Sequence record: OR296290.1
Length of the DNA: 64,000 nt
Direction: 5' to 3' (one strand)
From: Escherichia phage SDYTW1-F1-2-2_3
The position numbers and the translations under genes were made by a program. The notes under the pieces are model-generated. The model did no database searches. It was not told the DNA's origin and worked only from the letters and a program-made list of their open reading frames with translations. This document shows, one piece after another, positions 1 through 64,000 of the stretch. The number at the start of each line of letters is the position of its first letter. Positions within the stretch are counted from its first letter, which is position 1.

Positions 1-372
1 TAAAGCCTTTGCTTCTTCCTCTCCTTCAAGAAGTGTTCCAGAACCAGAATGTAGATCATCGGGTCGAGAGAAGATTTCTTTAGGTATAAAAATATCTACT
101 GCTCCATCTTTATATCTACGACTCATCTCATTCCAAGAAAAACCAACTTGGTGCTTCTGTAGCTGTCGTGCAATTGCTATAGGGGCTTCGCATCTGAAAC
201 TAGCTTGTGGGTGGCGAAAAGGACTTACATGTCGTTCCCGAGCCAGGAAATTAATTAGACGGGTGTCACTCTCTTTTAGCTCCTCTCTTTCTACTCCCAT
301 GGTTACACGAGCAGCGTTGACTACTGTAAGATCAGAACCGAAGTTATCAATTAATGAAGCTTTGATTGTCAT
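1..372 (-). CDS. thyX: ThyX-like flavin-dependent thymidylate synthase, 5' part; gene continues past window start
   Basis: ATG at 372 with AAGGAGA SD. Manual translation MTIKASLIDNFGSDLTVVNAARVTMG...HVSPFRHPQASFRCEAPIAIARQLQKHQVGFSWNEMSRRY parallels the ThyX core, but the RHR motif reads KHQ. Confidence 0.6.
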   Translation of the reverse strand, partial: MTIKASLIDNFGSDLTVVNAARVTMGVEREELKESDTRLINFLARERHVSPFRHPQASFRCEAPIAIARQLQKHQVGFSWNEMSRRYKDGAVDIFIPKEIFSRPDDLHSGSGTLLEGEEEAKAL

Positions 373-838
373 TTATATAAGTCTCCTTGACTTTATTATA
401 TTCCCTAGAGGCTTCTTCTACGGTTGAGAAGAGTCCTATGTGCTTAGATTTAAATACCGCCCGGTAAGCAATAGAGCCGCTTTTTCTTCTATGAACAGTC
501 ACTCCAATTACTCCGGTTGATAGGTTATTACTCTGAGCTATTTTGTTGAGACCATTCCCTGACCTAGTAGTCCCTCTAAGGTTCTCTCTTTTATTATTCA
601 GTCTGTTGCGGTCTATGTGGTCCACTTCTTCAGGAAGTAATCCAGTGTCCCACCAGTAAGCAAGTCGATGAGCATAATACCTAACACCTTTATAAATGAT
701 TCTCAAATACCCATTGGTATTTACAGAACCAGCTATAGACCCTTTGTGTCCTTTTCCATAAGTTTTAACCCATCGGAAATCTCCAGTCAAGGGGTCGTAA
801 TCAAGAGCTTCTTTTATTGATGGGTCAATATCATTCAT
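347..838 (-). CDS. HNH homing endonuclease with AP2-type DNA-binding domain
   Basis: 163 aa; HRLAYWW...VDHIDRNRLNNKRENLR (HNH) then GVIGVTVHRRKSGSIAYRAVF (AP2-like). Last 8 codons overlap the thyX start. Confidence 0.7.
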   Translation of the reverse strand: MNDIDPSIKEALDYDPLTGDFRWVKTYGKGHKGSIAGSVNTNGYLRIIYKGVRYYAHRLAYWWDTGLLPEEVDHIDRNRLNNKRENLRGTTRSGNGLNKIAQSNNLSTGVIGVTVHRRKSGSIAYRAVFKSKHIGLFSTVEEASREYNKVKETYINDNQSFIN

Positions 839-853
839 CCGTGAATTTCCTTA

Positions 854-1063
854 TTAATATTCTTTTACATAATAAACCACTAAGGTTCCCATCTCTGACA
901 GTGTTGATTTATGTAAGCTTACTTTACTATAAATCTTTGGGGTCATCTTAAGAGCCTTCTTAAAACGGCGAGCATCTTTACGAGTAGCAAAGTGCTCTGT
1001 AACAGGTATAGCCGGGTCTTGGTAGAGGTAATATACCACCGTCCAATATTTTTTCATAATCAA
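854..1063 (-). CDS. small protein, VYY-tail paralog family (copy 1)
   Basis: 69 aa; shares W..v....TRK.AR..KK...(V/I)YY pattern with 2917-3532 copies. Confidence 0.45.
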   Translation of the reverse strand: MIMKKYWTVVYYLYQDPAIPVTEHFATRKDARRFKKALKMTPKIYSKVSLHKSTLSEMGTLVVYYVKEY

Positions 1064-1332
1064 ACACCTAGGGCAGTAGTTAAGAATGCTTTCAGGTTTG
1101 CTTCGGTCTGCATACCAGAGAGACTATAGTGTGCACCACTATTACGGTCAGGTACAACGAAAGCAGGGATGCTTCTTACACCATACTTAACAGCTTGTTC
1201 ACGACCATCACCTTCAAGGATGTTAATCTCTTCTACTTCTACATCGAACTCCTTAACAACCTTCTCAAAGGTAGGAACCATTGCTTTACATGGAGCACAC
1301 TGATCACTATAAAACTTAATCACTTTAGACAT
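1060..1332 (-). CDS. glutaredoxin/thioredoxin-fold redoxin (CAPC active site)
   Basis: Track ORF trimmed to ATG 1332 (MSKVIKFYSDQCAPCKAM...); CxxC near N-terminus followed by a redoxin-like fold pattern. Confidence 0.6.
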   Translation of the reverse strand: MSKVIKFYSDQCAPCKAMVPTFEKVVKEFDVEVEEINILEGDGREQAVKYGVRSIPAFVVPDRNSGAHYSLSGMQTEANLKAFLTTALGV

Positions 1333-1333
1333 T

Positions 1334-1510
1334 CTATTCCTTGTTAATAAACAGGTTGATATGACGTTGGGTAGCAGGAACAACAATAAAAGATTTATAC
1401 TGACCTTTTGCTAAGTCATGAGCAATCTTCTTTGTTTGACCAAGACCCATCACACAGCCACTAACGATAATGGCATGTGCTTGCAACTCTTCAGGGAGTT
1501 TTAGTTTCAT
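1334..1510 (-). CDS. hypothetical protein (58 aa)
   Basis: Below track cutoff; ATG 1510, stop 1334-1336; fills gap between flanking genes. Confidence 0.3.
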   Translation of the reverse strand: MKLKLPEELQAHAIIVSGCVMGLGQTKKIAHDLAKGQYKSFIVVPATQRHINLFINKE

Positions 1511-1522
1511 TCTTCAGGTTCC

Positions 1523-1708
1523 TTACAGCATAGCAAGAATGATAATAAGAGGTAATGTTATAGCGAAATTAATAAGAACAGCGCTGCCTAGCTTGATAGC
1601 TTTAACATCCTCTTCTGATGGGTTTTCTTTAATTGCTAAATTTCGAGCTTTATATATAACAGTACCAATTATTAACGACCACACGGCCCACACAATCAGT
1701 GAAATCAT
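1523..1708 (-). CDS. small membrane protein (paralog A)
   Basis: 61 aa, MISLIVWAVWSLIIGTVIY... two hydrophobic segments; SD AAGGG upstream. Confidence 0.45.
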   Translation of the reverse strand: MISLIVWAVWSLIIGTVIYKARNLAIKENPSEEDVKAIKLGSAVLINFAITLPLIIILAML

Positions 1709-1717
1709 ATCAAACCC

Positions 1718-1897
1718 TTATGCAGTCAGGAGGTGAAGCAGGAATGGGATAACAACAGCTACGATAACCATGATGGTTGATGCTGTTTGAATCTCACCTT
1801 TCTTGTCAGGAGTTTCTTCAATAAGCTTGCCAGAAGCCCAATAGATACCACCACCAATAAAGATAGCCCAAATACCCCATACGATTGCTGATAACAT
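1718..1897 (-). CDS. small membrane protein (paralog B)
   Basis: 59 aa manual ORF MLSAIVWGIWAIFIGGGIYW... parallels paralog A; replaces track ORF 1759-2013. Confidence 0.4.
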   Translation of the reverse strand: MLSAIVWGIWAIFIGGGIYWASGKLIEETPDKKGEIQTASTIMVIVAVVIPFLLHLLTA

Positions 1898-1958
1898 ATA
1901 TCTATATCCTTATAAATAAGTTCGCCCCACCTCGGGTTAGGAGACAGGGCGGAGGTTT

Positions 1959-2522
1959 TTAGTAAGACACATCGCCACTTGAGTGGGACATGTTGCTCTT
2001 GACGAAGTAGCAATACTTGCCAAGACCTTCATTAATTTCTTGAAGCATACTCTGATCAACTGGATAAGTGGCTAAATCACCATCAAACTCATCCATCTTC
2101 TCTATAATACACATCAAGGTCATGCACATATCAGAGAGCATACCATCCATGTCTAGGTCAGCATTACCCTCTGAGAACCAAGCATGGGAGAGATAATTGG
2201 CTGCTGTAGCATCCACTTTAACACAGTGGTAACGCATACGTTCAGCAATACGATCTCCTACTTGCCGTGCGTAATCTTCCAGCTCATCAAACATACCATG
2301 AACACCCTGAAATCCTGCACCAGAGACGTTCCAGTGGTAGTTTTTAGCTTTAATATGCAAGAGTTCCATGTTAGCTTGTAAGCAGCTCAGGATGTGTTCT
2401 AGGCTGTTTCCACTAATCATACCCTGCATCGTTTCAAGGCGAGAGATTGAAAGCTCAGACCGGTCTAACATATTATAGTCGGCACGACCGATTTCAGGTA
2501 AATCAAAGACATTCTTATGCAT
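1959..2522 (-). CDS. Dps/ferritin-like protein
   Basis: NYHWNVSGAGFQGVHGMFDELEDYARQVGDRIAERM matches Dps signature region; start moved to ATG 2522 (GGAGA SD). Confidence 0.6.
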   Translation of the reverse strand: MHKNVFDLPEIGRADYNMLDRSELSISRLETMQGMISGNSLEHILSCLQANMELLHIKAKNYHWNVSGAGFQGVHGMFDELEDYARQVGDRIAERMRYHCVKVDATAANYLSHAWFSEGNADLDMDGMLSDMCMTLMCIIEKMDEFDGDLATYPVDQSMLQEINEGLGKYCYFVKSNMSHSSGDVSY

Positions 2523-2844
2523 TTGGGTTATCTCCATCAAGTTCAACTGAATTAGCAACGTTACGTTCGATGTTTGCCATTACCTGCTGGGTAATTACGA
2601 TGCAGTTCTGTGGGTCTACTGACTTAGAACGTCCCATTTCAGGGTCATACACCTTAACTCGCTTAGCAGTTGAACCTGTGACCTGAAGAACCTTCAACAG
2701 ATATCCCTGATTACCGATAGACCAAGCAACAACATCACGATTCTTGATAAAGCGACCAAGCATATCACGATGATAAAACTGTTGCATCACCTTGGATTTT
2801 GTAATCTCTTCAGTGGGCGGGGCCACTTTACTCAAATCTAACAT
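2515..2844 (-). CDS. hypothetical protein
   Basis: 109 aa; AATGTATATA motif about 38 nt upstream of ATG. Confidence 0.5.
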   Translation of the reverse strand: MLDLSKVAPPTEEITKSKVMQQFYHRDMLGRFIKNRDVVAWSIGNQGYLLKVLQVTGSTAKRVKVYDPEMGRSKSVDPQNCIVITQQVMANIERNVANSVELDGDNPNA

Positions 2845-2916
2845 AACTCTCTCCTGTAAAATACAAATTCTTATTGTACTCTATATACATTTGAGAGTTA
2901 CCATATCTACTACCAA

Positions 2917-3126
2917 TCAGTAGTAAATTACTTTAGACATAAAAGAACCCGAGTTAGGGTCTTCGTACCAGCGATGTATATCAGCGCTTTTTACTATTGT
3001 GCCCAGAGTCTTCAACTGTTTCTTAGCAATACGAGCCTCTTTGCGAGTGTCAAACAATTTGATGCTATCTTTTCTCGTGTGTTGATCAAGATCCCAAACA
3101 ACACGAATCGCCCACATCTTTTTCAT
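2917..3126 (-). CDS. small protein, VYY-tail paralog family (copy 2)
   Basis: 69 aa, ends VIYY; tandem with next two copies. Confidence 0.5.
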   Translation of the reverse strand: MKKMWAIRVVWDLDQHTRKDSIKLFDTRKEARIAKKQLKTLGTIVKSADIHRWYEDPNSGSFMSKVIYY

Positions 3127-3335
3127 TAGTAATGTACCTTTCCGCTGATATAAACACGACCAGAAGAATACTCCTTGGCCTTATGGATACTGATACTGTT
3201 GACCACGTCACCAGTAAGCATAGTCTTTTTAAAATCTCGAGCCTGTTGACGAGTAGGAAGTGCAGTCATAGTCATACCACCTGATGCCCACTTAATCTTT
3301 GCTAACCAAAACTGTCTCATAGTGATTGGTCTCAT
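3126..3335 (-). CDS. small protein, VYY-tail paralog family (copy 3)
   Basis: 69 aa, ends KVHY; stop/start abut neighbours. Confidence 0.5.
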   Translation of the reverse strand: MRPITMRQFWLAKIKWASGGMTMTALPTRQQARDFKKTMLTGDVVNSISIHKAKEYSSGRVYISGKVHY

Positions 3336-3532
3336 TAATAATAAACCTTGCTGTTGGCAAAAAGAGCACCTTCGTTATTCACAATAGCTTTTCCTATTGT
3401 AACCTTATTGAGTCTAAAAGTAGACTTGTATTGATTTTTGACCCTACGTGCGTGATCTCGAGTCTTAACAAAATCTAAAGCTACTAACTCTCCAGTCGTG
3501 TTATCATGTACACGAACAATCCACTTTTTCAT
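3335..3532 (-). CDS. small protein, VYY-tail paralog family (copy 4)
   Basis: 65 aa, ends KVYY. Confidence 0.5.
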   Translation of the reverse strand: MKKWIVRVHDNTTGELVALDFVKTRDHARRVKNQYKSTFRLNKVTIGKAIVNNEGALFANSKVYY

Positions 3533-3735
3533 TTTATTAAACCCTTCATATAGTTATAAAGATCATTAGAGGCTTTACCCCATTCAAGGTGCTTCTTATC
3601 CATATAGCTCTTACAAGCTTCTTTACTACTTTCATCACAAGTATCAAATCGATGACATGCTCGACCAAATGTCATAGCTTTTAATTGAACCTCGGTAGTC
3701 AAACCTTTCAGTTCTTGGAACTCTTCTTCAGTCAT
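3529..3735 (-). CDS. hypothetical protein (68 aa)
   Basis: ORF packed between flanking genes with 4-nt overlap. Confidence 0.4.
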   Translation of the reverse strand: MTEEEFQELKGLTTEVQLKAMTFGRACHRFDTCDESSKEACKSYMDKKHLEWGKASNDLYNYMKGLIK

Positions 3736-4269
3736 TTACACACCTTTAGATGCAACCACACCTTCAGAATTATTATAACGGCCTTTCACTGCATAGGAAT
3801 GTTCCCCTGCATGAGAGTGCTCAAACATAACCATCTGACCGACACGCATACCAGCACGAACTCGTAAGCTGTGGTGTTTGGTTACATTGTGGAATTCAAA
3901 CGTCAGCTTACTGCTGTTAAATCCTGCATCTGCCCATCCGGCGTGAAGGTGGTTCAAACCACAACGAGCCATAGACGAACGCAGAACAAACAGACTTGAG
4001 ATGTTATCTGGAAGATTAAACTCCTCCATGGAGTGAGCCAAGAAGAACTGACCCGGAGTGATAACCAAACCCTCTTCAGGAATCTTTACTTCCTTCCACT
4101 GAAGATTCTCTTTCGCATCAATATCAACGATGCCATCAGCCTGTTCTTCAACAAGGATAGTATCACCAATACGGATATCCACACTAGCAGCGTTAACATA
4201 CTTATGCTCCGCATCCAGATAGCCATTATCAATTACATCGTGCAGTTCAACACTTCCTAGTAAACTCAT
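3736..4269 (-). CDS. dCTP deaminase/dUTPase-fold protein
   Basis: RSSMARCGL...AGWADAGFNSSKLTFEFHN resembles dCTP deaminase signature. Confidence 0.65.
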   Translation of the reverse strand: MSLLGSVELHDVIDNGYLDAEHKYVNAASVDIRIGDTILVEEQADGIVDIDAKENLQWKEVKIPEEGLVITPGQFFLAHSMEEFNLPDNISSLFVLRSSMARCGLNHLHAGWADAGFNSSKLTFEFHNVTKHHSLRVRAGMRVGQMVMFEHSHAGEHSYAVKGRYNNSEGVVASKGV

Positions 4270-4278
4270 TCTTATTCC

Positions 4279-5577
4279 TTAGTTATTTGTTTCCATGTCA
4301 AAAGAGATTCCACGACCCGCTTCATCGGCAAACCGAACTGTACGGGTTTGAGGCTCTAATACTTCAGGGTTGTTAGCAACAAACCGATCAGCGAGATTGC
4401 GGCTGACGGTCTCAGCTAATTCACCATGAGAAGGGACGTCAAGATCACCAACAGCGAAACCCTGACCAGAGAACTGGTGACGGCTGACAGTCAAACCATT
4501 TGATTGACCATTAGAACGTCTAGACAACCACCGCTCAAATGAATCGCCAGTAACACCAAGAGCTTCTTCAAAAGATGTTCTACGAGTAGAGCTTAGATTT
4601 CGTGCTTCGTTTGCTCGACGTCTTGCAGGGGCTACAAACACCCCTTCAACTGCATTGTGTCGGTTAGGTTCATCTTCCCGACCAAGGAGATCTCCTCCTG
4701 TATTGGTTGTTAAGTTTGTTAACCCTTCAGACCAATACGCACGAATCTGACTAGAGCCATTAACACTTGACATTAACTGAATCTCTTCGTAAGGGATTCC
4801 AAAGAATCGACTCATGTCTTGGTCAACACAATATTGAGGACTTGCTGTGTCGCCAATAAGAGATACTTGACCTTGACTATTAACCAGATCCCTGACCATT
4901 TGAGGTATAGGTTGTTGCCGAGCATGTGCCATATAATGAAAAGCAACTCCCGGGGTTTGGAACCTTAACACTTGTGAGTTAGGCCACTTCTTGTGGACAT
5001 ATTTAATCTCTCGAGCAGTCACAACCACTGGAATTGGAGAAGTCATAGCCAAGTATCCATGAACGGTCATGAATAGCTTATCAAGAGTCATAGCACCACG
5101 ACACATCATAGGAAAATTACCCAATACCTCTTCAATAGAAGTAGGATAATTAAACATGAATTGGATACGAACCCCATTCCACTGAAACTCAATGATATCA
5201 GTGAATGTTAATTGAGAAGTTCCTGTGTATGGCTCATCTGTAGCTTCAGCAAGAAGGGATGAATACTCAATATCTTGTGATTCAAGCCATTCCTTCACGT
5301 TACTTTCAATCTCTCTTCCAAGAGCTTGCCAACGGTCAGTTGGGATGAACATGTTTTGAGTTCTTGGTGTTTGTCCTCTGACAATAAAGATATCAATGTC
5401 ATGTGGAGCTGTGTTATTAAGCACAGCATCACGAACAGCCCCACCAGTAATGAGGGGACAGATACCGTCTGGAACCAAGTTGTTGTTAATCAACTGTTCA
5501 ATGAAATGACGACCAACAGTAATATCAGGTTGTTGAGCAACCTTATCTTCAATTCGGTTAATCGGAATAACAATCAT
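4279..5577 (-). CDS. Pol-beta superfamily nucleotidyltransferase (CCA-adding / poly(A) polymerase-like head)
   Basis: Start set to ATG 5577 (MIVIPIN...), 1 nt after exonuclease stop. Motif GGAVRDAVLNNTAPHDIDIF matches the GGxVRD...DxD NTase signature. Confidence 0.6.
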   Translation of the reverse strand: MIVIPINRIEDKVAQQPDITVGRHFIEQLINNNLVPDGICPLITGGAVRDAVLNNTAPHDIDIFIVRGQTPRTQNMFIPTDRWQALGREIESNVKEWLESQDIEYSSLLAEATDEPYTGTSQLTFTDIIEFQWNGVRIQFMFNYPTSIEEVLGNFPMMCRGAMTLDKLFMTVHGYLAMTSPIPVVVTAREIKYVHKKWPNSQVLRFQTPGVAFHYMAHARQQPIPQMVRDLVNSQGQVSLIGDTASPQYCVDQDMSRFFGIPYEEIQLMSSVNGSSQIRAYWSEGLTNLTTNTGGDLLGREDEPNRHNAVEGVFVAPARRRANEARNLSSTRRTSFEEALGVTGDSFERWLSRRSNGQSNGLTVSRHQFSGQGFAVGDLDVPSHGELAETVSRNLADRFVANNPEVLEPQTRTVRFADEAGRGISFDMETNN

Positions 5578-5578
5578 T

Positions 5579-6133
5579 TTACATTTTCCAATATAATGAA
5601 GGTGGGTCGTAAGGGTCAAATCCTGTGAGTTCACACAAGTATTTATAAACCTTAACGGTTAAGTTAACGTCCTGTTCACAATAAGTAAACATATCTTCAG
5701 TGAAAGCATCCCATGCTTCCTCTTGCTCACCGTAATCACCTTTAAGTTCCTCTAAGAACTCACCCCATTGCTTCAAGCCATGACCTCTTGGGCCATGTCT
5801 AGGGTCACCTTTCGGGTACTCAGGACTGTCACCAATACGGTCAGGTTTAAGATATCGACTAAGACATAGAGTGTCGAAGACGTTAAAATGATATTTAATC
5901 AGATTGGGATACATCTTCTTCAGAGCACAAAGGTCGAAGTCAATAATATTATGACCTACTAGCACATCAGCTTCTGTAAGTTTACGAATCCCATCTTCAA
6001 TTTGGTGAGGCCGATAGCCCCACCTTTCACCAGTTTCAACATCGAAGATGTAAATACACCACACTTTAGTTATGTCATCGTACAGTGCATTACTCTCGAT
6101 ATCAAATGCAAACACTTTCTTTTTCTTTACCAC
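5579..6133 (-). CDS. DEDDy-type 3'-5' exonuclease
   Basis: GTG start; Exo I FDIES, Exo II HNIIDFD, Exo III YCEQD motifs. Confidence 0.7.
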
Positions 6134-7917
6134 GGTGAAGCTCCATCTGCTTGATTGACGAGAGAAGCTGCATCCTCTCCGTTAGTCAAAACGAATGGAT
6201 TATCTTCATCAACTTCAAAGTCTTCCCTTTCTACAAGTCTACCGGTTTCGCTGATATACTTAGTATAGCAGACACCCGTCTGACCGTAGTTACGTTCTTT
6301 CAGTAACCGAATGACTGAGAGGTTCTTAGCTAAGCCGTCAGCTTGCTTGTCACGCTCAAAGCCAATGATACACTGACACCAACGCATAAGGGAACGAGAG
6401 CCAGTGAACTGCACTTCACGTACCTGTCCACCTTCTTCATGAGGGGCACCACCTGCCGGAGCATTAAGGTGAGATAGCACGAAAGCGGTAAAGTCTAACT
6501 CTTTACACATACCAGCAAGCTCAGAAGCAATCTTACTGATTTCAGTGTTAATCTCTGAAGGTGTTAAATGAGACACCAGAGCGGTAATGTTATCAAGGAT
6601 GATAAACTTACACTGGTTTTCAACTACCCAGAAACGGATACACTGTTTAATGTCTTCCCATTCGTTCTGCCCAAAGTTGTCATATAAGAAGAATTTATCT
6701 GCATAACGAAGTGCTTCATTACGCAAATCCTCCTCGTCATATTCAACATCGGGTCGGTGGAAAGGAATTGATGCTGACTTACCAGCGATGTTCTTAACAG
6801 ACATGCCTACCTTCTCTTCCAAGAAGAAGCCACCCCCATTAAAACCATGCTCTAAGCACAGATGAGCAACCAGCTCGTGAGCAATTAGTGTTTTACCACT
6901 ACCTACACCACCACCGATTGCTACCACCTCTCCCCATCGAATACCGAAGGTCATCTCGTTCAGAGTTTTCCACGGATATGGGATACCCCACTCCGCTTTC
7001 TTCAGAGCATCATCAAGGCAATCGAAGATTGTTACAGCGCCAGCAGGAGATTCTCGCTTTGCTGAATACTTAAGGATATTGAATAACTCTTGACCACGAC
7101 CAGACAGAAGCATGTCATTCGCATCCTTAATTTCTTTCTCCACACCGTTGTATGGGAAAGTTCCTTTAGGGATACGAGCAAACTTGACATGAGGGAATAA
7201 AGAACGACCTTTTGTTAAAGCTATCTCACCTGCATCGTCGTTGTCCATGCAGAGCACAACCTCCTCAAAACCATTTACGAAGTCTCGATTACGAGACAAC
7301 ACAGAAGAGATTGAACCTGCACCGAACGGTAAAGAAACACATGCTGGTTTAATGTTTGTTGCATTTGTAAAAGCTGTAAGGACATGGAAACCAGACATAC
7401 AAGATAGCGGGTCTTCAAAAATGAATAGCTTCTTGTTGTACACATCTCCACGCTGAGCCTGTGCCATACCAAATAAATCTGCTTCTTTCACACTGCCAAC
7501 GTAATAGAACTTCTTACTGTCAAGCAGCTTAACCTCATAACCGACAATGTTTCCATCACGTTCACGAGGAAAGAAGTAGCTGTCTGGAGTCTGACCATCA
7601 GTCTGACTTAGACCAATGCGACACTCAAAACGCTCTGATACGGCTTTAGGTATTAAACGTCGAGTAAGTTCACCCTGAGGAAGTTCTAAGCAATCATCTA
7701 AGACTTCTCTTAACTCTTCAGGGGATAACTCTTTCTTCTCGTTTGGAGTAGGTGTAGTGCCCTTTTCGAACACTTCGTAATTCCCACAACGGTTACAACT
7801 TCCCCACTCCTCACCTGTCTCTTCGTTACGGAAGAGAATCATGTGGTTGTGGGTTTTATCACGACCATGAGAGATACATTCCTTACAACCTGTGTCTCCC
7901 AAAATGATCTTTGACAT
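6127..7917 (-). CDS. primase-helicase (T7 gp4-like)
   Basis: N-terminal Cys4 zinc ribbon (CKEC...CNRCG), central primase region, C-terminal DnaB-type helicase with Walker [10 protein letters not shown]. Confidence 0.85.
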
Positions 7918-7943
7918 GCTCTTCCTCCTTGGAATCCTTGAGC

Positions 7944-8147
7944 TTAGTAGAACGAACGAATTTCATCCCACACTTGTTCCTGTTCTTTCCTATAAAAAGA
8001 AAGTTGGGTCTTGAACATCTCCACTGATGATTCAAAGTTTTTAGATTGTGCAGCTTCAACGAAACGTTCATGTCGGTTGATTTTGCACCGTAGCATTAAA
8101 TACTTGGCTTCAAGTCTCCGAAGAGCCTGTCTTTTCTCAAGATTCAC
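7944..8147 (-). CDS. hypothetical protein (67 aa)
   Basis: Track ORF in gap between helicase and GGCT genes. Confidence 0.4.
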   Translation of the reverse strand: MNLEKRQALRRLEAKYLMLRCKINRHERFVEAAQSKNFESSVEMFKTQLSFYRKEQEQVWDEIRSFY

Positions 8148-8556
8148 TTTTCAGATACTCTGACCAGTCGCCAGATTCAACCAGAACGTCTTGTTCTTCG
8201 TCAATGTGATAAATCCAAGCGATAACAGTTTCACCTGAGTCCAGCTTAACGGCAATCTGGGTGCGTTGATAGAAGCTGTCTTCAGGGCTACGTTTGTTGT
8301 AACCTTCCAGTCGGTCATATGGGCCTTCCAGACCTGCTTTGTCAGTAGCAAACACTTCTACACGAACAGGCTTATTGTTATTGCTGTGTGCAAGAGAGAT
8401 GCTTGGGAAGTAGGAACCACCATAACGGAACAGATCAAAGTTGTCTTCAGTCCAACCTTCACCAATTGACTTAGCACCAGCTCGGTCATTAACTAGATAA
8501 TTAGCTTGACCACGACGAAGAGAACCATAAGTTGCTACGTAAATTACTTCTGACAT
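8137..8556 (-). CDS. gamma-glutamyl cyclotransferase (AIG2/GGCT-like)
   Basis: VATYGSLRRGQANY N-terminal motif plus downstream EG...Y pattern typical of the GGCT fold. Confidence 0.6.
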   Translation of the reverse strand: MSEVIYVATYGSLRRGQANYLVNDRAGAKSIGEGWTEDNFDLFRYGGSYFPSISLAHSNNNKPVRVEVFATDKAGLEGPYDRLEGYNKRSPEDSFYQRTQIAVKLDSGETVIAWIYHIDEEQDVLVESGDWSEYLKSES

Positions 8557-8625
8557 TATCTATACCTTTGTTGGTTTGTTTAGTTTATCCGAACTAGCCT
8601 CCTATCTCAAAGAGGCTAGAGCAGA

Positions 8626-8811
8626 TTACTCTGTAATAAAGATTTTAATCACACCGCAGATTACTTCATCATTAAAAGAAGCAACAACTTCTTTATCCTG
8701 ACAGAACTCTACTTTACCATTATAAGAGTTGAAGTAGTCAGCGTCAATATCCATTGCTCGCATTTCGCCAGCTGCATTGGTGTCTTTAAACAGAACTTTA
8801 TACTTATTCAC
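8626..8811 (-). CDS. hypothetical protein (61 aa)
   Basis: Track ORF, leftward, abuts next gene. Confidence 0.4.
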   Translation of the reverse strand: MNKYKVLFKDTNAAGEMRAMDIDADYFNSYNGKVEFCQDKEVVASFNDEVICGVIKIFITE

Positions 8812-9056
8812 AGATATGTTACTCCCTTGTCTTGTTGTGCTTCAGAGATGATACGTTCTACGCATTCCATAGAGTATTTATCACCACGTTTTAGGAAAGT
8901 TACAATTGCAGAGAATTGATTACCAATCATTCGCTGATTAGTAATACCCCACTCCTCACACAATTTACGCAACTCTTTACGAGAGCCTACAATAAGAGGC
9001 TCTTTTTGTTCCATCATTCCATTTTGTACTAGATCTTCCAATGAAAACATATCCAT
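8808..9056 (-). CDS. hypothetical protein (82 aa)
   Basis: Track ORF with 4-nt overlap to downstream gene. Confidence 0.45.
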   Translation of the reverse strand: MDMFSLEDLVQNGMMEQKEPLIVGSRKELRKLCEEWGITNQRMIGNQFSAIVTFLKRGDKYSMECVERIISEAQQDKGVTYL

Positions 9057-9062
9057 ATATCC

Positions 9063-10259
9063 TTAGTAGTTTACAACAGTGCCATCATTCAGGGTAAGGC
9101 TATTAATCTGCAACACACGACCAAGCTGACGATCGCTAATCGGTGCGTTCCAGCCAGAGCGGTAGAAGTTACGACCACAGAAGAACAAGATCACATTACT
9201 TGCTACAGTCGAACCGTTTTCAGGATGCTTGATGTTAGCGATATAATAACCACGACGCAGATTACGACGGGTTACCGGGTTGATCTCTAACCCTTGTTCT
9301 TCAACTTGCATTGTTTCAGGAACAGGCTCCGAAGACTCTTCAGCAACTGGCTCGGCTGCCAATGCAAAGTTCTCATCACCTGCTGATTCAGCAAATTCTT
9401 CTTCCACTTCTTCAACAGGCAGTTCGTAAGCAACACGGTAGTCAGGATCAACACCAGAGAAGCTCTTAACAAACTCAACAATATTGTGAGTATAGGTTTC
9501 CAGAGTTGTTCCAGTCAGTCCCGGAGCTGTATTGACTTCCAGAACCCAAGCGTTAGTTCCTTTGCTAATCAGATCAACAGCACCGAAGTTCAAACCCAGA
9601 GCAGATACAGCTTTGTGAGCTTGAATCAGAACTTGATCAGGAGGTGCTTCAGTGAAGGCGTTAGAATAAACCCAACCAGTGTGGTGGTTGCGAATATCTT
9701 CACGATAACTTTCCAATTCACGATAACCGTTACGACGAATCTTCTTCTGAACGTAAGTGATAACACCCTCAAACACATGAACACGCCATTCACGACGTGG
9801 GCCTTGGATACCTTTGGTGTACAGAGGAGCATCTGCAACACCTTCTCGTGTAAGACGAACAGTAATACCTTCTCCAGAGTGACCAGTTAAGGTTCCACGT
9901 TCATAAACAATTTCATTCCGGTTCCAGTTCTGAGCTACTTCACGATCGATGGTGTATTCAACAGTTTTGACTTCAGCTAAACGCAGTGCGTTAAATGCTG
10001 CAACTTTGTTAGCCGCTCGGTTCAAGGCAACCACAGAGTTCAACACAGTTGCGCCACCGAAGAAAGAATCGTTGTATCGACGGTTTCCGTAGTTGACAAC
10101 AATATCACCAACCCGAGAACGATAACGAGAACCCTCTGATACCAGAGACATTACGTTAGCATTTAAGCGAAGTTCCTGAATCTTAGTGTTAATTGCAGAA
10201 GTAAGTTCACGAACTGAATCAGAAGGGCCATAAGGAAGAACACGGATACGAGTAGTCAT
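9063..10259 (-). CDS. ATP-grasp ligase (RimK-like)
   Basis: ALGLNFGAVDLISKGTNAWVLEVNTAPGLTG matches ATP-grasp C-terminal motif; acidic C-terminal extension. Confidence 0.7.
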   Translation of the reverse strand: MTTRIRVLPYGPSDSVRELTSAINTKIQELRLNANVMSLVSEGSRYRSRVGDIVVNYGNRRYNDSFFGGATVLNSVVALNRAANKVAAFNALRLAEVKTVEYTIDREVAQNWNRNEIVYERGTLTGHSGEGITVRLTREGVADAPLYTKGIQGPRREWRVHVFEGVITYVQKKIRRNGYRELESYREDIRNHHTGWVYSNAFTEAPPDQVLIQAHKAVSALGLNFGAVDLISKGTNAWVLEVNTAPGLTGTTLETYTHNIVEFVKSFSGVDPDYRVAYELPVEEVEEEFAESAGDENFALAAEPVAEESSEPVPETMQVEEQGLEINPVTRRNLRRGYYIANIKHPENGSTVASNVILFFCGRNFYRSGWNAPISDRQLGRVLQINSLTLNDGTVVNY

Positions 10260-10261
10260 TG

Positions 10262-10486
10262 TTAGATACCTTTAAGTTTAAGAATTTCGTTACGAGTTTT
10301 TTGAATCTGAGCTTCAATTTCGAAGTAGTCGTTGAACGCATCGTTCTCTACTTCATCGGATGGTGCATCAATCAGACCGAAAGCGAACGGATACAGCTTC
10401 CGCTGCTCCGTTACTAATTCGATATGAACTCCTATATAATACTGTAGGAGAGTGATCTTTGGTTTCTTAGGAACCAGATTTGACAT
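10262..10486 (-). CDS. hypothetical small protein (74 aa)
   Basis: Between ATP-grasp and GAT-II genes. Confidence 0.4.
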   Translation of the reverse strand: MSNLVPKKPKITLLQYYIGVHIELVTEQRKLYPFAFGLIDAPSDEVENDAFNDYFEIEAQIQKTRNEILKLKGI

Positions 10487-10700
10487 GAGGTTCTACCTTA
10501 ATGCCTTTGATTTTTACATAATCAGCAAGTACGTTATTGATCACCGTTGGGAAAGGAACCTCAACCTGTGTCTCAAGTACTTGACCAATACCAGCTTGCA
10601 TCCACTTCTGGATTGCACGAAGGTTATCACATCCTGTGCTCGTCATCGGGATACGTCGAGTAGTTACAACGTTATCCAGCATCATCTTACGAATTTCCAT
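10467..10700 (-). CDS. hypothetical small protein (77 aa)
   Basis: Immediately downstream of the GAT-II gene. Confidence 0.4.
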   Translation of the reverse strand: MEIRKMMLDNVVTTRRIPMTSTGCDNLRAIQKWMQAGIGQVLETQVEVPFPTVINNVLADYVKIKGIKVEPHVKSGS

Positions 10701-10702
10701 AC

Positions 10703-12733
10703 TTAACCTCTATTCAATGAACATTTAGGAGAATTACAATAAACTTGATTCATAGAACCAAGCGTACAACTTTCAGCATCGCGCCACGGAATCTGCTTAA
10801 AACACTCTGAGCAGTAGCCGAGGGTTGACCACATGGCTTTGGTGAAGTCAGTGCTTCGGTTTCCGTCGAAGCTGACAACAGTTTTGCGGAGAGCTGTTCG
10901 TGATTCAGGAAACACACCTGCTTTCTCAGCAGGTTCCTCCTTTTTTGGCTTAGTTGAGATTGCAAAAATACTGTTGCTACGTTTCTCAACATAAGCATCA
11001 ACAACATCCTCCAGAGTGATGCCTGTCTGTTTCGCTGAGGAAGGTAATACAGTCATACGACCGATCATATCTTCAGTTACACGTAAAGCAAACTCAGGAC
11101 GACGGGCGTTTGTTGTATCTGTTGCTTTAATCCAGACATAACCATCTTTGATCGTAGCATTAGATACCTTCTTCTTTACATCTACAGCGCAGACTTTACA
11201 GATATCTTCACCACGAAGACGACTAAGTTCTTCATCGAACTCATTCTCCGTTTTAACTTCACCGCAGATTTCACAAACACCAATAGGAGTTTCCTCCTCT
11301 TCTTCATCTTTAGGTTTAGTCAAACCTTCCAGACATTCAGGGTGCCAGTAGCATTGATATGCGAAGACTGCTTTAGGTGCATCCTTCCAATCAATGTGTT
11401 TGTCACAACCACCGCAATCACCATGAGAGTGTGCTTCCCAGAATTTACGAGTGATAGTAACGCCATTCTTGTTGACGAAACTATCATTCATATCAAAAGG
11501 GATATCATCATCGAAGTCAGCAGTAGTAGACTCAGGCTCCTTTTTCTCCAGAGATGGGTCAACAAAACGACCTGCTGTGATTACTAAACGAACCATAGCA
11601 TTAACTTCGGAGATGCAGGATACTGTCCCACGGTAAACGATTTTAGGGTCTTTCAGGGCATCCTGATAAGCCTTAATGTCTACGTTATGAACATCGCCTT
11701 CAATATACTCTTGAGACTTCTCATCGTAGATATAACCAATCATCTTACCACGAGAAGGAACAGCACCAGCTGTTGCATAAGGAACAAACTCATGTGGTGT
11801 GATTTCCACAGTCATGTCGCGGCGAATGTCAATGTTTCGATCGCTTGCGATTTTGTTTTGACTTACCACTGCGTTTCTTCGACGAACGTCTGCCGCTGTC
11901 ACTCCCGGCTTCGTGTCGTAAGGATTGCTTGTACTGCTTTTTGAGGAACTTTGATAATTGCTTTGGCTGTAGTTGTTCGAGTAGTAATTGCCCCAACGAT
12001 TGATTACCGTAAAAACCGGAAGCTCGTGGGCGACCTCTTCAACTAGAGTCATACTGTTGTTTGACATATCAAAGATATATTCTGTACCAACTTTACATTC
12101 AAAGTGCTCATCAATTCGGTTTTTGTGAGACTTAGAACGCTTCAGAATCCACATCAACATGTCTTCTTCAGAAGCACCAAACCAATCTCTGTTACAACGT
12201 GCGAGATGGAAAGGACGCTCTTCATTACGGATGATATGAAGGCGGTTATCAGAAGCATCATGCCAGATTAAGGTGAAAGCACCATCCAGCTTTTGAATAG
12301 TCTCTGCTGCACCAATAGTGTTAATAGAGTGGCAGATGTTCTCACTGTCTACCTCGAAGTTTTTGCTGTCAGGTAACAGATCTTGGTCCATCAAGGTTCC
12401 GTTATGAACCAGAGTGATGTTACCATGTTGGAAAGGATGGGCGTTCTTGGCGTTAACTGCACCTTTCGTTGCATGACGGCTGTGACCAACAATCCATGAA
12501 GGCGCTACAGTGTAAGCTGTTTCACCAGTGGTGTGTTTCTTGTACTCATCTTGAAGGATGAATGCGAAAGAAGGAAGTGCCTCTTTATAAGTGAAGACTT
12601 CCTTAGTGCTCTTACGCTGACCAAAGATACCAGAGGAATGTTGCCCTCGGAATACCCCAGCATAAAAGAGTTGGTTAAATACGTCTAAATCAGTGCTTGA
12701 CAGATTACCGCCAGCTAATACGATGCCACAAAT
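10703..12733 (-). CDS. class-II (Ntn) glutamine amidotransferase with Cys-rich C-terminal region; probable AUU start
   Basis: Frame open upstream of track start to 12736; manual translation (I)CGIVLAGGNLSSTD...GHSRHATKGAVNAKNAHPF is a GAT-II Ntn domain. No ATG/GTG/TTG precedes Cys; AGGTGG SD lies 7 nt before ATT. Confidence 0.65.
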   Translation of the reverse strand: MCGIVLAGGNLSSTDLDVFNQLFYAGVFRGQHSSGIFGQRKSTKEVFTYKEALPSFAFILQDEYKKHTTGETAYTVAPSWIVGHSRHATKGAVNAKNAHPFQHGNITLVHNGTLMDQDLLPDSKNFEVDSENICHSINTIGAAETIQKLDGAFTLIWHDASDNRLHIIRNEERPFHLARCNRDWFGASEEDMLMWILKRSKSHKNRIDEHFECKVGTEYIFDMSNNSMTLVEEVAHELPVFTVINRWGNYYSNNYSQSNYQSSSKSSTSNPYDTKPGVTAADVRRRNAVVSQNKIASDRNIDIRRDMTVEITPHEFVPYATAGAVPSRGKMIGYIYDEKSQEYIEGDVHNVDIKAYQDALKDPKIVYRGTVSCISEVNAMVRLVITAGRFVDPSLEKKEPESTTADFDDDIPFDMNDSFVNKNGVTITRKFWEAHSHGDCGGCDKHIDWKDAPKAVFAYQCYWHPECLEGLTKPKDEEEEETPIGVCEICGEVKTENEFDEELSRLRGEDICKVCAVDVKKKVSNATIKDGYVWIKATDTTNARRPEFALRVTEDMIGRMTVLPSSAKQTGITLEDVVDAYVEKRSNSIFAISTKPKKEEPAEKAGVFPESRTALRKTVVSFDGNRSTDFTKAMWSTLGYCSECFKQIPWRDAESCTLGSMNQVYCNSPKCSLNRG

Positions 12734-12812
12734 TTTCTAATCCACCTGAAGGGTAAACCCTTTCATCTAATTAACCTTTAAATTGTGCCCCTTTGCCAGA
12801 GGCACCCATTGA

Positions 12813-13916
12813 TTACAGCGCTTGCTCTAACTGATTTTCCAGATGATCTGGAATGTACCCTGTGATGTTGTTATCACTGTGTCCTGACTCACGTAGCAAG
12901 TCAAAAATAGCACGGATACGTTGCTCTGGTGCAGATCGTACAGTAGATAGATCGGTAGTACGAAGCATAACCAGAATCTCTTGGTACAAGTTGTTAGCGT
13001 TCCCTCGGACATATCCAAGGAATCCGTAGAAGTCTGAGATATGACGTAGGTCAACAAGAACTTCTCCGTTGGAGTTGGTTCGACGTAAACGAATACGACC
13101 AGACTGTTCTACTTCATGAGAACGACAATACAAAACATCACGGGCCATACAATACCCTGAATGCAAGTCCGACTCGTCCAGATTGTAATCCAGAGGAAGG
13201 TAAGGAAGCATTGGGGCAAATCGTACAGTATTTAAATGCTCGATAAACTGATCATTGCTCATCTCTGCGTTATCTAAAGCCAGCTTCTTCAACATCAAGA
13301 AGCGGTTAACCAGATTGAGAAGTTGACCACGTTTCCACTTAGGCTCACTGATACGGAACTCAATCGAACCATATTGGGCAAGTGGCAGAAGGTTCAGAGA
13401 TGTATATTTATCCCATGAACGAACCAGACGGTTGAAGAACTCTTCATCGTCGTAGTTAAATGCGTCAGAGGCATTCATTACCTGTGCTTGTACCACTGCG
13501 AAAGCAGGGCAGAAGTTGCTACGGTAACGATGGTAGCCTGAACACTTGAACAACATCTTTTCATAGAAGGTCCAAGCGAGAATGGTTTTCTTGAGGATAT
13601 TACTATCAGCATCCCTCATATCCATATGAACGTGAGTAGAGCAACGCCAAGTCCCCTCGGCGTGCGATTCAGCTACAGCTTCACTCAGGTTGTTGATAGC
13701 GTCTAACAACTCCTGTCCGTTGTAAGGTCGTGAACATACCATTTCACAACCATTACGCAGGGAACCATCCTCTGTACAATCCCACATATCTGCTTCGATA
13801 TGATCGGAACCTTCGAGTTCAAGTTCAATACCGACACCGCACTGAAGTGCAATTGAACTATGCGCCTCAGTTAAATGACCTTCTCGATATCCAAAAGTTT
13901 GCGCTACAGTTGTCAT
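12813..13916 (-). CDS. amidoligase (glutamine-synthetase-like)
   Basis: GVGIELELEG...DGSLRNGCE...CSTHVHMDMRD pattern of GS-like amidoligases. Confidence 0.6.
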   Translation of the reverse strand: MTTVAQTFGYREGHLTEAHSSIALQCGVGIELELEGSDHIEADMWDCTEDGSLRNGCEMVCSRPYNGQELLDAINNLSEAVAESHAEGTWRCSTHVHMDMRDADSNILKKTILAWTFYEKMLFKCSGYHRYRSNFCPAFAVVQAQVMNASDAFNYDDEEFFNRLVRSWDKYTSLNLLPLAQYGSIEFRISEPKWKRGQLLNLVNRFLMLKKLALDNAEMSNDQFIEHLNTVRFAPMLPYLPLDYNLDESDLHSGYCMARDVLYCRSHEVEQSGRIRLRRTNSNGEVLVDLRHISDFYGFLGYVRGNANNLYQEILVMLRTTDLSTVRSAPEQRIRAIFDLLRESGHSDNNITGYIPDHLENQLEQAL

Positions 13917-14530
13917 AATGAATCCACCAACGTAATATTGTAATTGCTAAGGTTTTCAGAAATGTGATGAAAGTGTTCCAGAAGTCGCATCGGTTGCTGA
14001 CCGTAAGAGTCACGAGGCGCTTCCAGATCTACTTGTCCTACCAGTGCACCTTTATAATGCACCTTACCATCAGTAGGGTTGATGTAAATATAACGAGTGA
14101 CCAATCCTTCGAATTCAGGATTGAACAGACTGTAAACCATCTCCCCGGAGATAGCACGACCAACACCCGGAGCATTTCGAATCTTGTTACCCATCAAACC
14201 CTTTGCTCTCTGACGAACAGGGTTAATATGAGTCCAGCTTACAGTGTTACCGTTATGGAACAGATAACCAACATCAGGTGATTCAAGAATCAAGGTTGGG
14301 TCGAACACTGGAATATTCATCGTAGTATTTCGAAGATTCCCTTGCTCGTTCTTGTACCACTGCTCTACAACAAAGTACAGAGCCTGTTCTGCTTCGTGAG
14401 AGAAGTCATCACTGCGGAAGTTACCGCTCTGCTCAACACCAATCACAAAACACGGAAGGTTGATATTACCTGCTCGTTTAGCAATCCATGTACCATTATA
14501 GTAATGAGAAAAATCAGCTACTAAGCTCAC
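13913..14530 (-). CDS. hypothetical protein (205 aa) within ligase cluster
   Basis: Track ORF, 4-nt overlap with upstream gene; no motif recognised. Confidence 0.5.
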   Translation of the reverse strand: MSLVADFSHYYNGTWIAKRAGNINLPCFVIGVEQSGNFRSDDFSHEAEQALYFVVEQWYKNEQGNLRNTTMNIPVFDPTLILESPDVGYLFHNGNTVSWTHINPVRQRAKGLMGNKIRNAPGVGRAISGEMVYSLFNPEFEGLVTRYIYINPTDGKVHYKGALVGQVDLEAPRDSYGQQPMRLLEHFHHISENLSNYNITLVDSL

Positions 14531-14539
14531 GATAACCTC

Positions 14540-15349
14540 TTATGCTACCTGAAGGAGTTTGATCTGCTGGTCAGCTTCTTTAACGTTGTTGCCGTTAATG
14601 ATTTCATGAAGCTTCTCAATCGGAAGGCGAGAGTGCAATGCCATCAGAGTGGACATATCACACTGCTGAACAACCTTGTCAACCTGATCGTAAACAAACT
14701 TACGATTTTCACGATCACTAATCCAGAAATTAGACAGTGAACGATATTCAATACCGTAGTCTTTATAACGGATTGCAGACGCTTTACCGTAGAGTTCTTT
14801 ACGGCGAGTATCTTTATCCATAATAACTGCTGGAAGAGATAGGAAGTAATCACACAACACACCCAGCATCATCTGAGTTTGCAGAGTGATATCCAAAGCA
14901 CCAACTACGCCGAGATGTACGTGACCACCGGCAGTACGAAGTCCCTTATTCTGAGAAGTCGGGGATGGGTTCTTCTGACCAGTGAAAGCGTTGAAATCAG
15001 GAGTGCATCCGAAGATGAACGCTGATTCATTGAAAGTCTTCATCTCTTCTTCAGTGAAGATGTGAGAGCTAACACCCGGAGCTGTTTCCATGTCCAGTTT
15101 GTTCAGGACATTGTTGGTGAGATCGATACCACGTTGCATGTTATCGTTAAACGCTTCAAAGCCGCTCTGTGGGTCAATATCAAACTCAGCCAGTACGTTG
15201 TCCTCTTGAAGACGAACATCCTTAGCCAGAGTGATCTTATCGTCCTTAGAACAACCTAACAGACCAGCTACAGAGGTGATAATACCATTGCTGGTACGAA
15301 CGAACATTTCCGGGTCGCTTCCTATTAAGAATTTACGTTTAGTAGTCAT
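14540..15349 (-). CDS. amidoligase-like paralog (269 aa)
   Basis: FLIGSDPEMF ... AGGHVHLG parallels the G-x-E-x-E and HVH motifs of 12813-13916; weak. Confidence 0.45.
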   Translation of the reverse strand: MTTKRKFLIGSDPEMFVRTSNGIITSVAGLLGCSKDDKITLAKDVRLQEDNVLAEFDIDPQSGFEAFNDNMQRGIDLTNNVLNKLDMETAPGVSSHIFTEEEMKTFNESAFIFGCTPDFNAFTGQKNPSPTSQNKGLRTAGGHVHLGVVGALDITLQTQMMLGVLCDYFLSLPAVIMDKDTRRKELYGKASAIRYKDYGIEYRSLSNFWISDRENRKFVYDQVDKVVQQCDMSTLMALHSRLPIEKLHEIINGNNVKEADQQIKLLQVA

Positions 15350-15816
15350 GCTTTAGTCCAACCTTTATGAGATAGATAGTTTTTAAATCTGCCACTGTGC
15401 ACAGCGCCCATGTGGCCTTGATGTAAGTCGTTGCTTCTACAGAAGTCTCTAAGATTGTATATTGTTACAACCTCGCCATCTGGAGATCTAAACTTCCAAA
15501 ATCTAGCATTCCCTTTCACAGCGTTTTCTTCACTGGTCAGAAGTTGGAAATTACTTGGGTGGTTATTAAGTTTATCACCATCGATGTGATCAACAGTCAT
15601 ACCATCCGGAATAGGTCCAATAAACAATTCATACATAAGTCTATGTAATAAAAAGTTCCTTGTTATCTTTTCAGGGGCTTGCACTGTTGTAAACTTTAGA
15701 TAACCATCCTTATCAGGAAACAGTTTCCTCTGTTTCCCTGTTCTTGAATGGAATATACTACCATCTTCGAACACTAAGAAGGTAGCAACTCCGACTACTA
15801 ACTCCCTAAATTCCAT
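15346..15816 (-). CDS. HNH homing endonuclease
   Basis: HRLMYELFIGPIPDGMTVDHIDGDKLNNHPSNFQLLTSEEN HNH core. Confidence 0.7.
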   Translation of the reverse strand: MEFRELVVGVATFLVFEDGSIFHSRTGKQRKLFPDKDGYLKFTTVQAPEKITRNFLLHRLMYELFIGPIPDGMTVDHIDGDKLNNHPSNFQLLTSEENAVKGNARFWKFRSPDGEVVTIYNLRDFCRSNDLHQGHMGAVHSGRFKNYLSHKGWTKA

Positions 15817-15843
15817 AGGAAGGAGCCAATAAGGAAAGCGCGC

Positions 15844-16815
15844 TTAGTCATTGTAATACTCCACTAATTCAGAAAAGAGAGATGAGATTGTGTTACCAAC
15901 TTCTTCAAGAGTAAGACCGGAATCTGCTCCAGTTCTTTGAATCAGTCGGGCTGTAAAGTTTTGTACTGTAATGTTTCCCAACTTGTCGTCTATTGCTTCA
16001 CGTTTGTGACCATAACAGTTGGACCAGAGTCTTAACCACTCTGACATTGTTTCATACTCGTCCGGGTCTTGATCTTTAGCACGAGCAAATCTTCGTAAGG
16101 CATCTTGGTTATGGTTACGAACATAACCATTCTCGTTGTCGCCAACACCGAAGGGGTTTTGAACCCATACTTGCTTCGTGTATTCATCAGAGTCTACAAC
16201 CAAAGGAAGGAATGCTGCTGCTGACATATTGTTATTAACAACAATAGAGGTGCTCTCGCTACTCCCATTGGCTCTTCCTCGTTGAGACCACCCACCGAAG
16301 AAGTCACGACCCAACCCAGCTAACACTAGAGCGATGCCGATGCGTTTACGCTTCAGCCACTCTTCCCTGTCTTCAATTCCTTCTGCTAGGAAATCCATTC
16401 CACGATACTGCCCTTCCAGAATACTACGGAAAAGCATAAGTCCTGTGAAGATCTGATCTGCTGGATGCTCACGGAGGTTGACAGCAACACTATTCGCTGA
16501 AGTGATTGTAAATACGTCACGATAGCAAGACATAGAGTTCATAATGTCTGCTGTTTCAACCAAGTTCTTTTCAATATCAGATGCAACATGACCGTGAAAA
16601 GAGTGAGTCCAGTAATTCAACATCTCCAATTGCAAGTTGATATCACGGTTGAAGCGTCTATAATGCCTCTCTCCCATGATAACTTCACCATTAACATCAG
16701 TTACGCACTGGCCTTGCATGTAGTTGTGGATACCGAAGCATCCACGACCTAAGAACTTCTGTTCCCCTAAATCTTGTTGAAGACTCAGAGGTACGATCGT
16801 TGTGGAGATTGACAT
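15844..16815 (-). CDS. hypothetical protein (323 aa)
   Basis: Long ORF, no motif recognised. Confidence 0.5.
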   Translation of the reverse strand: MSISTTIVPLSLQQDLGEQKFLGRGCFGIHNYMQGQCVTDVNGEVIMGERHYRRFNRDINLQLEMLNYWTHSFHGHVASDIEKNLVETADIMNSMSCYRDVFTITSANSVAVNLREHPADQIFTGLMLFRSILEGQYRGMDFLAEGIEDREEWLKRKRIGIALVLAGLGRDFFGGWSQRGRANGSSESTSIVVNNNMSAAAFLPLVVDSDEYTKQVWVQNPFGVGDNENGYVRNHNQDALRRFARAKDQDPDEYETMSEWLRLWSNCYGHKREAIDDKLGNITVQNFTARLIQRTGADSGLTLEEVGNTISSLFSELVEYYND

Positions 16816-16825
16816 AACTAACCTT

Positions 16826-18022
16826 TTATTTTCCTAAAAATAATCCGCTCATAACACCATCCCACTCAGAGGACGGAATCACTGAATACTCCGAACTTTG
16901 GTCCAGAGTTCCACTACTAAATCGCTGAACAATGTTATAGATGTTGAACATATCTTTAGTCTCAGCGCGATAAGCGTAGACTAGTCTGTCAGCCGTTCTT
17001 TCATCTTTAGATACTCGACGAGCAAAGGTAACCAGAAGGTTATCACCTTTCAGTATTTCTGACTCATCTTTTACTAAATCAGGATGCATAACTGGCAAGA
17101 ACATCGAGTTATTAACTCTCAATTCTGCTGTTTCGTCATTATCATAATGAATCCACTTAAAGTCTTCATCACGGAAGTGACCGCATCCATCTCTGTATGA
17201 CTGTTGACGCCAAGGTACTTGGAATGCTTCAGCATACTTATCAGCCATGCCTACTGTAAACAGCGACGCTGGGAAGATACAAGCATCCCAATCATTACCA
17301 ACCAGAGTTGCTTTCGTTTCACCCAAGAGGTTAGTGTAAGTGCTAACCATTCGGGAATAAACGTAAGCCTGAAGGATTGTCCAACCTTCAACCAACCATT
17401 TATGAAGGAAGGTTTCAACTTGACTCTCTTCATCTTCACAATAGAAGGTTCGATCTAACATCAAATAGAACAGACAACGATCAGCAGGAACATTCTCAGT
17501 TGCTACACCCATAAAACCTTTATCGTGCCAGCGTAAACAGGAGGGACGATCTTTGTCCACAAATGCTTCCATAGCTTCCAGTACAGCACGAGGTGTGGTT
17601 TGATGTTCAGGGTTTTTACTGTTCCAACGATCAATGTTATTCTTAGGAGGTGTGTCTTCATCTTCATACGAACACCAACTTAAAGCTTCAGCTACGTGCT
17701 TTCCATCACGCCAGCGTCTAAAACCTAACATCTTCATGTGAGTTCCGGAGTTCCAGATATGCTTGATTTTACACATATCCATTTCTCGACTTAACAGGAA
17801 CTCTTCCCCATCAGCACTACGAACGTTAGCTTCTTCATGCCACACTCGAACGTGCATATTCCACCCATGAGTTGCCTCATACATGTTAGGGTCGAAGTAT
17901 TCATCTTCGTCATCATCTTCATCAACGCCACCATTATAGTTGCGAAGCTGAAGGAACCCATAACAAGGAGGGTGGACCGTTAAAACATTACCTTCAGTAT
18001 CTTCTAATGTTACTGGAAACAT
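16826..18022 (-). CDS. hypothetical protein (398 aa), acidic
   Basis: Long ORF, no motif recognised. Confidence 0.5.
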   Translation of the reverse strand: MFPVTLEDTEGNVLTVHPPCYGFLQLRNYNGGVDEDDDEDEYFDPNMYEATHGWNMHVRVWHEEANVRSADGEEFLLSREMDMCKIKHIWNSGTHMKMLGFRRWRDGKHVAEALSWCSYEDEDTPPKNNIDRWNSKNPEHQTTPRAVLEAMEAFVDKDRPSCLRWHDKGFMGVATENVPADRCLFYLMLDRTFYCEDEESQVETFLHKWLVEGWTILQAYVYSRMVSTYTNLLGETKATLVGNDWDACIFPASLFTVGMADKYAEAFQVPWRQQSYRDGCGHFRDEDFKWIHYDNDETAELRVNNSMFLPVMHPDLVKDESEILKGDNLLVTFARRVSKDERTADRLVYAYRAETKDMFNIYNIVQRFSSGTLDQSSEYSVIPSSEWDGVMSGLFLGK

Positions 18023-18033
18023 TATACCAACCT

Positions 18034-18396
18034 CTATTGGTTTTTAATCAACTCAATCGACTTACGGATATAAAGAATATCTCGGAAGTTTCGATAGTTG
18101 TTCATAAATTGGTGCTTCTGGAAAGTAGCTTCTTCCAGAGCTTTCTTTGCTTCTGTGTAGTTTTTACGGGCAAGATGTACAACCCGCTCTGGTAACACAT
18201 TTGCATGACGGATGACATACTTGTGAGCTTTCATGTTGCTTTGCTCACGAGTAATCTTACCTTTAGCAACTTTGATACCATTTGCAATCCAAGCAAGTTC
18301 TTGCTCAAGCTCATCGTTGGACATTCCACCGAGATTTGATGCAACCTTGTTCAGAGTTTCAATATTAACGTTGCCCTTAATGGGACGTGTATTCAT
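18034..18396 (-). CDS. hypothetical protein (120 aa)
   Basis: Track ORF. Confidence 0.45.
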   Translation of the reverse strand: MNTRPIKGNVNIETLNKVASNLGGMSNDELEQELAWIANGIKVAKGKITREQSNMKAHKYVIRHANVLPERVVHLARKNYTEAKKALEEATFQKHQFMNNYRNFRDILYIRKSIELIKNQ

Positions 18397-18398
18397 AC

Positions 18399-18626
18399 TT
18401 ACTCCTGTTGTTTACACTCGTCAATAACCCACTGATAAGTGGATTGCCCAGAAAAGAAACACTGAATAAATCCAGATGTTCTCTGCGTTACCAGTGCTAG
18501 TGCACAAATCACTACCGCTGCTGCTAGCAGTTTTAAATCTAATTTAGACATATTTCCTCTCGTTGAATTTAAAAAAGGACTCTCCGAAAAGAGCCAAGCT
18601 TTAAATCCAAAAAAGATATCACCCAA
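18399..18626 (-). CDS. small membrane protein (75 aa)
   Basis: Hydrophobic segment LKLLAAAVVICALALV. Confidence 0.4.
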   Translation of the reverse strand: MGDIFFGFKAWLFSESPFLNSTRGNMSKLDLKLLAAAVVICALALVTQRTSGFIQCFFSGQSTYQWVIDECKQQE

Positions 18627-18778
18627 TATCTGTGGATAACCTGCTCTTAAAATATCTATCCGACGGATGTTTGAGGATTATTCCTCGCCCTAGCATCGGC
18701 CCCATACGGGAAATATATTAAGATTAGGTTAGTTGAGTTAGAATAACTCACATAGCCCTCCGAAGAAGGCTATAGGCG

Positions 18779-26371: not shown

Positions 26372-26402
26372 AAAGAAAAGGCGCTACCCGTTAAGATAGC
26401 GC
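26372..26402 (-). terminator. intrinsic terminator after 26428-27336
   Basis: Minus-sense GCGCUA-loop-UAGCGC followed by CUUUUCUUUU. Confidence 0.5.
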
Positions 26403-26427
26403 CTTATGCTTATTTGAATTATCTTAC

Positions 26428-27336
26428 TTATGCTGCCTGACGTGCCGCCATAATCTCAGCTGCCTTGCGCAATACTTCTTCTTCTTCTGCTTTCGCAGCT
26501 TGTTCGGTACGGGTAGCAACCGTTGAAGAGATACGACCGCGCAGACTTTCTAACTTCTCCTGCATAGCTGCAACAACCTTTTCCATTTCATCAGCGTATG
26601 AATCAAGTGATTCTAATTCCTTGCTTGATGCGTTCATCAGATAATCGTCAGAGATCGCTACCGTTGAAGCCGTGACTTTCTTGATGAGTGAATCAAAGGA
26701 CTTTTTAACTTTCCCCACTTCTTCACTCAAGGCAATAGTATTATCACTGGTAGCGCCATTACGCTCATCAGCCAACAATTTGGCTTCGATACGGATTGCA
26801 TTCAAGCGTTCAACTAAAGCGTAAATATCTTGGTTAAAATCTTCCTTGTTTTTCGCCGGGATTTGCAGATGGGCAGCCACGTTGTCATTGCAACCTTTGT
26901 AAAAATTAGGGTTATCGACTTCAATTTCACGGCCTAAAGCAAAGTTTTCGAAAGCATTTGACCAGCGAGCGCGGTTTTGTTCCATTTTGGCCTTAATTTG
27001 CGCTTCTTTCGCATCTTCTTTCGCTTTCGCTTCACCTTCCAGATTAATCCACTTCTTACGACCATTCGCCGCATCAGTGTTAAACTTGATAGGAGTTAAG
27101 AAAGTGATTGCAGTGGCGATCACATCCATATCGCGGAAACGTTCGGTTAACAGGAAATCAACCGCCGACTGCAATACATCTAACTTCTTGCCGTTGCTAC
27201 GGAAGTGCTGCAAGTGCCCTAACAGAAAATTAGAAACATCTTGTTTGATCGCCGCGTTATTACTACGAATGTTGTTAGCCAGTGCGTTAAAACCAGATTC
27301 TTTTACCAGATTAAAAATTTTAGCCATGATATTCAC
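26428..27336 (-). CDS. hypothetical coiled-coil protein (302 aa); first gene of leftward block
   Basis: Long ORF adjacent to the central control region; terminator hairpin immediately downstream. Confidence 0.5.
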   Translation of the reverse strand: MNIMAKIFNLVKESGFNALANNIRSNNAAIKQDVSNFLLGHLQHFRSNGKKLDVLQSAVDFLLTERFRDMDVIATAITFLTPIKFNTDAANGRKKWINLEGEAKAKEDAKEAQIKAKMEQNRARWSNAFENFALGREIEVDNPNFYKGCNDNVAAHLQIPAKNKEDFNQDIYALVERLNAIRIEAKLLADERNGATSDNTIALSEEVGKVKKSFDSLIKKVTASTVAISDDYLMNASSKELESLDSYADEMEKVVAAMQEKLESLRGRISSTVATRTEQAAKAEEEEVLRKAAEIMAARQAA

Positions 27337-28148
27337 CTTTCAATTGTAAGGGCACTATGCCCCGCTCTCTATGAGCTTTTTAAGTCGCCATTGACTTATC
27401 GATAATCACTCATTGTTAAGTAATTATTGATAAGCGGGGCGGTCTTGTCAGGAGTTAACCTTGCCGCCCCCTTATCCGTGATGTTTCATCTGGTATCTTT
27501 AATTAGTCGCTATAAACGAAGCCGACCTGATAGCGATGATCAATCATCACAATAAGGCTATGCGTCCGACTCTATTTAATTACATTACTGTAACCGTCGG
27601 CAATATCGTTTACTTTGCTTTCGCTCCCGCCTATCCTTTTATATCAGCTCTCTTTCGCTAGTCATCGCCCACTATGGGATACTATTGCGAAAGAGTCACT
27701 AACCGCCTACTATTCCGGCGTTTTATATCTTTCAGCAGGTTTACTACATAAACCGGCTATGTACTTTCATCGTAAGACGAATCTCAAGCCGTTCACATCG
27801 TAAACGTTCGCACTAAACCTTATTGTTAAATAGCAATTTGCCATTCTTTAACCATCCCCCACCGCCCTCAATTGGGCGTTAATTCGTCGGACTCGTCTGC
27901 CCTGATAAACTTCTTCACTGTAGCACCTTGTTAGCGATGGCTGCCGCTACCCTTAACCGTGGGCGATTAGCTTAAGCCGTTGCGTGTACTCAATGTATCC
28001 GCTTATCAGTGGCGACTTTTCCAGTTAAGGGATTGTAAAGCTGTTTACCCTGATATTTTAGGGAGCCTTACACCGTTTTATCTGGTATGTTTTCCGATGG
28101 TTATTATCATCAAACATATGCAACCGATATATGGGAACGTTTAAATTA

Positions 28149-28906
28149 TTAAAGAGCGGTAAATCTGTCAGTGTGCTTTCTCACACTACGCAACTGTAAG
28201 CCGTTGTTTCGCTTTTCACTGAAGCGGTGATTTGCCTAGTGAGTACGCTCATTATGGACCATGATGTTTTCGCTGTCAACCGCTTTTTTAATCTTTTTCG
28301 TCGTTCCCGCTATTGGGAGGATATATCAACCAGCTTTATTTGATTGAAGATTAAGCGGTGAGGCTTAACTCATGATTCACATTGTTAAAGAGCGTTTAGC
28401 CTTTTATAGTGTCTGCTAATCACTGCATCATTAAAGGCTTACTTATTCATTAACGGGGCGCCTAAGCCCGAACTAATCGCCGCACTGTGTGCCACCTTTC
28501 CCGCGATACGTTGATTTGGGAACTAGTTAACGTTGTTTTGTTAACTTGTGGTTAGTATGAACTACCTTAACCACGTTTGCAACCTCTTTTTTATCATCTT
28601 CTTTTATTCTTTTCCCTTATCTCGCGTGAGTCTATGCGAAAGGGCAAGATGATAAGTTTTTAAAGAGCGGGATGCTTTAAGTCATCGCTGACTATGCTCA
28701 CTATATATCAGGCTATTTTCGGTGTCAATACTCTTTTTAAGAATATTTTCACTTTCTAGCCTGATTTTTAAAGAGCGGGGCAATTTCTTGCCTTGTATGT
28801 TTTTCATCGTACCCGATGAATTGAAGTATACGCCAACCAGTGAGTAATGCAATAGGGTAGGGCAAATTATTTTAAACTTTTTCACTATAGGAAGATAAAA
28901 GAGCGG
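28149..28906 (+). repeat. array of five direct repeats with core TTAAAGAGCGG
   Basis: Copies at 28149, 28385, 28660, 28768, 28896; copies 3 and 4 share the 15-mer TTTTTAAAGAGCGGG. Confidence 0.6.
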
Positions 28907-29112
28907 GCGCACGTGATACATCAAAGGAAACGGCTTGTAAAGCGATATTTAGCGGCCTAAAACGCACTGTAGCGAGCTAAAAGGGAGTAAGGTATACAAT
29001 CACCTTAGAAAAGAAAAAAGCCTCATAGTGAGGCTTATAGGAAGGATTTAAAGCATCAGATAGATTATGACCATAGGCATGACCACGGCACAATAAAGGA
29101 GAAAGATTAAGC

Positions 29113-29487
29113 CTATGGATTTATACACTGACCGTTACCGGATTCCATTTCATTCATAGACTCATCAAAGAGCGTCAACGATGAGCGCATCAAGTGATCA
29201 ACCGTAATTTGTTTGCCAGTGGTTTCATTTACCAGTTGAATAGTTTTATCATATGATTGTACATGTTCGAAATCATTTACATGTAAAATAATAACCTTCG
29301 GTGACTTTTTACCAGTATCATAGTTTTCTACAATATAGGTGCACTGTAAACCGTCAACCGTAGCAGGGGAAAACGTTGCAGCCTTAACGCTACCCATAGC
29401 CGACAGCAGGACACCTAACAGGAGAACAACCAGAAAGAAGCCTACAAATACTTTCACTACGAATTTAATAATACCCATGATAATCAA
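29113..29487 (-). CDS. membrane/secreted protein (124 aa)
   Basis: N-terminal hydrophobic segment FVVKVFVGFFLVVLLLGVLLSAMG. Confidence 0.45.
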   Translation of the reverse strand: MIIMGIIKFVVKVFVGFFLVVLLLGVLLSAMGSVKAATFSPATVDGLQCTYIVENYDTGKKSPKVIILHVNDFEHVQSYDKTIQLVNETTGKQITVDHLMRSSLTLFDESMNEMESGNGQCINP

Positions 29488-29580
29488 CCTTTAGTTAGAG
29501 AACGTAAGAATAAAGCATATCAGCGACGAATAACGCCACTGTAACAACGAATAAGCACCGCCAAAAACAATCATGAATCA

Positions 29581-29847
29581 TTAGTTGCCTTTACCTTTAA
29601 ATAACGCTACTCTAAGCAGTTCGATCTCTTCCAGTGAAAGAAGAATCCGACGTTGCGCCAAATACTGACCAGCTAGAAGTGAATCCATGATGAGAGCAAC
29701 AGCGGGAAAACTCACCGTTTTAATATTATCGCCGACAATAAACAAGATTAAACACTTGTCAGAGTCATCCGTATATGAGAAATCGATCTCACCGTAATTG
29801 TGGGTTGGGATAGTAAAGCTGTATTCTTTATTCATTTTTGTCACCAC
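29581..29847 (-). CDS. hypothetical protein (88 aa)
   Basis: Track ORF in central island. Confidence 0.4.
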   Translation of the reverse strand: MVTKMNKEYSFTIPTHNYGEIDFSYTDDSDKCLILFIVGDNIKTVSFPAVALIMDSLLAGQYLAQRRILLSLEEIELLRVALFKGKGN

Positions 29848-30092
29848 TTAGGCAAATCACAATCAAGAAGACCAGCAAGCGACAAATCACCGTCAATGTA
29901 GATCGACTTGAAATCATCACGGGTAATTTCAAAATTAGCAAAGGCTAACCAATCCTTAAGAGGCTGAAATTCCATCCTGCAAAAAGTGATAACAGGCAAG
30001 ATTATCTGACCGTCAAGTGTATTAAACATGATAGAGCTTCCACCAACAAAACAAGAAAAACCGTTAGATAATTTAACTTCTTTAATAGCCAT
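29841..30092 (-). CDS. hypothetical protein (83 aa)
   Basis: Track ORF in central island. Confidence 0.4.
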   Translation of the reverse strand: MAIKEVKLSNGFSCFVGGSSIMFNTLDGQIILPVITFCRMEFQPLKDWLAFANFEITRDDFKSIYIDGDLSLAGLLDCDLPKW

Positions 30093-30118
30093 TTTTTACA
30101 CTCCCAAAAATAGATTAT

Positions 30119-30610
30119 TTACTTACTGGCCTTGATGCAGTTGGCTAGATTAACGTGAACTGTATAAACAGCATTATCAGTGTTATTGTAAACCGTGGTG
30201 GCAAGTATTGATTCATTCATCGGGCCATAACTGACCAGATTCGTGACAGCTTTCGCATGGCTGTAACGTTGTACAGTGCCATACGTCACCATATCCGCAT
30301 CATTATCAGTGCGCTTAAGTACCAGATCATTGTTAGGCTGATTGTCCAGTGTTTTGGTACTAACGACCAGACCATTACGAGAAACGTTACTAAATTTAAC
30401 TTTTAAAACTACTTGATTAGTGTCACTATCCGCACCATTGCAAATCATCCAACCCTTACTAACAGAATTAGCGAAGACACTAGCGGCATCAGTTGCAGGG
30501 GCAGGACTAGCAACAGCCTTATCAGAAAGAGATGTGACCAGTGCACTAACACCGATAGCTGCAACCAGTGCATAGCTTGCCAGATTTACTACCTGCATTA
30601 CCTTAGCCAT
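30119..30610 (-). CDS. secreted protein with signal peptide (163 aa)
   Basis: MAKVMQVVNLASYALVAAIGVSALVTSLS signal-like N-terminus. Confidence 0.5.
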   Translation of the reverse strand: MAKVMQVVNLASYALVAAIGVSALVTSLSDKAVASPAPATDAASVFANSVSKGWMICNGADSDTNQVVLKVKFSNVSRNGLVVSTKTLDNQPNNDLVLKRTDNDADMVTYGTVQRYSHAKAVTNLVSYGPMNESILATTVYNNTDNAVYTVHVNLANCIKASK

Positions 30611-30913
30611 TTGTTAACCCTCGTTAATATGTATTTAGTTTTTATGTTTCACAAGATAGCACATATTTCTACTTCATACGTAGGGTCATTGCTCAGTTGA
30701 CCACTTCACTGACTCGATAGTGTCCCAGCTTTCACCAGTCAATCGCAGAGTCCTTATCTTTAAACATTCTCCACTACTTAGGACGATTATCCTTCATGGA
30801 GCTTACTACCATCTAGCTACTTTGCATCACTGCTTCGCTTCGATGAATACAATTTACTACTTCTTAATAAAGAAAGCAAGTCCTACGGGTAAAATATTTC
30901 TACTATCTCTATA

Positions 30914-31327
30914 GGACGGGGAACATACAACCGCAGAACAGACCACGGGGAAACATAGCAAGATAGTGCGGTAATAATATACCACTTAAATAATTGTATA
31001 ACTCAAACATCAAAGACCATTCGCTACGCTCATGCACGCTGAAAAAGAAAGTAATAAAAGAAATAATAACATACATCAATCATTATCCACTTAATTAATA
31101 CATACATCATTATTGCACTCATAATCATCACTATTGAAACTATTTACATTCAAACTATGGGGAACGTGGGCTATTACTTATGGGTATTATATCGCCTTAA
31201 ACTATTGGTACAGTGAGGGACTAGCCTTTCTCTCACTCAGTAAAGGGGAACTAAATAAACGGGTAGGTAATGAATAGGATGGTATACACGGGGAAAGAAT
31301 AACGGGGAGTAGGCACGGGGAAAGGTT
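30914..31327 (+). repeat. cluster of six ACGGGGAA-core direct repeats
   Basis: Copies at 30914, 30943, 31158 (TGGGGAAC variant), 31289, 31302, 31315; CACGGGGAAAG exact at 31288 and 31314. Confidence 0.55.
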
Positions 31328-31517
31328 GGAACGTTGATAGGGATGTAAAGGCATTGCCAATAACCATTTTTTATTTGAGGACTCCCCCTTTTTAACAATT
31401 CGCCGCGGGGTGCCTAGCCCCACTCGGTCAAATCAGAATTTTAAACAGATATATACATCTTTATTTTTTATAAATCTGTATTTTAAACTCTTATATATAA
31501 GGTTAAGAGAGAACTTA

Positions 31518-31679
31518 ATGAATCTAATTAAAGTATTTAGACGGATGAAGTGTAAGCACAATTACTATCTTCTTCGTAAAGCTTACGGGGATGAAAGAAT
31601 ACATGGTCTCTACCTATCAACATGGAAGTGTAAGGAATGTGGTAAGTTGAGATTCAGTACATGGGTGGATAGGCCTTAA
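31518..31679 (+). CDS. small zinc-ribbon-like protein (53 aa)
   Basis: Track ORF trimmed to ATG 31518 (AGAGAGAA SD); CKHN...CKECG. Confidence 0.4.
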   Translation: MNLIKVFRRMKCKHNYYLLRKAYGDERIHGLYLSTWKCKECGKLRFSTWVDRP

Positions 31680-31687
31680 CGTGACAT

Positions 31688-31772
31688 GGCCTTTATGACA
31701 TGAGGGTGCCTTTATGAAGTCCCCTTTACATCAGAGATTATGGGTAGGCCTTTAGATGATAGTGCCTTTATG
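31688..31772 (+). repeat. three GTGCCTTTATG-type direct repeats
   Basis: Copies at 31688-31697, 31707-31716, 31763-31772, plus variant GGCCTTTAGATG at 31748. Confidence 0.45.
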
Positions 31773-31807
31773 GGTAAAACCCCTCCCTTTTCAGAGGAGA
31801 TATAAAA

Positions 31808-32080
31808 ATGATTCTAGACTTTTTATCAGAGTTGATTCCTTACTTCCGCACTGAAAAATGTGCATTTAAAGTTGAAGAAGTTGGGGGCACTGAAGTAATA
31901 ACTTGTTTGGGTAGATTAGTAGACCTAGACGATGATGAAGATTTTGATGTTACAATAGACCTGAGTTCATTGGGCTGGTTGTACATGAGATGCTTTGTAA
32001 CCTACAAGGCTGAGACTTATAAAGACTATCGTTATAGTGATAACACTGACACTGACACTGAAGGAGAGAATGATGAATAA
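31808..32080 (+). CDS. hypothetical acidic protein (90 aa)
   Basis: Track ORF; C-terminal DTDTDTEGENDE. Confidence 0.45.
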   Translation: MILDFLSELIPYFRTEKCAFKVEEVGGTEVITCLGRLVDLDDDEDFDVTIDLSSLGWLYMRCFVTYKAETYKDYRYSDNTDTDTEGENDE

Positions 32081-32729
32081 CAATATGACAGGAACTAATA
32101 CACTGAATGCAATCTATGAGAACATGGGATGTAAAGGCGAGGTTGTTTTCAATGGTGGTCCTCTCCGTCCTTTATCAGAGGACATTCTCTATCTGAACCG
32201 TGTTCATGAAACTACTGGAGGTAAGTCCCAAGTTGAGATGGTAAAACAACTGGCTCATGGTTCTGTGTATGGTTATGCTCCTCCAACCCGTGAAATATGG
32301 GAAGGTTTGATTCCTCGTACAGAAGCTAAAGATGTGAAAGACTATTTCACTGTAGCAAAGGAAGTTAAACGTAAGTGTCCTTCCAATCTAGAAGTTGTTC
32401 CGTATGTATCTACTAAACATGATCATCTCCCTGACTATGCTCGTGCAATGATTGAGATGATTGAAGAAGCTGAATATGAAATGCTCCATGATTACATTAC
32501 CTCCAAAGACGAATGGCATCGTGATGTTCGAATCGAAGAGGATGGTACGGAAACAATTACGTGGATTCACAAGAGTGAGTTAGTAGACGACGCACTGCGA
32601 GACTACGAAAAATTTTTGGTCGACGGCTCTATTCTTTTAGAGGAAGAGAAGGGTGTAGAACTTCCGTGGGAGGGTGAGATAGTTACTTTAGGTAAGATGT
32701 TTAACCTGTCCGTTGGTGATTGTAAGTAA
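32070..32729 (+). CDS. hypothetical protein (219 aa)
   Basis: Start moved to ATG 32070 after AAGGAGAG SD; terminator follows. Confidence 0.5.
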   Translation: MMNNNMTGTNTLNAIYENMGCKGEVVFNGGPLRPLSEDILYLNRVHETTGGKSQVEMVKQLAHGSVYGYAPPTREIWEGLIPRTEAKDVKDYFTVAKEVKRKCPSNLEVVPYVSTKHDHLPDYARAMIEMIEEAEYEMLHDYITSKDEWHRDVRIEEDGTETITWIHKSELVDDALRDYEKFLVDGSILLEEEKGVELPWEGEIVTLGKMFNLSVGDCK

Positions 32730-32734
32730 TGTTT

Positions 32735-32757
32735 GCCTCCCTTGGGAGGCTTTTTGT
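32735..32757 (+). terminator. intrinsic terminator
   Basis: GCCTCCCttGGGAGGC then TTTTTGT. Confidence 0.65.
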
Positions 32758-32785
32758 GTTGTTGATAATGTAGAAGGAGTATAAA

Positions 32786-33259
32786 ATGTTTGGAGAAAAC
32801 GGAGAACTCACACCTGCACAGGTAGCTGAGATTACAGGAAGATTACCCGGAGTAACGGAAGAACTTGAAGGCCGTGGTATGAACCCAAGCAATGGGAAGT
32901 TTCAAAAGGGAAATAAATTCGGACGACCCAGAGGTAGTAGAGGTAAACTGACACAATTAATGTTGGACCGTGTTGCTGCAAGTCATTTGTCTCCTGATGA
33001 AGTGTTAATTCAAATTTACGAAGATCCTAATATTCCACCTGATCTTAGATTCAAGGCTGCATCAAAAGTTGCAGATCTGGTATATCCTAAGGCGGCCTCT
33101 GTTGAAGTTAAGATTGAGGAAGAGAATGTAATTAACGAAGAATCATTGAATGCACAAATCAAGGACTTCTTGACTGGAGCACTTGGTATCGATGTTATGC
33201 CTCCAGAAGAAGACAACTCTGAGGACGCTGAAAAGGGGGAGGAAGCGGACGAGAGTTAA
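32786..33259 (+). CDS. putative terminase small subunit
   Basis: Immediately upstream of TerL; basic GNKFGRPRGSRG motif; acidic C-terminus. Confidence 0.45.
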   Translation: MFGENGELTPAQVAEITGRLPGVTEELEGRGMNPSNGKFQKGNKFGRPRGSRGKLTQLMLDRVAASHLSPDEVLIQIYEDPNIPPDLRFKAASKVADLVYPKAASVEVKIEEENVINEESLNAQIKDFLTGALGIDVMPPEEDNSEDAEKGEEADES

Positions 33260-33420
33260 TTAAAGGAAACAGGGAGCTGTCGAAGATCATCTGATTAACA
33301 ATCTAAGGGTTGTTATAGTTTTATTGCCACGATGTTCTTTTACAGTGTACCCTTGTAGTGGAGAGGGGAGGTTCTTTGACGAAGGGACTTTCCCTTTTCT
33401 ATTTTTAAACTGGAGGAAGT

Positions 33421-34962
33421 ATGTCATTAGATAAACAAATTTATGAAGCTCTAACTGGTAACAATCTTAGTGTAGAGGAAAAGAAAGCACTATTGAATAT
33501 GTTGAAAGAGCGTGACCAATGGAGGAAGTATAATAGGATTTTGTCTTTCAAGGCGTATGACTTCCAAAAGAAATTTTATGCAGCAGGATTGAAGCATCGC
33601 TTTAGATTCTTGTGTGCAGCGAACCGTGTTGGTAAATCTTATAGCGAGGCATACGAGTTTGCTTGTCATGTCACAGGTCGCTACCCAACTTGGTGGACAG
33701 GATATAAATTTAAAAGACCTATCTTAGCATGGGCAGTTGGTATTACAGGGGATTCCACAAGGAAAGTATTGCAAAAGGAATTGTTTGGTACACCTATCGG
33801 AAAGGATACAAACTTATTAGGGACAGGTGTCATTCCTCGTGATGCTATCGTCATTGATACGATAGAACGAGATGGTAACAAACTTCAAATCGTACAAATC
33901 AAACATCAAAATGAGAGAGGAGAGTTTGACGGTTTAAGTACATTAGAATTCCGTTCAACCCAACAGGGTGAACACACATTGATGGGTGCAACAGTTGACT
34001 ACATTTGGTTAGACGAAGAAGACCCATACGAGTCTATGGCTATATTCGCACAGTGCGTCACACGTACACTCACAACTAAAGGTCTAGTTACAATTACAGC
34101 TACACCAGAGAACGGTTTAACTGAACTGGTAGATAAATTTATGAAAGGTGAAGGGGATGAGAACACAGGTTCTCTATATTTCCAGAATGCTTCTTGGTGG
34201 GATGCTCATGCAGACCTAGGTGGACACATCACTGACCAAGATATAAAAGATATGACTGAAGGTATTCCAGCGTGGCAGTTAGAGATGCGTTCAAAAGGTA
34301 TGCCATTGTTAGGAAGTGGTTTGATTTATGATGTATCGGATGACACAATTAAATGTGAACCATTCGAAATTCCTGATACGTGGAAACGTGTCTGTGCAAT
34401 TGATATTGGTATTGATCACCCAACTGCTGCTGTTTGGACAGCTTACGACGCAAACACGGATACTATCTATGTTTACGACTCATATAAAGAAGGTGGCTTT
34501 ACTCCAGTGTATCATGCTCCAGCTATTAATGGTCGTGGTCAGTGGATTCCTGTCATCCTACCGCATGATGCGGACAATACTGAGAAAGGTAGTGGCTCAT
34601 CTGTTGCTCAATTCTATAAGAATGCAGGAGTTAACGTACAGAGTGAGACCTTCTACAACAAAATTGGAATGGATGGTAAAAAGAACTTCTTTGTAGAACC
34701 GGGAATCACAGATATCCGAGAAAGAATGATGAGTGGACGCTTTAAAGTCTTTAACACAGCCGCTAACGCTAAGCTATTCGAAGAGAAAGCTAGATATCAC
34801 CGTAAGGTTGGTAAGATTATTAAAGAACATGATGACTTAATGGATGCAATGCGCTATTCAGCTTGCTCTGTTACACATCGTGGTCGCTCTAAGCATGATG
34901 TTAGCTACGGAAGCGCTTCTTTGTATGAGGCAAACGTAAGCAGATGGAATCAGAGCTACTAA
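33421..34962 (+). CDS. terminase large subunit
   Basis: Walker A-like CAANRVGKS, Walker B IWLDEED, C-terminal nuclease-like region; followed by terminator. Confidence 0.85.
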   Translation: MSLDKQIYEALTGNNLSVEEKKALLNMLKERDQWRKYNRILSFKAYDFQKKFYAAGLKHRFRFLCAANRVGKSYSEAYEFACHVTGRYPTWWTGYKFKRPILAWAVGITGDSTRKVLQKELFGTPIGKDTNLLGTGVIPRDAIVIDTIERDGNKLQIVQIKHQNERGEFDGLSTLEFRSTQQGEHTLMGATVDYIWLDEEDPYESMAIFAQCVTRTLTTKGLVTITATPENGLTELVDKFMKGEGDENTGSLYFQNASWWDAHADLGGHITDQDIKDMTEGIPAWQLEMRSKGMPLLGSGLIYDVSDDTIKCEPFEIPDTWKRVCAIDIGIDHPTAAVWTAYDANTDTIYVYDSYKEGGFTPVYHAPAINGRGQWIPVILPHDADNTEKGSGSSVAQFYKNAGVNVQSETFYNKIGMDGKKNFFVEPGITDIRERMMSGRFKVFNTAANAKLFEEKARYHRKVGKIIKEHDDLMDAMRYSACSVTHRGRSKHDVSYGSASLYEANVSRWNQSY

Positions 34963-34966
34963 AGTA

Positions 34967-34995
34967 AGGGGAGGTTTGTCCTCCCTTCTTTTATT
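34967..34995 (+). terminator. intrinsic terminator after terminase gene
   Basis: GGGGAGGtttgtCCTCCC then TTCTTTTATTT. Confidence 0.6.
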
Positions 34996-35022
34996 TAAGC
35001 TATCAACCGAGGGAGAGAATAG

Positions 35023-37266
35023 ATGGCTAAGCAAAAATATAGTGAAGAGGTGTTGGACGAGTTACGTGTTGACCTTCAACGTCGTTTTAATTACGCTCAA
35101 GGCTACGTAGACACAGCTGTTAAGGGCTATGCTCGTGAAGCTTGGGAATATTTCTATGGTAACTTACCTGCACCAGTAACTGCTGGCAGCTCTAGTTGGG
35201 TAGATCGTACTGTTTGGGAATCTGTTAATGGTACACTGCAAGATATTATTAACGTATTCTGTTCTGGTGATGAAGCAGTTACTTTCGTAGCTGATAACCA
35301 ACAGGATTCTGATGCTGCTGATGTAGCAACTAAGTTAGTTAACCAAATTCTTCTGCGTGATAATCCGGGATATAACATTATCTCTTCTGCTGCACAAGAA
35401 TGTCTGGTTACTCGTAACTCTTTTATCAAATATTATTGGGATGAGCACACTTCTACTCAAACTGAAGAAGCTGAAGGTGTACCACCGGAAGCATTGGCTG
35501 CATATGTTCAGGGATTAGAAGCTGGTGGACTTAAGAATCTGGAAATCTTCACTGAAGAAAATGAAGATGGTACAGTAGATGTTAAAGTTACTTACGAACA
35601 AACTGTTAAACGTGTGAAAGTTGAATATGTTCCTTCAGAGCAAATCTTTGTTGATGAACATGCTACCTCTTTTGCAGATGCACAATACTTTTGTCATCGT
35701 GTACGTCGCTCTAAAGAAGATCTGGTTGCTATGGGCTTCCCTAAAGATGAGATTGAAGCATTCAACGACTGGACAGACACGATGGACACCACTCAATCTA
35801 CAGTTGCTTGGTCTCGTACTGACTGGCGTCAGGACATTGATGCTGACATTGGTACAGATACTGAAGATATCGCTACTATGGTTTGGGTTTATGAGCACTA
35901 TATTCGTACTGGTGTTCTAGATAAGAATAAAGAGTCTAAACTCTATCAGGTTATTCAAGCTGGTGAGCATATCCTTCACACTGAAGAAGTAACTCACATT
36001 CCATTTGTAACCTTCTGTCCGTATCCGATTCCGGGTTCCTTCTATGGTCAATCAGTCTATGACATTACGAAAGATATTCAGGATTTACGTACCGCGCTAG
36101 TTCGTGGTTATATTGATAACGTCAACAATGCTAACTATGGTCGATACAAAGCTCTTGTTGGTGCATACGATCGTCGCTCTCTGCTTGATAACCGTCCCGG
36201 TGGAGTGGTTGAAATGGAACGTCAGGACGCTATTGACCTGTTCCCATACCATAACCTACCTCAAGGTATTGACGGCCTCCTAGGTATGTCTGAGGAGCTT
36301 AAAGAGACACGTACCGGTGTAACTAAACTTGGTATGGGTATCAACCCTGATGTGTTTAAGAATGATAACGCTTATGCAACCGTAGGCTTGATGATGAATG
36401 CTGCACAGAACCGTCTCCGTATGGTATGTCGTAACATTGCTCACAACGGTATGGTTGAATTGATGCGTGGTATTTACAGCCTTATCAGAGAAAACGGTGA
36501 AGTTCCTATTGAGGTACAAACCCCTCGTGGTATGGTTCAGGTTAATCCGAAACAATTACCAGCTCGTCATAATCTTCAAGTTGTTGTAGCTATCTCTCCT
36601 AATGAGAAAGCAGAACGTGCACAGAAACTGATTAGCTTGAAACAGCTGATTGCAGCAGATGCACAATTAGCACCTCTCTTTGGTTTGGAGCAAGACCGCT
36701 ACATGACTGCACAGATCTTTGAGTTGATGGGTATTAAGGACACTCATAAATACTTACTGCCTCTGGAACAGTATCAGCCTCCTGAGCCGTCTCCGATGGA
36801 AATCCTCCAGCTCGAGATGACTAAAGCACAGGTTGAGAACGTACAGGCTTCTTCTCAGAAGATGATTGCTGATGCATTCGACCAGCGTGAACGTACTACA
36901 TTCGAACAGCAGAAAGCTGCGGATGAATTAAGTCTGCGTCAGGAAGAGTTGCAGTTCAAGCAAGAAAATGCAGCAGATGCTATGACTCTGGAAAACCGTA
37001 AAGAAGATAACAATGCAACTCTGGAACAAGCTAAGCACAAGTTAGCTCTTATGCAACAGCAGGTCCGTCAGTATGAGTCTGTACTGAAAGAATTGCAGAT
37101 GGTTATGGAACATCAGGTTGACCAAGAGAAGATTGTTCAGCAAACTCGTGTTCAGGATAAAACTTTGGAACTCCAGAAGAAAGAAGCAAATGTAACTAAG
37201 AAAGAGCAACAAGCTTCTCTCAAAGATTCACGGATTCCAGGCAAACGTCTTGGAAGTAAAAAGTAA
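35023..37266 (+). CDS. portal protein (putative)
   Basis: 747 aa, directly after TerL and before scaffold/capsid; C-terminal coiled-coil. Confidence 0.65.
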   Translation: MAKQKYSEEVLDELRVDLQRRFNYAQGYVDTAVKGYAREAWEYFYGNLPAPVTAGSSSWVDRTVWESVNGTLQDIINVFCSGDEAVTFVADNQQDSDAADVATKLVNQILLRDNPGYNIISSAAQECLVTRNSFIKYYWDEHTSTQTEEAEGVPPEALAAYVQGLEAGGLKNLEIFTEENEDGTVDVKVTYEQTVKRVKVEYVPSEQIFVDEHATSFADAQYFCHRVRRSKEDLVAMGFPKDEIEAFNDWTDTMDTTQSTVAWSRTDWRQDIDADIGTDTEDIATMVWVYEHYIRTGVLDKNKESKLYQVIQAGEHILHTEEVTHIPFVTFCPYPIPGSFYGQSVYDITKDIQDLRTALVRGYIDNVNNANYGRYKALVGAYDRRSLLDNRPGGVVEMERQDAIDLFPYHNLPQGIDGLLGMSEELKETRTGVTKLGMGINPDVFKNDNAYATVGLMMNAAQNRLRMVCRNIAHNGMVELMRGIYSLIRENGEVPIEVQTPRGMVQVNPKQLPARHNLQVVVAISPNEKAERAQKLISLKQLIAADAQLAPLFGLEQDRYMTAQIFELMGIKDTHKYLLPLEQYQPPEPSPMEILQLEMTKAQVENVQASSQKMIADAFDQRERTTFEQQKAADELSLRQEELQFKQENAADAMTLENRKEDNNATLEQAKHKLALMQQQVRQYESVLKELQMVMEHQVDQEKIVQQTRVQDKTLELQKKEANVTKKEQQASLKDSRIPGKRLGSKK

Positions 37267-37275
37267 GGACGTCGA

Positions 37276-37512
37276 ATGAACATTAGGCATCAATTCAATA
37301 AAGAGCACGCCGCCGCTTTGGCGGCTCTCAATCTTAACGGCAGTCTTGACGCAGCATTAGAGGCATTGAAAGAAAGACTCATGACAGAGATAGTTCAAAC
37401 TGAACCTCATGAGAATAAGAAACGCGAAGATTGTTATCAAAAGTATAAAATGGTGGGTAGCTTAAAAGAGGTCATAAAAGCTGCTATCAATAGTGCAGGA
37501 GATGTTTCATAA
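37276..37512 (+). CDS. hypothetical protein (78 aa)
   Basis: Track ORF; stop overlaps scaffold ATG. Confidence 0.45.
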   Translation: MNIRHQFNKEHAAALAALNLNGSLDAALEALKERLMTEIVQTEPHENKKREDCYQKYKMVGSLKEVIKAAINSAGDVS

Positions 37513-38597
37513 TGCCACAAGATAATTATATTGACCCGAACGATTTTAAATCTTTCCTCCAACTGGATGACCTGAAAGGTTCTTTTAAAGAAGAGCTTGG
37601 TCGATTAGAATCTGAACAAGAACCAGAAGTGGACATTGACGACGAGTTCCCGGAAGATACCGGTGACAACTTCGACTTTGATACCGACCTTCTCGGTGAA
37701 AGCGATGAGCTTAAGTTCGAAGATGAAGATGGTTGGGAAGATCATGATGAGGAAGGCGAAGTCGAAGAAGATGAGGATGACTCTGATGAAGGTGATGAAA
37801 ACACTGAAGTAGAAGAGGAAGACTCAAGCGATGCAGGATATGAAGATGATTCCGCTGACGGTGATGGTGAGGTCTTTGATGTAGACTACGAAACCGTTAT
37901 CACCCTTCCTGATGGACGTGAGATGACTATTGAAGAACTCTCCAATGGCTATCTTACTGGTGCTGACATGACTGAACGAGAGTCAACTCTTCAGCGTCAC
38001 ATGGAAGCATTTGAGGAACGTGTAGTAGGTTTGAAGGATGTATTAGAATTAGCGTCTTTAGAAGCAGACCGAGTAATTGAAGATTACAATGGTTTTGATT
38101 GGGACAAGCTTGCAGTAGAAGATCCTCAAGCATATGTTGAAAACAAACGTTTCCTAGAGAAGTACACAGCTCGTCGTAACCAGCTTGAGCAGGCTCAGAT
38201 GCGTGTTAAGCAGGAAGCAGCAGCTAAAGAACAGGAAGCTTTCCAAGCCAAGAGTGTTGAGTGCGTTAATATTCTGAAACGTGAGATTCCAAATTGGGAT
38301 GAAAACTTATATCAAAACTTAATGCAATATGCAATTGACTTAGGTGCTACTGAAGAAGAAGTATTGAAGGAAAACCGTCCGTCTATTTTCCTAGCTCTCC
38401 ATAAAGCATACCAATTTGATAAAGGTAAGCAGCAGGTGATGGCTAAGATTAAACGTCCCGGTGCTCCACGCAAGGTTGTGAAGTCTGATGCTGCAAAGTC
38501 TCGTACTTCCAATAAGCCAGACAACGCTAAGGTTGCCAAGGCATTCGCAGAGGGTCGCGTTAGTCACGAAGACGCATTCAAATTCCTCGTAGATTAA
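37512..38597 (+). CDS. scaffolding protein (putative)
   Basis: Strongly acidic N-terminal half, helical C-terminal half, between portal and capsid. Confidence 0.55.
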   Translation: MPQDNYIDPNDFKSFLQLDDLKGSFKEELGRLESEQEPEVDIDDEFPEDTGDNFDFDTDLLGESDELKFEDEDGWEDHDEEGEVEEDEDDSDEGDENTEVEEEDSSDAGYEDDSADGDGEVFDVDYETVITLPDGREMTIEELSNGYLTGADMTERESTLQRHMEAFEERVVGLKDVLELASLEADRVIEDYNGFDWDKLAVEDPQAYVENKRFLEKYTARRNQLEQAQMRVKQEAAAKEQEAFQAKSVECVNILKREIPNWDENLYQNLMQYAIDLGATEEEVLKENRPSIFLALHKAYQFDKGKQQVMAKIKRPGAPRKVVKSDAAKSRTSNKPDNAKVAKAFAEGRVSHEDAFKFLVD

Positions 38598-38638
38598 TCG
38601 ACAAATTAATTATTTAATAGTATAGGAGCTAACATAAC

Positions 38639-39700
38639 ATGGCTAATCCAACTTTATTTGTATCGTATGACCAGAATGGTAAAAAACTTTCTTTTGCTAA
38701 CTGGATTTCTGTTCTGTCCCCTCAGGATACTCCGTTCGTATCTATGACCGGTAAAGAGTCTATCAACCAGACTATCTTTAGCTGGCAGACCGATGCACTG
38801 GCAAGCGTTGATGGTAATAACGCACACGTCGAAGGCTCTCGTGCTGAAGACGGCGAAATGAAACCGACTGTTATCAAGTCTAACGTTACTCAGATTCTGC
38901 GTAAGGTTGTTCGTGTTTCTGACACTGCTAACACCACCGCTAACTACGGTCGTGGTCGTGAACTGATGTATCAGCTGGAGAAGAAAGGTAAAGAGATCAA
39001 GCGTGACCTCGAGAAAATCCTTCTGTCCGGTCAGGCTCGTACCGACGTTTTGGCTGACCAGTATCTGACTAACTCCGCAGCCGATCCGACTCAGATTGGT
39101 AAGAACGACACCCATGCAGCTCGTAAGACTGGTGCATTCCAGTTCCTGTGTGCTCACGGCGGTCTGACTGGTGGCGTTGTTGACAAAACCAAGAATGGTC
39201 CTGCTGACCCAGATACCGGTGCTGTAACTGTTAAAGTTGCACAGAACGCTTCTAACCCGGCTACTAACATCGGCTTCGATGAAGCAGATATCTTTGATAT
39301 GACTCTGCAACTGTACACCGCTGGTTCTGAAGCAGATATCATCATGATTAACCCGGCTCATGCTAAGATCTTCGCTGGCCTGCAAGAAAATACTCAGGGT
39401 TCACGTAAGCGTATCTTTGAGAACACCAAGCAGTTCATCTACGAAGTTAACAGCATCACTGACCCGCTGGGCCAGAGCTACAAAATCATCGTTAACCGTT
39501 GGATGCCTACTGATGCAGTTTACTTCTTCCGTAGCGCTGACTGGACCCAGATGGTTCTGCGTGCTCCGAAACGTACTGAACTGGCAAAAGATGGTTCTTA
39601 CGAGAAGTGGATGATTGAGATGGAAGTTGGTCTGCGTCACCGCAACCCGTATGCTTCCGGTGTTCTGTTCACTGCTGCGGGAAAGGCAGTAGCGGCGTAA
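38639..39700 (+). CDS. major capsid protein
   Basis: 353 aa after scaffold, strong GGAG SD, codon usage typical of a highly expressed gene; terminator after the downstream Ig ORF. Confidence 0.7.
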   Translation: MANPTLFVSYDQNGKKLSFANWISVLSPQDTPFVSMTGKESINQTIFSWQTDALASVDGNNAHVEGSRAEDGEMKPTVIKSNVTQILRKVVRVSDTANTTANYGRGRELMYQLEKKGKEIKRDLEKILLSGQARTDVLADQYLTNSAADPTQIGKNDTHAARKTGAFQFLCAHGGLTGGVVDKTKNGPADPDTGAVTVKVAQNASNPATNIGFDEADIFDMTLQLYTAGSEADIIMINPAHAKIFAGLQENTQGSRKRIFENTKQFIYEVNSITDPLGQSYKIIVNRWMPTDAVYFFRSADWTQMVLRAPKRTELAKDGSYEKWMIEMEVGLRHRNPYASGVLFTAAGKAVAA

Positions 39701-40227
39701 CAGTAGATACCATAACTGTTAGTCCTTCGTCGGTTGCAAGCCTTCCGACGGGGGCTACTCAGCAGTTTACAGCTACAGCACAAATGAGTGATAGCTCCAC
39801 ATCAACAACTGGATTTGTTTGGTCCGTTGAGGGTGGTGGGGCTATTTCTGTTTCTGGACTGTACACTGCACCGAGTGCGTCGCAAGAAACCCCGATTACA
39901 GTGAAAGCTACTAAAGGTGGTAAATCCGGTACATCTACGATCTCAGCTATTGCTGACCCTGAACCTACCCTTGTTAGCCGAGGTCCGATTTCAGGGAAGG
40001 TGGGTGGATCAACAACCGCATTCTCTACTATGTTTACAGCAACAAACTCTACCGGAAGTGACTATACTTTTGAGGTAACTCCTCCGGAAGCGGGAACTGT
40101 TAGTGCAGCTGGTCTTTTGACTCTTGCTGATACTGCTATGGGTGCAGTCTCTGTTGCAGCTACACACGAGACTAAACCTCTTGTAACAGCCACTTGTGAA
40201 TTCACAGGTGTAACACCTGCTGCTTAA
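39679..40227 (+). CDS. -1 frame Ig-like (Big_2) extension of capsid protein, reached by putative programmed frameshift
   Basis: Slippery heptamer G_GGA_AAG at 39679-39685; -1 frame open from there to 40227 and encodes VTVDTITVSPSSVASLPTGATQQFTATAQ... Ig-like repeats. Confidence 0.55.
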   Translation, partial: GKGSSGVTVDTITVSPSSVASLPTGATQQFTATAQMSDSSTSTTGFVWSVEGGGAISVSGLYTAPSASQETPITVKATKGGKSGTSTISAIADPEPTLVSRGPISGKVGGSTTAFSTMFTATNSTGSDYTFEVTPPEAGTVSAAGLLTLADTAMGAVSVAATHETKPLVTATCEFTGVTPAA

Positions 40228-40234
40228 AATTAGA

Positions 40235-40259
40235 CCCTGCCTTCGGGCGGGGTTTTTTT
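40235..40259 (+). terminator. intrinsic terminator after capsid/Ig ORF
   Basis: CCCTGCCttcgGGCGGGG then TTTTTTT. Confidence 0.7.
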
Positions 40260-40329
40260 CGTTTTAAGACCTATACAAGCTAGTGTGTAATGTATATTCT
40301 TTGTCTACATATAACAAGGAGGACAACCT

Positions 40330-41082
40330 ATGGCGATGCCTGAAGTGCAAAACCCGACTAACACGTATGGCTGGCTTAAGAAAGCTGTTGCCTTGTGGGC
40401 CGATCGAGACGATGATGAATTTGTTAATCAAATTCCAAACTTTATTAACTTTGCAGAGAAAGAGATTTATCGTAACTTACGTATCCCTCCTCTGGAAAAA
40501 GAAGTGTATTTAGATATTAAAGATGGAGTAGCTTATATTCCTCCTGATTACTTAGAAGCTCAATGGATGATGAGAGCCAAAGACGGAACAATCTTCCAAG
40601 TAACATCTCCTGAGGAGATTAGCTATCGTAGACAGCATGGAACAATTAACCCATCTCACTGGAACAACCAACCTGTTAACTTTGCTCGTTTCGGTAGTCG
40701 TTTCATTTTCTACCCTAGAATCGAAGCAGACACTCCTGTTTACCCTGATGATGGAAGTCCTTTGATTCCAGCAGAAAACTCAGTAATTCTTAGCTATTAT
40801 GCAGATCCACCGGAATTTCATGAAGATGAAGATACTAGTGCAATCCTCACTATCGCACCAGAGCTTCTTCTGTATTTTACTCTACGTCATGCTTGCTTGT
40901 TTGTTCAAGATGATAACGGAGTTCAGAAATGGTCAGCATTAGGAAAAGCTATCCTTGATGAAATGGTAGAGCAGAATAAGAAGCAAGAGTACTCAGGTTC
41001 ACCTATCGCAATTCCGAATAACATGACTCGACTTCAGAGCAGCTTGCCTGATATTTATGGTATTCGTACTTCTCGTGTATAA
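40330..41082 (+). CDS. virion structural protein (putative)
   Basis: 250 aa, AAGGAGG SD, preceded by TAATGTATA motif and terminator. Confidence 0.5.
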   Translation: MAMPEVQNPTNTYGWLKKAVALWADRDDDEFVNQIPNFINFAEKEIYRNLRIPPLEKEVYLDIKDGVAYIPPDYLEAQWMMRAKDGTIFQVTSPEEISYRRQHGTINPSHWNNQPVNFARFGSRFIFYPRIEADTPVYPDDGSPLIPAENSVILSYYADPPEFHEDEDTSAILTIAPELLLYFTLRHACLFVQDDNGVQKWSALGKAILDEMVEQNKKQEYSGSPIAIPNNMTRLQSSLPDIYGIRTSRV

Positions 41083-41091
41083 GGAGATAAT

Positions 41092-44000
41092 ATGATCGTT
41101 TATAATAACCAAGCACCTGATGCAGTGAATAACGTTGGGCAGTTTGGTGCTACAGAAGGCTCTATCGGAGCTTACAAGCAAGCAGCAGAATATGCAGCTG
41201 ATTCTAAGTATTGGGCATTACTGGCTGAGTCTAAGTTTGGCACAATCGATGATCTGATTGCTGAAGTAGAACGTCTATATCAACAGGGTGTTCTGATGCA
41301 GCAAGACATTGAGGCTTTGAAGCAGGATTTTAGAGACCAAGATGCTCATTTAATGCAACTTATCGCTCAGACTAACGCAGCTGTTTCTGATGCACAGAAC
41401 GCTCTGGCTCTTATGGACCAGAAGCTGATTGAAGTTCAGGAACGACTGGATATTCTGTTAGGTATGTCTGTTGACGTCACTACACTTCCTCCGGGAAATG
41501 AAGCTTCTGGGCATTTTGACCCTAACACTGGTGTTATCTCTTTGGGTATCCCTCAAGGTGTTCCGGGTAAAGATGGTACAGTAACAGATTTGAATAACGC
41601 ACCAACCGGTGTTCCTGTTCTTGGTGATGTAGGTTTCTATGTTGATAAAGATGACAACACTGTTCACAAAACGTCTTTAGAGAATATTGCAAACCTTATC
41701 CCATCTGTTCGTTCTATCTCTGTAAACGGCGGTCCTGCTGAGAGTGGTGAAGTTGCTCTAACTCTTGACAAAAGTACTGTTGGGTTAAGTAATGTAGAGA
41801 ACGTGGCTTCTTATAGTAAAGAGGTTGTTGATAACAAAGTTGATGGTTTTATTAAAACATACAGCTCTAAAGCTGAAGCGGATGCAGATGCTGTTAATCG
41901 TGAGGCTGGAGAAACTGTTTTAGTGTGGGAAAACACTCAGTATGTTTTCTACAAAGTGGCTGCTGATAAGATTCTAGATTTAAGTAAAACAGAACCTCGG
42001 GTTATTACTGTCAACTCTCGTATTCCTGACTCTAGCGGTAACATTGATATTACAATCCCTACAGGGAACCCATCCTTGTATCTAGGTGAATTATTGATGT
42101 TCCCTTATGACCCATCTCGCCCTATTTCTTATCCTGGGATTTTACCTGCTGACGGTCGTTTGGTGTCCAAGGATTTGGCTAGCGATTTAGGTGCTTCTTT
42201 AGTTAGTGGTCAGCTTCCGGTTGTGTCTGAGACAGAATGGCAAGCAGGTGCTAAGCAGTATTATTCTTGGGGTAAACTGGCTGATGGGCTGACTGATGCA
42301 GACTCTACCAACTACATCAACATCCGTCTTCCTGATTGGACTGGTGGTGAAGCTATTAGATCTCCTAACCTAACTGGCGATGCTTCTTATGACGGTAAGC
42401 CATTAGATCAGAAACCTTACATCGTTACTGTTAACGGAATTGCTCCTAACGATATCACAGGAAACGTCAACATAACAGCTGCAAATATAGGCGCTTTGGC
42501 TAAGTCTGGTGGTATCATGGACGGAAACTTAGTCCTTAACAAAGCTGTATCTTTACGCAGAATAAAGGATAATGACACTCAAGTTAACATGGTATCGAGA
42601 AGTGACTCTGATGCTTCTGTACTTGGTGACCACTTAGCTAAGACTGTAATAGCTTCTTCCGAGACACCAATCTTCTCTAAACCGGAAGGGGATTATAAGT
42701 TTTATACAGAGGATAACAAACCTACGAACGTTGATGTTGGTGCTGCTGGTATTGATGTTAATGGTGTAAACTCTGACATAAAAACTTTCACTCAAAAGGT
42801 TACGTTCCAGCAACCTGTTACTGTGGCAGATGCTGTTGGAGACTATGATGCTGTTACCTTACGTCAACTAAGAAACCAAGGTGGTGGAGGTGGCGGTTCT
42901 ACGATGAATGGTATCTCCAACTTCAATATTGGTGATTTCCGACTAGTAGATAGTCGAGCTTTTATCCAAGCAAATGATGTTGTGTCTGATGGTCAACTTT
43001 TGAACAGGGCCGAGTATCCTGAGCTTTGGGCGTATGCTCAGATGCTCACCCCTATAGAGGATTCTGAGTGGATTTCAACCCCTTCCAAGAGATCTCAATA
43101 TTCACTAGGAGATGGCTCTACTACATTCCGTGTCCCTGATAGGAATGGTGTTCAGAGTGGCTCTGTTAAGGCTTTATATGGAAGAGGTGACGGTGGAGGT
43201 TCTTACGGAGGTATTTATGATAGTGGGATTCCTGACATAACTGGTCAGTTCAGAGCTTATGGATACAATGCAGGTGAACCTACAGGTGCATTTGGTTCCT
43301 ATAATAGTGGTAGCGCTGAGTTTGAATTAAAATCTACATCTGCTAATTTTACTAGGTACAACACATTCACCATAAGTGCCGGAAGGGTTAACTCTGTTTA
43401 TGGAAGAGCAGACGAGGTCAGGCCTAGATCTTTCGTCGGTGTATGGGTGATTCGTGCTAAAGGGGCTTTCATCGCTGCCAATACAACATGGTCAGTAATT
43501 AATAGTGACACCTCTCGTCCTTCTGACGGAACCACTGTGACTGGTGGTAATGTAATATCTGAATATAAAGTAGGGGCAGAATCTGAAGGTTCAGCCGAGT
43601 TCCGAATGGTTGGAACGATTGGAAGCTCTTATTCTGCTAGAATTGGTGTTTACAACAAAACATCAAGTAAAGGAACTACTTTTGATTTTACTGAGGCCGG
43701 TAATATAGAGACTCCCAAAGGTCGTGTTTTGGTGAAAGGGGATTACGGTGTTGGTGCTCAGGGAAGTGTTGTATTACCTGAAACTAACTATAACCAGCTC
43801 ATAACAGATTCAGATGGTGCCTCATCGTGGGCAGCTGCTAATGGAGGGGGTATACAAACTTCCTATGCCGTAAATAGAATCTGTCAATTTTGGGTAAGTC
43901 TGAGTGGTTCGGCTTATATCAGATCTAATACACTGAACAACAACCCAAAAGAACTCAAATCCAATCTTCCGTGGACAACTCTCCAGAATGCTGGAACCTC

Positions 44001-44292
44001 TGACGCAAATGTCAAGGATATTGGAGATGATTTAGATTTAAATGTCGCTCTAAGTAATATTAAATCTCTTGAATTTAAAAACTTTACTTACAAGAACGAT
44101 GAGAAGAAATCACCACGTAGAGGGGTAATTGCGCAACAAGCAGAACAGGTGGACCCTCAGTATGTCCATAGTGCAGAAAAAAGTGGAGTCATGACTCTTG
44201 ACACTAACCCGCTTTTATTAGATGCCCTTGCTGCTATCAAGCTTTTGTCTGCTAAAGTAGAAGAGTTGGAAAAGCAGTTAGCTGCTAAATGA
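41092..44292 (+). CDS. tail fibre/spike protein with collar domain and C-terminal intramolecular chaperone (S74-like)
   Basis: 1066 aa; YPELWAYAQ...GDGSTTFRVPDRNG collar block; C-terminal DIGDDLDLNVALSNIKSLEFKNFTYKNDE...VMTLDTNPLL chaperone-like end. Confidence 0.7.
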   Translation: MIVYNNQAPDAVNNVGQFGATEGSIGAYKQAAEYAADSKYWALLAESKFGTIDDLIAEVERLYQQGVLMQQDIEALKQDFRDQDAHLMQLIAQTNAAVSDAQNALALMDQKLIEVQERLDILLGMSVDVTTLPPGNEASGHFDPNTGVISLGIPQGVPGKDGTVTDLNNAPTGVPVLGDVGFYVDKDDNTVHKTSLENIANLIPSVRSISVNGGPAESGEVALTLDKSTVGLSNVENVASYSKEVVDNKVDGFIKTYSSKAEADADAVNREAGETVLVWENTQYVFYKVAADKILDLSKTEPRVITVNSRIPDSSGNIDITIPTGNPSLYLGELLMFPYDPSRPISYPGILPADGRLVSKDLASDLGASLVSGQLPVVSETEWQAGAKQYYSWGKLADGLTDADSTNYINIRLPDWTGGEAIRSPNLTGDASYDGKPLDQKPYIVTVNGIAPNDITGNVNITAANIGALAKSGGIMDGNLVLNKAVSLRRIKDNDTQVNMVSRSDSDASVLGDHLAKTVIASSETPIFSKPEGDYKFYTEDNKPTNVDVGAAGIDVNGVNSDIKTFTQKVTFQQPVTVADAVGDYDAVTLRQLRNQGGGGGGSTMNGISNFNIGDFRLVDSRAFIQANDVVSDGQLLNRAEYPELWAYAQMLTPIEDSEWISTPSKRSQYSLGDGSTTFRVPDRNGVQSGSVKALYGRGDGGGSYGGIYDSGIPDITGQFRAYGYNAGEPTGAFGSYNSGSAEFELKSTSANFTRYNTFTISAGRVNSVYGRADEVRPRSFVGVWVIRAKGAFIAANTTWSVINSDTSRPSDGTTVTGGNVISEYKVGAESEGSAEFRMVGTIGSSYSARIGVYNKTSSKGTTFDFTEAGNIETPKGRVLVKGDYGVGAQGSVVLPETNYNQLITDSDGASSWAAANGGGIQTSYAVNRICQFWVSLSGSAYIRSNTLNNNPKELKSNLPWTTLQNAGTSDANVKDIGDDLDLNVALSNIKSLEFKNFTYKNDEKKSPRRGVIAQQAEQVDPQYVHSAEKSGVMTLDTNPLLLDALAAIKLLSAKVEELEKQLAAK

Positions 44293-44300
44293 TTAACAAC

Positions 44301-44320
44301 GCTCCCTTCGGGGAGCTTTT
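44301..44320 (+). terminator. hairpin/weak terminator after first tail fibre gene
   Basis: GCTCCCttcgGGGAGC then TTTT; SD of next gene follows. Confidence 0.45.
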
Positions 44321-44331
44321 AGGAGGATTTA

Positions 44332-46485
44332 ATGTCTAGAGAATTAATGCCCAAATCCGGTATAATGATGCCTCATGTAGTAATCAACAGAGATGCTGCG
44401 GTAGTTGGTGTCTCTACTGTAGATGGAGTTGCTGGTGCAGTTGATCTTACTGGTAAGTACCTACAGAAAACAGATGCGGCAGATACCTATCAAACAAAAA
44501 CTGAAGGTGCTTCTAAGACTTATGTTTTAGATTCTATTCAACCTATCATGGAAGGTGCTTTGTTTAAAGCTGACCCTTTCGTAGATAACAATATCCCTTT
44601 CCGTTCTGCTGGTGCTAATGGTGTAGAATCCATAGATATGATTAAGGTCACTCCAGAGAACTCTATTAAACTTGGAAGTTACGAGTCTTCTGTTCAAGGA
44701 GTAGAGATTCACTCTGCTGGTCGTGTTGTGGTTGTTGATAAGAACGACTCTGGTGTGGAAACCAAGTATCCTGTTTACTCCAAACGCTTCCGTCCTGAGA
44801 TTGAAGATTTACCATTTGCAGCCATAGGCTCTTATGTTAAAGACTCCAAAGGCCGCACGATCGGTGTGAACCGTACAGGTATTAACTCTGATATTAAACA
44901 GTTTACTCAGAAAGTCACCTTCCAGCAGCCTGTAACAATCGCAGATGGTGTGGGTGATTATGATGCTGTAACAATGAGGCAGTTACGTAACAGTGGTGGT
45001 GGTTCTGGTGGTCCTACAATGAGCGGTATCTCTAACTTCGGTATTGGTGATTTCCACTTACGAGATAGTCGCGCTTTTATTCCAGCTTTTGAGGTTACAT
45101 CAGATGGGCAGCTTCTTAATCGTGCTGACTATCCTGATTTATGGGCTTATGCTCAATTATTGACTCCTATTCCTGACTCTCAATGGCTAGGAGATGTTAG
45201 GGAACGTGGTAAATATTCAGTGGGTGATGGTTCTACTACTTTCCGAGTTCCTGACCGAAATGGTGTCCAAGCTGACTCTATTAAAGCATTATTTGCTAGA
45301 GGTGATGCTGGTGTTTCATCTATAAATGGAACAATACAACAAGCTCACGTACCTAATATTTCTGCCAAAATGGACCTCCATGCAGGTGGTTCAGCCAACA
45401 TAATAAGTGGGGCCATTGGAGCTTTTGTAGGCGGTGGTGGCTCAACAACGACTTATAGAACCCCTGGTACGTTAACAGTAAACTCCGGTGCAAGCTCTTT
45501 TGGCACAATGACTTTAGATGCTAGTAAATCTAGCTCTGTGTATGGTTCTATTCCTTCCAACACGGATGAAGTCTTACCTCGTAACTTTACAGGTGTCTGG
45601 ACTATTCGTGCCCATGGTGGGTTTGTAGCTGCTAATACCTCTTGGGCTGTTATTAATAGTGATGCGTCTGCCACACCCGGCGCTTATGTATCTGGCGGGC
45701 AGGTTATATCTAAATATCAGGTTAACGGTGTAGACCGCGCCATTGCCCGCATGAGCGCTGATTGGCGGGTTGGGGATGCCTACCAATCAACAATCCATTT
45801 TTATAATAACTCAACCAATAGCGGCGGAACTGCGATCACTGATTCTCACTACTATTTGAGTGGACCATCTGGACAGATTCTAACTGATTCAAAAACAGGG
45901 ATAGGTGATGCGGGGGGCATGTTTGCGACACCGAATGCAAACGACTTTACTACTAACGGTATTTATGCAGGTGCTGGGGCTAATGGGGTTAACTGGGGGG
46001 ACGCGTATTCGGCACTGCTGCACATGTCTCGCTATAATGCCTCCTCGCAGCGCGCTCAGCTTCAGATCAGTCCCACAGGTTTGTTGAAGGTTCGTGGTGC
46101 CTCCCCTACAACTTGGTCCGACTGGTTCACAATGCAGGCGCAGGGAACTTCTGGACGTGACTTTAAGCGCGACATAACCCCAGCAGACCCGAAAGAAGCA
46201 TTTGACCGGATTGCTTCACAAGATCTTGTCACGTTTATCTATAAGGATGACGAACAGGAGCGCGTTCGTTTCGGTATTATCGCGGAGGATGCGGAGAAGA
46301 TTGCGCCGCAATACATCAAGCACGGCGAGGAGACGGTAGAGGTTGATGGTGAGGTGATCACTCGTGATCATCCGAGAGTCGACGTTAACCCTATTGTCAT
46401 GGATTTAATTGGCGCTGTTCACTATCTCCGTGATGAAGTTGATCAGCTAAAAGCAGAACTGGCTGAGTTGAAAGATAGTAAATAA
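44332..46485 (+). CDS. second tail fibre protein (paralogous collar block + S74-like chaperone)
   Basis: 717 aa; shares about 180 aa block with 41092-44292; C-terminal FIYKDDEQERVRFGIIAEDAEKIAPQYI... Confidence 0.7.
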   Translation: MSRELMPKSGIMMPHVVINRDAAVVGVSTVDGVAGAVDLTGKYLQKTDAADTYQTKTEGASKTYVLDSIQPIMEGALFKADPFVDNNIPFRSAGANGVESIDMIKVTPENSIKLGSYESSVQGVEIHSAGRVVVVDKNDSGVETKYPVYSKRFRPEIEDLPFAAIGSYVKDSKGRTIGVNRTGINSDIKQFTQKVTFQQPVTIADGVGDYDAVTMRQLRNSGGGSGGPTMSGISNFGIGDFHLRDSRAFIPAFEVTSDGQLLNRADYPDLWAYAQLLTPIPDSQWLGDVRERGKYSVGDGSTTFRVPDRNGVQADSIKALFARGDAGVSSINGTIQQAHVPNISAKMDLHAGGSANIISGAIGAFVGGGGSTTTYRTPGTLTVNSGASSFGTMTLDASKSSSVYGSIPSNTDEVLPRNFTGVWTIRAHGGFVAANTSWAVINSDASATPGAYVSGGQVISKYQVNGVDRAIARMSADWRVGDAYQSTIHFYNNSTNSGGTAITDSHYYLSGPSGQILTDSKTGIGDAGGMFATPNANDFTTNGIYAGAGANGVNWGDAYSALLHMSRYNASSQRAQLQISPTGLLKVRGASPTTWSDWFTMQAQGTSGRDFKRDITPADPKEAFDRIASQDLVTFIYKDDEQERVRFGIIAEDAEKIAPQYIKHGEETVEVDGEVITRDHPRVDVNPIVMDLIGAVHYLRDEVDQLKAELAELKDSK

Positions 46486-46578
46486 TCTATTGCCCCTTCG
46501 GGGGCTTTAGTAGTAACTAGAGCTAGTAGGTAATGAAACTAATATATCCCAAGAGGTTAATACATAGGAGATACGTAA

Positions 46579-46797
46579 ATGAAAATGATGAAACAAGCTG
46601 TTTACGGTTTAGTCTGTTTAGGTGCAGGGGTTGTGGTTTCTACAGCAGTTCCTGTTAACGCAGTACATCCATTAGTCACAGCACCAGCTCCTGTTGAGAA
46701 ACTTAGTTCTCAATGCAAGCAGCGAACTATTCAAAATAACTTGGTTGTTATTTGTCCTGATGCTGAATCTAACGCCCTGAGAAAGATACTACCTTAA
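46579..46797 (+). CDS. small membrane/secreted protein next to endolysin (possible holin/spanin-type lysis accessory)
   Basis: 72 aa, single N-terminal hydrophobic segment; position immediately upstream of lysozyme. Confidence 0.35.
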   Translation: MKMMKQAVYGLVCLGAGVVVSTAVPVNAVHPLVTAPAPVEKLSSQCKQRTIQNNLVVICPDAESNALRKILP

Positions 46798-46826
46798 TTT
46801 AAAGGGATCACAAAAGGAGGTTAGAA

Positions 46827-47318
46827 ATGGATAACGTCGCATTGCCACCTGTACAGTTAAACTTAAGCCCAGCTGGAATGGAATTCATCATGAAGCATGA
46901 GGGTATGAGAACCAAGGCTTATAAAGATTCCGCAGGTATCTGGACAATATGTGTAGGGGCTACGCGCGATATGAATGGTTATCCGGTTAGGCAAGGATTA
47001 ACATATTCTATAGAGGATTGTCTAGCTCTGCTAGATAGAGACACACAAGACTCTGTTCGTGCTACTCAGAAAAACATAAAGGTTCCTTTGCTCGTTCATG
47101 AGTTCGATGCACTCACCTCTTTCAACTTCAACGTTGGTAGTGGGGCACTGAGCACATCTAAGTTAAGGAAGGTTATCAATGGAGATGTCAAAGGTGATGT
47201 ATACTCAGAGTTTCTTCGTTGGGATAAAATTACGGTGAAGGGAGAGAAGCAGAGGAGTCAGGGTCTTCATAACAGAAGGGTTGCAGAAGCTGATCTTTAT
47301 ACCGAAGGTAAATATTAA
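46827..47318 (+). CDS. endolysin, GH24 lysozyme (T4 lysozyme-like)
   Basis: MEFIMKHEGMRTKAYKDSAGIWTICVGAT matches the E...D...T catalytic N-terminus of T4-type lysozymes. Confidence 0.8.
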   Translation: MDNVALPPVQLNLSPAGMEFIMKHEGMRTKAYKDSAGIWTICVGATRDMNGYPVRQGLTYSIEDCLALLDRDTQDSVRATQKNIKVPLLVHEFDALTSFNFNVGSGALSTSKLRKVINGDVKGDVYSEFLRWDKITVKGEKQRSQGLHNRRVAEADLYTEGKY

Positions 47319-47330
47319 TGGAGGTGCCTT

Positions 47331-48134
47331 TTGGCTATCGAAAATAATGCGGTAGTAGTTACCGACTTGAATCCACTCTATCCTCGTGATAGGGATTATA
47401 TCTACGAAGGGGCGGCTCAAATCCGCCTCATCAAACAAACACTACAAAACACATTCCCCAATATCACTGAACCAGTTAATGTTGATTCTGATACTTTTAA
47501 GATTATATCAGAGAAGCTCAAGTTTACTGGTGATTCAATGGATGTTGGTGGGCTTATGATTAAGAACGCTACTCCGGGAACTGGTGATAAAGATGTTGTC
47601 ACTAAGGGTCAGATGGAAGCATTCATGAAGAATTGGATGGAGAATAAACTTTATCGTATTGGTTCTTATTACATCACTGAGGAAGATATTAATCCGGGTG
47701 ATTCTATCTCTCTTGGGTTTGGTTCTTGGGCTAAGGTTACTGGTGTTATCATGGGTACTGGTGTAGTTAACCCTGATGGTTCGGTTCCTAATGCTCAGCG
47801 TGTTGAATTCCAAGCAGGTGGTACAGGTGGTCGTGTATTTAATACCATTCGCACTGAGAACGTACCTCTTATGACGATTGACGGTTCTAGTTTTAAAGTT
47901 TCAAGTAACACCCACTCACATAACATGGTCTTTGGTCGTGGAGATGCAAGTGGACACAACAGCTCTCCAAACTGGTATAACCCAGGAACTGGATACAGTA
48001 AGAGAACTGAAGCAGACACTCACACTCACACCATTTCTGGTTCTGTTAGTTTTGGTCGTGATGACATCTCACGTCAACCTATTAACACTTTGCCACCATT
48101 CAGAGCGGCTCACATTTGGAGACGTATTAGCTAA
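47331..48134 (+). CDS. virion/tail protein (putative), TTG start
   Basis: 267 aa; GGAGGTG SD just upstream of TTG 47331. Confidence 0.45.
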   Translation: MAIENNAVVVTDLNPLYPRDRDYIYEGAAQIRLIKQTLQNTFPNITEPVNVDSDTFKIISEKLKFTGDSMDVGGLMIKNATPGTGDKDVVTKGQMEAFMKNWMENKLYRIGSYYITEEDINPGDSISLGFGSWAKVTGVIMGTGVVNPDGSVPNAQRVEFQAGGTGGRVFNTIRTENVPLMTIDGSSFKVSSNTHSHNMVFGRGDASGHNSSPNWYNPGTGYSKRTEADTHTHTISGSVSFGRDDISRQPINTLPPFRAAHIWRRIS

Positions 48135-48143
48135 GGAGGAATT

Positions 48144-51143
48144 ATGGCGCTGTATCCAATCAAGTCTTTAGGTGCTATAGGCGTAATTGCTGATCAGGCT
48201 CCAACGGACTTAGCTCCTAATGCTTTCACTAATGCTATAAACGCTCGCTTTGTTGAGCAGAGGGTTTTTAAGACGGGGGGCAATGCCCCTCTTTCTTACG
48301 TAGATGAAGATAAAGATTTAACACCTCTGTCTTTTGTATCTATGCCTTTTGACTACTATAGCGCAGGCAATAGCTTTCTTGTTGTGGGAACCGATAAGAA
48401 GTTATATAAGCTGACAGATGAAAGCTTGACTGATATAAGCCGTAAGGTTGCTACAGTCACTAAGAGGGCTTCTGCCTCTATTAAGATTTATCCAGTTGTT
48501 TCTAGAATTATTCCTAAAGAGACTGCAATCTCTATGAACTTTAACCAGACTAAAGCTCTCGAAGTTTCTGTTCTTCCAGAGGATGCTAACAATGCTGAAC
48601 TGGTCTGGAGTTTAAGTAATTCTTCTTATGGTCAGATAACAGTAGACCCGACAGATTCTAAGAAAGCTTCTCTAAAATCTCTGAGTAAGGAAGGTAATCT
48701 AGTTGTTACCGTGAAGACTAAAGATGAGACAGTATCTGCTCAGATTGCTGTTAATATCATTGATGGTGATTCAGGTATCTTCTTAAGCCAAGACACGGTG
48801 ACTGTCCGTAAAGGAAGCAATACTACGATTACAGCTGTTACTGGAAAAACTCCTGTGAGCTGGTCTACTAACAACGGAGCTATTGTATCAGTTGTTCCTA
48901 ACACAAATACCCTAACTGCTGTTATCACAGCTAACGGCACAGGAACTGCAACCATTACAGCAGACAATGGAACGAAGACTGCTACTTGTACTGTTAACGC
49001 AATACCTCAGATTGATAGTGTTTCTTTAAGTCAGACTGATGTTACTGTTAACAGAGGTACTCAGTATATTCTCACAGCTACAGTATCTCCAGCTAATGCT
49101 CCTAATAAGAACATTACTTGGACCTCCTCTAATCCAAACATTGCTACAGTATCTGGCACAGGAACAGAAGCTACCATCACTGCAATTACAGCTGGGTTTA
49201 CAGAGATTACTGCTACTACTCAAGAAGGTAATAGAACTGCTGTTTGTACTGTCCGTGTTGAGCTTGCTGGTAGAATGTTAAGATCTTCCTTTATGGCAAC
49301 AGCAGAACCAGAACCAGTTTCTGAAGAAGTTGTAGTTCCTGAATCAGAGGATGTTGTTTATTTTGCAGCACCTACATCTGGAATAGACACAACAGGGATG
49401 GCTGAAGGTAATAGCTTCTACGACTACTCTAACGTAAACGATATGGAAGGTTTTGCAAGAGCTTCTCTCTTTGCCACTCCTCTTGATTCTGTAACATTAG
49501 ATGTTGTCAGTGCTTCTCTTGATGTTGGAGAAGAGATTGTTATTACAGCTACTGCTTCCCCTGAAGGAGAGTATTCATACCTTTGGTCTGTAGATAAAAC
49601 TGGTTATGTTTCTACAACATCTGTAACAGGGAAAACACTTAAACTTACCGCTCTTCGTAAAGGTGAGATTAATGTAACTTGTACAGTAAGCCAGATGACT
49701 CAGAGAGACTATGATGCATTTGATGATTATCCTTGGTATCATGCAGTAATCTCCAACTGTGCAGTAGCAACCACTCATTATGAAACACCTCAGGTTAAAG
49801 AGTTTGAATCTGAATATTTTGTAGATCTTCCGGGATGGGGTGAACAGACAGTAGTGGATAATGATGGGAACCCTTCGGTTAAGAAATTCAACTGGAAGTG
49901 TGAGAGAGTAAGATCTTTCAACAACAGATTGTTTGCTCTGAATATGAGGGAGTCTAATGCATCTGGTGTTACCACTAACTACCCGCTTCGTCTTCGTTGG
50001 TCTAACTTTGCCAATGAGAACAAAGCTCCTACGTTATGGGATGACTTCGCTTATGATCGAGTTGTGTCTTCGGACCTAGCTTCTAATATCGTAGGTCAGA
50101 CTCAGGCGCTAGAGAATGGCTACGCTGGTTACATAGACTTGGCTGACTCTAACGGTAGCTTGATTGATATTCTTCCTCTTAAAGATTACTTGTTCGTTTA
50201 TACAGAGTTTGAAACGTACATTGGTTCTCCAACTAATAACACGTACCAGCCTCTTATGTTCAAGAAACTCTTTAACGATTCCGGTATCCTTGCCCCTGAG
50301 TGTGTAGTAGAAGTTGAAGGTAGTCATTTCGTAGTCACTCAGAACGACGTGATCTTACACAATGGTGCAACTAAGAAGTCAATCGCTTCTAACCGTGTTA
50401 AGAATATGCTGATTAATGAGATATGTCTGGTTAACCCTTTAGCAACTCGGGTGCATTTGCATCAGGACAAGAAAGAAGTTTGGGTTCTCTATGTAGGTCC
50501 GGGAGAGCCGAAAGAAAGCTTCGCTTGTACTAAAGCTGCTGTATGGAACTACGAGTTTGATACTTGGTCTTTCCGTACTATCCCATATGCTCAATGTATT
50601 GGTCTGGTTGATCCTCCTGTTCTTGAGAGAGGTCCAATCTGGGCTGACTTCCAAGAGATCACCTGGGATGACCCTTCAATCAAAGAGCTTGTTTGGAGAA
50701 AAGATGCAACTAACTTCCGTCAGAGGGTTACTATAGTAGGTTCGTTCTTACGAGGTTTCTATCAAGTGGATGTTGGTGCTTTGGATTACTTCTATGATAG
50801 GCTTAATGATAAGGTTATAGAAAAACCACTGGAGATGAGGTTAGAGAGAACTGGTATGGATTTTGATAACATCACTAACGAATGGAATCAGAAACATATC
50901 AACAGGTTCAGACCTCAGACGACAGGTTCCGGTACGTATACTTTTGAAGCAGGTGGTAGTCAATTCTCTAACGAGTATGGTCATCCACACACATCTAAGA
51001 CGTATACGATTGGTGTTGATAGGCATGTCTCGGTGAGACTGAACCATCCATACCTTTTCTATAATGTTATAGATAATGATGTTAACAGTAATGCTGCTAT
51101 CAATGGGTTAACGATAGAGTTTGCTGTTGGCGGGCGGAGATAA
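48144..51143 (+). CDS. large structural protein with Big_2 Ig-like domains
   Basis: 999 aa; at least two Big_2-like repeats (about aa 215-285 and 295-370); terminator after stop. Confidence 0.55.
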   Translation: MALYPIKSLGAIGVIADQAPTDLAPNAFTNAINARFVEQRVFKTGGNAPLSYVDEDKDLTPLSFVSMPFDYYSAGNSFLVVGTDKKLYKLTDESLTDISRKVATVTKRASASIKIYPVVSRIIPKETAISMNFNQTKALEVSVLPEDANNAELVWSLSNSSYGQITVDPTDSKKASLKSLSKEGNLVVTVKTKDETVSAQIAVNIIDGDSGIFLSQDTVTVRKGSNTTITAVTGKTPVSWSTNNGAIVSVVPNTNTLTAVITANGTGTATITADNGTKTATCTVNAIPQIDSVSLSQTDVTVNRGTQYILTATVSPANAPNKNITWTSSNPNIATVSGTGTEATITAITAGFTEITATTQEGNRTAVCTVRVELAGRMLRSSFMATAEPEPVSEEVVVPESEDVVYFAAPTSGIDTTGMAEGNSFYDYSNVNDMEGFARASLFATPLDSVTLDVVSASLDVGEEIVITATASPEGEYSYLWSVDKTGYVSTTSVTGKTLKLTALRKGEINVTCTVSQMTQRDYDAFDDYPWYHAVISNCAVATTHYETPQVKEFESEYFVDLPGWGEQTVVDNDGNPSVKKFNWKCERVRSFNNRLFALNMRESNASGVTTNYPLRLRWSNFANENKAPTLWDDFAYDRVVSSDLASNIVGQTQALENGYAGYIDLADSNGSLIDILPLKDYLFVYTEFETYIGSPTNNTYQPLMFKKLFNDSGILAPECVVEVEGSHFVVTQNDVILHNGATKKSIASNRVKNMLINEICLVNPLATRVHLHQDKKEVWVLYVGPGEPKESFACTKAAVWNYEFDTWSFRTIPYAQCIGLVDPPVLERGPIWADFQEITWDDPSIKELVWRKDATNFRQRVTIVGSFLRGFYQVDVGALDYFYDRLNDKVIEKPLEMRLERTGMDFDNITNEWNQKHINRFRPQTTGSGTYTFEAGGSQFSNEYGHPHTSKTYTIGVDRHVSVRLNHPYLFYNVIDNDVNSNAAINGLTIEFAVGGRR

Positions 51144-51149
51144 CAACAA

Positions 51150-51176
51150 GGGGCTTCGTGCCCCTTTTATTGTTTT
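51150..51176 (+). terminator. intrinsic terminator
   Basis: GGGGCttcgtGCCCC then TTTTATTGTTTT. Confidence 0.65.
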
Positions 51177-51186
51177 GGAGGAACTT

Positions 51187-52200
51187 ATGGGTGCAGGTGG
51201 TTTTCGTAAGAACACTGGTCGCAATAACACCACACTCCCGTACAACGTTGGGTTTCTCAATAATGTACAGGACACAGAAACTTATAACGTAGCCGTGTAT
51301 GATGAACTACAGAAAGTCAGCACAGCTACTAACCAAATGTTCCAAGCTATTGATGAGATTCACGATGAGATTGATGTTCGTATCAAAGCTCTTAATGCGA
51401 TGAACTTACAATTTGATGAGCTTGAGAACAGGATTACTACAGAGATTGAAACAGCTATTGCAGACATCATCACACAGATGGGCAACTTATCCACTGATGA
51501 CATTTGGGATAACTCAGTACAGCCTCCGGTTAAACTGGAAAGCTCTATCTCTGGTATTAAAACAAGTATCGAAGGCAATGATTTAAAGATTCAAACTGTG
51601 CAAGGGATTGTTAATGACCAAGGTGAAGAGATTGCTTTGGTTCAAACAGAATTAACCTCTCAAGGTCAACAAATCTCTGACGTAGACGGCAGAGTTACCA
51701 CTGTTCAAAACTCTCTATCCCAGTACATGAAGCTTACCTCATACGAAGCAACTTGGGGTGTTAACTCTTCTGTTAACGGTCAGTACGCTGGAGTTAAGCT
51801 AACTAACAATGGAACAAACAGTCAATTCCAAGTAACAGCTAACAAGTTCATCGTTGGTAATGGCACGACAGGGAATACTCCTTTTGTGTTTGAGAACGGA
51901 AGAGCTAGGATGGAGTTCGCTGATATAAAGAACGTCAACATTACAACTGCTATGATTGCTAATGCTAGGATTCAGTGGGCACAGATTGATAATGTTAGTA
52001 TAACAAATGCACAAATAACGAGTTTATCTGCTAATAAAATAACAGCGGGAGCTATGAGTGGTTCAAACTGGAGACTCACTGTTGGTGGTGATTTTCAATT
52101 AGGTGCTGGTTCTGGTAGTAACCGGTTGTGGATGAATGGTAGCCGTATCGACTTCTATGATGCAAGCGGTACGCTCCGTATTAGAATAGGGACTTGGTAA
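51187..52200 (+). CDS. virion protein (putative)
   Basis: Track ORF trimmed to ATG 51187 after GGAGG SD, downstream of terminator. Confidence 0.5.
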   Translation: MGAGGFRKNTGRNNTTLPYNVGFLNNVQDTETYNVAVYDELQKVSTATNQMFQAIDEIHDEIDVRIKALNAMNLQFDELENRITTEIETAIADIITQMGNLSTDDIWDNSVQPPVKLESSISGIKTSIEGNDLKIQTVQGIVNDQGEEIALVQTELTSQGQQISDVDGRVTTVQNSLSQYMKLTSYEATWGVNSSVNGQYAGVKLTNNGTNSQFQVTANKFIVGNGTTGNTPFVFENGRARMEFADIKNVNITTAMIANARIQWAQIDNVSITNAQITSLSANKITAGAMSGSNWRLTVGGDFQLGAGSGSNRLWMNGSRIDFYDASGTLRIRIGTW

Positions 52201-52201
52201 T

Positions 52202-53236
52202 ATGGCATATGGAATATGGACAACACCAGCCGGGCCGGGACCAGCTTCTCCGGCTGAGCTTTTTATCGACAGTGGTACTACTTTCCCTCAATTAAGAAAC
52301 AGGGTCAGTGGTAATTTCACCTTTAATGGCAAAACATGTGATCTACCTATCAGTGGGTGGGATGGTAGTGGTCAGATAGTTATAGTACCTACAGGTTCTG
52401 TGGTTTGGGAACGATACATACCTCCTAACGTAACATCAGACGTCTACTGGCTAACTAATATATCTGTTATTAACAGGTCTACTTTCAGAGTTACTATGGA
52501 TTACAATGTTAATGGTTGGATATTTGATATGGCTTTTAATGTTTATCAAATCTGGCCTAGGGCGAATAGAAACTACGGCATAACCTTTTCCAACTCAGCA
52601 GATTACTTCTCTATCTCTGATGCAGGTGTTGTTGGTCAGTGTATCTGGGCTTGGGAGGGAAATATAAATAGTTCTATGCAAATCCCAGCTATTAGCGGTT
52701 TTGATATGAATAGAGCGTCTGTTTTTGCTAACTGGAACAACGGGAGTGCTGGACTGCTGTATAACCCTTCTAACAGGACTGTGTATGTTTATCAAAACAG
52801 ATCTCATAATAACGGGAACACAAACCAAACAGGCTCTATTAGCGGCGTTAGAATCGCAGTATTCTGTGATGGTGCGGGAGTTCCTACTCACAACGGTGGA
52901 CTAAACATATATTCCCCTAATGGTTCTCAATGTGTATTTTCCACATACAGAACACCTTTCATGGTTGATAGGTTTATGCCTATGAGTGGGGGCAATACCA
53001 CATTGTCATACCCTATGATTCCTCTTTCTTATGGAGCTGGAGCCATAAGAGGAAGCGCTAGTGGATGGTATTTCCAACATGCAAGATCTCACACAATGAG
53101 TGGTTCTTCCTTTGGTACAGGTTATGGTAGGATGATCTATTCTTGGTCCAACCAATATGACTTAGGTGGAGGTGGGGCTATTGGTTTAAACATCCCAGTC
53201 CTAGATGCTAGGAAGATTTTTAGAAGCATACAATAA
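52202..53236 (+). CDS. virion protein (putative)
   Basis: 344 aa, tightly coupled to upstream gene. Confidence 0.5.
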   Translation: MAYGIWTTPAGPGPASPAELFIDSGTTFPQLRNRVSGNFTFNGKTCDLPISGWDGSGQIVIVPTGSVVWERYIPPNVTSDVYWLTNISVINRSTFRVTMDYNVNGWIFDMAFNVYQIWPRANRNYGITFSNSADYFSISDAGVVGQCIWAWEGNINSSMQIPAISGFDMNRASVFANWNNGSAGLLYNPSNRTVYVYQNRSHNNGNTNQTGSISGVRIAVFCDGAGVPTHNGGLNIYSPNGSQCVFSTYRTPFMVDRFMPMSGGNTTLSYPMIPLSYGAGAIRGSASGWYFQHARSHTMSGSSFGTGYGRMIYSWSNQYDLGGGGAIGLNIPVLDARKIFRSIQ

Positions 53237-53245
53237 GGAGAGCTT

Positions 53246-54028
53246 ATGGCAATTAGAATGGGTATAGAAGAACTAGACCCGATGGTTCAACAGGCTTCAA
53301 AGAAGTATGGAATACCAGCTGCTTTGATTCATGCTGTAATTCAAAGGGAGTCTAGTGGTCGTCCTAAAGTGGCTTCCGGAACTGGTCCTGTTGGTTTAAT
53401 GCAGATCAGTAAAGGGTTAGCCAAAGACTATGGTTACAAACTAGAAGACAGACTTGACCCAGCAAAGAATATCGATATGGGTGCTCGTTATATAAGAGAT
53501 AACCTGAAAGCTTTCAACGGTGATGTTAAGAAAGCAATGGTTGGTTACTCAGAAGGAACTGGTGGTGCTAAGCAGATGTTCGCTGGTAAGAAAGGATTTA
53601 CTCCTCAAGCTCTTGACTCAATGAACAACAAACACTTCCTCCCGTTTTATGGTGATGCAGCTTCTCAGATTGCTAACCCAATTGGAGCTTTGCAAGCTGT
53701 TCAACCAGTCAATCAGTTTAATCCTGACTTGTTAGACAGAGAGAAGGCTGCACAAGCTCCCACTCAGGCAGAGATTGCTGCTTCTAAGACAGGTGCTTTA
53801 GGTGGTAATCCGGTAGAGTTTTACTCTGATGAAGTCCAAGAAGGAGAAGACCAGAAGCCTCAACAGAACTTTGGTAATGCAGTATTAGGAGTAGCTGCTA
53901 TGCTTGCTGGTAAACCTCCTACATCTCAAACAGTTCAGAGAGCGAGTGCACCACATGCGGCAGGTTCTCAGTACAGCCCACAAACACAAGCAGTGCTTAG
54001 ACGTTTGGCTAGCATTGGTGTTAAGTAA
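53246..54028 (+). CDS. lytic transglycosylase (SLT domain) virion protein
   Basis: AALIHAVIQRESSGRPKVASGTGPVGLMQI SLT catalytic motif. Confidence 0.75.
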   Translation: MAIRMGIEELDPMVQQASKKYGIPAALIHAVIQRESSGRPKVASGTGPVGLMQISKGLAKDYGYKLEDRLDPAKNIDMGARYIRDNLKAFNGDVKKAMVGYSEGTGGAKQMFAGKKGFTPQALDSMNNKHFLPFYGDAASQIANPIGALQAVQPVNQFNPDLLDREKAAQAPTQAEIAASKTGALGGNPVEFYSDEVQEGEDQKPQQNFGNAVLGVAAMLAGKPPTSQTVQRASAPHAAGSQYSPQTQAVLRRLASIGVK

Positions 54029-54047
54029 TAATCGTTAAGGAGGACTT

Positions 54048-55100
54048 ATGTCTTTATTTGGAAAATCAGCTTCTAGCAAAACCACAGTGGCTCCTTCCTC
54101 TCAGGTTGATGCCCTGCTGAAGCAGATTGTTGCTAATGCTCAGAATATGCAGAACAACGATCAGGGATTTATTTCCCAACAGCTGGCTGGGTTTAATGGC
54201 AACCAACAAGGTGCTCTGAATAACTTAGCAGCTTCTACAACTCAAAAGCAATTGGCTGATATGTACACACCTCGTACACAGCAAGGTTTGGACCAACTGA
54301 ACTCTCTTGCCAAACAGTATCAGAATATTGTTAATGGTGGCGGTTTAACTGCTGATGGTGTTAACAACTTTAGTAAAGGATTAAATAGCTCAGCTCTTGC
54401 TCAGGCTACTAGCAAAGCAGCTTCTAATGTTTCTCTTGGCAATGGCTCTGATTCAGGCTCTCTCCGTAGGGCTGCGGCTCAAGGGGCGGCTTTGAATGGT
54501 GCTAATACAAATCTATCTCGTACCATCAATGGTAAGAACATGGGAATCAGTGCTCTTCAACAAGACCAGAACTTCCAGAGAGGTTTGCTTGGTGCTCAGT
54601 CTGGTTTAGCTGGACAGAATCTCAATCTTGGTGCTCAAGGTGTTCAGTCAACTCAGCAAGCTATCCAGAATCAACTTATGGCTGGTAATCTACAACAGCA
54701 ACAAGCTCAAGCTCAAGCAGATATCAATTGGCAAAACGCTATTGGTTCTCAGCAGTATGGATGGAATCAGCTTAACAACCAGCTTAATGTATTAAACAGT
54801 GTAAGCCCAATGGCTGGATACACAATTAAGAATGCTGCTCCGGGGGTTAATACTGGACAACAGCTCCTAGGTGCTGGTATCACTGGTTTAGGTATTGCAG
54901 GTCGTATGGGAGCTTTCTCTCCTAACCAACAGACTCAGAATGCTTGGAGTTCCTATAACAACTCAGGTGGGCAGTCTGGTATGGCTGGTCCTATGATTGG
55001 AGGTTCTAATCTTTCTCAACAGAAAGGTCAGTCTAACTGGTTATCCACAACGGGTAATAATATCTTAGGCGGTGTCTTAGGGGCATTCGGAGCAAACTAA
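54048..55100 (+). CDS. Gln/Asn/Gly-rich low-complexity protein (paralog 1)
   Basis: 350 aa; N-terminus MSLFGKSASSKTT...GFNGNQQGALNNLA parallels the next gene. Confidence 0.5.
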   Translation: MSLFGKSASSKTTVAPSSQVDALLKQIVANAQNMQNNDQGFISQQLAGFNGNQQGALNNLAASTTQKQLADMYTPRTQQGLDQLNSLAKQYQNIVNGGGLTADGVNNFSKGLNSSALAQATSKAASNVSLGNGSDSGSLRRAAAQGAALNGANTNLSRTINGKNMGISALQQDQNFQRGLLGAQSGLAGQNLNLGAQGVQSTQQAIQNQLMAGNLQQQQAQAQADINWQNAIGSQQYGWNQLNNQLNVLNSVSPMAGYTIKNAAPGVNTGQQLLGAGITGLGIAGRMGAFSPNQQTQNAWSSYNNSGGQSGMAGPMIGGSNLSQQKGQSNWLSTTGNNILGGVLGAFGAN

Positions 55101-55112
55101 AGGAGATTTGAT

Positions 55113-56081
55113 ATGGCTTTATTTGGAGGAGGGAATAGTAAAACTACTTCCCAAATGATTCGCCCTGAATACATTCAACAGTATATTGACCAGCTTAACC
55201 AACAGATTGGTAATACTAGTTCAGGGGATTATGTTTATCGTGACAATGTAGGATTTAATAACAACCAGACAGAAGCTCTTAACAACTTGGCACAATCTGG
55301 CGCTCTAGGGACTCTCTCGCAGCAATATATGGATGCAGCAGGTCAAGGGTTAGGTTATCTGGATAATGCCTATAAAGGCTACCAGAGCCTCTCTGGACAA
55401 GGTGGGATTACTGGAGAACAGATTGGTGCTCTTGCTGGTCAACTGTATGATGACGATGCTGTGCAAGCAGCTATTACAGCTAATAATGAACAAGTTCAAC
55501 AGAACCTAGCACGTAATGCTCTTCCTCAGCTAGCTCAACAGTATGCTGGTCAGCAGGGTTCAGGTGCTCGTATGGCTAAGTCTTTTGCTCAAGGTGATGC
55601 TCTGAATCAGATGCAAAGCCAAGCAACAGATATTACTAACAGTGCTTATAACTCGGCTATCAACCAAGCTGAAAGCATTCTCTCTGGTAATAGACAGAAT
55701 CAGGCAGCTGCTCTCTCAGGTCTTTCTACTATTGGTTCTAACCTTTCCAATTTAGGTCAACAAGGTGCTGATCTATCTCAACAACAAATATTAAACCAAT
55801 GGAAGGCTGGGTTGCAGCAACAACAGCAACAACAGAATGAATATGATAATGCCTACCAGAATGCTCAGAACGCAGCTAATTGGGGATGGCAAGATATCAA
55901 CAACCAACTCGGTGCAGCAGGTGTACTTAACGGCGCTCTCGGACAAACTACAACTACTAAAACATCTGGTGGGGGTGGTGGCTTCTTAGGTGGAGCTATG
56001 AGTGGTGCAGCAGCTGGCTCTTCTTTTGGTCCTTGGGGTGCCTTGGCTGGAGGGGTGATTGGCGGGATGGCTAGTTCTTAA
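55113..56081 (+). CDS. Gln/Asn/Gly-rich low-complexity protein (paralog 2)
   Basis: 322 aa; MALFGGGNSKTT...GFNNNQTEALNNLA. Confidence 0.5.
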   Translation: MALFGGGNSKTTSQMIRPEYIQQYIDQLNQQIGNTSSGDYVYRDNVGFNNNQTEALNNLAQSGALGTLSQQYMDAAGQGLGYLDNAYKGYQSLSGQGGITGEQIGALAGQLYDDDAVQAAITANNEQVQQNLARNALPQLAQQYAGQQGSGARMAKSFAQGDALNQMQSQATDITNSAYNSAINQAESILSGNRQNQAAALSGLSTIGSNLSNLGQQGADLSQQQILNQWKAGLQQQQQQQNEYDNAYQNAQNAANWGWQDINNQLGAAGVLNGALGQTTTTKTSGGGGGFLGGAMSGAAAGSSFGPWGALAGGVIGGMASS

Positions 56082-56094
56082 TTAGGAGATAAAT

Positions 56095-57774
56095 ATGCAA
56101 CAGACAACTTACGCTCAGGTCAGAAGTCGTGACCCGAGAAATACTTTCTATGGTGTTAATCCGGGAGCGGCTTCGGCCTCTCCTTATATGGCTAGACCTA
56201 CTCAGACAGCGGATGTTTCTATGTACCAGCGTCCTGCTGTACCTTCATCTCTCGCAGGTCTTGTCTCTCAGGCAGAAGAAGATCAGAATGCTATGGTGAA
56301 TCCGGGATTCCAGCAACGTCTTATGGAACAACAGAATCAAGGAACCCCAACAAGTCTTCAGGGTATTGACATTGGAGCACCAGCCCCTGTAGCAGCTAAT
56401 CCTAATTTATCTACTGATCAAGGTTTGCAGGATGCTGGACTTATGCCTAGTGACCCTCTTCCGGTGACACCTCCTGCCAAGCCACTAGAAACTGGTCCTA
56501 TGGAGTTTACTCCTTCTCAGGTTGAACAAGCACAAGGTGTTGTTAATACTCTTGCTCAAGGACAAGACACCGGTGACGGAATGGCTGCTGCTACTCGTAC
56601 TAAAGATCAAGAGCGTGTTAACAATGATATCTTGCAAGTTGCAAAAGCTAAAGATCCTTCAGAAGCTTGGAAGAAGTTACAGAAAGAACCTTTCTATCAG
56701 AACTCTAGTTTCTATACAGGTTTAATGGGTGTAGGTCTTTCTATCATGTCAGGTAAATCTCCTATCGAAGCATTCCAGATTGGTCAGGGGATGGCTAATC
56801 AAGATGAGACTAAAAAGCAACTGGAAGCTAACCGTGATGCTCTGATTGAACAAGGTTTCTCTCAAGACTCAATTGCAGCTGCTATAGCTCAGGGTGATCC
56901 TTCTCTTCTGAAGATGAAAGCTAAAGACCCTCTTCAACAGGAAGCTCTGTATGCTGCTCGTGAAGAACGTCAGAATGCTGAGTGGGATAGACGTCAAGCT
57001 ATCAATGAAGAATCTGCTGAGAGAAACCGTAAGGCTACTTTGGAAAATCAGTTAGCTCTGGCGGAAGCGCGTGGTGAGATTACTCGCGACAACCTTTTGT
57101 TCAAGAAGGATCACAATGTTCGTAGAACATCTCCCAAGTGGGAAAAAACAGAGGAGCTTGGTGGTATTACTCCTAACTTGCGAGATAAATTACAGCAATC
57201 TTATCGTCCTGTTATTAATGTCCTAGCTTCTCGAAACAAGTGGATGGCTCCTACAGAGGCTGCTATTTCTAAACTAGGAACTGGTGCAAATTCTCAAGAG
57301 AACTCAGCTCAGCAACGTGCTGCTATTGAGAACTTGACTAAACTTATTCAGGGTGGTTTAGCTTCTATTAACGGAGAAGTTATGAATGAGCTTACAGGTG
57401 ATCCAGATTGGGTTAACAACAAGTTGAATAAGATTCAGATGATGGCAGGTCAAGGTCCGACCGAAGCAAATATCAAGTGGCTTAAAGCACTCGGTACAGA
57501 GATTCAAGAGATTGATAAAGAGGCAACTAAGTACCAAGTAGCCCCTCTAGTGGAATCTTTGATTCTTGATAGTGGTTTGGCTCCTGAAAATGCTATCAGA
57601 GCTGCTAACTCTATTTTTGCTCCTGGCTCTGTTCGACTCACTACTGAGGAGTTTAAAGAATGGTCTCGTGGACATAGTAAAGTTCACGATAAAACATTCC
57701 CTGATGACAAGCCTTCTAAATTGAAGGGTGGTGCTTTATCTGGTTCTTCAGATACTAGCTGGTTCACTCAATAA
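56095..57774 (+). CDS. internal virion/ejection protein (putative)
   Basis: 559 aa in late block after SLT and Q-rich genes. Confidence 0.45.
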   Translation: MQQTTYAQVRSRDPRNTFYGVNPGAASASPYMARPTQTADVSMYQRPAVPSSLAGLVSQAEEDQNAMVNPGFQQRLMEQQNQGTPTSLQGIDIGAPAPVAANPNLSTDQGLQDAGLMPSDPLPVTPPAKPLETGPMEFTPSQVEQAQGVVNTLAQGQDTGDGMAAATRTKDQERVNNDILQVAKAKDPSEAWKKLQKEPFYQNSSFYTGLMGVGLSIMSGKSPIEAFQIGQGMANQDETKKQLEANRDALIEQGFSQDSIAAAIAQGDPSLLKMKAKDPLQQEALYAAREERQNAEWDRRQAINEESAERNRKATLENQLALAEARGEITRDNLLFKKDHNVRRTSPKWEKTEELGGITPNLRDKLQQSYRPVINVLASRNKWMAPTEAAISKLGTGANSQENSAQQRAAIENLTKLIQGGLASINGEVMNELTGDPDWVNNKLNKIQMMAGQGPTEANIKWLKALGTEIQEIDKEATKYQVAPLVESLILDSGLAPENAIRAANSIFAPGSVRLTTEEFKEWSRGHSKVHDKTFPDDKPSKLKGGALSGSSDTSWFTQ

Positions 57775-57794
57775 GACCTAAGTCCTGCCTTCTA

Positions 57795-57805
57795 TAATGT
57801 ATATA
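57795..57805 (+). promoter_or_regulatory. candidate phage promoter element TAATGTATATA
   Basis: TAATGTATA at 57795-57803 and 40288-40296, AATGTATATA on minus strand at 2883-2892; each 33-38 nt upstream of a start codon. Confidence 0.35.
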
Positions 57806-57841
57806 GGGGGTAGGACATTTTTATTTATAAAAGGAGACGTT

Positions 57842-60800
57842 ATGGCTAACATTAAACCGTGGGAAGAAGCTTCCAAAGCTCCTGCGTATCTGAATGCCTC
57901 TCCGGAGCGTCAAGCTCAAATGAGAGAACAATATAAGGCAGCAGGTGGCTCTATTCCTGAGGAACGACCAGTGGCACAACCACAACAAGAAGAACGTGGT
58001 GTTATTGGTGAGTTTGCTCAAGGTGTGTCAAATGCTCTTCAATCTGGTGGTGCAAACATCGCAGCTAGTACTGCTAGAGGTGTTGGTGGTTTGGTTGAGC
58101 TTGGTGAAAACCTAGCTGGAGCACAAACTAGTTATGGTAAGCGTATCCAAGAGAATGCTCAAAACCTCTTGAAAGAACGTATGGATAAGATTGAGGATGG
58201 GATTGGTAAAACTGCCGGTCAGTACGCTGGAGTGGCTGCCGATATCGGTTTGACAGTTGCTAGCCCATTAACTGCCGCTGCTGTCATCGCAGGTCGTGAG
58301 ACAGGTCGTGCATATGCAGACCAAACCCCTGAAGAGGGAGAAGATAAGTCTGTTCTGGATGCAGCTCTAGTCGGTGGTGCTAACTATGCAGCTATGAGAA
58401 TCCTTCCGGGTGCTGTTGGTACAGCTGAGTCCACACTTGGACGTATTGGTCAGAACGTTGCTTCTAACGCAGTGGCTGGTGCTAAAGGTGGTGCTCTTAT
58501 TGGTGCTGCTGAAGCTCAGAACAAATATGGTGATGACAATGATCTAGCTAAGACACTAGAAGGTGTTATCACAGAAGGGGCTATGGGTGCTGCATTTGGT
58601 GGTGCAGTTGGTGGGGTTCATGGTTTGATTAGTCGTCCGGATTCTGCTGTCTTTAGGAACACTCCAGAGTATGCGAAGACTGATATTGCTGCTGATGATG
58701 AGTTGATTCGTAGTGCTAAGAATATTGATGAACTGAAAGAAGCCTACTCTAAAGCTGAAACTGCTAATGCTGCTTCTGCCCTTAATCTTCTGGATGAGAA
58801 TGGATTCCGTATCACAGATGCTGTTGCTGTAGATTCTCCTGCTGCTCAGCGTATTCTTAATACAGACCAAGCTCGTGCTGAGAAAGCTGCTTCTGCTCAG
58901 AAAGACCACTCTAACATCCCGGGCCTTAATCCTTTGGCTGCCCCTGCTAAGACTCGTGGTAAAGCTTTCGCTGATAATGAGCACAACCAGAAACAGGCTG
59001 TTGCTATGAAAGATGCAATGGCTGATTACACCAAGGATAACACTAAAACTCTTACAGATGTTCTAGATAATCTAGATCGTGAATTAACCTCTCTCCGAGC
59101 TTCTGGTGACTTTACTGGCAGCCCGATTGATATTAAGAATCGCACACAAGCTGACCGTGATTTCATTGATGCTTACAAGACTTTCTATAATGAAGCAAAC
59201 CGATTCAAAGCTCGTGATGGTGAAGACTTTAACAACTTTGTAGAGAAAGCTACTGAGCTACAGAAGATGGCTGATAACGTTTCTCCAGAGATGAAGAAAG
59301 CTATTGGTGGGTTGAAAAAACTGAAGGGTATGCCTGAAGGTTTTAATCCTATCCAAGACGCTTACACTCTGAACAACACAGCTAAGTTTATGAGCAACCA
59401 AGATCGTGGTTGGACTTCCCTAACTGACGACGGCTTCCGTGAGGCTTCTTCTCCTAGTCTGGTTATGAACACCCTTGGTGCTGCTAAGTATGCTCTGAAT
59501 CGCTTCTCTTCTCAGCGTGCTCGCTCTCAACGTGTTAAACAACAAGAATCTAACAGTGAAGCTATCCGCTCTCTGGCTCGTGGTGATTTGGAAGTTGCTC
59601 GTGCTAAATCTACTGCTGATGAAGCTCGTGCTAAAATGGAAGAAGAACCAGTTGTTGATGACATTAATTTTAAGACGCAAAATGACGTAGAAACCGAACC
59701 GGTTCGGGAGCCTTCTTCTAGTACTGTGACGGAAGAAAATCTTCCTTCTTCTGCTCTTCAAGATTCCCCTCTTACAGCTCGTGATTTAGTTGCGCAAAGA
59801 CGTGCTATCCGTCAGGCTGAACAGCGTCGTGCTGAAGAAGAGGCGGCGGCAGCTCGAGAAGCTCCGGTTGAACAGGCTCCACAGGCTGAACCTCTCCCTG
59901 CTCGTAATCCTTTAGAGGAGCGTCGTGCAATAGAGCAGCAACGTGCTCAAGAAGAGGGCCAAAAGGCTTCATCAGAGGATGCATCTTCTGTTACTAAAGA
60001 ATCCCTCTCTCACTATGCTGAAGATGGGATACTTTCTCAAGACTTAAATGGCAACATTGCTCTTCGCCTAAACCAGTTCACCCCAGCTGAGCAACAGTTT
60101 TTGCGTAACCATAATTTGGTTGACTCAAACGATATGGTCAAAGCTAGTTCTCTAAGACAAGCTGATCCATTACCTGCTCGTGCTCCTAAAGCTCCTAAGG
60201 AAGCTGTACAGGACGTTAAACCGGCAAGTGGTGTAGAACGCTTAGCTGCTATGTCTAGTGCTGCTCGTCAGGCTACTAAAGATCGTGCAGAACGTTTTGC
60301 TCGTTCTCTGTATTCTAAGGCTGCTAAGGCTAAAGCTACTGCTGAAAACTTCTTGGCTTACAAGGGTGATCCTAAGGAATTGATGCGTCGTATTCGTCAG
60401 GAAGATAATGCTATCAACACTGAACGTCATGAAGAGATGGCTCGTAATCAGCTAGCTTCTCAGCAAGGTATTGCTACTGCTAAGAACAACACTGTACGAA
60501 CTAACTTTGCTGAATGGGTTAAGGAACGTGGTCTGCCAGAAGACATTGCTACTAAGGCATTACGTGCTGAAGAGAAAGGTTTAGGTGGGAACGTAACTAA
60601 CTTGGATAGTCTTAAACGTCGTGCTGAAAGGTTGTATCAGAAGCAGCGTGAGGATGAGTTTGATAGACTGTATCAACAAGCTCTAGAAGAGAATAAAGCT
60701 TTCGACAAGAAAGATGCTCCTAAACTGGTTGACCAGAAGAAAGAGCTTCAATCTGAGATTGATACTTTGGTTGATTCAGAACCTTTACGTCCTGCTCAGA

Positions 60801-62422
60801 AAGATGCTATGCGTAAGCTGATGAATGATTATGTAGATGGGAAGTTTAAATCTTCAGAGAAAGCTGGTAGGGAAGAGGCTTTGGAAGTTGGTCAGATGAA
60901 GGATGTTTGGGATGGGTTTATTAACACCTATAACAGAGAAGTGAATGCCTTCAACAAAGCTAACAAGAACTCTCAATATGAAGCTGCTGCTAAACACTTG
61001 CAGGCTCGTGAAGAACGTCTTGCTACTCTGAAAAATAAGGCACAGGCTCGTTCAGATGCTAAAGCTGCTGTTGAGAATGAACGTAAGACTCTAGAGGCTA
61101 TTGCAGCTCAGAAGAGTGAGATTGAGAAGATGATGGAAGGTTTACCTAAGCCTGTTCGTGAAGCTCAGGAATCTCGTACATTGAAACAGTTGGCTGCTCA
61201 CCATGATAAGAACTCTCCAGTTCCTCCAGAGAAGTTCCGTAGTTACATTGAACGTATCCATAACGCCGAGTCAGATTACCTTGACCGTCAGCGTCGTTTA
61301 ACTGATGCAGAGGAAGATGCTCGTCAGGATAAGTGGAACAAGATGTATGAGCAAGCGGAAGAGATGGACCGTAAGTTTGATATAGACAAAAGAGTTAAGC
61401 GCAGTGAAGAGCTTAAAGCTGCTCAGAAGCGTGAGAATGACCTTATGGCAGTACAACGTCAACGTGATGACATTCATCGCCGCCTGATGCATACTATGGA
61501 AGATAAGGGCATATCTAGAGAGGATGCTGAAGCATTTGCTGGTTCCTACATGGATAACCGTTATGCACTTCTTGAGAAGCCTATGACTCCTACTGAACAT
61601 CAGAATGCTCGTTCTCGTATCGAGGCTGATGTTGAGAAGTTTGCTAAGAAGTACGAATCAATGACCCCTATCGAGAAAGAGATTGTTAAGATTACTGGAG
61701 ATACTGAAGGTAAGCTTGATAACTTGGATGCGGATACTAGGAAGGCTGTTGAGGAGGCTCAGAAGGTTGACTCTGATATTAAGAAACTGCAAGAGGAAGA
61801 GTTGGAGATGGAGAAGATTCGTTCTGCTCTGCCTGACGATGAAAAATCTCAAGCAAATTCTGATATCTTGGAAAGTATTAAGCAGCAGGAAGAAGTCTTT
61901 GCTGATAAAGTAGAGAAAGCTTTCTTGAGTGGGAAGAGCTTGGATGAGTTAGCTAGTGTGGCTGAAGTTTTAGACAGGGTTCATGGTGCAGACAAGGCTG
62001 GTAACAACCGTCGCTTTGTACGTGCATTGCAGACTGCTGCTGAAAACAAGAAGAAGTATGGTGATAATCCGGTAGCTTGGTTTAGTGCTGATGATTATTC
62101 TGCTATTGCTAAACTTGGTGCTTCTTCCGCAGGTGGTAACAAATCTAGAGCACTGGAGAAGATCTTTGGTTCTACAGCTGAACAAGCTAAGAGTAAGTTG
62201 CTTGGCAGGGATGATGTAGCTAAGATGAGACGTGTGATTGAAGAGAACCCTGATGTTAAGATTCCTTCTTACAAGACAACGAATCGTACTGAGTACTTGC
62301 AGTTCTTGGAGAAGTTTAATGACGAAGGGAAGCCGAAGATTAAACGTGGCTCATTGTCAGAGAAGCTTGAACGCAGTAAGCGTCAATCGAGACTCCGTGT
62401 AAGAGTTCGACCTAAGGAGTGA
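57842..62422 (+). CDS. giant Ala/Glu/Lys-rich coiled-coil protein (1526 aa), putative internal/ejection protein
   Basis: Start moved to ATG 57842 (AAGGAGA SD); preceded by TAATGTATATA motif; ends at convergent terminator. Confidence 0.5.
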   Translation: MANIKPWEEASKAPAYLNASPERQAQMREQYKAAGGSIPEERPVAQPQQEERGVIGEFAQGVSNALQSGGANIAASTARGVGGLVELGENLAGAQTSYGKRIQENAQNLLKERMDKIEDGIGKTAGQYAGVAADIGLTVASPLTAAAVIAGRETGRAYADQTPEEGEDKSVLDAALVGGANYAAMRILPGAVGTAESTLGRIGQNVASNAVAGAKGGALIGAAEAQNKYGDDNDLAKTLEGVITEGAMGAAFGGAVGGVHGLISRPDSAVFRNTPEYAKTDIAADDELIRSAKNIDELKEAYSKAETANAASALNLLDENGFRITDAVAVDSPAAQRILNTDQARAEKAASAQKDHSNIPGLNPLAAPAKTRGKAFADNEHNQKQAVAMKDAMADYTKDNTKTLTDVLDNLDRELTSLRASGDFTGSPIDIKNRTQADRDFIDAYKTFYNEANRFKARDGEDFNNFVEKATELQKMADNVSPEMKKAIGGLKKLKGMPEGFNPIQDAYTLNNTAKFMSNQDRGWTSLTDDGFREASSPSLVMNTLGAAKYALNRFSSQRARSQRVKQQESNSEAIRSLARGDLEVARAKSTADEARAKMEEEPVVDDINFKTQNDVETEPVREPSSSTVTEENLPSSALQDSPLTARDLVAQRRAIRQAEQRRAEEEAAAAREAPVEQAPQAEPLPARNPLEERRAIEQQRAQEEGQKASSEDASSVTKESLSHYAEDGILSQDLNGNIALRLNQFTPAEQQFLRNHNLVDSNDMVKASSLRQADPLPARAPKAPKEAVQDVKPASGVERLAAMSSAARQATKDRAERFARSLYSKAAKAKATAENFLAYKGDPKELMRRIRQEDNAINTERHEEMARNQLASQQGIATAKNNTVRTNFAEWVKERGLPEDIATKALRAEEKGLGGNVTNLDSLKRRAERLYQKQREDEFDRLYQQALEENKAFDKKDAPKLVDQKKELQSEIDTLVDSEPLRPAQKDAMRKLMNDYVDGKFKSSEKAGREEALEVGQMKDVWDGFINTYNREVNAFNKANKNSQYEAAAKHLQAREERLATLKNKAQARSDAKAAVENERKTLEAIAAQKSEIEKMMEGLPKPVREAQESRTLKQLAAHHDKNSPVPPEKFRSYIERIHNAESDYLDRQRRLTDAEEDARQDKWNKMYEQAEEMDRKFDIDKRVKRSEELKAAQKRENDLMAVQRQRDDIHRRLMHTMEDKGISREDAEAFAGSYMDNRYALLEKPMTPTEHQNARSRIEADVEKFAKKYESMTPIEKEIVKITGDTEGKLDNLDADTRKAVEEAQKVDSDIKKLQEEELEMEKIRSALPDDEKSQANSDILESIKQQEEVFADKVEKAFLSGKSLDELASVAEVLDRVHGADKAGNNRRFVRALQTAAENKKKYGDNPVAWFSADDYSAIAKLGASSAGGNKSRALEKIFGSTAEQAKSKLLGRDDVAKMRRVIEENPDVKIPSYKTTNRTEYLQFLEKFNDEGKPKIKRGSLSEKLERSKRQSRLRVRVRPKE

Positions 62423-62431
62423 TAAAAGAAA

Positions 62432-62470
62432 AGCCCTCAAGGAGAAATCCAAGAGGGCTTTATTTGTTTC
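62432..62470. terminator. bidirectional terminator at convergence point
   Basis: AAAAGAAAAGCCCTC-loop-GAGGGCTTTATTTGTTT: A-run and T-run flank the stem. Confidence 0.55.
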
Positions 62471-62878
62471 TAGATTTTCTTGTAAGTGATAGTTCCTTCT
62501 TTAACAGCTTTATCATAAGCCGCTTTGAACTTTTTCATCATATTAATTTTGCTCTGTTTTATCTTTTCAAAATCCATCAAATTCATCCTCATACATCCCA
62601 ATTCTCTTCAGAAATCTGGATGTTCATCTTCAAAGCATCCTGAGATGCCTCCGTAGAACCAATCTGATTTACTGCCAAGAATAACAACCTCTTCATTCAT
62701 ATACCCTCCTAGATTGTGTTTATAAAATCAGCAAGTTTCTCTTCACTCTCATCAAAAGCTTTTCCAGCTGCTTCCATCTCCCAAGTCTCGGCATTGTCAA
62801 TAAAGCTCTGAGCTTCTAGTAGATCGTGGATTAAGTCGAAGAGTTTATTTTTATCTGCTTGTGTGATCATGTCAGTTC

Positions 62879-63136
62879 CTAGATTAAATCGTAATACTGA
62901 ATAATGTCAGAGAGTTTGAACTCTCGAATCTCATCTTTCTCTACATCTATCGCTGTCATAATCCAACAAGGTTTGCCACCGTTATGAAAACGGGAGCTAG
63001 CAACGGAGGTTCGGAGTGGAATAACGGACCGGTCAGCAACCTCGCCTCTCCAATTGCGATAGCGAAAGCGAAGAACTTGTTGCGTAGATTTTTGATCATC
63101 ACTCGTTTCCTTTTTTGAATTGTTTTCTTGCATCAT
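62879..63136 (-). CDS. hypothetical protein (85 aa)
   Basis: Track ORF; about 35-nt overlap with upstream gene, start uncertain. Confidence 0.35.
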   Translation of the reverse strand: MMQENNSKKETSDDQKSTQQVLRFRYRNWRGEVADRSVIPLRTSVASSRFHNGGKPCWIMTAIDVEKDEIREFKLSDIIQYYDLI

Positions 63137-63500
63137 TTTCCATCTTAGTTTTTAGTTTATGACAAGGGTCTTTACACAGAACCTGAAAACCTTCTTTCTC
63201 GCACAGAGCACGAGAGATGATTTCATCCCAAGTTGCTTCGTGGTCAAGAGGAACTATAGGCTCTATGTGGTCAATAGCCATATCCTTTACAGGGTGGTCA
63301 GAACCACACATGGCACACTTAAAGTGCATTGCCAGTCTTCCTGTCTTTGGATTAATTTTCTGCTCTGTCTTGGCGTCTGCTAGTGCATCGAACATAGGCT
63401 TCCACTTTCTAGTCAGAGAACGAATCCCTGACTTGATGAAAGAATTGTAACGAGCTTCAGTCCACATTCCAGAGCATCTGGTCTTCTCAGCCTTCGCCAT
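63099..63500 (-). CDS. HNH nuclease
   Basis: FKCAMCGSDHPVKDMAIDHIEPIVP...LCKDPCHKLKT: CxxC...DHI...CxxCH HNH pattern. Confidence 0.6.
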   Translation of the reverse strand: MAKAEKTRCSGMWTEARYNSFIKSGIRSLTRKWKPMFDALADAKTEQKINPKTGRLAMHFKCAMCGSDHPVKDMAIDHIEPIVPLDHEATWDEIISRALCEKEGFQVLCKDPCHKLKTKMENDARKQFKKGNE

Positions 63501-63678
63501 AACCTACACTCATATCATCTTCTTCCCATACACGTTTATCCACTCGATGTGATACTTTTTCACGCTTTTCTTTAATATAGCGATTGCCTAATTCATGACT
63601 ATATTTAATACGCTGCTCTTTTCGAGATTCGCGATTGGAGGAGTTTTCATCATATGAACGATAGTCAAATTTACCCAT
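63487..63678 (-). CDS. hypothetical basic protein (63 aa)
   Basis: Track ORF trimmed to ATG 63678 (AAGGA SD) to remove overlap with exonuclease gene. Confidence 0.35.
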   Translation of the reverse strand: MGKFDYRSYDENSSNRESRKEQRIKYSHELGNRYIKEKREKVSHRVDKRVWEEDDMSVGYGEG

Positions 63679-63688
63679 TATAATATCC

Positions 63689-64000
63689 TTATTCCCAAGT
63701 TTTTTCGAGCCACGACCAATCAAATAGGTCTTCCGGAGTCTGACCAACAAAGAGCAGCTGAGCATTCTCAAGCATCTTCTCTTCATCTTCAGTATCGAAC
63801 TTCTTATAATATTCCATTCGTACTATATGATACATGGTCCACTTGTCTGTAACACCAGCCAATAACTTAGCTGCTGCTTTCTTCCCTATTCCTTGACGTC
63901 GAAGCTGAAGCTTACCGCCCCACATAACTTCTTTACGTTCTCCACATCCGGGGATATTATCTGTACCATCTCCAACCAACATCTGATAGAAGAAGTTTTG
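63689..64000 (-). CDS. 5'-3' exonuclease (FEN-type, H3TH region), 3' part; gene starts beyond window end
   Basis: Frame open to window edge; LVGDGTDNIPG...GIGKKAAAKLL resembles the H3TH motif of 5' nucleases, with an insert. Confidence 0.5.
   Translation of the reverse strand, partial: QNFFYQMLVGDGTDNIPGCGERKEVMWGGKLQLRRQGIGKKAAAKLLAGVTDKWTMYHIVRMEYYKKFDTEDEEKMLENAQLLFVGQTPEDLFDWSWLEKTWE

Follow-up and report, generated by a model that had tools for sequence, protein, structure and literature searches.

The 64,000-nt stretch of DNA analysed here (the window) is from a phiEco32/NJ01-like coliphage (Kuravirus). The 1.7 kb around the locus described below are 97.7% identical to Escherichia phages XT18 and XT73, 95.8% to NJ01 and 87% to phiEco32 and SU10; the closest record found for the region is at 97.7%, and no identical record was found. 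XT18, XT73, NJ01, phiEco32 and SU10 are Kuravirus podophages with prolate heads. The genes on the plus strand of the window, to which all features below belong, follow in the order portal (35023), a small open reading frame (ORF), scaffold (37512), major capsid protein (MCP; 38639–39700), an ORF for an immunoglobulin-like (Ig) protein and an adaptor or virion structural protein (40330). This portal–scaffold–MCP–Ig ORF–adaptor arrangement matches those of NJ01 and SU10, which identifies a phiEco32-like structural module. The zero-frame product of the MCP gene, an ORF of 353 aa and 38.8 kDa with a Shine-Dalgarno (SD) duplex of –6.5 kcal/mol at its start, matches Pfam SU10_MCP (PF17236) with E=6.9e-77 and the SU10 major head protein of known structure (PDB 7z45) with 774 bits. 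An intrinsic terminator at 40232–40265 follows the Ig ORF, consisting of a 10-bp stem (40232–40255) with 6 GC pairs and a loop of 4, and then a T-run; a terminator had been claimed 3′ of the Ig ORF in a preliminary description of this DNA and is thus confirmed. The SU10 record annotates a terminator at the equivalent position.

The MCP frame, opened by ATG 38639, ends in ACT GCT GCG GGA AAG GCA GTA GCG GCG TAA, with TAA at 39698–39700. It contains the slippery heptamer G_GGA_AAG at 39679–39685, which lies in the MCP register X_XXY_YYZ, 13 nt upstream of TAA. After a stop immediately before 39619, the –1 frame runs uninterrupted across the heptamer as far as TAA 40225–40227; the annotated ORF 39784–40227 belongs to it. 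Over the MCP stretch 39619–39684 the –1 frame is already open, and the shift must fall between here and TAA. The heptamer and the capsid TAA of the preliminary description were both read directly in the sequence, the –1 frame that it had followed through ORF 39784–40227 is open over 39619–40227, and the translation of this frame contains CCGKGSSGVTVDTITVSPSSVASLPTGATQQFTATAQMSDSS, matching the earlier reading. Codon-position counts were made on 20 distinct relatives, aligned as 21 segments from which SU10 was left out. In 39619–39684, the variable columns at the three MCP codon positions number 1, 0 and 7 of 20 each; with variation almost only at MCP-frame third positions, the –1 frame does not code for protein ahead of the heptamer.

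The motif alone is unremarkable, GGGAAAG being counted 9 times in the window against 7.1 expected. Heptamers of the form XXXYYYZ occur in frame at 0.0024 per codon, giving a chance of ~6% for one in the 79-nt overlap. However, among the 36 in-frame heptamers in window ORFs of at least 150 aa, only the one at 39679–39685 opens onto a long –1 frame, of 180 aa compared with at most 30 aa after all the others. Nor does any other canonical heptamer lie in frame within the final 150 nt of the MCP gene, overlap included. A –1 frameshift of the tandem-slippage X_XXY_YYZ type, adding Ig domains to a minority of capsid subunits, is very probably encoded here. The preliminary description had likewise read the locus as a programmed –1 frameshift, which is supported, as the sequence-level predictions of such a shift held for the register of the heptamer, the open –1 frame, the annotated ATG and the stretch before it, and the relatives.

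The –1-frame extension (39685–40227) comprises 180 codons plus TAA, with an excess of third-position variation in 39701–39783. The predicted fusion joins MCP residues 1–349 to 180 residues, yielding 529 aa and 56.0 kDa, compared with the 353 aa and 38.8 kDa of the short form. The extension begins with a short Gly/Ser linker, followed by two Ig-like domains. Ig-like domain 1 (39703–39942; extension residues ~7–86), delimited with Pfam and AlphaFold, is of the Big_2 type: Pfam Big_2 (PF02368) matches residues 7–79 of the –1 product, counted from 39685, with 30.8 bits against a cut-off of 22.8. Ig-like domain 2 (39967–40215; extension residues ~95–177), delimited with AlphaFold and Foldseek, is divergent and Big_2-like, and alone it scores 16.4 bits (E=0.009) against Pfam Big_2, below the cut-off. 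The earlier estimate of about 180 aa for the appended segment was thus exact; as to the Big_2 repeats proposed with it, two Ig-like domains are present, of which only the first passes the Pfam cut-off, and they do start upstream of the ATG of the annotated ORF, as had been proposed, since Big_2 runs from ~39703, before 39784.

The AlphaFold model of the extension, computed with a 26-sequence alignment as input, predicts two beta-sandwich domains with a pLDDT of 95.9; a single-sequence run gave a pLDDT of 45.6. Foldseek matched the model best to the two tandem Big_2 domains of LigA from Leptospira (8gyr, E=8.6e-11). When the PDB was searched with a profile of the extension, only weak matches were returned, to an Ig domain in the tail tube protein of T5. 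The extension further matches phrog_13745 (E=1.8e-75), and the Ig ORF is 62–94% identical to those of the closer relatives. A slip at the heptamer would create the junction ...TAAGK-GSSGV..., for which the predicted chymotryptic peptide is TAAGKGSSGVTVDTITVSPSSVASLPTGATQQF. The trypsin cleavage site coincides exactly with the junction Lys, so that tryptic data could not reveal the junction peptide; the cut after this Lys leaves a peptide of 73 residues.

Conservation was assessed in 13 loci from Kuravirus and Suseptimavirus, which were retrieved by capsid similarity and hence independently of the heptamer. GGGAAAG was present in register, 16–19 nt before the stop, in all 13, and it is invariant at 87–98% DNA identity. 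The –1 extensions of these loci range from 178 to more than 404 aa. Their start is conserved, with the Gly/Ser linker right at the heptamer and a VTVD-x-x-TVSP strand, after which the number of Ig modules varies. A metagenome scan with the pattern TTCACNGCTGCGGGAAAGG yielded 80 loci, 10 of them encoding capsid; as the pattern includes the heptamer, these 10 were not counted as evidence of conservation. The other 70, with no capsid match by tblastn, were taken to be chance matches. At 12 nt past the MCP stop, phiEco32-type genomes have GTG or ATG; the window has ATA there.

Instead of being reached by a shift, the Ig ORF might be a separate gene starting at ATG 39784–39786, whose product would be a free decoration protein of 147 aa that binds the capsid non-covalently. 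It is annotated as a separate gene in most database records, and the SU10 structure paper treats the corresponding gp10 as a possible minor capsid protein (PMC9509320). This ATG, taken by gene callers as the start of a separate 'Ig domain protein', corresponds to residue 34 of the extension. It lacks an SD sequence, the duplex with the anti-SD being at +1.2 kcal/mol, whereas the portal, scaffold, capsid, adaptor and fibre genes have values of –6.5 to –11.4 kcal/mol. The Big_2 domain begins at ~39703, 27 codons upstream, and the AlphaFold strands at extension residues 7–13, 25–27 and 29–34 all precede Met34, so that a protein initiated at this ATG would lack the first three Ig strands. Across relatives, the position of Met34 is occupied by Lys in phiEco32-type phages and by Leu in those of the TH42 and EK010 types, and gene callers have chosen at least six different positions as the start of the homologous Ig ORF.

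The substitution pattern also speaks against a start at ATG 39784. In 39701–39783, variable columns at –1 codon positions 1, 2 and 3 amount to 7/27, 4/28 and 20/28, and they are similarly patterned after ATG 39784 (5/19, 4/18 and 15/18). Judged by these counts, the 83 nt that separate ATG 39784 from the MCP stop evolve as –1-frame coding sequence, and the Ig ORF is, on the same grounds, under purifying selection across relatives. We consider a separate gene highly improbable and regard ATG 39784 as probably an internal Met codon of the frameshifted product.

An appended Ig segment could also arise by another route, namely a shift elsewhere within 39619–39700, reinitiation at a non-canonical codon after TAA, or transcriptional slippage. 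With 79 nt of open –1 frame ahead of the stop, the exact position of the shift is not fixed by the sequence alone. Moreover, in the distant relatives L009–L012 and L023, an equivalent Ig ORF lies in the –1 frame and no canonical heptamer is present, and the GTG or ATG past the stop in phiEco32-type genomes may permit some independent initiation there. Against such routes, GGGAAAG is the sole candidate of its kind near the 3′ end of the MCP gene and is invariant in relatives, and the conserved Gly/Ser linker starts right at it. Furthermore, the open –1 frame of the window contains no ATG, GTG or TTG over the 55 open codons upstream of 39784. With an A-run of just 3 nt, much shorter than polymerase slippage requires, transcriptional slippage was discarded. 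Taken together, another route to the extension seems decidedly unlikely. That heptamer and open frame are a coincidence or a relic, with an Ig ORF left unexpressed here as apparently in the SU10 laboratory stock, draws on the ~6% chance given above and on the viability of SU10 despite loss of the extension, but it has a next to negligible probability given an intact –1 ORF of 180 codons, purifying selection on the Ig ORF, the well-predicted fold of the extension and a heptamer invariant in 13 independent relatives.

In the proposed frameshift, most ribosomes would stop at TAA 39698 and release the 353-aa MCP, with its HK97 fold. A minority would slip back by one base at G_GGA_AAG, with tRNA-Gly re-pairing from GGA to GGG and tRNA-Lys from AAG to AAA, and would continue in the –1 frame to 40227, producing a 529-aa MCP that carries the Gly/Ser linker and two Big_2-type domains. 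These long subunits would co-assemble with the short ones into the prolate head and may display their Ig domains on its surface. Our guess for the slip rate is a few percent, made by analogy with lambda G/GT (~3.5%) and T7/T3 gene 10 (~10%), both as cited in PMC9965538. As the SU10 head holds 715 MCP copies (PMC9509320), such a rate would place tens of long subunits in each head. As a conjecture, the Ig domains would probably serve in weak adhesion to surface carbohydrates.

Earlier papers describe the capsid frameshift for phiEco32, SU10, YF01 and Privateer, which makes the present case a correct rediscovery, with nothing new in principle for a feature known for the genus. The additions to the published record are minor, namely a conserved downstream hairpin with compensatory changes, an explanation for SU10 and non-canonical variants in distant relatives. 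For SU10, Mirzaei et al. (2014, PMC4281155) described GGGAAAG in CDS9 as the site of a fusion with the Ig-like CDS10, 'as in phage phiEco32', and the phiEco32 frameshift itself is credited to Savalia 2008, as cited in PMC4281155 and PMC9965538. Short and extended MCP isoforms via GGGAAAG were reported for YF01 and other phages of the group (PMC9965538). For Privateer, two SDS-PAGE bands and detection by mass spectrometry were reported (PMC7881722); the capsid CDS is annotated as joined in its record, where a note mentions support from mass spectrometry.

The window has much in common with the Kuravirus/Gordonclarkvirinae phages in which the long isoform was described (phiEco32, SU10 gp9+gp10, YF01 gp8): its DNA is 87–98% identical over the region, and it shares with them the SU10_MCP capsid, a GGGAAAG located 16–19 nt before the MCP stop, the terminator and a Big_2 extension homologous to theirs. 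The length of the extension differs, being 180 aa in the window and NJ01, 178 in phiEco32 and 271–545 in others, with 892 aa for the full long isoform of YF01, and the linker of the window is 3 nt longer than that of phiEco32. Proteus phage Privateer (Grimontviridae) has an MCP of the same family (57% identity), a G_GGA_AAG –1 shift and a two-Ig extension, but its heptamer abuts the stop (G GGA AAG TAA), and its first appended domain is I-set-like rather than Big_2. The same end result, a short MCP and a long MCP–Big_2, is found in the Salmonella 7-11 group of Grimontviridae (pSal-SNUABM-01, BUCT695, GAP52 and PKM.Hi.22.6), where the capsid gene is duplicated and the second copy runs in frame into Big_2 (Pfam). 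There, two tandem genes replace recoding, and the ratio of the two forms would follow expression instead of slip efficiency. These in-frame proteins show that covalent MCP–Ig is the product selected for in the capsid family. T7/T3 gene 10A/10B also uses a –1 shift near the 3′ end of the capsid gene for a minor, C-terminally extended subunit that co-assembles; its capsid belongs to another sequence family and its extension is shorter. The likeness is one of mechanism alone and not of membership. The slippery sequence of T7/T3 gene 10 differs from G_GGA_AAG, while that of lambda G/GT is reportedly (Levin et al. 1993) G_GGA_AAG, identical to the window's. The lambda product differs in being a tail assembly chaperone, not a capsid subunit, and its fusion is not part of the virion.

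The main practical value of the finding lies in annotation. Most records inspected in this phage group, the nearest relatives included, give an N-terminally truncated 'Ig domain protein' or nothing, and no joined capsid CDS; in the window, the capsid CDS should be entered as a join with ribosomal slippage (38639..39685, 39685..40227). Capsid subunits with Ig tails are believed to assist phages in attaching to glycans of the host or of mucosa. As the extensions in the group span 178 aa to at least 545 aa and the number of Ig domains varies, a variable adhesion module is plausible. The group includes phages now used against pathogenic E. coli.

The RNA around the site was then considered. The segment 39686–39760 folds with –28.3 kcal/mol (z=–3.35; reached in 0/200 shuffles) into two hairpins closed by an outer helix. 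The first is a candidate stimulatory hairpin at 39694–39724 (GGC-G-UAACAGU / loop / ACUGUUA-GUC; –7.1 kcal/mol, z=–2.3), which starts 8 nt past the heptamer (5 nt in phiEco32-type genomes) and contains the MCP stop codon in its 5′ arm. Across 17 sequences, its stem columns are invariant or remain complementary (98.8% of cells paired), every codon of its loop is variable, and compensatory changes were not found. The second hairpin, at 39725–39753 (core 39729–39733 / 39745–39749; –12.4 kcal/mol, z=–2.5), starts 40 nt downstream of the heptamer and shows compensatory changes at two pairs (UA 8 / GC 6 / AU 3 and GC 10 / UG 6). In these covarying pairs, a Ser third position, at which changes are synonymous, is tied to the second base of a variable P/E/Q/L codon, a coupling that would not easily be explained by protein constraint alone. 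RNAalifold favours alternative pairings for the flanking arms, and only the core of this hairpin is supported. RNA structure prediction downstream of 39685, suggested as a check in the preliminary description, thus gave two hairpins, covariation being confined to the core of the second. A search of Rfam with 39500–40400 returned no meaningful match, and no SD-like motif was seen in the sequence before the heptamer.

A third hairpin, with the heptamer in its loop (39672–39695, CUGCUGC-GGGAAAG-GCAGUAG; –15.7 kcal/mol for 39665–39705, z=–2.95), was proposed for SU10 in 2014 (PMC4281155). It shows no covariation and was rejected as a stimulator, because a ribosome on the site would have melted it.

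Tentatively, and with rather more doubt than confidence, these data can be combined with those on relatives into the reading that an undescribed downstream RNA sets the Kuravirus frameshift rate and that three interchangeable routes lead to an Ig-tailed capsid. On the RNA side, hairpins 39694–39724 and 39725–39753 may make up a conserved structured element, and a closing helix 39688–39693 / 39754–39759 would possibly turn it into a three-way junction of the IS911 kind. As for the routes, they seem to be the canonical G_GGA_AAG shift, a non-canonical G_GUA_AAG shift, and duplication of the capsid gene with in-frame fusion.

SU10 itself stands apart from the phages with a long isoform, which was not seen by cryo-EM or SDS-PAGE (PMC9509320, PMC9965538). 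The cryo-EM study found no additional density and took gp10 for a protein of its own, possibly a minor capsid protein lost on purification (PMC9509320), and a premature stop in the –1 frame of SU10 was pointed out in the YF01 paper (PMC9965538). Our inspection of the SU10 record confirms this stop, as its –1 frame ends after 11 codons. The cause is found in three substitutions and a private 1-nt insertion relative to the same-species phage CHD5UKE1. Through these changes together, a hairpin with imperfect pairing has become a perfect 11-bp palindrome, GUAACAGUAGAC-ac-GUCUACUGUUA (–26.4 vs –15.4 kcal/mol), from which we infer that they arose as one quasi-palindrome-templated mutation. The SU10 Ig ORF now lies in the capsid zero frame, behind TAA and TAG, and a mutation private to SU10 would explain its missing long isoform. 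In the 2014 mass spectrometry of SU10, gp9 was covered to 78.1% with 23 peptides and '9+10' to 50.29% with 22 peptides (PMC4281155). By arithmetic on that table, the two coverages correspond to about equal numbers of residues; hence, the table does not prove the junction and possibly includes no gp10 peptide, which makes it compatible with the broken –1 frame of the SU10 record.

Positions 2596–2630 of SU10 (L003, KM044272.1) are the counterpart of 39698–39721 in the window. Comparison with the sequence of the same-species phage CHD5UKE1 revealed a 1-nt insertion and three substitutions in the SU10 record, which jointly turn the hairpin downstream of the slip site into a perfect 11-bp palindrome, with a folding energy of −26.4 kcal/mol with the SU10 changes versus −15.4 kcal/mol otherwise. 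The −1 frame of SU10 is open for 11 codons before it meets a stop, and the Ig ORF is shifted to the zero frame of the capsid gene, with two stops ahead of it. Taken together, the changes look like a single quasi-palindrome-templated mutation, which would explain why the long capsid isoform, the capsid–Ig fusion, was absent from SU10 in cryo-EM and SDS-PAGE.

The sequence flanking the slip site of the window was found to contain repeated, mutually complementary pentamers, namely CUGUU at 39665–39669 and 39716–39720, AACAG at 39699–39703, and GCAGU at 39763–39767, the last replaced by ACAGU in some relatives. Three helices can be formed from these pentamers, each excluding the others: one that places the slip site in a loop, a second that forms the hairpin containing the stop codon, and a third that makes a long hairpin around 39725–39753. 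The set could be a conformational switch, or the recurrence of the pentamers could be a mere side effect of the repeated V-T-V/T-V-S coding.

Five relatives, comprising the IMG/VR contigs L009–L012 (82–97 kb; about 3905–4430) and Aeromonas phage 4_4572 (L023; about 2905–3190), share the capsid 3′ end CUG AAG GUA AAG GCG/CCC UAA, in which no canonical heptamer was found. Their −1 ORF, which still begins within the overlap, lacks an independent start near the domain boundary and codes for either a pair of Big_2 domains or a single I-set Ig domain; in the 4_4572 record, it is listed as a separate hypothetical protein. The slip site in these relatives is likely the non-canonical G_GUA_AAG, which in L009–L011 is followed downstream by a small GC hairpin (GCGCCC-cuac-GGGCGU).

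Tandem capsid genes, two each, were present in pSal-SNUABM-01, BUCT695, PKM.Hi.22.6 and GAP52 (L021, L022, L024 and L025), where the second copy carries an in-frame Big_2 extension (366 to >635 aa). Duplicating the gene in this way is an alternative to the frameshift. Capsid paralogues in tandem were also found in the locus L013 (two copies; 3001–4962) and in the 124.9-kb IMG/VR contig L014 (three copies; 413–3931), whose third copy has A_AAA_AAG 10 nt upstream of its stop and a −1 extension of 42 codons.

In XT18 (L108), the closest relative, an HNH endonuclease gene is annotated after the Ig ORF and the terminator (2030–2300), whereas the gene immediately next in the window encodes an adaptor/virion structural protein (40330); the endonuclease gene probably represents an insertion of mobile DNA in XT18. 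Sigma-70-like promoter sites were fewer in the real sequence than in shuffles. One such site, a consensus match only (10/12; TTCACA, 18 nt, TAAAAT), lies at 40201–40230 of the window, where it overlaps the 3′ end of the Ig ORF directly upstream of the terminator.

Follow-up and report, generated by a model that had tools for sequence, protein, structure and literature searches.

Branched long tail fibres made of two proteins have been proposed for gp14/gp15 of the kuravirus phiEco32 and for LtfA/LtfB of the T5-like phage DT57C (PMC4728585, PMC8217332), the phiEco32 case as a personal communication cited in PMC4728585. In DT57C, LtfB function is genetically dependent on LtfA, and a dock region contacting the LtfB-type N-terminus has been proposed (PMC4728585); LtfB density was not seen on the DT57C tail core (PMC10713586). 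In the kuravirus SU10, cryoEM showed that gp11 is a dodecamer carrying six long fibres and that the N-terminus of gp12 binds this tail adaptor, with 90 residues built in the map (PMC9509320). In that study gp12 is the proximal and gp13 the distal part of a single fibre with an elbow, and no branch is described. 'T-shaped' fibres with two receptor-binding domains (RBDs) are described for Gordonclarkvirinae, Wifcevirus and some Tequintavirus. The Gordonclarkvirinae version combines a Gp12-like RBD1, a T5-like RBD2 and an intramolecular chaperone on a proximal fibre (PMC11990801). We found no description of the fibres of the kuravirus LAMP (MG673519; host E. coli 4s) in the papers searched.

The fibre locus and its relatives

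The window, the whole 64,000-nucleotide stretch analysed here, comes from an E. coli Kuravirus (an SU10/phiEco32-like podophage) and is 92-94% identical in DNA to known kuraviruses outside the fibre locus. It keeps the SU10 gene order, with Pfam matches for SU10_MCP, SU10_adaptor, the Gp10_C short fibre and the Big_2 nozzle protein. The two long-tail-fibre genes of this virus, P1 and P2, have exactly the open reading frames of the adjacent pair that a preliminary description had reported. The principal features of the locus are as follows.

40330..41082, + strand: tail adaptor protein, SU10 gp11 orthologue (Pfam SU10_adaptor, E 7e-29; 97% identical to SU10 gp11)
41092..44292, + strand: P1, stem (proximal) long-tail-fibre protein, 1066 aa (open reading frame; homology to SU10 gp12, DT57C LtfA and LAMP gp14)
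44301..44316, + strand: hairpin GCUCCC-UUCG-GGGAGC between P1 and P2 (sequence; fold -12.2 kcal/mol, z -2.0)
44332..46485, + strand: P2, branch (distal) long-tail-fibre protein, 717 aa (open reading frame; phrog_6921, SU10 gp13, LAMP gp15)

The AGGAGG ribosome-binding site of P2 lies 3' of the hairpin, which is kept in LAMP, SU10 and phiEco32; the DT57C hairpin has another stem and the identical loop. LAMP gp14/gp15 (1068 and 711 aa) match P1/P2 in size, gene order, intergenic hairpin and the presence of an S74 domain in both proteins. LAMP gp14 is 87% identical to P1 over its full length, differing in one strongly divergent patch at residues ~700-780. LAMP gp15 is nearly identical to P2 1-325 but only ~40% identical past residue ~325. 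Phages PAS59, E20-1 and EK010 have the same stem type as LAMP and P1, and their matches begin only downstream of the P1 701-775 patch.

SU10 gp12/gp13 and phiEco32 gp14/gp15 are found at this same locus, flanked by the adaptor and holin genes; P2 1-325 is conserved in them, and their branch protein carries S74. Their stems (786 and 880 aa), however, end in Phage_tail_C_2 (PF25670) and lack S74, whereas P1 repeats the branch-type receptor-binding half, S74 included. In the kuravirus EP335, gp13 is a P2 orthologue with a different distal sequence and presumably a different serotype; its partner gp12, unlike P1, has no recognisable receptor-binding domain or chaperone (PMC8217332).

LtfA/LtfB of the T5-like phages DT57C and DT571/2 (L-shaped, branched; PMC4728585; PDB 8hqz) also carry S74 in both proteins and, like P1 and P2, have two paralogous distal halves in adjacent genes separated by a ~39-nt spacer with a UUCG hairpin. 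There are three differences. LtfA is anchored by its N-terminus to the T5 LtfC collar of a siphovirus tail, and P1 by its own to the Kuravirus adaptor; the dock is followed by 19-aa tandem repeats in LtfA but not in P1; and DT57C ltfA/ltfB share long identical DNA repeats that recombine, whereas the longest exact match between the P1 and P2 genes is 14 nt.

Composition of P1 and P2

The segments of the two proteins are listed below, all on the + strand.

41092..41361, +: P1 aa 1-90, segment that binds the adaptor in SU10 (near-identical to the 90 SU10 gp12 residues built by cryoEM)
41728..42513, +: P1 aa 213-474, dock region, proposed binding site of the P2 N-terminus (common to Kuravirus stems and T5-like LtfA)
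42760..43191, +: P1 aa 557-700, shared block copy 1, with the collar-like GDGSTTFRVPDRNG motif (75% identity to P2 182-325)
43192..43416, +: P1 aa 701-775, hypervariable patch, candidate specificity determinant (23-33% identity to P2)
43552..44001, +: P1 aa 821-970, distal tip region ending at the predicted cleavage serine Ser970 (LtfA alignment; GTS970-DANVK975)
44002..44289, +: P1 aa 971-1066, S74 intramolecular chaperone; 10.6 kDa, release predicted (PF13884, 40.3 bits; Ser970/Lys975)
44332..44466, +: P2 aa 1-45, LtfB-type N-terminal docking peptide (34/45 identical to DT57C LtfB)
44875..45306, +: P2 aa 182-325, shared block copy 2 (BLASTP/alignment to P1)
45307..46152, +: P2 aa 326-607, divergent distal receptor-binding part ending at Ser607 (divergence from deposited phages)
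46153..46482, +: P2 aa 608-717, S74 intramolecular chaperone; 12.6 kDa, release predicted (PF13884, 38.0 bits; Ser607/Lys612)

P1 1-474 matches SU10 gp12 (7z47_D, E 7e-241) and, dock included, is 78% identical to phiEco32 gp14. P1 209-1064 matches DT57C LtfA (8hqz_d, E 3e-151), with residues 213-1064 collinear with LtfA 200-1070 at 38% identity. By these alignments P1 is mosaic, joining the anchor of a Kuravirus to a distal half of LtfA type. An S74-capped module ends the stem instead of Phage_tail_C_2, as it does in LAMP, PAS59, E20-1 and EK010, and the distal half is probably an LtfA-type cassette that took the place of the Phage_tail_C_2 tip known from SU10 and phiEco32.

P2 is matched over its full length by phrog_6921 (E 9e-251) and is 53% identical to SU10 gp13 and 60% to LAMP gp15. 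A tblastn search with its N-terminal peptide found matches at the N-termini of T5-like LtfB genes. On this homology P2 is the orthologue of SU10 gp13, phiEco32 gp15, EP335 gp13 and LtfB. The best full-length protein matches among deposited phages reach 41-45%, and the best among 5.8 billion proteins reaches 75% over aa 182-717. Residues 326-607 had no DNA match in the phage collection, with the kuravirus match restarting at ~46478 of the window. Judged by these searches, the distal part of P2 is without a close relative among deposited phages, and the P2 distal half is probably a cassette exchanged separately from that of P1.

The preliminary description had noted a shared block of about 180 aa with differing distal regions. 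The quoted motifs occur and the block is real, as an ungapped 144-aa stretch (P1 557-700 = P2 182-325) with 108 identical residues (75%; ~72% in DNA), but the extent given was too small. BLASTP aligns P1 523-1064 with P2 144-711 at 41% identity (E 6e-124, far beyond chance), so that homology spans ~545 C-terminal residues. Conservation rises again in a second island, P1 775-820 = P2 412-456 (60-70% identity), and the stretches separating the islands are 20-35% identical; the distal regions, although strongly diverged, are therefore homologues and not unrelated sequences. Conservation of the P2 block extends to every Kuravirus gp13/gp15 orthologue compared.

The block had also been called a collar. 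Pfam Collar scores are 17.6 bits (P1) and 17.9 bits (P2) against a cut-off of 24, and the matches are limited to profile positions 38-54, the GDGSTTFRVPDRNG motif. A first collar-like motif, IRLPD, occurs at P1 aa 411, inside the dock region. With both scores below the cut-off and a negative hhalign comparison with T4 gp12 for a Gp12/collar relation (probability 0.09%), membership of Pfam Collar is not established. The P2 block overlaps the segment of EP335 gp13 that HHpred likened to the T4 gp12 tip (PMC8217332) and plausibly corresponds to part of the Gp12-like RBD1 of PMC11990801.

Assembly of the fibre

We read the locus as a Kuravirus long tail fibre in the form of a two-protein, most likely branched (Y-shaped) assembly, with a probability of roughly 0.68. 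The dual or branched arrangement suggested earlier is thus the best reading, P1 and P2 being counterparts of phiEco32 gp14/gp15 and DT57C LtfA/LtfB. By homology to the SU10 structure, the stem is a P1 trimer whose first ~90 residues fix it to the dodecameric adaptor encoded at 40330-41082. The branch would be a P2 trimer whose N-terminal ~45 residues dock on P1 aa ~213-474, as suggested by co-occurrence and by DT57C LtfA/LtfB genetics. Past the dock, the rest of P1 is a receptor-binding half paralogous to P2 aa ~144-717. Each arm therefore comprises the conserved shared block, including its collar-like motif, then a hypervariable patch, a second variable part at the tip and, C-terminally, an S74 chaperone.

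Across two virus families, 241 phage records contain the dock region and 235 contain the P2 peptide; the co-occurrence is drawn from these summary counts and the matches listed rather than from a full record-by-record intersection. By organism the counts for dock and peptide are 112/111 in Escherichia, 95/91 in Salmonella, 5/5 in Shigella and 3/3 in Klebsiella, and the records span Gordonclarkvirinae and T5-like phages. The two elements lie ~2-2.6 kb apart in every record common to both lists. These nearly equal numbers make P1 the probable docking partner of P2 and leave the shared block no role as an attachment adaptor. The earlier proposal of a shared adaptor needs correcting: the block, which sits in the P1 distal half, is not a common attachment element, and the proteins attach via unrelated N-termini.

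Two independent fibres on a shared tail adaptor, using the common block or separate sites as in SP6/K1-5-type dual tailspikes, are highly improbable. Adjacent fibre genes with a common block superficially resemble such loci, but the N-termini of P1 and P2 show no mutual similarity by BLASTP, and the block lies 180-560 residues from them, within the distal half. Moreover, the six adaptor sites of SU10 are filled by gp12 N-termini and its nozzle fibre site by the short fibre gp16 (PMC9509320), and LtfB-type proteins with the same N-terminal peptide depend on LtfA and work on T5-like virions, which lack a Kuravirus adaptor.

An unlikely alternative to the branched assembly is a serial one, in which P2 trimers sit end-to-end on the distal end of P1 and only the P2 tip of a single elbowed fibre meets the receptor. 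The names 'proximal' for gp12 and 'distal' for gp13 in SU10 fit this arrangement, as do the 700 Å SU10 fibre with one elbow and segments of 300 Å and 400 Å (PMC9509320) and the drawing of the T-shaped fibre attached to a 'proximal fiber' (PMC11990801). However, the gp12-gp13 joint was never seen in SU10 because the map resolved gp12 residues 1-90 only. Stem C-termini vary (Phage_tail_C_2 in SU10/phiEco32, S74 here, and further, different Pfam domains in metagenomic homologues), yet P2 1-190 is 83-97% identical across the kuraviruses listed, SU10 and phiEco32 among them; the partner surface of P2 is therefore expected in P1 1-474, which is conserved. T5-like LtfA and SU10-type stems likewise share the mid-region and no common C-terminal end. 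Finally, the P1 chaperone is expected to be cut off, leaving a free tip as in terminal receptor-binding fibres.

Chaperones, receptors and specificity

Both proteins end in an S74-type chaperone, as had been suggested from the sequence. Peptidase_S74 (PF13884; gathering score 22 bits) matches P1 970-1025 with 40.3 bits (E 4e-10) and P2 608-661 with 38.0 bits (E 2.1e-9). A Ser-x4-Lys dyad is present in each (Ser970/Lys975 and Ser607/Lys612), and the P2 pair is invariant in 49 homologues. AlphaFold pLDDT is 76-92 over the P2 chaperone (aa 608-717), and Foldseek matches the P2 C-terminal model to the solved MyRF ICA 7dc3 (E 2e-5, TM 0.64-0.68, target-normalised). The EP335 gp13 chaperone cleaves itself at the conserved serine, as seen by mass spectrometry (PMC8217332), and by analogy self-cleavage is expected for P1 and P2. 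Each chaperone would first promote folding of the trimer and afterwards detach itself by cleavage after Ser970 or Ser607, so that uncleaved P1 (113.8 kDa) and P2 (76.6 kDa) would become mature proteins of a predicted 103.3 kDa and 64.0 kDa.

AlphaFold-Multimer models of orthologues suggest by analogy that each arm could take a 'T-shaped' form, in which a Gp12-like RBD1 is combined with a T5-like RBD2 (PMC11990801); P2 is an orthologue of the Gordonclarkvirinae fibre. Our monomer AlphaFold model of P2 182-717 (mean pLDDT 57.7, pTM 0.27) is poor outside the chaperone and does not reproduce this architecture, which is therefore borrowed from the published models. In that study the proximal fibre serves as a carrier, whereas P1, although the proximal fibre here, has another module of this type at its end.

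LAMP strictly requires O-antigen (PMC6393563), EP335 gp13 binds O157 and O26 cells (PMC8217332), and BASEL Gordonclarkvirinae depend on O16 O-antigen (PMC11990801). On these precedents, the receptors of both arms are most likely O-antigen-type glycans, bound but not degraded. That the divergent parts determine specificity, as first proposed, is plausible: the P1 701-775 patch is hypervariable, and the sole strong divergence from LAMP gp14 falls there, a pattern expected of a receptor-contacting surface under selection.

It is quite unlikely that just one arm works, with the P1 LtfA-type half or that of P2 a recombination leftover and specificity effectively single. With EP335 gp12, which belongs to the other stem type, a GFP fusion gave no binding to any strain tested (PMC8217332), and host range in BASEL phages is tracked by just one of the two domains (PMC11990801). 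In P1 and P2, however, both reading frames are intact, each with S74 above threshold and its dyad; the divergence of P1 from LAMP gp14 is concentrated in one patch; and DT57C LtfA and LtfB each confer distinct O-antigen specificities (PMC4728585).

The product of P1 and P2 is thus most likely a branched fibre with two self-processing receptor-binding arms. The locus is a known design in a novel allele combination and no new kind of system; its arms would let the phage use any of two or more primary receptors in the step that precedes engagement of the short fibres and nozzle.

Fibre genes and their neighbourhood

A branched long tail fibre of known design, with P1 as the stem (proximal) protein and P2 as the branch (distal) protein, is the best explanation of the P1/P2 locus. 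P1 begins directly downstream of an SU10-type adaptor gene (adaptor end, 41082; P1 start, 41092), and a spacer of 39 nt (44293-44331) separates the two fibre genes. The genes of this region are as follows.

38639-39700, SU10-type major capsid protein
40330-41082, SU10-type adaptor, 97% identical to SU10 gp11
41092-44292, plus strand, P1, 1066-aa ORF
44332-46485, plus strand, P2, 717-aa ORF
46579-46797, holin-sized ORF (72 aa), at the position of the 'putative holin' genes of LAMP, SU10 and phiEco32
46827-47318, lysozyme (Phage_lysozyme)
47331-48134, short fibre resembling T4 gp10_C
48144-51143, Big_2 nozzle protein, 999 aa

The neighbours of the fibre genes (capsid, adaptor, holin-sized ORF, lysozyme, short fibre and nozzle) identify the phage type, and they follow the order found in the kuraviruses SU10 and phiEco32. 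The DNA flanking the fibre locus on either side shows 92-94% identity to many kuraviruses. The fibre locus is itself a mosaic and has its best DNA match in phage LAMP (84.5% over 74% of the query), and the combination of P1 and P2 alleles is absent from the deposited phages searched.

The holin-position ORF and the lysozyme gene (46579-47318) interrupt the tail module: the long-fibre genes precede them, and the genes for the short fibre and the nozzle come after, an order conserved in Kuravirus. An Ig-like ORF (39784-40227) is followed by a strong terminator-like hairpin (40232-40255; 10 pairs and a T-run) that shortly precedes the adaptor gene, and a terminator is annotated at the corresponding place in SU10. 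Elsewhere in the window, a single tRNA-Arg gene (anticodon TCT; 21745-21821, minus strand) is located in the leftward-transcribed part, and GC skew changes sign near 31-32 kb, the switch point of transcription direction.

Homology of the two fibre proteins and their chaperone ends

The preliminary description had proposed two tail-fibre genes that share a block of about 180 aa and end in S74 domains. The shared block and the ends are both real: BLASTP aligns P1 523-1064 with P2 144-711 at 41% identity (E 6e-124), and each S74 match exceeds the gathering score of its family. The homology is, however, longer than proposed and spans approximately 545 residues. Its core, P1 557-700 and P2 182-325, aligns without gaps at 75% protein identity (108/144). 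In a windowed profile, a second conserved island appears at P1 775-820 and P2 412-456 (60-70% identity), the stretches between and beyond the islands fall to 20-35%, and the C-terminal domains are 30-47% identical. We also considered whether the two genes arose by a recent duplication in tandem or form an active hotspot of recombination like the ltfA/ltfB genes of the T5-like phage DT57C. Identical repeats yield ltfA-ltfB fusions in DT57C, whereas the longest exact match between P1 and P2 is 14 nt; since the block is also only ~72% identical in DNA, we rejected both readings.

The C-terminal domains belong to the Peptidase_S74 family of intramolecular chaperones (PF13884). Pfam scores are 40.3 bits for P1 970-1025 and 38.0 bits for P2 608-661, against a gathering score of 22 bits, and the family is matched by 49/49 aligned homologues. 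The motifs GTS970-DANV-K975 in P1 and GTS607-GRDF-K612 in P2 place a lysine five residues downstream of a serine. This S-x4-K spacing is also visible in alignments to 6f45 and 8jov, and Ser607 and Lys612 of P2 are invariant in 49 sequences. An AlphaFold monomer model of P2 182-717, made from the 49-sequence alignment, has a mean pLDDT of 57.7 and is usable only in the chaperone, where model residues 430-536 have pLDDT values of 76-92. Foldseek matches this C-terminal region to the intramolecular chaperone (ICA) of MyRF (7dc3; E 2e-5, rmsd 2.9 Å over 117 columns, TM 0.64-0.68 normalised to the target); this fold comparison covered P2. Cleavage at the conserved serine has been seen by mass spectrometry in EP335 gp13, a P2 orthologue (PMC8217332). 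By analogy, we infer autoproteolytic release of the chaperone in P1 and P2 of the present phage, with predicted products of 103.3 and 10.6 kDa from P1 and 64.0 and 12.6 kDa from P2.

Membership of the collar family, also proposed for the shared block, was not established by the profile search. Pfam Collar (PF07484) scores 17.6 bits in P1 and 17.9 bits in P2, below the gathering score of 24, and the matches cover just the GDGSTTFRVPDRNG motif (profile positions 38-54 of 57). Collar nevertheless recurs at E<=0.01 in 30/49 homologues. A second, more diverged collar-like motif, IRLPD, occurs at P1 aa 411, within the dock region (P1 aa ~213-474). Comparison of an 8-sequence profile with T4 gp12 by hhalign gave a probability of 0.09%, and a profile search of PDB sequences returned the LtfA chain only. 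The Foldseek matches of the P2 182-717 model beyond the chaperone were noise and gave no structural match for a collar or Gp12-like domain.

AlphaFold-Multimer models of orthologues show a 'T-shaped' fibre, with a Gp12-like receptor-binding domain (RBD1) and a chaperone-capped T5-like RBD2, carried on the proximal fibre; the T5 pb1-like distal tip is visible in trimer structure predictions only (PMC11990801). HHpred places a T4 gp12-like segment at residues 236-422 of EP335 gp13 (PMC8217332), and this segment overlaps both the shared block and the variable patch in the present phage. A Gp12-like domain in P2 is accordingly proposed here only by analogy, from published HHpred and InterPro assignments for its orthologues. 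In P1, divergence from LAMP gp14 is concentrated at aa ~700-780, and matches to PAS59-type proteins begin only past this patch, a pattern that fits a putative receptor-contacting surface.

Stem, proposed dock and branch

P1 has the N-terminal region of a Kuravirus stem. Residues 1-474 match the SU10 gp12 'putative tail fiber' (PDB 7z47_D, 1-473) at E 7e-241 and share 78% identity with phiEco32 gp14 across that span. In the cryoEM structure of SU10, gp12 attaches through residues 1-90 to the gp11 adaptor, a dodecamer that thereby carries six long fibres (PMC9509320). P1 has this adaptor-binding segment by homology, and its gene stands next to the SU10-type adaptor gene. Residues 213-1064 are collinear with DT57C LtfA (PDB 8hqz_d; 38% identity, E 3e-171). 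P1 lacks the N-terminal anchor of T5 Ltf type, which inserts into the LtfC collar: the LtfA alignment begins at P1 213, and P1 1-212 is of Kuravirus type. Judged from these alignments, P1 resembles an LtfA-type arm fused to the anchor and dock of a Kuravirus. The P1/P2 locus works like LtfA/LtfB of DT57C-like Tequintavirus but falls outside the T5 fibre family.

The tip of P1 differs from that of the type stems. SU10 gp12 and phiEco32 gp14 end in PF25670 (Phage_tail_C_2; E 1e-60) and do not contain S74. A Pfam search found no PF25670 in P1, which has S74 there instead, as does the C-terminus of LAMP gp14, which makes P1 a LAMP-type variant of the stem. A tblastn search with the last 367 residues of P1 places this module in both fibre genes only in LAMP, PAS59, E20-1 and EK010 among the Kuravirus-sized matches listed, and once only in the other kuraviruses among the matches listed. 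A census of stem C-termini in a 5.8-billion-protein database, with P1 1-474 as query, used a word prefilter that gave 22 proteins and missed known relatives; because of this small number it shows the diversity of C-terminal domains, without frequencies. The metagenomic homologues (P0121-P0142) carry the C-terminal Pfam domains PF25670, PF21722, PF13385, PF03372 and PF13884. Such diversity suggests that stems freely exchange their own tips as modules.

P2 has the architecture of a Kuravirus branch fibre: its conserved N-terminal region of ~190 aa leads into the shared block, and an S74 domain forms the C-terminus. Residues 1-190 are 83-97% identical to SU10 gp13, phiEco32 gp15 and other orthologues among the kuraviruses listed, and phrog_6921 covers the full length of P2 (E 9e-251). 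Because this N-terminus is kept in SU10 and phiEco32 although the stem C-termini there differ in kind from that of P1, the partner surface should be within the conserved P1 1-474. The first 45 residues of P2 are also shared with DT57C LtfB (34/45 identical). Golomidova et al. reported a resemblance of LtfA 223-471 to phiEco32 gp14 239-508 and of LtfB, in its first 45 residues, to gp15, showed by genetics that LtfB function needs LtfA, and cited unpublished cryoEM of a branched phiEco32 gp14/gp15 fibre (PMC4728585). In a cryoEM study of DT57C, the tail core showed no density for LtfB (PMC10713586).

The two presumed partner elements also occur in matching numbers across phages. By tblastn, the dock region (query P1 aa 240-470) has matches in 241 phage records; for the N-terminal segment of P2 the number is 235. 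The organism breakdowns are almost identical and comprise Gordonclarkvirinae podoviruses and T5-like siphoviruses. In records common to both listings, the matches are ~2-2.6 kb apart. P1 has an LtfA-type dock, and the gene after it begins with an N-terminal peptide of 45 aa of LtfB type. Together with the conserved P2 N-terminus, the co-occurrence supports a predicted dock-and-peptide pair and a branched fibre. The main rival is a serial fibre, which follows the wording of the SU10 paper: gp12 as the proximal part and gp13 as the distal part, with one elbow. That study resolved gp12 1-90 only, so the joint was never seen. The preliminary description had placed two receptor-binding proteins on a shared adaptor, with the shared block in that role. 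The conserved P2 N-terminus and the co-occurrence of dock and peptide favour two such proteins on a branched fibre and speak against the shared block as their common adaptor.

Between the P1 stop codon and the P2 ribosome-binding site (AGGAGG), the spacer contains a hairpin, GCUCCC-UUCG-GGGAGC (44301-44316; -12.2 kcal/mol, z -2.0), that is identical in LAMP, SU10 and phiEco32. In DT57C, the spacer between ltfA and ltfB has another stem (GGGGC/GCCCU) in the same place, with the UUCG loop in common. The hairpin may serve to stabilise the mRNA, or it may be an attenuator by which the P1:P2 ratio is set. Directly past the dock, P1 LAKSGGIMDGNLVLN (aa 469-485; 42496-42546) is weakly similar to the P2 N-terminal LMPKSGIMMPHVVIN (aa 5-19; 44344-44388). 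We rejected a vestigial docking peptide inside P1 at this point, as the similarity is not significant (E 0.09), and it gives at most a hint of an ancient cis-fusion of a branch-type fibre.

Exchange of distal arms and host range

P2 diverges from LAMP gp15 and SU10 gp13 past residue ~325. Its distal part has zero DNA matches in the phage collection searched, and matching to other kuraviruses picks up again at ~46478, right at the P2 end. Among deposited phages, the best full-length identity to the distal 393 residues is 41-45%, with partial matches of ~54-56% over about two thirds of the query in coliphages of ~45 kb, among them bob, Envy and Sloth. The best match to P2 182-717 in the 5.8-billion-protein collection is 75% identical and belongs to a Kuravirus contig whose stem has the canonical Phage_tail_C_2 end. 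Another relative, 70% identical (L007; ENA ERZ27269271 k141_95785, gene 6001-8406), is found on a 43.8-kb contig, where it adjoins genes for central tail fibres of lambda-J type (FNIII-A_GpJ, Phage-tail_3). Such a context points to a siphovirus in which the relative is probably a side fibre. With one relative beside a Phage_tail_C_2 stem and the other in a siphovirus-like contig, the distal P2 cassette is therefore exchanged horizontally, independently of stem type. The comparison shows a P2-type distal cassette that has apparently moved between phage morphotypes.

Related fibres use O-antigen. LAMP strictly requires O-antigen on E. coli 4s (PMC6393563), EP335 gp13 binds O157 and O26 cells (PMC8217332), BASEL Gordonclarkvirinae depend on the O16 O-antigen (PMC11990801), and DT57C LtfA and LtfB recognise different O-antigens (PMC4728585). 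Non-enzymatic O-antigen binding is therefore the likely function of both arms, by analogy with these phages. Serotype prediction from sequence was rejected and no receptor is assigned, because the nearest characterised RBDs (DT57C LtfA and LtfB, PGT2 and EP335) are 60% identical or less.

The locus reveals no new mechanism. A further-reaching reading, with a joint probability of roughly one in three, is that P1/P2 is a mobile two-gene 'branched fibre cassette' with up to four distinct glycan-binding domains per fibre. Its order would be the dock, a first dual-RBD arm with chaperone, the UUCG hairpin, the docking peptide, and a second dual-RBD arm with chaperone. For a move between the podoviruses of Gordonclarkvirinae and the T5-like siphoviruses, it would be enough to swap the short family-specific N-terminal anchor. 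The four domains possible on each of the six fibres would be two Gp12-like and two T5-like ones, which would be more glycan-binding domains per fibre than described for any Kuravirus.

The fibre locus sets the host range of these therapeutically used coliphages, and a stem that itself bears a second complete receptor-binding arm has practical uses. For host-range engineering, the cassettes to swap would be P1 aa ~701-970 and P2 aa ~326-607, and the assembly parts to keep are the P1 dock (aa 213-474), P2 aa 1-45 and both chaperones. The phage is predicted to have a broader or dual O-antigen range compared with its SU10-type relatives.

Follow-up and report, generated by a model that had tools for sequence, protein, structure and literature searches.

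Two adjacent genes near the end of a coliphage late operon encode proteins dominated by glutamine, asparagine, glycine, alanine and serine, which raises the question of what such proteins do for the virus. An earlier note on the window (the whole 64,000-nucleotide stretch of DNA that was analysed) had assigned the pair to the virion module, read them as paralogs and possible ejected internal proteins, and likened their composition to that of prion-like or phase-separating domains. Both open reading frames that it delimited were recovered exactly, on the + strand and with 350 and 322 codons for amino acids; we refer to their products as A and B (Table 1). Strong Shine-Dalgarno sequences lie 5' of both genes (AAGGAGG for A, AAGGAG for B). 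The surroundings are also as described, with an SLT gene upstream (PF01464) and 559- and 1541-aa proteins downstream. The SLT gene opens a five-gene ejection cassette that closes the late (virion) operon, and the gene order of this cassette (SLT, A, B, ~550 aa, ~1500 aa) recurs in phages 172-1 and SU10, in a prophage of E. coli and in a diverged contig.

Table 1. Genes of the ejection cassette and segments of A and B, in positions of the window.
Feature	Position	Strand	Description
SLT ejection protein (lytic transglycosylase)	53246-54028	+	PF01464 E = 2e-24; SU10 gp20 ortholog
Paralog A	54048-55100	+	350 aa, pI 9.9, net charge +8; SU10 gp21 ortholog; small ejection protein (very probable)
A residues 272-291, QLLGAGITGLGIAGRMGAFS	54861-54920	+	glycine-zipper hydrophobic segment; candidate membrane-inserting helix
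A residues 335-350, TGNNILGGVLGAFGAN	55050-55097	+	second Gly-rich hydrophobic C-terminal segment
Paralog B	55113-56081	+	322 aa, pI 4.2, net charge -9; SU10 gp22 ortholog; small ejection protein (very probable)
B residues 19-275	55167-55937	+	predicted all-alpha body (AlphaFold2)
B residues 286-322, GGGGGFLGGAMSGAAAGSSFGPWGALAGGVIGGMASS	55968-56078	+	glycine-zipper tail; Kyte-Doolittle peak 0.94
559-aa ejection protein	56095-57774	+	SU10 gp23 counterpart; phrog_12130 E = 9e-185
Large ejection protein	57797-62422	+	1541-aa ORF; SU10 gp24 counterpart; phrog_14629

The window is from a Kuravirus, a phiEco32/SU10-like coliphage, and its DNA is 92-98% identical to that of Kuraviruses, SU10 and 172-1 among them. 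Kuravirus records, including those of SU10 and 172-1, annotate both genes as 'DNA ejection protein', and the B ortholog SU10 gp22 also carries the name 'putative DNA injection protein'. Identity to the SU10 proteins is 95.4% between A and gp21 (SU10_021) and 96.3% between B and gp22 (SU10_022); the masses of 35.9 kDa (A) and 33.3 kDa (B) agree with those of the SU10 proteins, and lengths and cassette (SLT-gp21-gp22-gp23-gp24) are the same, with no substantive difference. Both proteins match the phrog_4287 ('DNA ejection protein') profile, with E = 4.8e-117 for A and 8.1e-108 for B. The SLT protein is 97.3% identical to SU10_020 and the large protein 91.3% identical to SU10_024, whereas the neighbouring gp23-like 559-aa protein (only 60% identical to SU10_023) and the gp19-like protein (62%) are far more diverged from their SU10 counterparts.

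In SU10, gp21 and gp22 were both detected in virions by proteomics (PMC4281155, PMC9509320) and are missing from particles after genome release (PMC9509320), which shows that in this phage they travel in the head together with the DNA and exit when it does. The same study found gp20 in virions and lost upon genome release, reported gp23 to be ejected, and assigned gp20-24 as ejection proteins, five in all, without resolved density (PMC9509320); a search of its supplementary text for gp21 and gp22 found nothing. Because their orthologs are present in virions and absent once the genome has left, A and B are very probably ejection proteins, the kind that short-tailed phages send into the host before their DNA, and the earlier proposal of ejected internal proteins is upheld by published experiments on near-identical SU10 gp21 and gp22. 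To that extent the observation stands but is mostly unremarkable, since A and B are a kind of protein already known, and their genes form a pair already characterised in a phage genus that is well sampled. Of all the parts of a short-tailed phage virion, ejection proteins are understood least, and Kuraviruses and Bruynogheviruses are under study for biocontrol or therapy, which gives their entry machinery some practical relevance.

The two proteins begin in much the same way, as had been noticed, with MSLFGKSASSKTT in A against MALFGGGNSKTT in B, followed by GFNGNQQGALNNLA against GFNNNQTEALNNLA. Their compositional bias is likewise confirmed: Q, N, G, A and S together make up 62.6% of A and 61.5% of B, whereas six neighbouring proteins that we examined reach 31-42%. 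Q and N alone account for 26.9% of A and 24.8% of B, and charged residues (K, R, D and E) for 6.9% and 9.0%, respectively. Alignment of A with B, the check proposed at the outset, shows that their similarity exceeds composition. BLASTP with compositional adjustment reports 32% identity over 272 aa (E = 5e-13), and the Smith-Waterman score of 275 stands against 93 +/- 13 for global shuffles, 111 +/- 14 for local 20-residue shuffles and 96 for a reversed-sequence control, corresponding to z = 11-14 relative to composition-preserving shuffles. By these alignments A and B are true paralogs, a tandem duplicate. The duplication is an old one, and the difference in charge has been kept since: among relatives, 52 of 55 A-type proteins are basic and all 45 B-type proteins acidic, and the charges of A and B nearly cancel within each genome examined. 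Among the papers that we searched, none discusses the paralogy of gp21 and gp22.

Each protein can be divided into four parts, namely a conserved Gly/Thr-rich N-terminus (M-x-LFGG...TT), an apparently all-helical body of ~260 residues in which Q, N, A and S are abundant and charge is scarce, a GGxTTT linker, and a C-terminal part with one or two glycine-zipper hydrophobic segments. An AlphaFold2 monomer model of B, built from a 71-sequence alignment, predicts helices at residues 19-34, 50-60, 63-95, 101-111, 114-143 and 150-275; mean pLDDT within the body is mostly 70-94, falling to 68-69 in two 10-residue blocks. The Gly-rich tail of B (residues 279-322) is unstructured in this monomer prediction. 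The corresponding model of A, based on 30 close sequences, reached a pLDDT of only 50 and was discarded with no fold search made; in this low-confidence model the last ~100 residues of A are unstructured.

The first glycine-zipper segment of A coincides with the highest Kyte-Doolittle 19-residue window of the protein (1.16) and is conserved among A-type relatives, and the second is found only in A-type proteins (columns 401-429 of our narrow alignment, A1). Glycine-zipper segments are conserved across the family. Their hydropathy is marginal, and Kyte-Doolittle values of 0.9-1.2 are in our judgement below the value expected of a classical transmembrane helix. Pfam glycine-zipper families gave sub-threshold matches only, and in relatives only. 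Profile searches of the PDB with the narrow (A1) and a broad (A2) alignment returned nothing significant; the sub-threshold matches, to ATP-synthase c-ring helices and lambda gpI, involve only the Gly-rich tail. A Foldseek search of the PDB with the B model found nothing specific, the best matches being generic helical hairpins (best E = 0.016, TM <= 0.38), and a search of BFVD returned uncharacterised phage proteins together with weak matches named 'DNA transfer protein'.

The A/B family has 642 representatives at E < 1e-3, and profiles pick up position-specific conservation among hundreds of divergent members. We infer that this family (phrog_4287) comprises widespread small podovirus ejection proteins. 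LUZ24 gp53, from a Bruynoghevirus, scores 63.9 bits against the family profile (E ~ 1e-20) over profile positions 16-337, compared with 6.6 bits for the best of 1000 shuffles and -25.9 for the reversed sequence; the nearest sequence in the profile training set is 31% identical to it. This match needs a 234-sequence profile and is missed by a narrow, Kuravirus-only one, and PHROG's own phrog_4287 profile independently matches LUZ24 gp53 (E = 2e-10). On profile evidence, then, the family is homologous to LUZ24 gp53, a link that is new here.

At 313 aa, LUZ24 gp53 is in the size class of A and B and homologous over nearly its full length, sharing the N-terminal GG..KTT motif, the GGT..TT linker and the C-terminal glycine zipper; like B, it is acidic. 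It differs in carrying an N-terminal extension of ~25 residues and in being single copy in Bruynogheviruses, whereas Kuraviruses have the duplicate of basic A and acidic B. Its gene lies upstream of those for ~500-aa and >1000-aa ejection proteins, with the short gp52 ORF between, and the order small protein(s), ~500 aa, at least 1000 aa is found in LUZ24, the E. coli prophage and the diverged contig. From size and synteny rather than alignment, LUZ24 gp53 is likely the counterpart of Pa223 gp56, which was found in virions by mass spectrometry and has predicted C-terminal transmembrane helices, an AlphaFold3-predicted nonameric channel and a predicted outer-membrane role (bioRxiv 10.1101/2025.06.11.659172).

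P22 gp7 (PF25688, phrog_598) is comparable in several respects: it is ejected, is encoded by the first gene of its ejection cluster, has a similar composition (57.6% QNGAS, 10.5% charged) and ends in a glycine zipper whose PWGA motif aligns with the A/B family. In a profile-profile comparison of alignment A3 with the gp7 family (hhalign), residues 292-320 of B align with residues 195-226 of gp7 (probability 84%, E = 7.4e-6); these 29 C-terminal columns were all that aligned, and full-length homology was not found. P22 gp7 also scored above all 800 shuffles against the family profile, with z = 14 and 6.8 in HMMER run without bias correction, although the match consisted of two overlapping partial alignments; P22 gp20, P22 gp16 and T7 gp13, gp14 and gp15 gave no signal. 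Neither A nor B matched any Pfam family at E <= 0.01, P22_gp7 (PF25688) included, on which gp7 itself scores 428 bits. The two families thus appear to share only the C-terminal glycine-zipper segment. Gp7 is shorter (229 aa, against 320-350 aa for the A/B type), profile-profile comparison detects no homology in the helical body, and according to its annotation a 20-residue propeptide is cut by host OpdA, whereas A and B begin at the conserved motif. Kuravirus gp21/gp22 are now placed in a defined, widespread family, newly linked to the small membrane ejection protein of Bruynogheviruses and, via the glycine-zipper tail alone, to P22 gp7.

T7 gp14 (internal virion protein B), the hexameric outer-membrane pore of the T7 DNA ejectosome, resembles A and B in proposed role and position, being the smallest ejection protein, the first of a gp14-gp15-gp16-like operon, membrane-active and helical (PMC8954989). 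Homology was not found, as its score of 18.8 compares with 12.5 +/- 3.5 for global and 15.1 +/- 2.8 for local shuffles (z = 1.3-1.8). It also differs in length (196 aa) and in charged residues (20%). T7 has one such gene where Kuraviruses have two paralogs, and its transglycosylase lies within gp16, whereas Kuraviruses have a separate SLT protein.

Taken together, A and B are probably best explained as Kuravirus small ejection proteins that form a helical oligomer in a trans-envelope DNA conduit, a mechanism derived from homology with LUZ24 gp53 and Pa223 gp56 and from analogy with P22 gp7 and T7 gp14. Once the tail needle leaves, A and B would cross the nozzle unfolded and refold as a helical oligomer constituting the tail-proximal, outer-membrane section of the conduit, with their glycine-zipper tails sitting in the membrane. 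The SLT protein (gp20) would cut the peptidoglycan, and the 559-aa and ~1500-aa proteins would supply the periplasmic and inner-membrane parts. The large protein takes the position of a gp16-like inner-membrane protein, and the 559-aa protein that of a gp15-like periplasmic tunnel, a role we assign to it from gene position only. There is roughly an even chance that A and B build the outer-membrane or proximal channel itself. The conserved and near-balanced charge split (about +8 for A and -9 for B) suggests that the paralogs work together, whether mixed in one hetero-oligomer or stacked as two rings. A hetero-oligomer in particular, for which the basis is charge and co-occurrence only, is a tentative proposal.

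Alternatively, A and B could be ejected and act elsewhere than the outer membrane, with one paralog in each membrane, or as a lining of the periplasmic tunnel, or as a plug or extension of the nozzle lumen. The extra C-terminal segment of A-type proteins and the opposite charges of the paralogs are compatible with two destinations, P22 gp7 is perhaps a virion-proximal tail (hub) extension and not a true outer-membrane pore (PMC10461980), and with five ejection proteins instead of three, Kuraviruses may split the roles differently (PMC9509320). The tail-proximal or outer-membrane end is favored by the genes' place at the front of the cassette and by the Bruynoghevirus homology, although these do not discriminate between outer and inner membrane, and we regard action elsewhere as unlikely. 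It is less likely still that A and B are cargo or capsid-internal proteins with no structural part in a conduit, which might for example wrap or arrange the DNA in the head, or work in the cell once they have entered it, and would just depart from the particle along with the genome. Loss at genome release demonstrates exit alone and not function (PMC9509320), and A, with its pI of 9.9, could bind DNA; however, B is acidic, as is LUZ24 gp53, its single-copy homolog, the hydrophobic glycine-zipper tails are conserved family-wide and common to P22 gp7, and the genes hold a fixed place in ejection-protein cassettes.

The composition that first drew attention to these proteins could also be taken to indicate prion-like, disordered domains that phase-separate into a condensate in the capsid or the cell, and a Q+N content of 25-27%, very low charge and C-terminal tails predicted to be disordered (B 279-322 and, with low confidence, the last ~100 residues of A) are what such domains would offer. 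This reading is very improbable and the earlier comparison is not supported, as residues 20-275 of B are predicted to form long alpha-helices (pLDDT 70-94), position-specific conservation is strong and withstands local shuffling, and the nearest structural analogues of B in the Foldseek search are folded helical hairpins, chemoreceptor signalling domains for example. Hairpins of this kind are rich in Ala, Gln and Ser. The description of A and B as low-complexity proteins holds for part of each and fails for the rest, SEG-like entropy flagging only 20-25% of either protein. The Q/N/G/A/S-rich, low-charge composition also occurs in P22 gp7 and LUZ24 gp53, so it looks like a trait of the small ejection protein class.

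Some distant relatives carry a self-cleaving Peptidase_S74 intramolecular-chaperone domain or a long fusion after the A/B module, and although public records name some relatives tailspike, tail fibre or 'chaperone of endosialidase', it is hardly credible that A and B sit on the outside as trimeric tail proteins of a fibre or spike-like type, given that a Pfam search found no S74 domain in either, that those names most likely stem from the S74 domain alone, and that in the SU10 cryo-EM study portal, adaptor, nozzle, needle and long and short fibres account for the tail (PMC9509320). A broader and doubtful extension of the conduit mechanism is that Kuraviruses and their relatives build a tail-proximal outer-membrane ejectosome from an ancient charge-complementary pair, A and B, as a hetero-oligomeric helical channel, with S74-mediated release in distant relatives. 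If so, a self-cleaving, trimerising chaperone of the S74 type would free an A/B-like module from its precursor in those relatives, and, as that chaperone trimerises, channels of this class would be expected to have a threefold-based stoichiometry.

We also considered whether long relatives of 800-1700 aa are fusions of an A/B module with a gp23-like protein, an idea that arose from the look-alike motifs GLSIMSGKSPIEAFQIGQG in the 559-aa protein and AAGLGMMAGxSPYAGVNIGxGGL. Searches with phmmer and a motif HMM gave no match at E <= 1, and the idea was rejected as unsupported. Finally, the start at 57797 of the 1541-aa frame has no Shine-Dalgarno sequence before it and the ATG at 57842 follows AAAGGAG by 5 nt, so the real start of the large ejection protein is probably 57842.

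Two adjacent open reading frames lie exactly where the earlier note placed them, behind an SLT gene and ahead of two large proteins (see table). We refer to their products, a basic 350-aa and an acidic 322-aa protein, as A and B. Q, N, G, A, and S make up 62.6% of A and 61.5% of B, compared with 31–42% in the six neighboring proteins examined, and charged residues account for 6.9% and 9.0%, respectively. Hence, the pair is Q/N/G-rich as described, but a SEG-like measure assigns low entropy to only 20–25% of each protein. The proposed paralogy extends beyond composition: BLASTP with compositional adjustment aligned A and B at 32% identity over 272 aa (E = 5e-13), and their Smith-Waterman score of 275 is well above those of global shuffles (93 ± 13), 20-residue-block shuffles (111 ± 14), and the reversed sequence (96). 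Neither protein matched a Pfam family, and both matched the PHROG family phrog_4287, "DNA ejection protein" (E about 1e-117 for A and 1e-108 for B).

Features of the ejection cassette and adjacent region (ORF listing covering 50–64 kb of the window)
Feature	Coordinates	Strand	Position	Remarks
DUF6453 gp19-like ORF	52202-53236			344 aa; 62% identity to SU10 counterpart
SLT lytic transglycosylase	53246-54028		upstream of A	PF01464, E = 2e-24
A	54048-55100	+		ORF, 350 aa; strong Shine-Dalgarno site
B	55113-56081	+		ORF, 322 aa; strong Shine-Dalgarno site
gp23-like ORF	56095-57774		downstream of B	559 aa; 60% identity to SU10 counterpart
1541-aa ORF	listed start 57797		downstream of 559-aa ORF	ATG without ribosome-binding site
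Alternative ATG of 1541-aa ORF	57842			AAAGGAG upstream at right spacing; product begins MANIKPWEE

The region is 92–98% identical to Kuraviruses, the phiEco32/SU10-like coliphages (98% for phage 172-1, 91.9% for SU10), and the RefSeq record of phage 172-1 labels both orthologous genes "DNA ejection protein." A shares 95.4% identity with SU10_021 and B 96.3% with SU10_022, and their calculated masses of 35.9 and 33.3 kDa equal those reported for SU10 gp21 and gp22. Both SU10 proteins were detected by mass spectrometry of phage preparations (PMC4281155); they were assigned as ejection proteins that are packaged and then exit together with the genome, with no density attributable to either (PMC9509320). 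The suggestion that A and B are ejected internal proteins is therefore correct, but already published for Kuraviruses, since it was established experimentally for these near-identical orthologs (PMC4281155, PMC9509320). What we add, namely a Bruynoghevirus homology, a tail motif in common with P22 gp7, a conserved charge-complementary duplication, and S74 and fusion variants, refines a known kind of protein and reveals no new one.

In the Bruynoghevirus Pa223, gp56 (313 aa) is a putative outer-membrane-channel ejection protein, confirmed in virions by mass spectrometry, with TM helices predicted near its C-terminus and a nonameric model; next come gp54 (505 aa), which was observed around the portal and is putatively a periplasmic tunnel, and the gp16-like gp53 (1055 aa) (bioRxiv 10.1101/2025.06.11.659172). 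LUZ24 shows this gene order as well: gp53 (313 aa, "phage particle protein"), then gp51 (505 aa), then gp50 (1055 aa). By length and synteny, Pa223 gp56 would be the counterpart of LUZ24 gp53. Our 234-sequence family profile, in which no training sequence is >31% identical to LUZ24 gp53, aligned with this protein from end to end, spanning profile positions 16–337 with a score of 63.9 bits (E about 1e-20); the highest score among 1000 composition-preserving shuffles was 6.6 bits, and that of the reversed sequence was −25.9; PHROG's own phrog_4287 profile also matched it (E = 2e-10). These matches indicate that Kuravirus gp21/gp22 and the small Bruynoghevirus ejection protein are homologs, consistent with the recognized LUZ24/phiEco32 structural lineage (PMC10386132).

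P22 gp7 resembles A and B in composition, and the tails are strikingly similar (...SSTPWGAAIGGGIGLLGSLF versus ...SSFGPWGALAGGVIGGMASS). Its score against the family profile was lost under HMMER bias correction; without correction it reached 81.6, against shuffle maxima of 37.6 (global; z = 14) and 73.1 (local; z = 6.8). In a profile-profile comparison with the gp7 family alignment, the match was confined to the Gly-zipper tail, 29 residues long (probability 84%, E = 7.4e-6), and neither A nor B matched the Pfam P22_gp7 model. These results do not support membership in the gp7 family but do support a common membrane-type C-terminal motif. P22 gp20 and gp16 and T7 gp13, gp14, and gp15 gave no signal against the family profile. 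About 25 residues precede the conserved module start (KGGSKKQKTT) in LUZ24 gp53 (LUZ24 32257-33198), and P22 gp7 (P22 9369-10058) carries before KGGKGG a 20-residue propeptide that, per annotation, host OpdA cleaves; this parallel hints that LUZ24 gp53 may likewise be N-terminally processed.

The duplication is old and has been retained. Orthologs of both the A and the B type were found by word-indexed searching at identities as low as about 35–41%, and the family alignment resolves two clean subfamilies with four common landmarks: an N-terminal M-x-LFGG...TT, AGLN..Q..AL, a W/YQNA...W.Q(I/L)NN.LN block followed by G.TT, and a hydrophobic Gly-rich tail. A-type proteins are further extended at the C-terminus, where they have a second Gly-rich segment. 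A-type proteins are basic (52/55, median pI 9.8) and B-type proteins acidic (45/45, median pI 4.3), as is single-copy LUZ24 gp53, and the net charges of A and B nearly cancel per genome (+8/−9, +7/−8, +10/−10, +7/−4). From this conserved, near-balanced split we infer subfunctionalization, with A and B probably physical partners.

The cassette (SLT-A-B-~500-~1100 to 1500 aa) recurs in an SU10-like element within an E. coli contig of 389 kb (GCA_023211535.1, DAHCAP010000002.1, 389,554 bp), where positions 1-20969 hold Pfam SU10_MCP, SU10_portal, and then SLT-334-322-498-1113 aa. Similar B-type proteins occur in Enterobacter records on contigs up to 318 kb (representative P0097), and together these suggest integrated or temperate relatives in a lineage generally considered strictly lytic. 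The cassette is also present in a 62.6-kb metagenomic contig, with A and B proteins sharing about 42–48% identity with those of the window; there a 129-aa Endonuclease_7-family gene (10109-10498) sits exactly between the paralogs, probably a mobile nuclease insertion.

The resemblance to prion-like or phase-separating domains raised in the earlier note was not borne out. AlphaFold2 with 71 diverse sequences predicts B to be all-alpha (helices 19–34, 50–60, 63–95, 101–111, 114–143, and 150–275; pLDDT about 68–94, mostly 70–94), with pLDDT below 50 at residues 1–14 and 279–322. The predicted long helices argue against an intrinsically disordered, prion-like body and are compatible with the metastable, oligomerizing helical proteins of other ejectosomes (PMC8954989). 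Fold searches with the model gave no significant match, only generic long helical hairpins (chemoreceptor signaling domains, colicin coiled coils, ClyA), and PDB profile searches found no solved structure of any A/B homolog.

An exhaustive profile search returned 642 representatives at E < 1e-3, of which 80 fell below 1e-10. Many of these proteins are 800–1700 aa long, have the module at the extreme N-terminus, and still match phrog_4287. Directly after the Gly-rich segment, representative P0152 carries a Peptidase_S74 intramolecular-chaperone domain (PF13884, E = 7e-8), matched below threshold in P0127 and P0130, and the S74-type motif [hydrophobic]|SD..(L/I/V)K follows this segment in 16/143 representatives. 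Because S74 chaperones trimerize and then self-cleave at a serine, the module may be freed from a precursor in these phages. Two long fusions sit in podovirus tail modules with an SU10-type adaptor; the tail genes precede them and a single additional large protein follows, matching the relative position of A/B. Far downstream of the module, 25/63 long (≥560 aa) relatives, including P0146, P0148, P0152, P0156, P0166, and P0172, strongly conserve W..L.AAGLGMMAG.SPYAGVNIG.GGL.G in Pro/Gly/Ala-rich surroundings; this motif had no Pfam match and no significant match among the window's proteins.

Homology and position would make A and B the first, tail-proximal, outer-membrane section of a conduit extending the nozzle, with Gly-zipper tails in the membrane and helical bodies lining the channel; their co-assembly is speculative. 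The SLT protein (gp20) would next cut peptidoglycan, and the two larger cassette proteins would span the periplasm and inner membrane.

The true product of the 1541-aa ORF is probably 1526 aa. Genes between and after the gp19-like and gp23-like genes are 91–97% identical to SU10, and the divergence of these two reads as a mosaic pattern of local hypervariability in the ejection/tail cassette. Elsewhere in the window, GC skew switches from negative (left) to positive (right) near 30–32 kb, around the lowest G+C (0.38–0.40, about 28000-34000).

Follow-up and report, generated by a model that had tools for sequence, protein, structure and literature searches.

The nine-nucleotide motif TAATGTATA at positions 57795-57803 (plus strand) is, with a probability of roughly 94%, the -10 element (tAATGTAtA) of phiEco32-like middle and late promoters, a class bound by host core RNA polymerase in complex with gp36, the sigma factor of the phage. 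Three other elements of this class occur in the window, i.e. the whole 64,000-nt stretch of DNA that was analysed, and what was observed directly comprises the element sequences, the orthology of the elements to promoters mapped in phiEco32, the degree to which they are conserved among relatives and the presence of a gp79 gene. The original prediction had proposed a promoter element working with a phage-encoded factor and likened it to the sigma-dependent promoters found in phiEco32-type phages; the proposal is supported by orthology to the phiEco32 promoters P13, P26 and P68, and the comparison was correct, the window phage being of the phiEco32 type.

Genome context and promoter orthology

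Megablast assigned the window to the phiEco32-type E. coli podophages (Gordonclarkvirinae, Kuravirus), the tested segment sharing 97% identity with phage PE006 and 92-93% with phiEco32; none of the database records was identical to the window. Alignment of the whole window by BLAST with the genome of phiEco32, for which loci L001 and L002 served as the reference, gave approximately 93% DNA identity across the promoter-bearing blocks and a colinear, circularly permuted map. Window positions 1-31400, with genes on the minus strand, correspond to phiEco32 genes about 65-128, positions 31400-62450 on the plus strand to genes 1-26, and the last 1.5 kb to genes 27-31. According to the phiEco32 alignment, genes 32-64, among them gene 36 for the sigma factor, lie beyond the window limits, as do the promoters P40 and P58. 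Within the late region, the tail-fibre genes 14 and 15 (42360-46490, plus strand) are the least conserved relative to phiEco32, with 72-78% identity or no match, and this divergence is the usual exchange of host-range modules. A tRNA-Arg gene with anticodon TCT (21745-21821, minus strand) is likewise present in phiEco32.

In phiEco32, six middle and late promoters are used by E. coli RNA polymerase carrying gp36, and these gp36-dependent promoters precede genes 6, 13, 26, 40, 58 and 68 (PMC8948821, PMC4281155, PMC12276001). The published elements are TAATGTAgA for P6, TAATGTATA for P13, P26, P40 and P58, and aAATGTATA for P68 (PMC8948821 Table S3), with the same sequences printed in the SU10 paper (PMC4281155 Table S2); their positions in phiEco32 are 1677, 9101, 26014, 36640(-), 42945(-) and 46870(-). 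Four of these six promoters have counterparts at orthologous positions in the window, P40 and P58 being the two that fall outside it. The consensus tAATGTAtA is matched in the window by two copies of TAATGTATA and one each of AAATGTATA and TAATGTAGA, the same variants as published for P13, P26, P68 and P6, respectively.

Of the window sites, those at 40288, 57795 and 2892(-) correspond in the alignment to phiEco32 positions 9101, 26014 and 46870(-), and the P6 site corresponds to position 1677. The 9-mers are the same, the flanks are nearly identical and the gaps to the start codons of genes 13, 26 and 68 are the same as in phiEco32. This base-for-base alignment of elements, flanks and distances identifies the three sites as P13, P26 and P68. 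The P26 element is identical to phiEco32 26014-26022 and invariant among 12 distinct relatives.

Sequence reading and a pattern search confirmed the two plus-strand copies that had been claimed, the P26 element 38 nt before the ATG at 57842 and the P13 element at 40288-40296, 33 nt before the ATG at 40330. The minus-strand copy had been placed at 2883-2892 with a gap of 38 nt; the copy is real, and its coordinates and its spacing were each off by one, the 10-mer AATGTATATA occupying 2882-2891 and the P68 element AAATGTATA itself 2884-2892 on the minus strand, 39 nt before the ATG at 2844. The fourth copy, TAATGTAGA at 32766-32774 on the plus strand, is the P6 element and had been missed; it stands 11 nt before the ATG at 32786. 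By analogy with phiEco32, P68 would be a middle promoter serving genes 68 onward on the minus strand, and P6, P13 and P26 would be late promoters serving the packaging, head, tail and internal-protein genes.

Start codons, transcription starts and leaders

A constant spacing between motif and start codon had been put forward as a reason to suspect a promoter element, but it is only approximate among the three copies then known (33, 38 and 39 nt) and fails for P6. The spacing is 11, 33, 38 and 39 nt for P6, P13, P26 and P68, and the 11-nt gap at P6 shows that these elements keep no set distance to the start codon. The functional distance is that between the element and the transcription start, 6-8 nt, and a fixed start-codon distance is not supported. 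With the first A of AATGTA numbered -14, so that AATGTA spans -14 to -9 at P26, and with +1 extrapolated from phiEco32, the predicted start points in the window are A2877 for P68, approximately A32781 for P6, G40303 for P13 and G57810 for P26; both these positions and the middle or late class of each promoter are predictions carried over from the phiEco32 experiments.

P13 precedes the homologue of gene 13, a virion structural protein of 250 aa (40330-41082, plus strand), and the homologue of gene 68 (109 aa; 2515-2844, minus strand) lies downstream of P68. P26 serves the homologue of gene 26 (57842-62422, plus strand), whose start codon is preceded by the Shine-Dalgarno (SD) sequence AAGGAG and corresponds to the phiEco32 annotation at 26061. 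With 1526 aa, the gene 26 product exceeds the length of 1472-1473 aa that it has in phiEco32 and other relatives and is 53 aa longer than in phiEco32, a phage to which the isolate is about 93% identical; a search for the exact product of this gene gave no record, and the approximately 53 extra codons fall between two BLAST blocks, at 59958-60158 on the plus strand. An ATG at 57797, inside the TAATGTATA element, is in frame with gene 26, and a mechanical ORF call accordingly runs from 57797 to 62422 (1541 aa). ORF finders thus over-extend gene 26 by 15 codons, the SD-preceded start being the one at 57842.

At P6, the predicted start would give the mRNA of the gene 6 homologue a leader of approximately 5 nt, i.e. 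a near-leaderless transcript, because the AGGAG sequence lies upstream of the predicted start. Read-through transcripts initiated upstream of P6 would retain the SD sequence of the gene 6 homologue.

Recognition by the gp36 holoenzyme

The gp36 promoters of phiEco32 have been described as having one consensus in common, tAATGTAtA, which lies 6-8 nt upstream of the transcription start (Pavlova et al. 2012 as summarised in PMC8948821). In the open complex on P68, as resolved by cryo-EM, the N-terminal domain of gp36 recognises -14A and -13A as well as the A opposite -12T, it flips -11G, the DNA is melted from -11 to +2, and the C-terminal domain touches -37G and the T opposite -34A; mutating the bases contacted by gp36 cripples transcription (PMC12276001). 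P26 and P68 are both active in vitro with the gp36 holoenzyme and are stimulated by gp79 four-fold and three-fold, respectively, and gp79 inhibits the sigma70 and sigmaS holoenzymes (PMC12276001).

All four window sites carry A-14, A-13, T-12, G-11 and A-34; at -37, P68 and P6 have G, and P13 and P26 have A. More generally, the pattern T-38 R-37 R-36 n A-34 is present in all four window promoters and in all six phiEco32 promoters, the window blocks lying at 2911-2915(-) for P68, 32743-32747 for P6, 40265-40269 for P13 and 57772-57776 for P26. This T-R-R-n-A block fits the structural contacts at -37 and -34 and qualifies the older description of a single-element promoter. Around it, P13 and P26 share an identical sequence TAAGACCTA from -38 to -30 (40265-40273 and 57772-57780, both plus strand), and these two are the only exact copies of TAAGACCTA in the window. 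In relatives EK010 and UKE3 the block at P26 is kept, and there the gene upstream no longer takes its stop codon from it. The corresponding P68 block, TTGGTAGTAGATAT from -39 to -26 (2903-2916, minus strand), carries G-37 and A-34 and does not vary among 6 relatives, including those in which a different gene lies upstream.

The pattern TRRNA-N19-AATGTA, which was derived post hoc, occurs 5 times in the window against an expectation of 0.97. The fifth match, TGGAA...TAATGTATT at 54762-54791 (plus strand), lies inside the homologue of gene 23, which encodes a DNA ejection protein, and is co-oriented with the late genes; phiEco32 has its counterpart with TAATGTATT at 23028, and one such match is expected by chance.

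By extension from the phiEco32 experiments, the window promoters would be used by the gp36 holoenzyme. Host RNA polymerase core together with the ECF-like sigma factor gp36 would bind the -10 element, with the gp36 N-terminal domain recognising -14A, -13A, -12T and -11G, the DNA opening from -11 and the C-terminal domain contacting -37 and -34, and RNA synthesis would begin 6-8 nt past the 9-mer. A homologue of gp79 is encoded at 8808-9056 on the minus strand and is identical to chain G of PDB 9m7y at 81 of 82 residues (E = 4e-51). This homologue is predicted to be both an inhibitor of sigma70 transcription and a co-activator of gp36-dependent promoters, and in that capacity it would shut off sigma70 transcription and stimulate the gp36 promoters. 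The gene for gp36 is predicted from the phiEco32 alignment to lie approximately 2 kb past window position 64000. The window has a 133-aa protein that is found unchanged in four relatives, all of them other isolates, and each of the four carries a 214-aa gene in the gp36 position; the 214-aa protein of the one relative tested (L016) is a full-length match to gp36 of PDB 9m7y (E = 1e-144).

It is very improbable that the elements are instead ordinary host sigma70 promoters, with a TATATA-like and possibly extended TG -10 element and with TTGGTA of P68 as a -35 element. Such a reading has a precedent in the SU10 paper, where TTGGTA and the P68 element bear the labels '-35' and '-10' and where sigma70 is suggested as a possible additional reader of the middle genes (PMC4281155), and a weak sigma70-like match, TTGGGA-16-GATAAT (9/12), overlaps P6. 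However, a scan for TTGACA-(16-18)-TATAAT at a threshold of at least 9/12 gave no bipartite match at P13, P26 or P68, and the distance from TTGGTA to TATATA at P68 is 23 nt, too far for sigma70. Published work, moreover, assigns these promoters to the gp36 holoenzyme and has gp79 blocking sigma70 transcription (PMC12276001, PMC8948821).

Terminators and the P26 hairpin

The original prediction that two of the three copies follow terminators is borne out with a qualification: the copy at 40288 comes after a classical terminator hairpin at 40232-40255, and the one at 57795 is located within a terminator-like hairpin instead of after one. The former is the intrinsic terminator after gene 12 (full extent 40232-40265, plus strand); it stands directly upstream of P13, its U-tract abuts the P13 -35 block, and it is listed for SU10 too (PMC4281155). 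A terminator hairpin is also found upstream of P6 (32735-32750, plus strand), where the 3' arm holds the P6 block TGGGA at 32743-32747.

At P26, a terminator scan identified a 15-bp hairpin at 57782-57816 on the plus strand, with the loop ATGTA (-13 to -9), followed by the tail AUUUUUAUUUAU to position 57828. The P26 -10 element sits at the apex of this hairpin, which has a folding energy of -22.8 kcal/mol (z = -4.67). The structure has the form of an intrinsic terminator, a stable G+C-containing stem with the U-tract AUUUUUAUUU directly after it; the published SU10 terminator list does not include it (PMC4281155). Among ten relatives, 150 of 150 cells of the stem alignment are paired. Five pairs vary, each on one side only and via G-U, no double compensatory change was found among the 10 relatives, and shuffles gave an equal outcome. 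An RNA starting at 57809, in the predicted +1 region, is unstructured. Since the predicted start G57810 falls in the 3' arm, P26 transcripts would be without the 5' arm and would escape the hairpin.

A motif that is primarily an RNA or DNA structural element, namely the apex of a terminator hairpin, would account for the position of TAATGTATA in a stable, conserved hairpin followed by a U-tract at 57782-57816. This is nevertheless very improbable as an explanation of the motif, as the P13, P68 and P6 copies are not inside hairpins, a structural role fits only one of the four copies, and phiEco32 P26, identical in sequence, is an active gp36 promoter in vitro (PMC12276001). These observations make the hairpin an added feature of one copy and not the common function.

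Conservation in relatives and placement in the window

Relatives were taken from IMG/VR, metagenome, Logan and GenBank loci and anchored on AATGTA; the metagenome and IMG/VR scans yielded few relatives, mostly close ones. Across them the promoter blocks are constant while the flanking coding and leader sequences diverge. In P68, the stretch from -39 to +2 varies only at -24, -22 and -4, even with a different upstream gene and a diverged leader. P13 is almost invariant from -39 to +25 in 5 distinct relatives, P26 shows no change between -38 and +13 other than at -35 (in one relative) and at paired positions of the stem, and P6 keeps -38 to -24 and -15 to -9.

Further afield, in 82-90 kb phage contigs whose gene 68 product is about 75% identical, TAATGTATATA is found 38-39 nt before a thioredoxin gene (L034 494-502, L035 493-501 and L036 494-502), with TGGGA at -38 to -34 and a hairpin just before it. 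The thioredoxin gene lies directly upstream of the gene 68 homologue in these contigs, and no promoter was found directly before the gene 68 homologue itself. Upstream of the gene 13 homologue in one of these distant contigs (L014 1130-1200, from the contig of L036), TAATGAATA replaces TAATGTATA and may be a variant -10 element of that clade. Within the large non-coding early region of the window, TAATGAATA also occurs at 28444(-) and 31268(+).

In the window, total counts of the motif are at the level of chance, and its placement is above it. In the whole window, AATGTATA was found 4 times against 2.6 expected by shuffle, which is not above chance; TAATGTATA with at most one mismatch was found 16 times against 19.8 expected, and AATGTA 44 times against 42.9. 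Four of the five WAATGTAKA matches, by comparison, are located 10-45 nt upstream of an SD-preceded start codon and co-oriented with it (binomial P = 3.7e-6, given that qualifying position-and-strand slots make up 2.9% of the sequence); the fifth, at 41790, is inside the gene 14 homologue. As the 6-, 8- and 9-mer counts are at shuffle expectation, the case for the gp36 -10 element rests on placement, orthology and experiments that were published for a relative with 93% identity. Random recurrence of an AT-rich 9-mer in intergenic DNA that is itself AT-rich, although in keeping with those raw counts, has a negligible probability in view of the placement statistic, the exact orthology to mapped promoters, the invariance of the elements amid diverging flanks and the T-R-R-n-A block shared at a fixed register (5 versus 0.97 expected, for a post hoc pattern).

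Two other lines were set aside. A weight matrix of 40 positions, derived from the six phiEco32 promoters, scored the window sites at 29-32 bits, with the next best at 15.8 and shuffles reaching 20.7; since it had been trained on near-identical orthologues of the window sites, the matrix is circular and was not used as evidence. The sequence GAATGTATA at 24227-24235(-) appeared to lie 18 nt before an ATG, but the ATG in question is an artefact of calling ORFs from their first start, and the phiEco32 alignment places the sequence inside the gene 116 homologue.

A seventh, antisense site outside the window

Beyond the region covered by the window, phiEco32 (L001) has a seventh perfect TAATGTATA at 36704-36712 (plus strand), back to back with P40. 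The site carries a P68-type TTGGTAGTAGATAT block and is antisense to the middle genes. It is kept in four relatives (L015 6639-6647(-), L016 5400-5408(-), L017 5586-5594(-) and L018 5530-5538(-)), and in two of the four an insertion parts it from P40, with the site still conserved. It has no entry in the accessible published promoter lists for phiEco32. The seventh site might drive a small RNA or a primer transcript.

A tentative extension, somewhat doubtful in its entirety, is that the 35 nt at P26 serve two purposes, as the terminator of the late transcript of genes 13-25 and, at the apex, as a gp36 -10 element, that P6 and P13 are likewise fused to terminators, and that, together with the antisense seventh site, this would leave the published six-promoter map incomplete in detail. 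The identity of the motif would be unchanged if such a dual-purpose module at P26 proved true.

Relation to known systems and implications

The nearest counterpart of the window promoters is the set of phiEco32 gp36 promoters (Pavlova et al. 2012; Lavysh et al. 2022; Xu et al. 2025), with which they share the 9-mers, the downstream genes, the spacing to the start codons and the bases at -37 and -34, their flanks being almost identical as well. The late promoters of phages 7-11 and GAP52, read by the sigma factor SaPh711_gp47, differ in being bipartite, GTAAtg-(16)-aCTA. Phage 7-11 resembles the window phage in its genome layout, has promoters at equivalent positions and encodes a sigma factor that is homologous but very distant; unlike the phiEco32 system, it is without gp79 and without a middle class (PMC8948821). 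The 7-11 pattern was found 9 times in the window against 9.3 expected, and at none of the four sites. Promoters of bacterial ECF (group 4) sigma factors are likewise read by a two-domain sigma, with sigma2-like and sigma4-like parts, through -10 and -35 regions (PMC12276001). Relative to these, the -10 element of gp36 is long and dominant, the -35 part is a loose T-R-R-n-A, and gp79 is a dedicated co-activator. The -35 motif of bacterial ECF promoters is of the AAC type.

The promoter class, its sigma factor and co-activator and the atomic mechanism of recognition are already known for phiEco32, and predictions for orthologous promoters of the phiEco32 subgroup have already been tabulated, leaving little significance beyond correct annotation. 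The T-R-R-n-A block, the fusion of terminators with promoters and the possible seventh promoter are small additions that could interest specialists in this phage group. In practical terms, the genes of the window can be assigned to middle and late units with predicted transcript starts, and the annotation trap at gene 26 is flagged.
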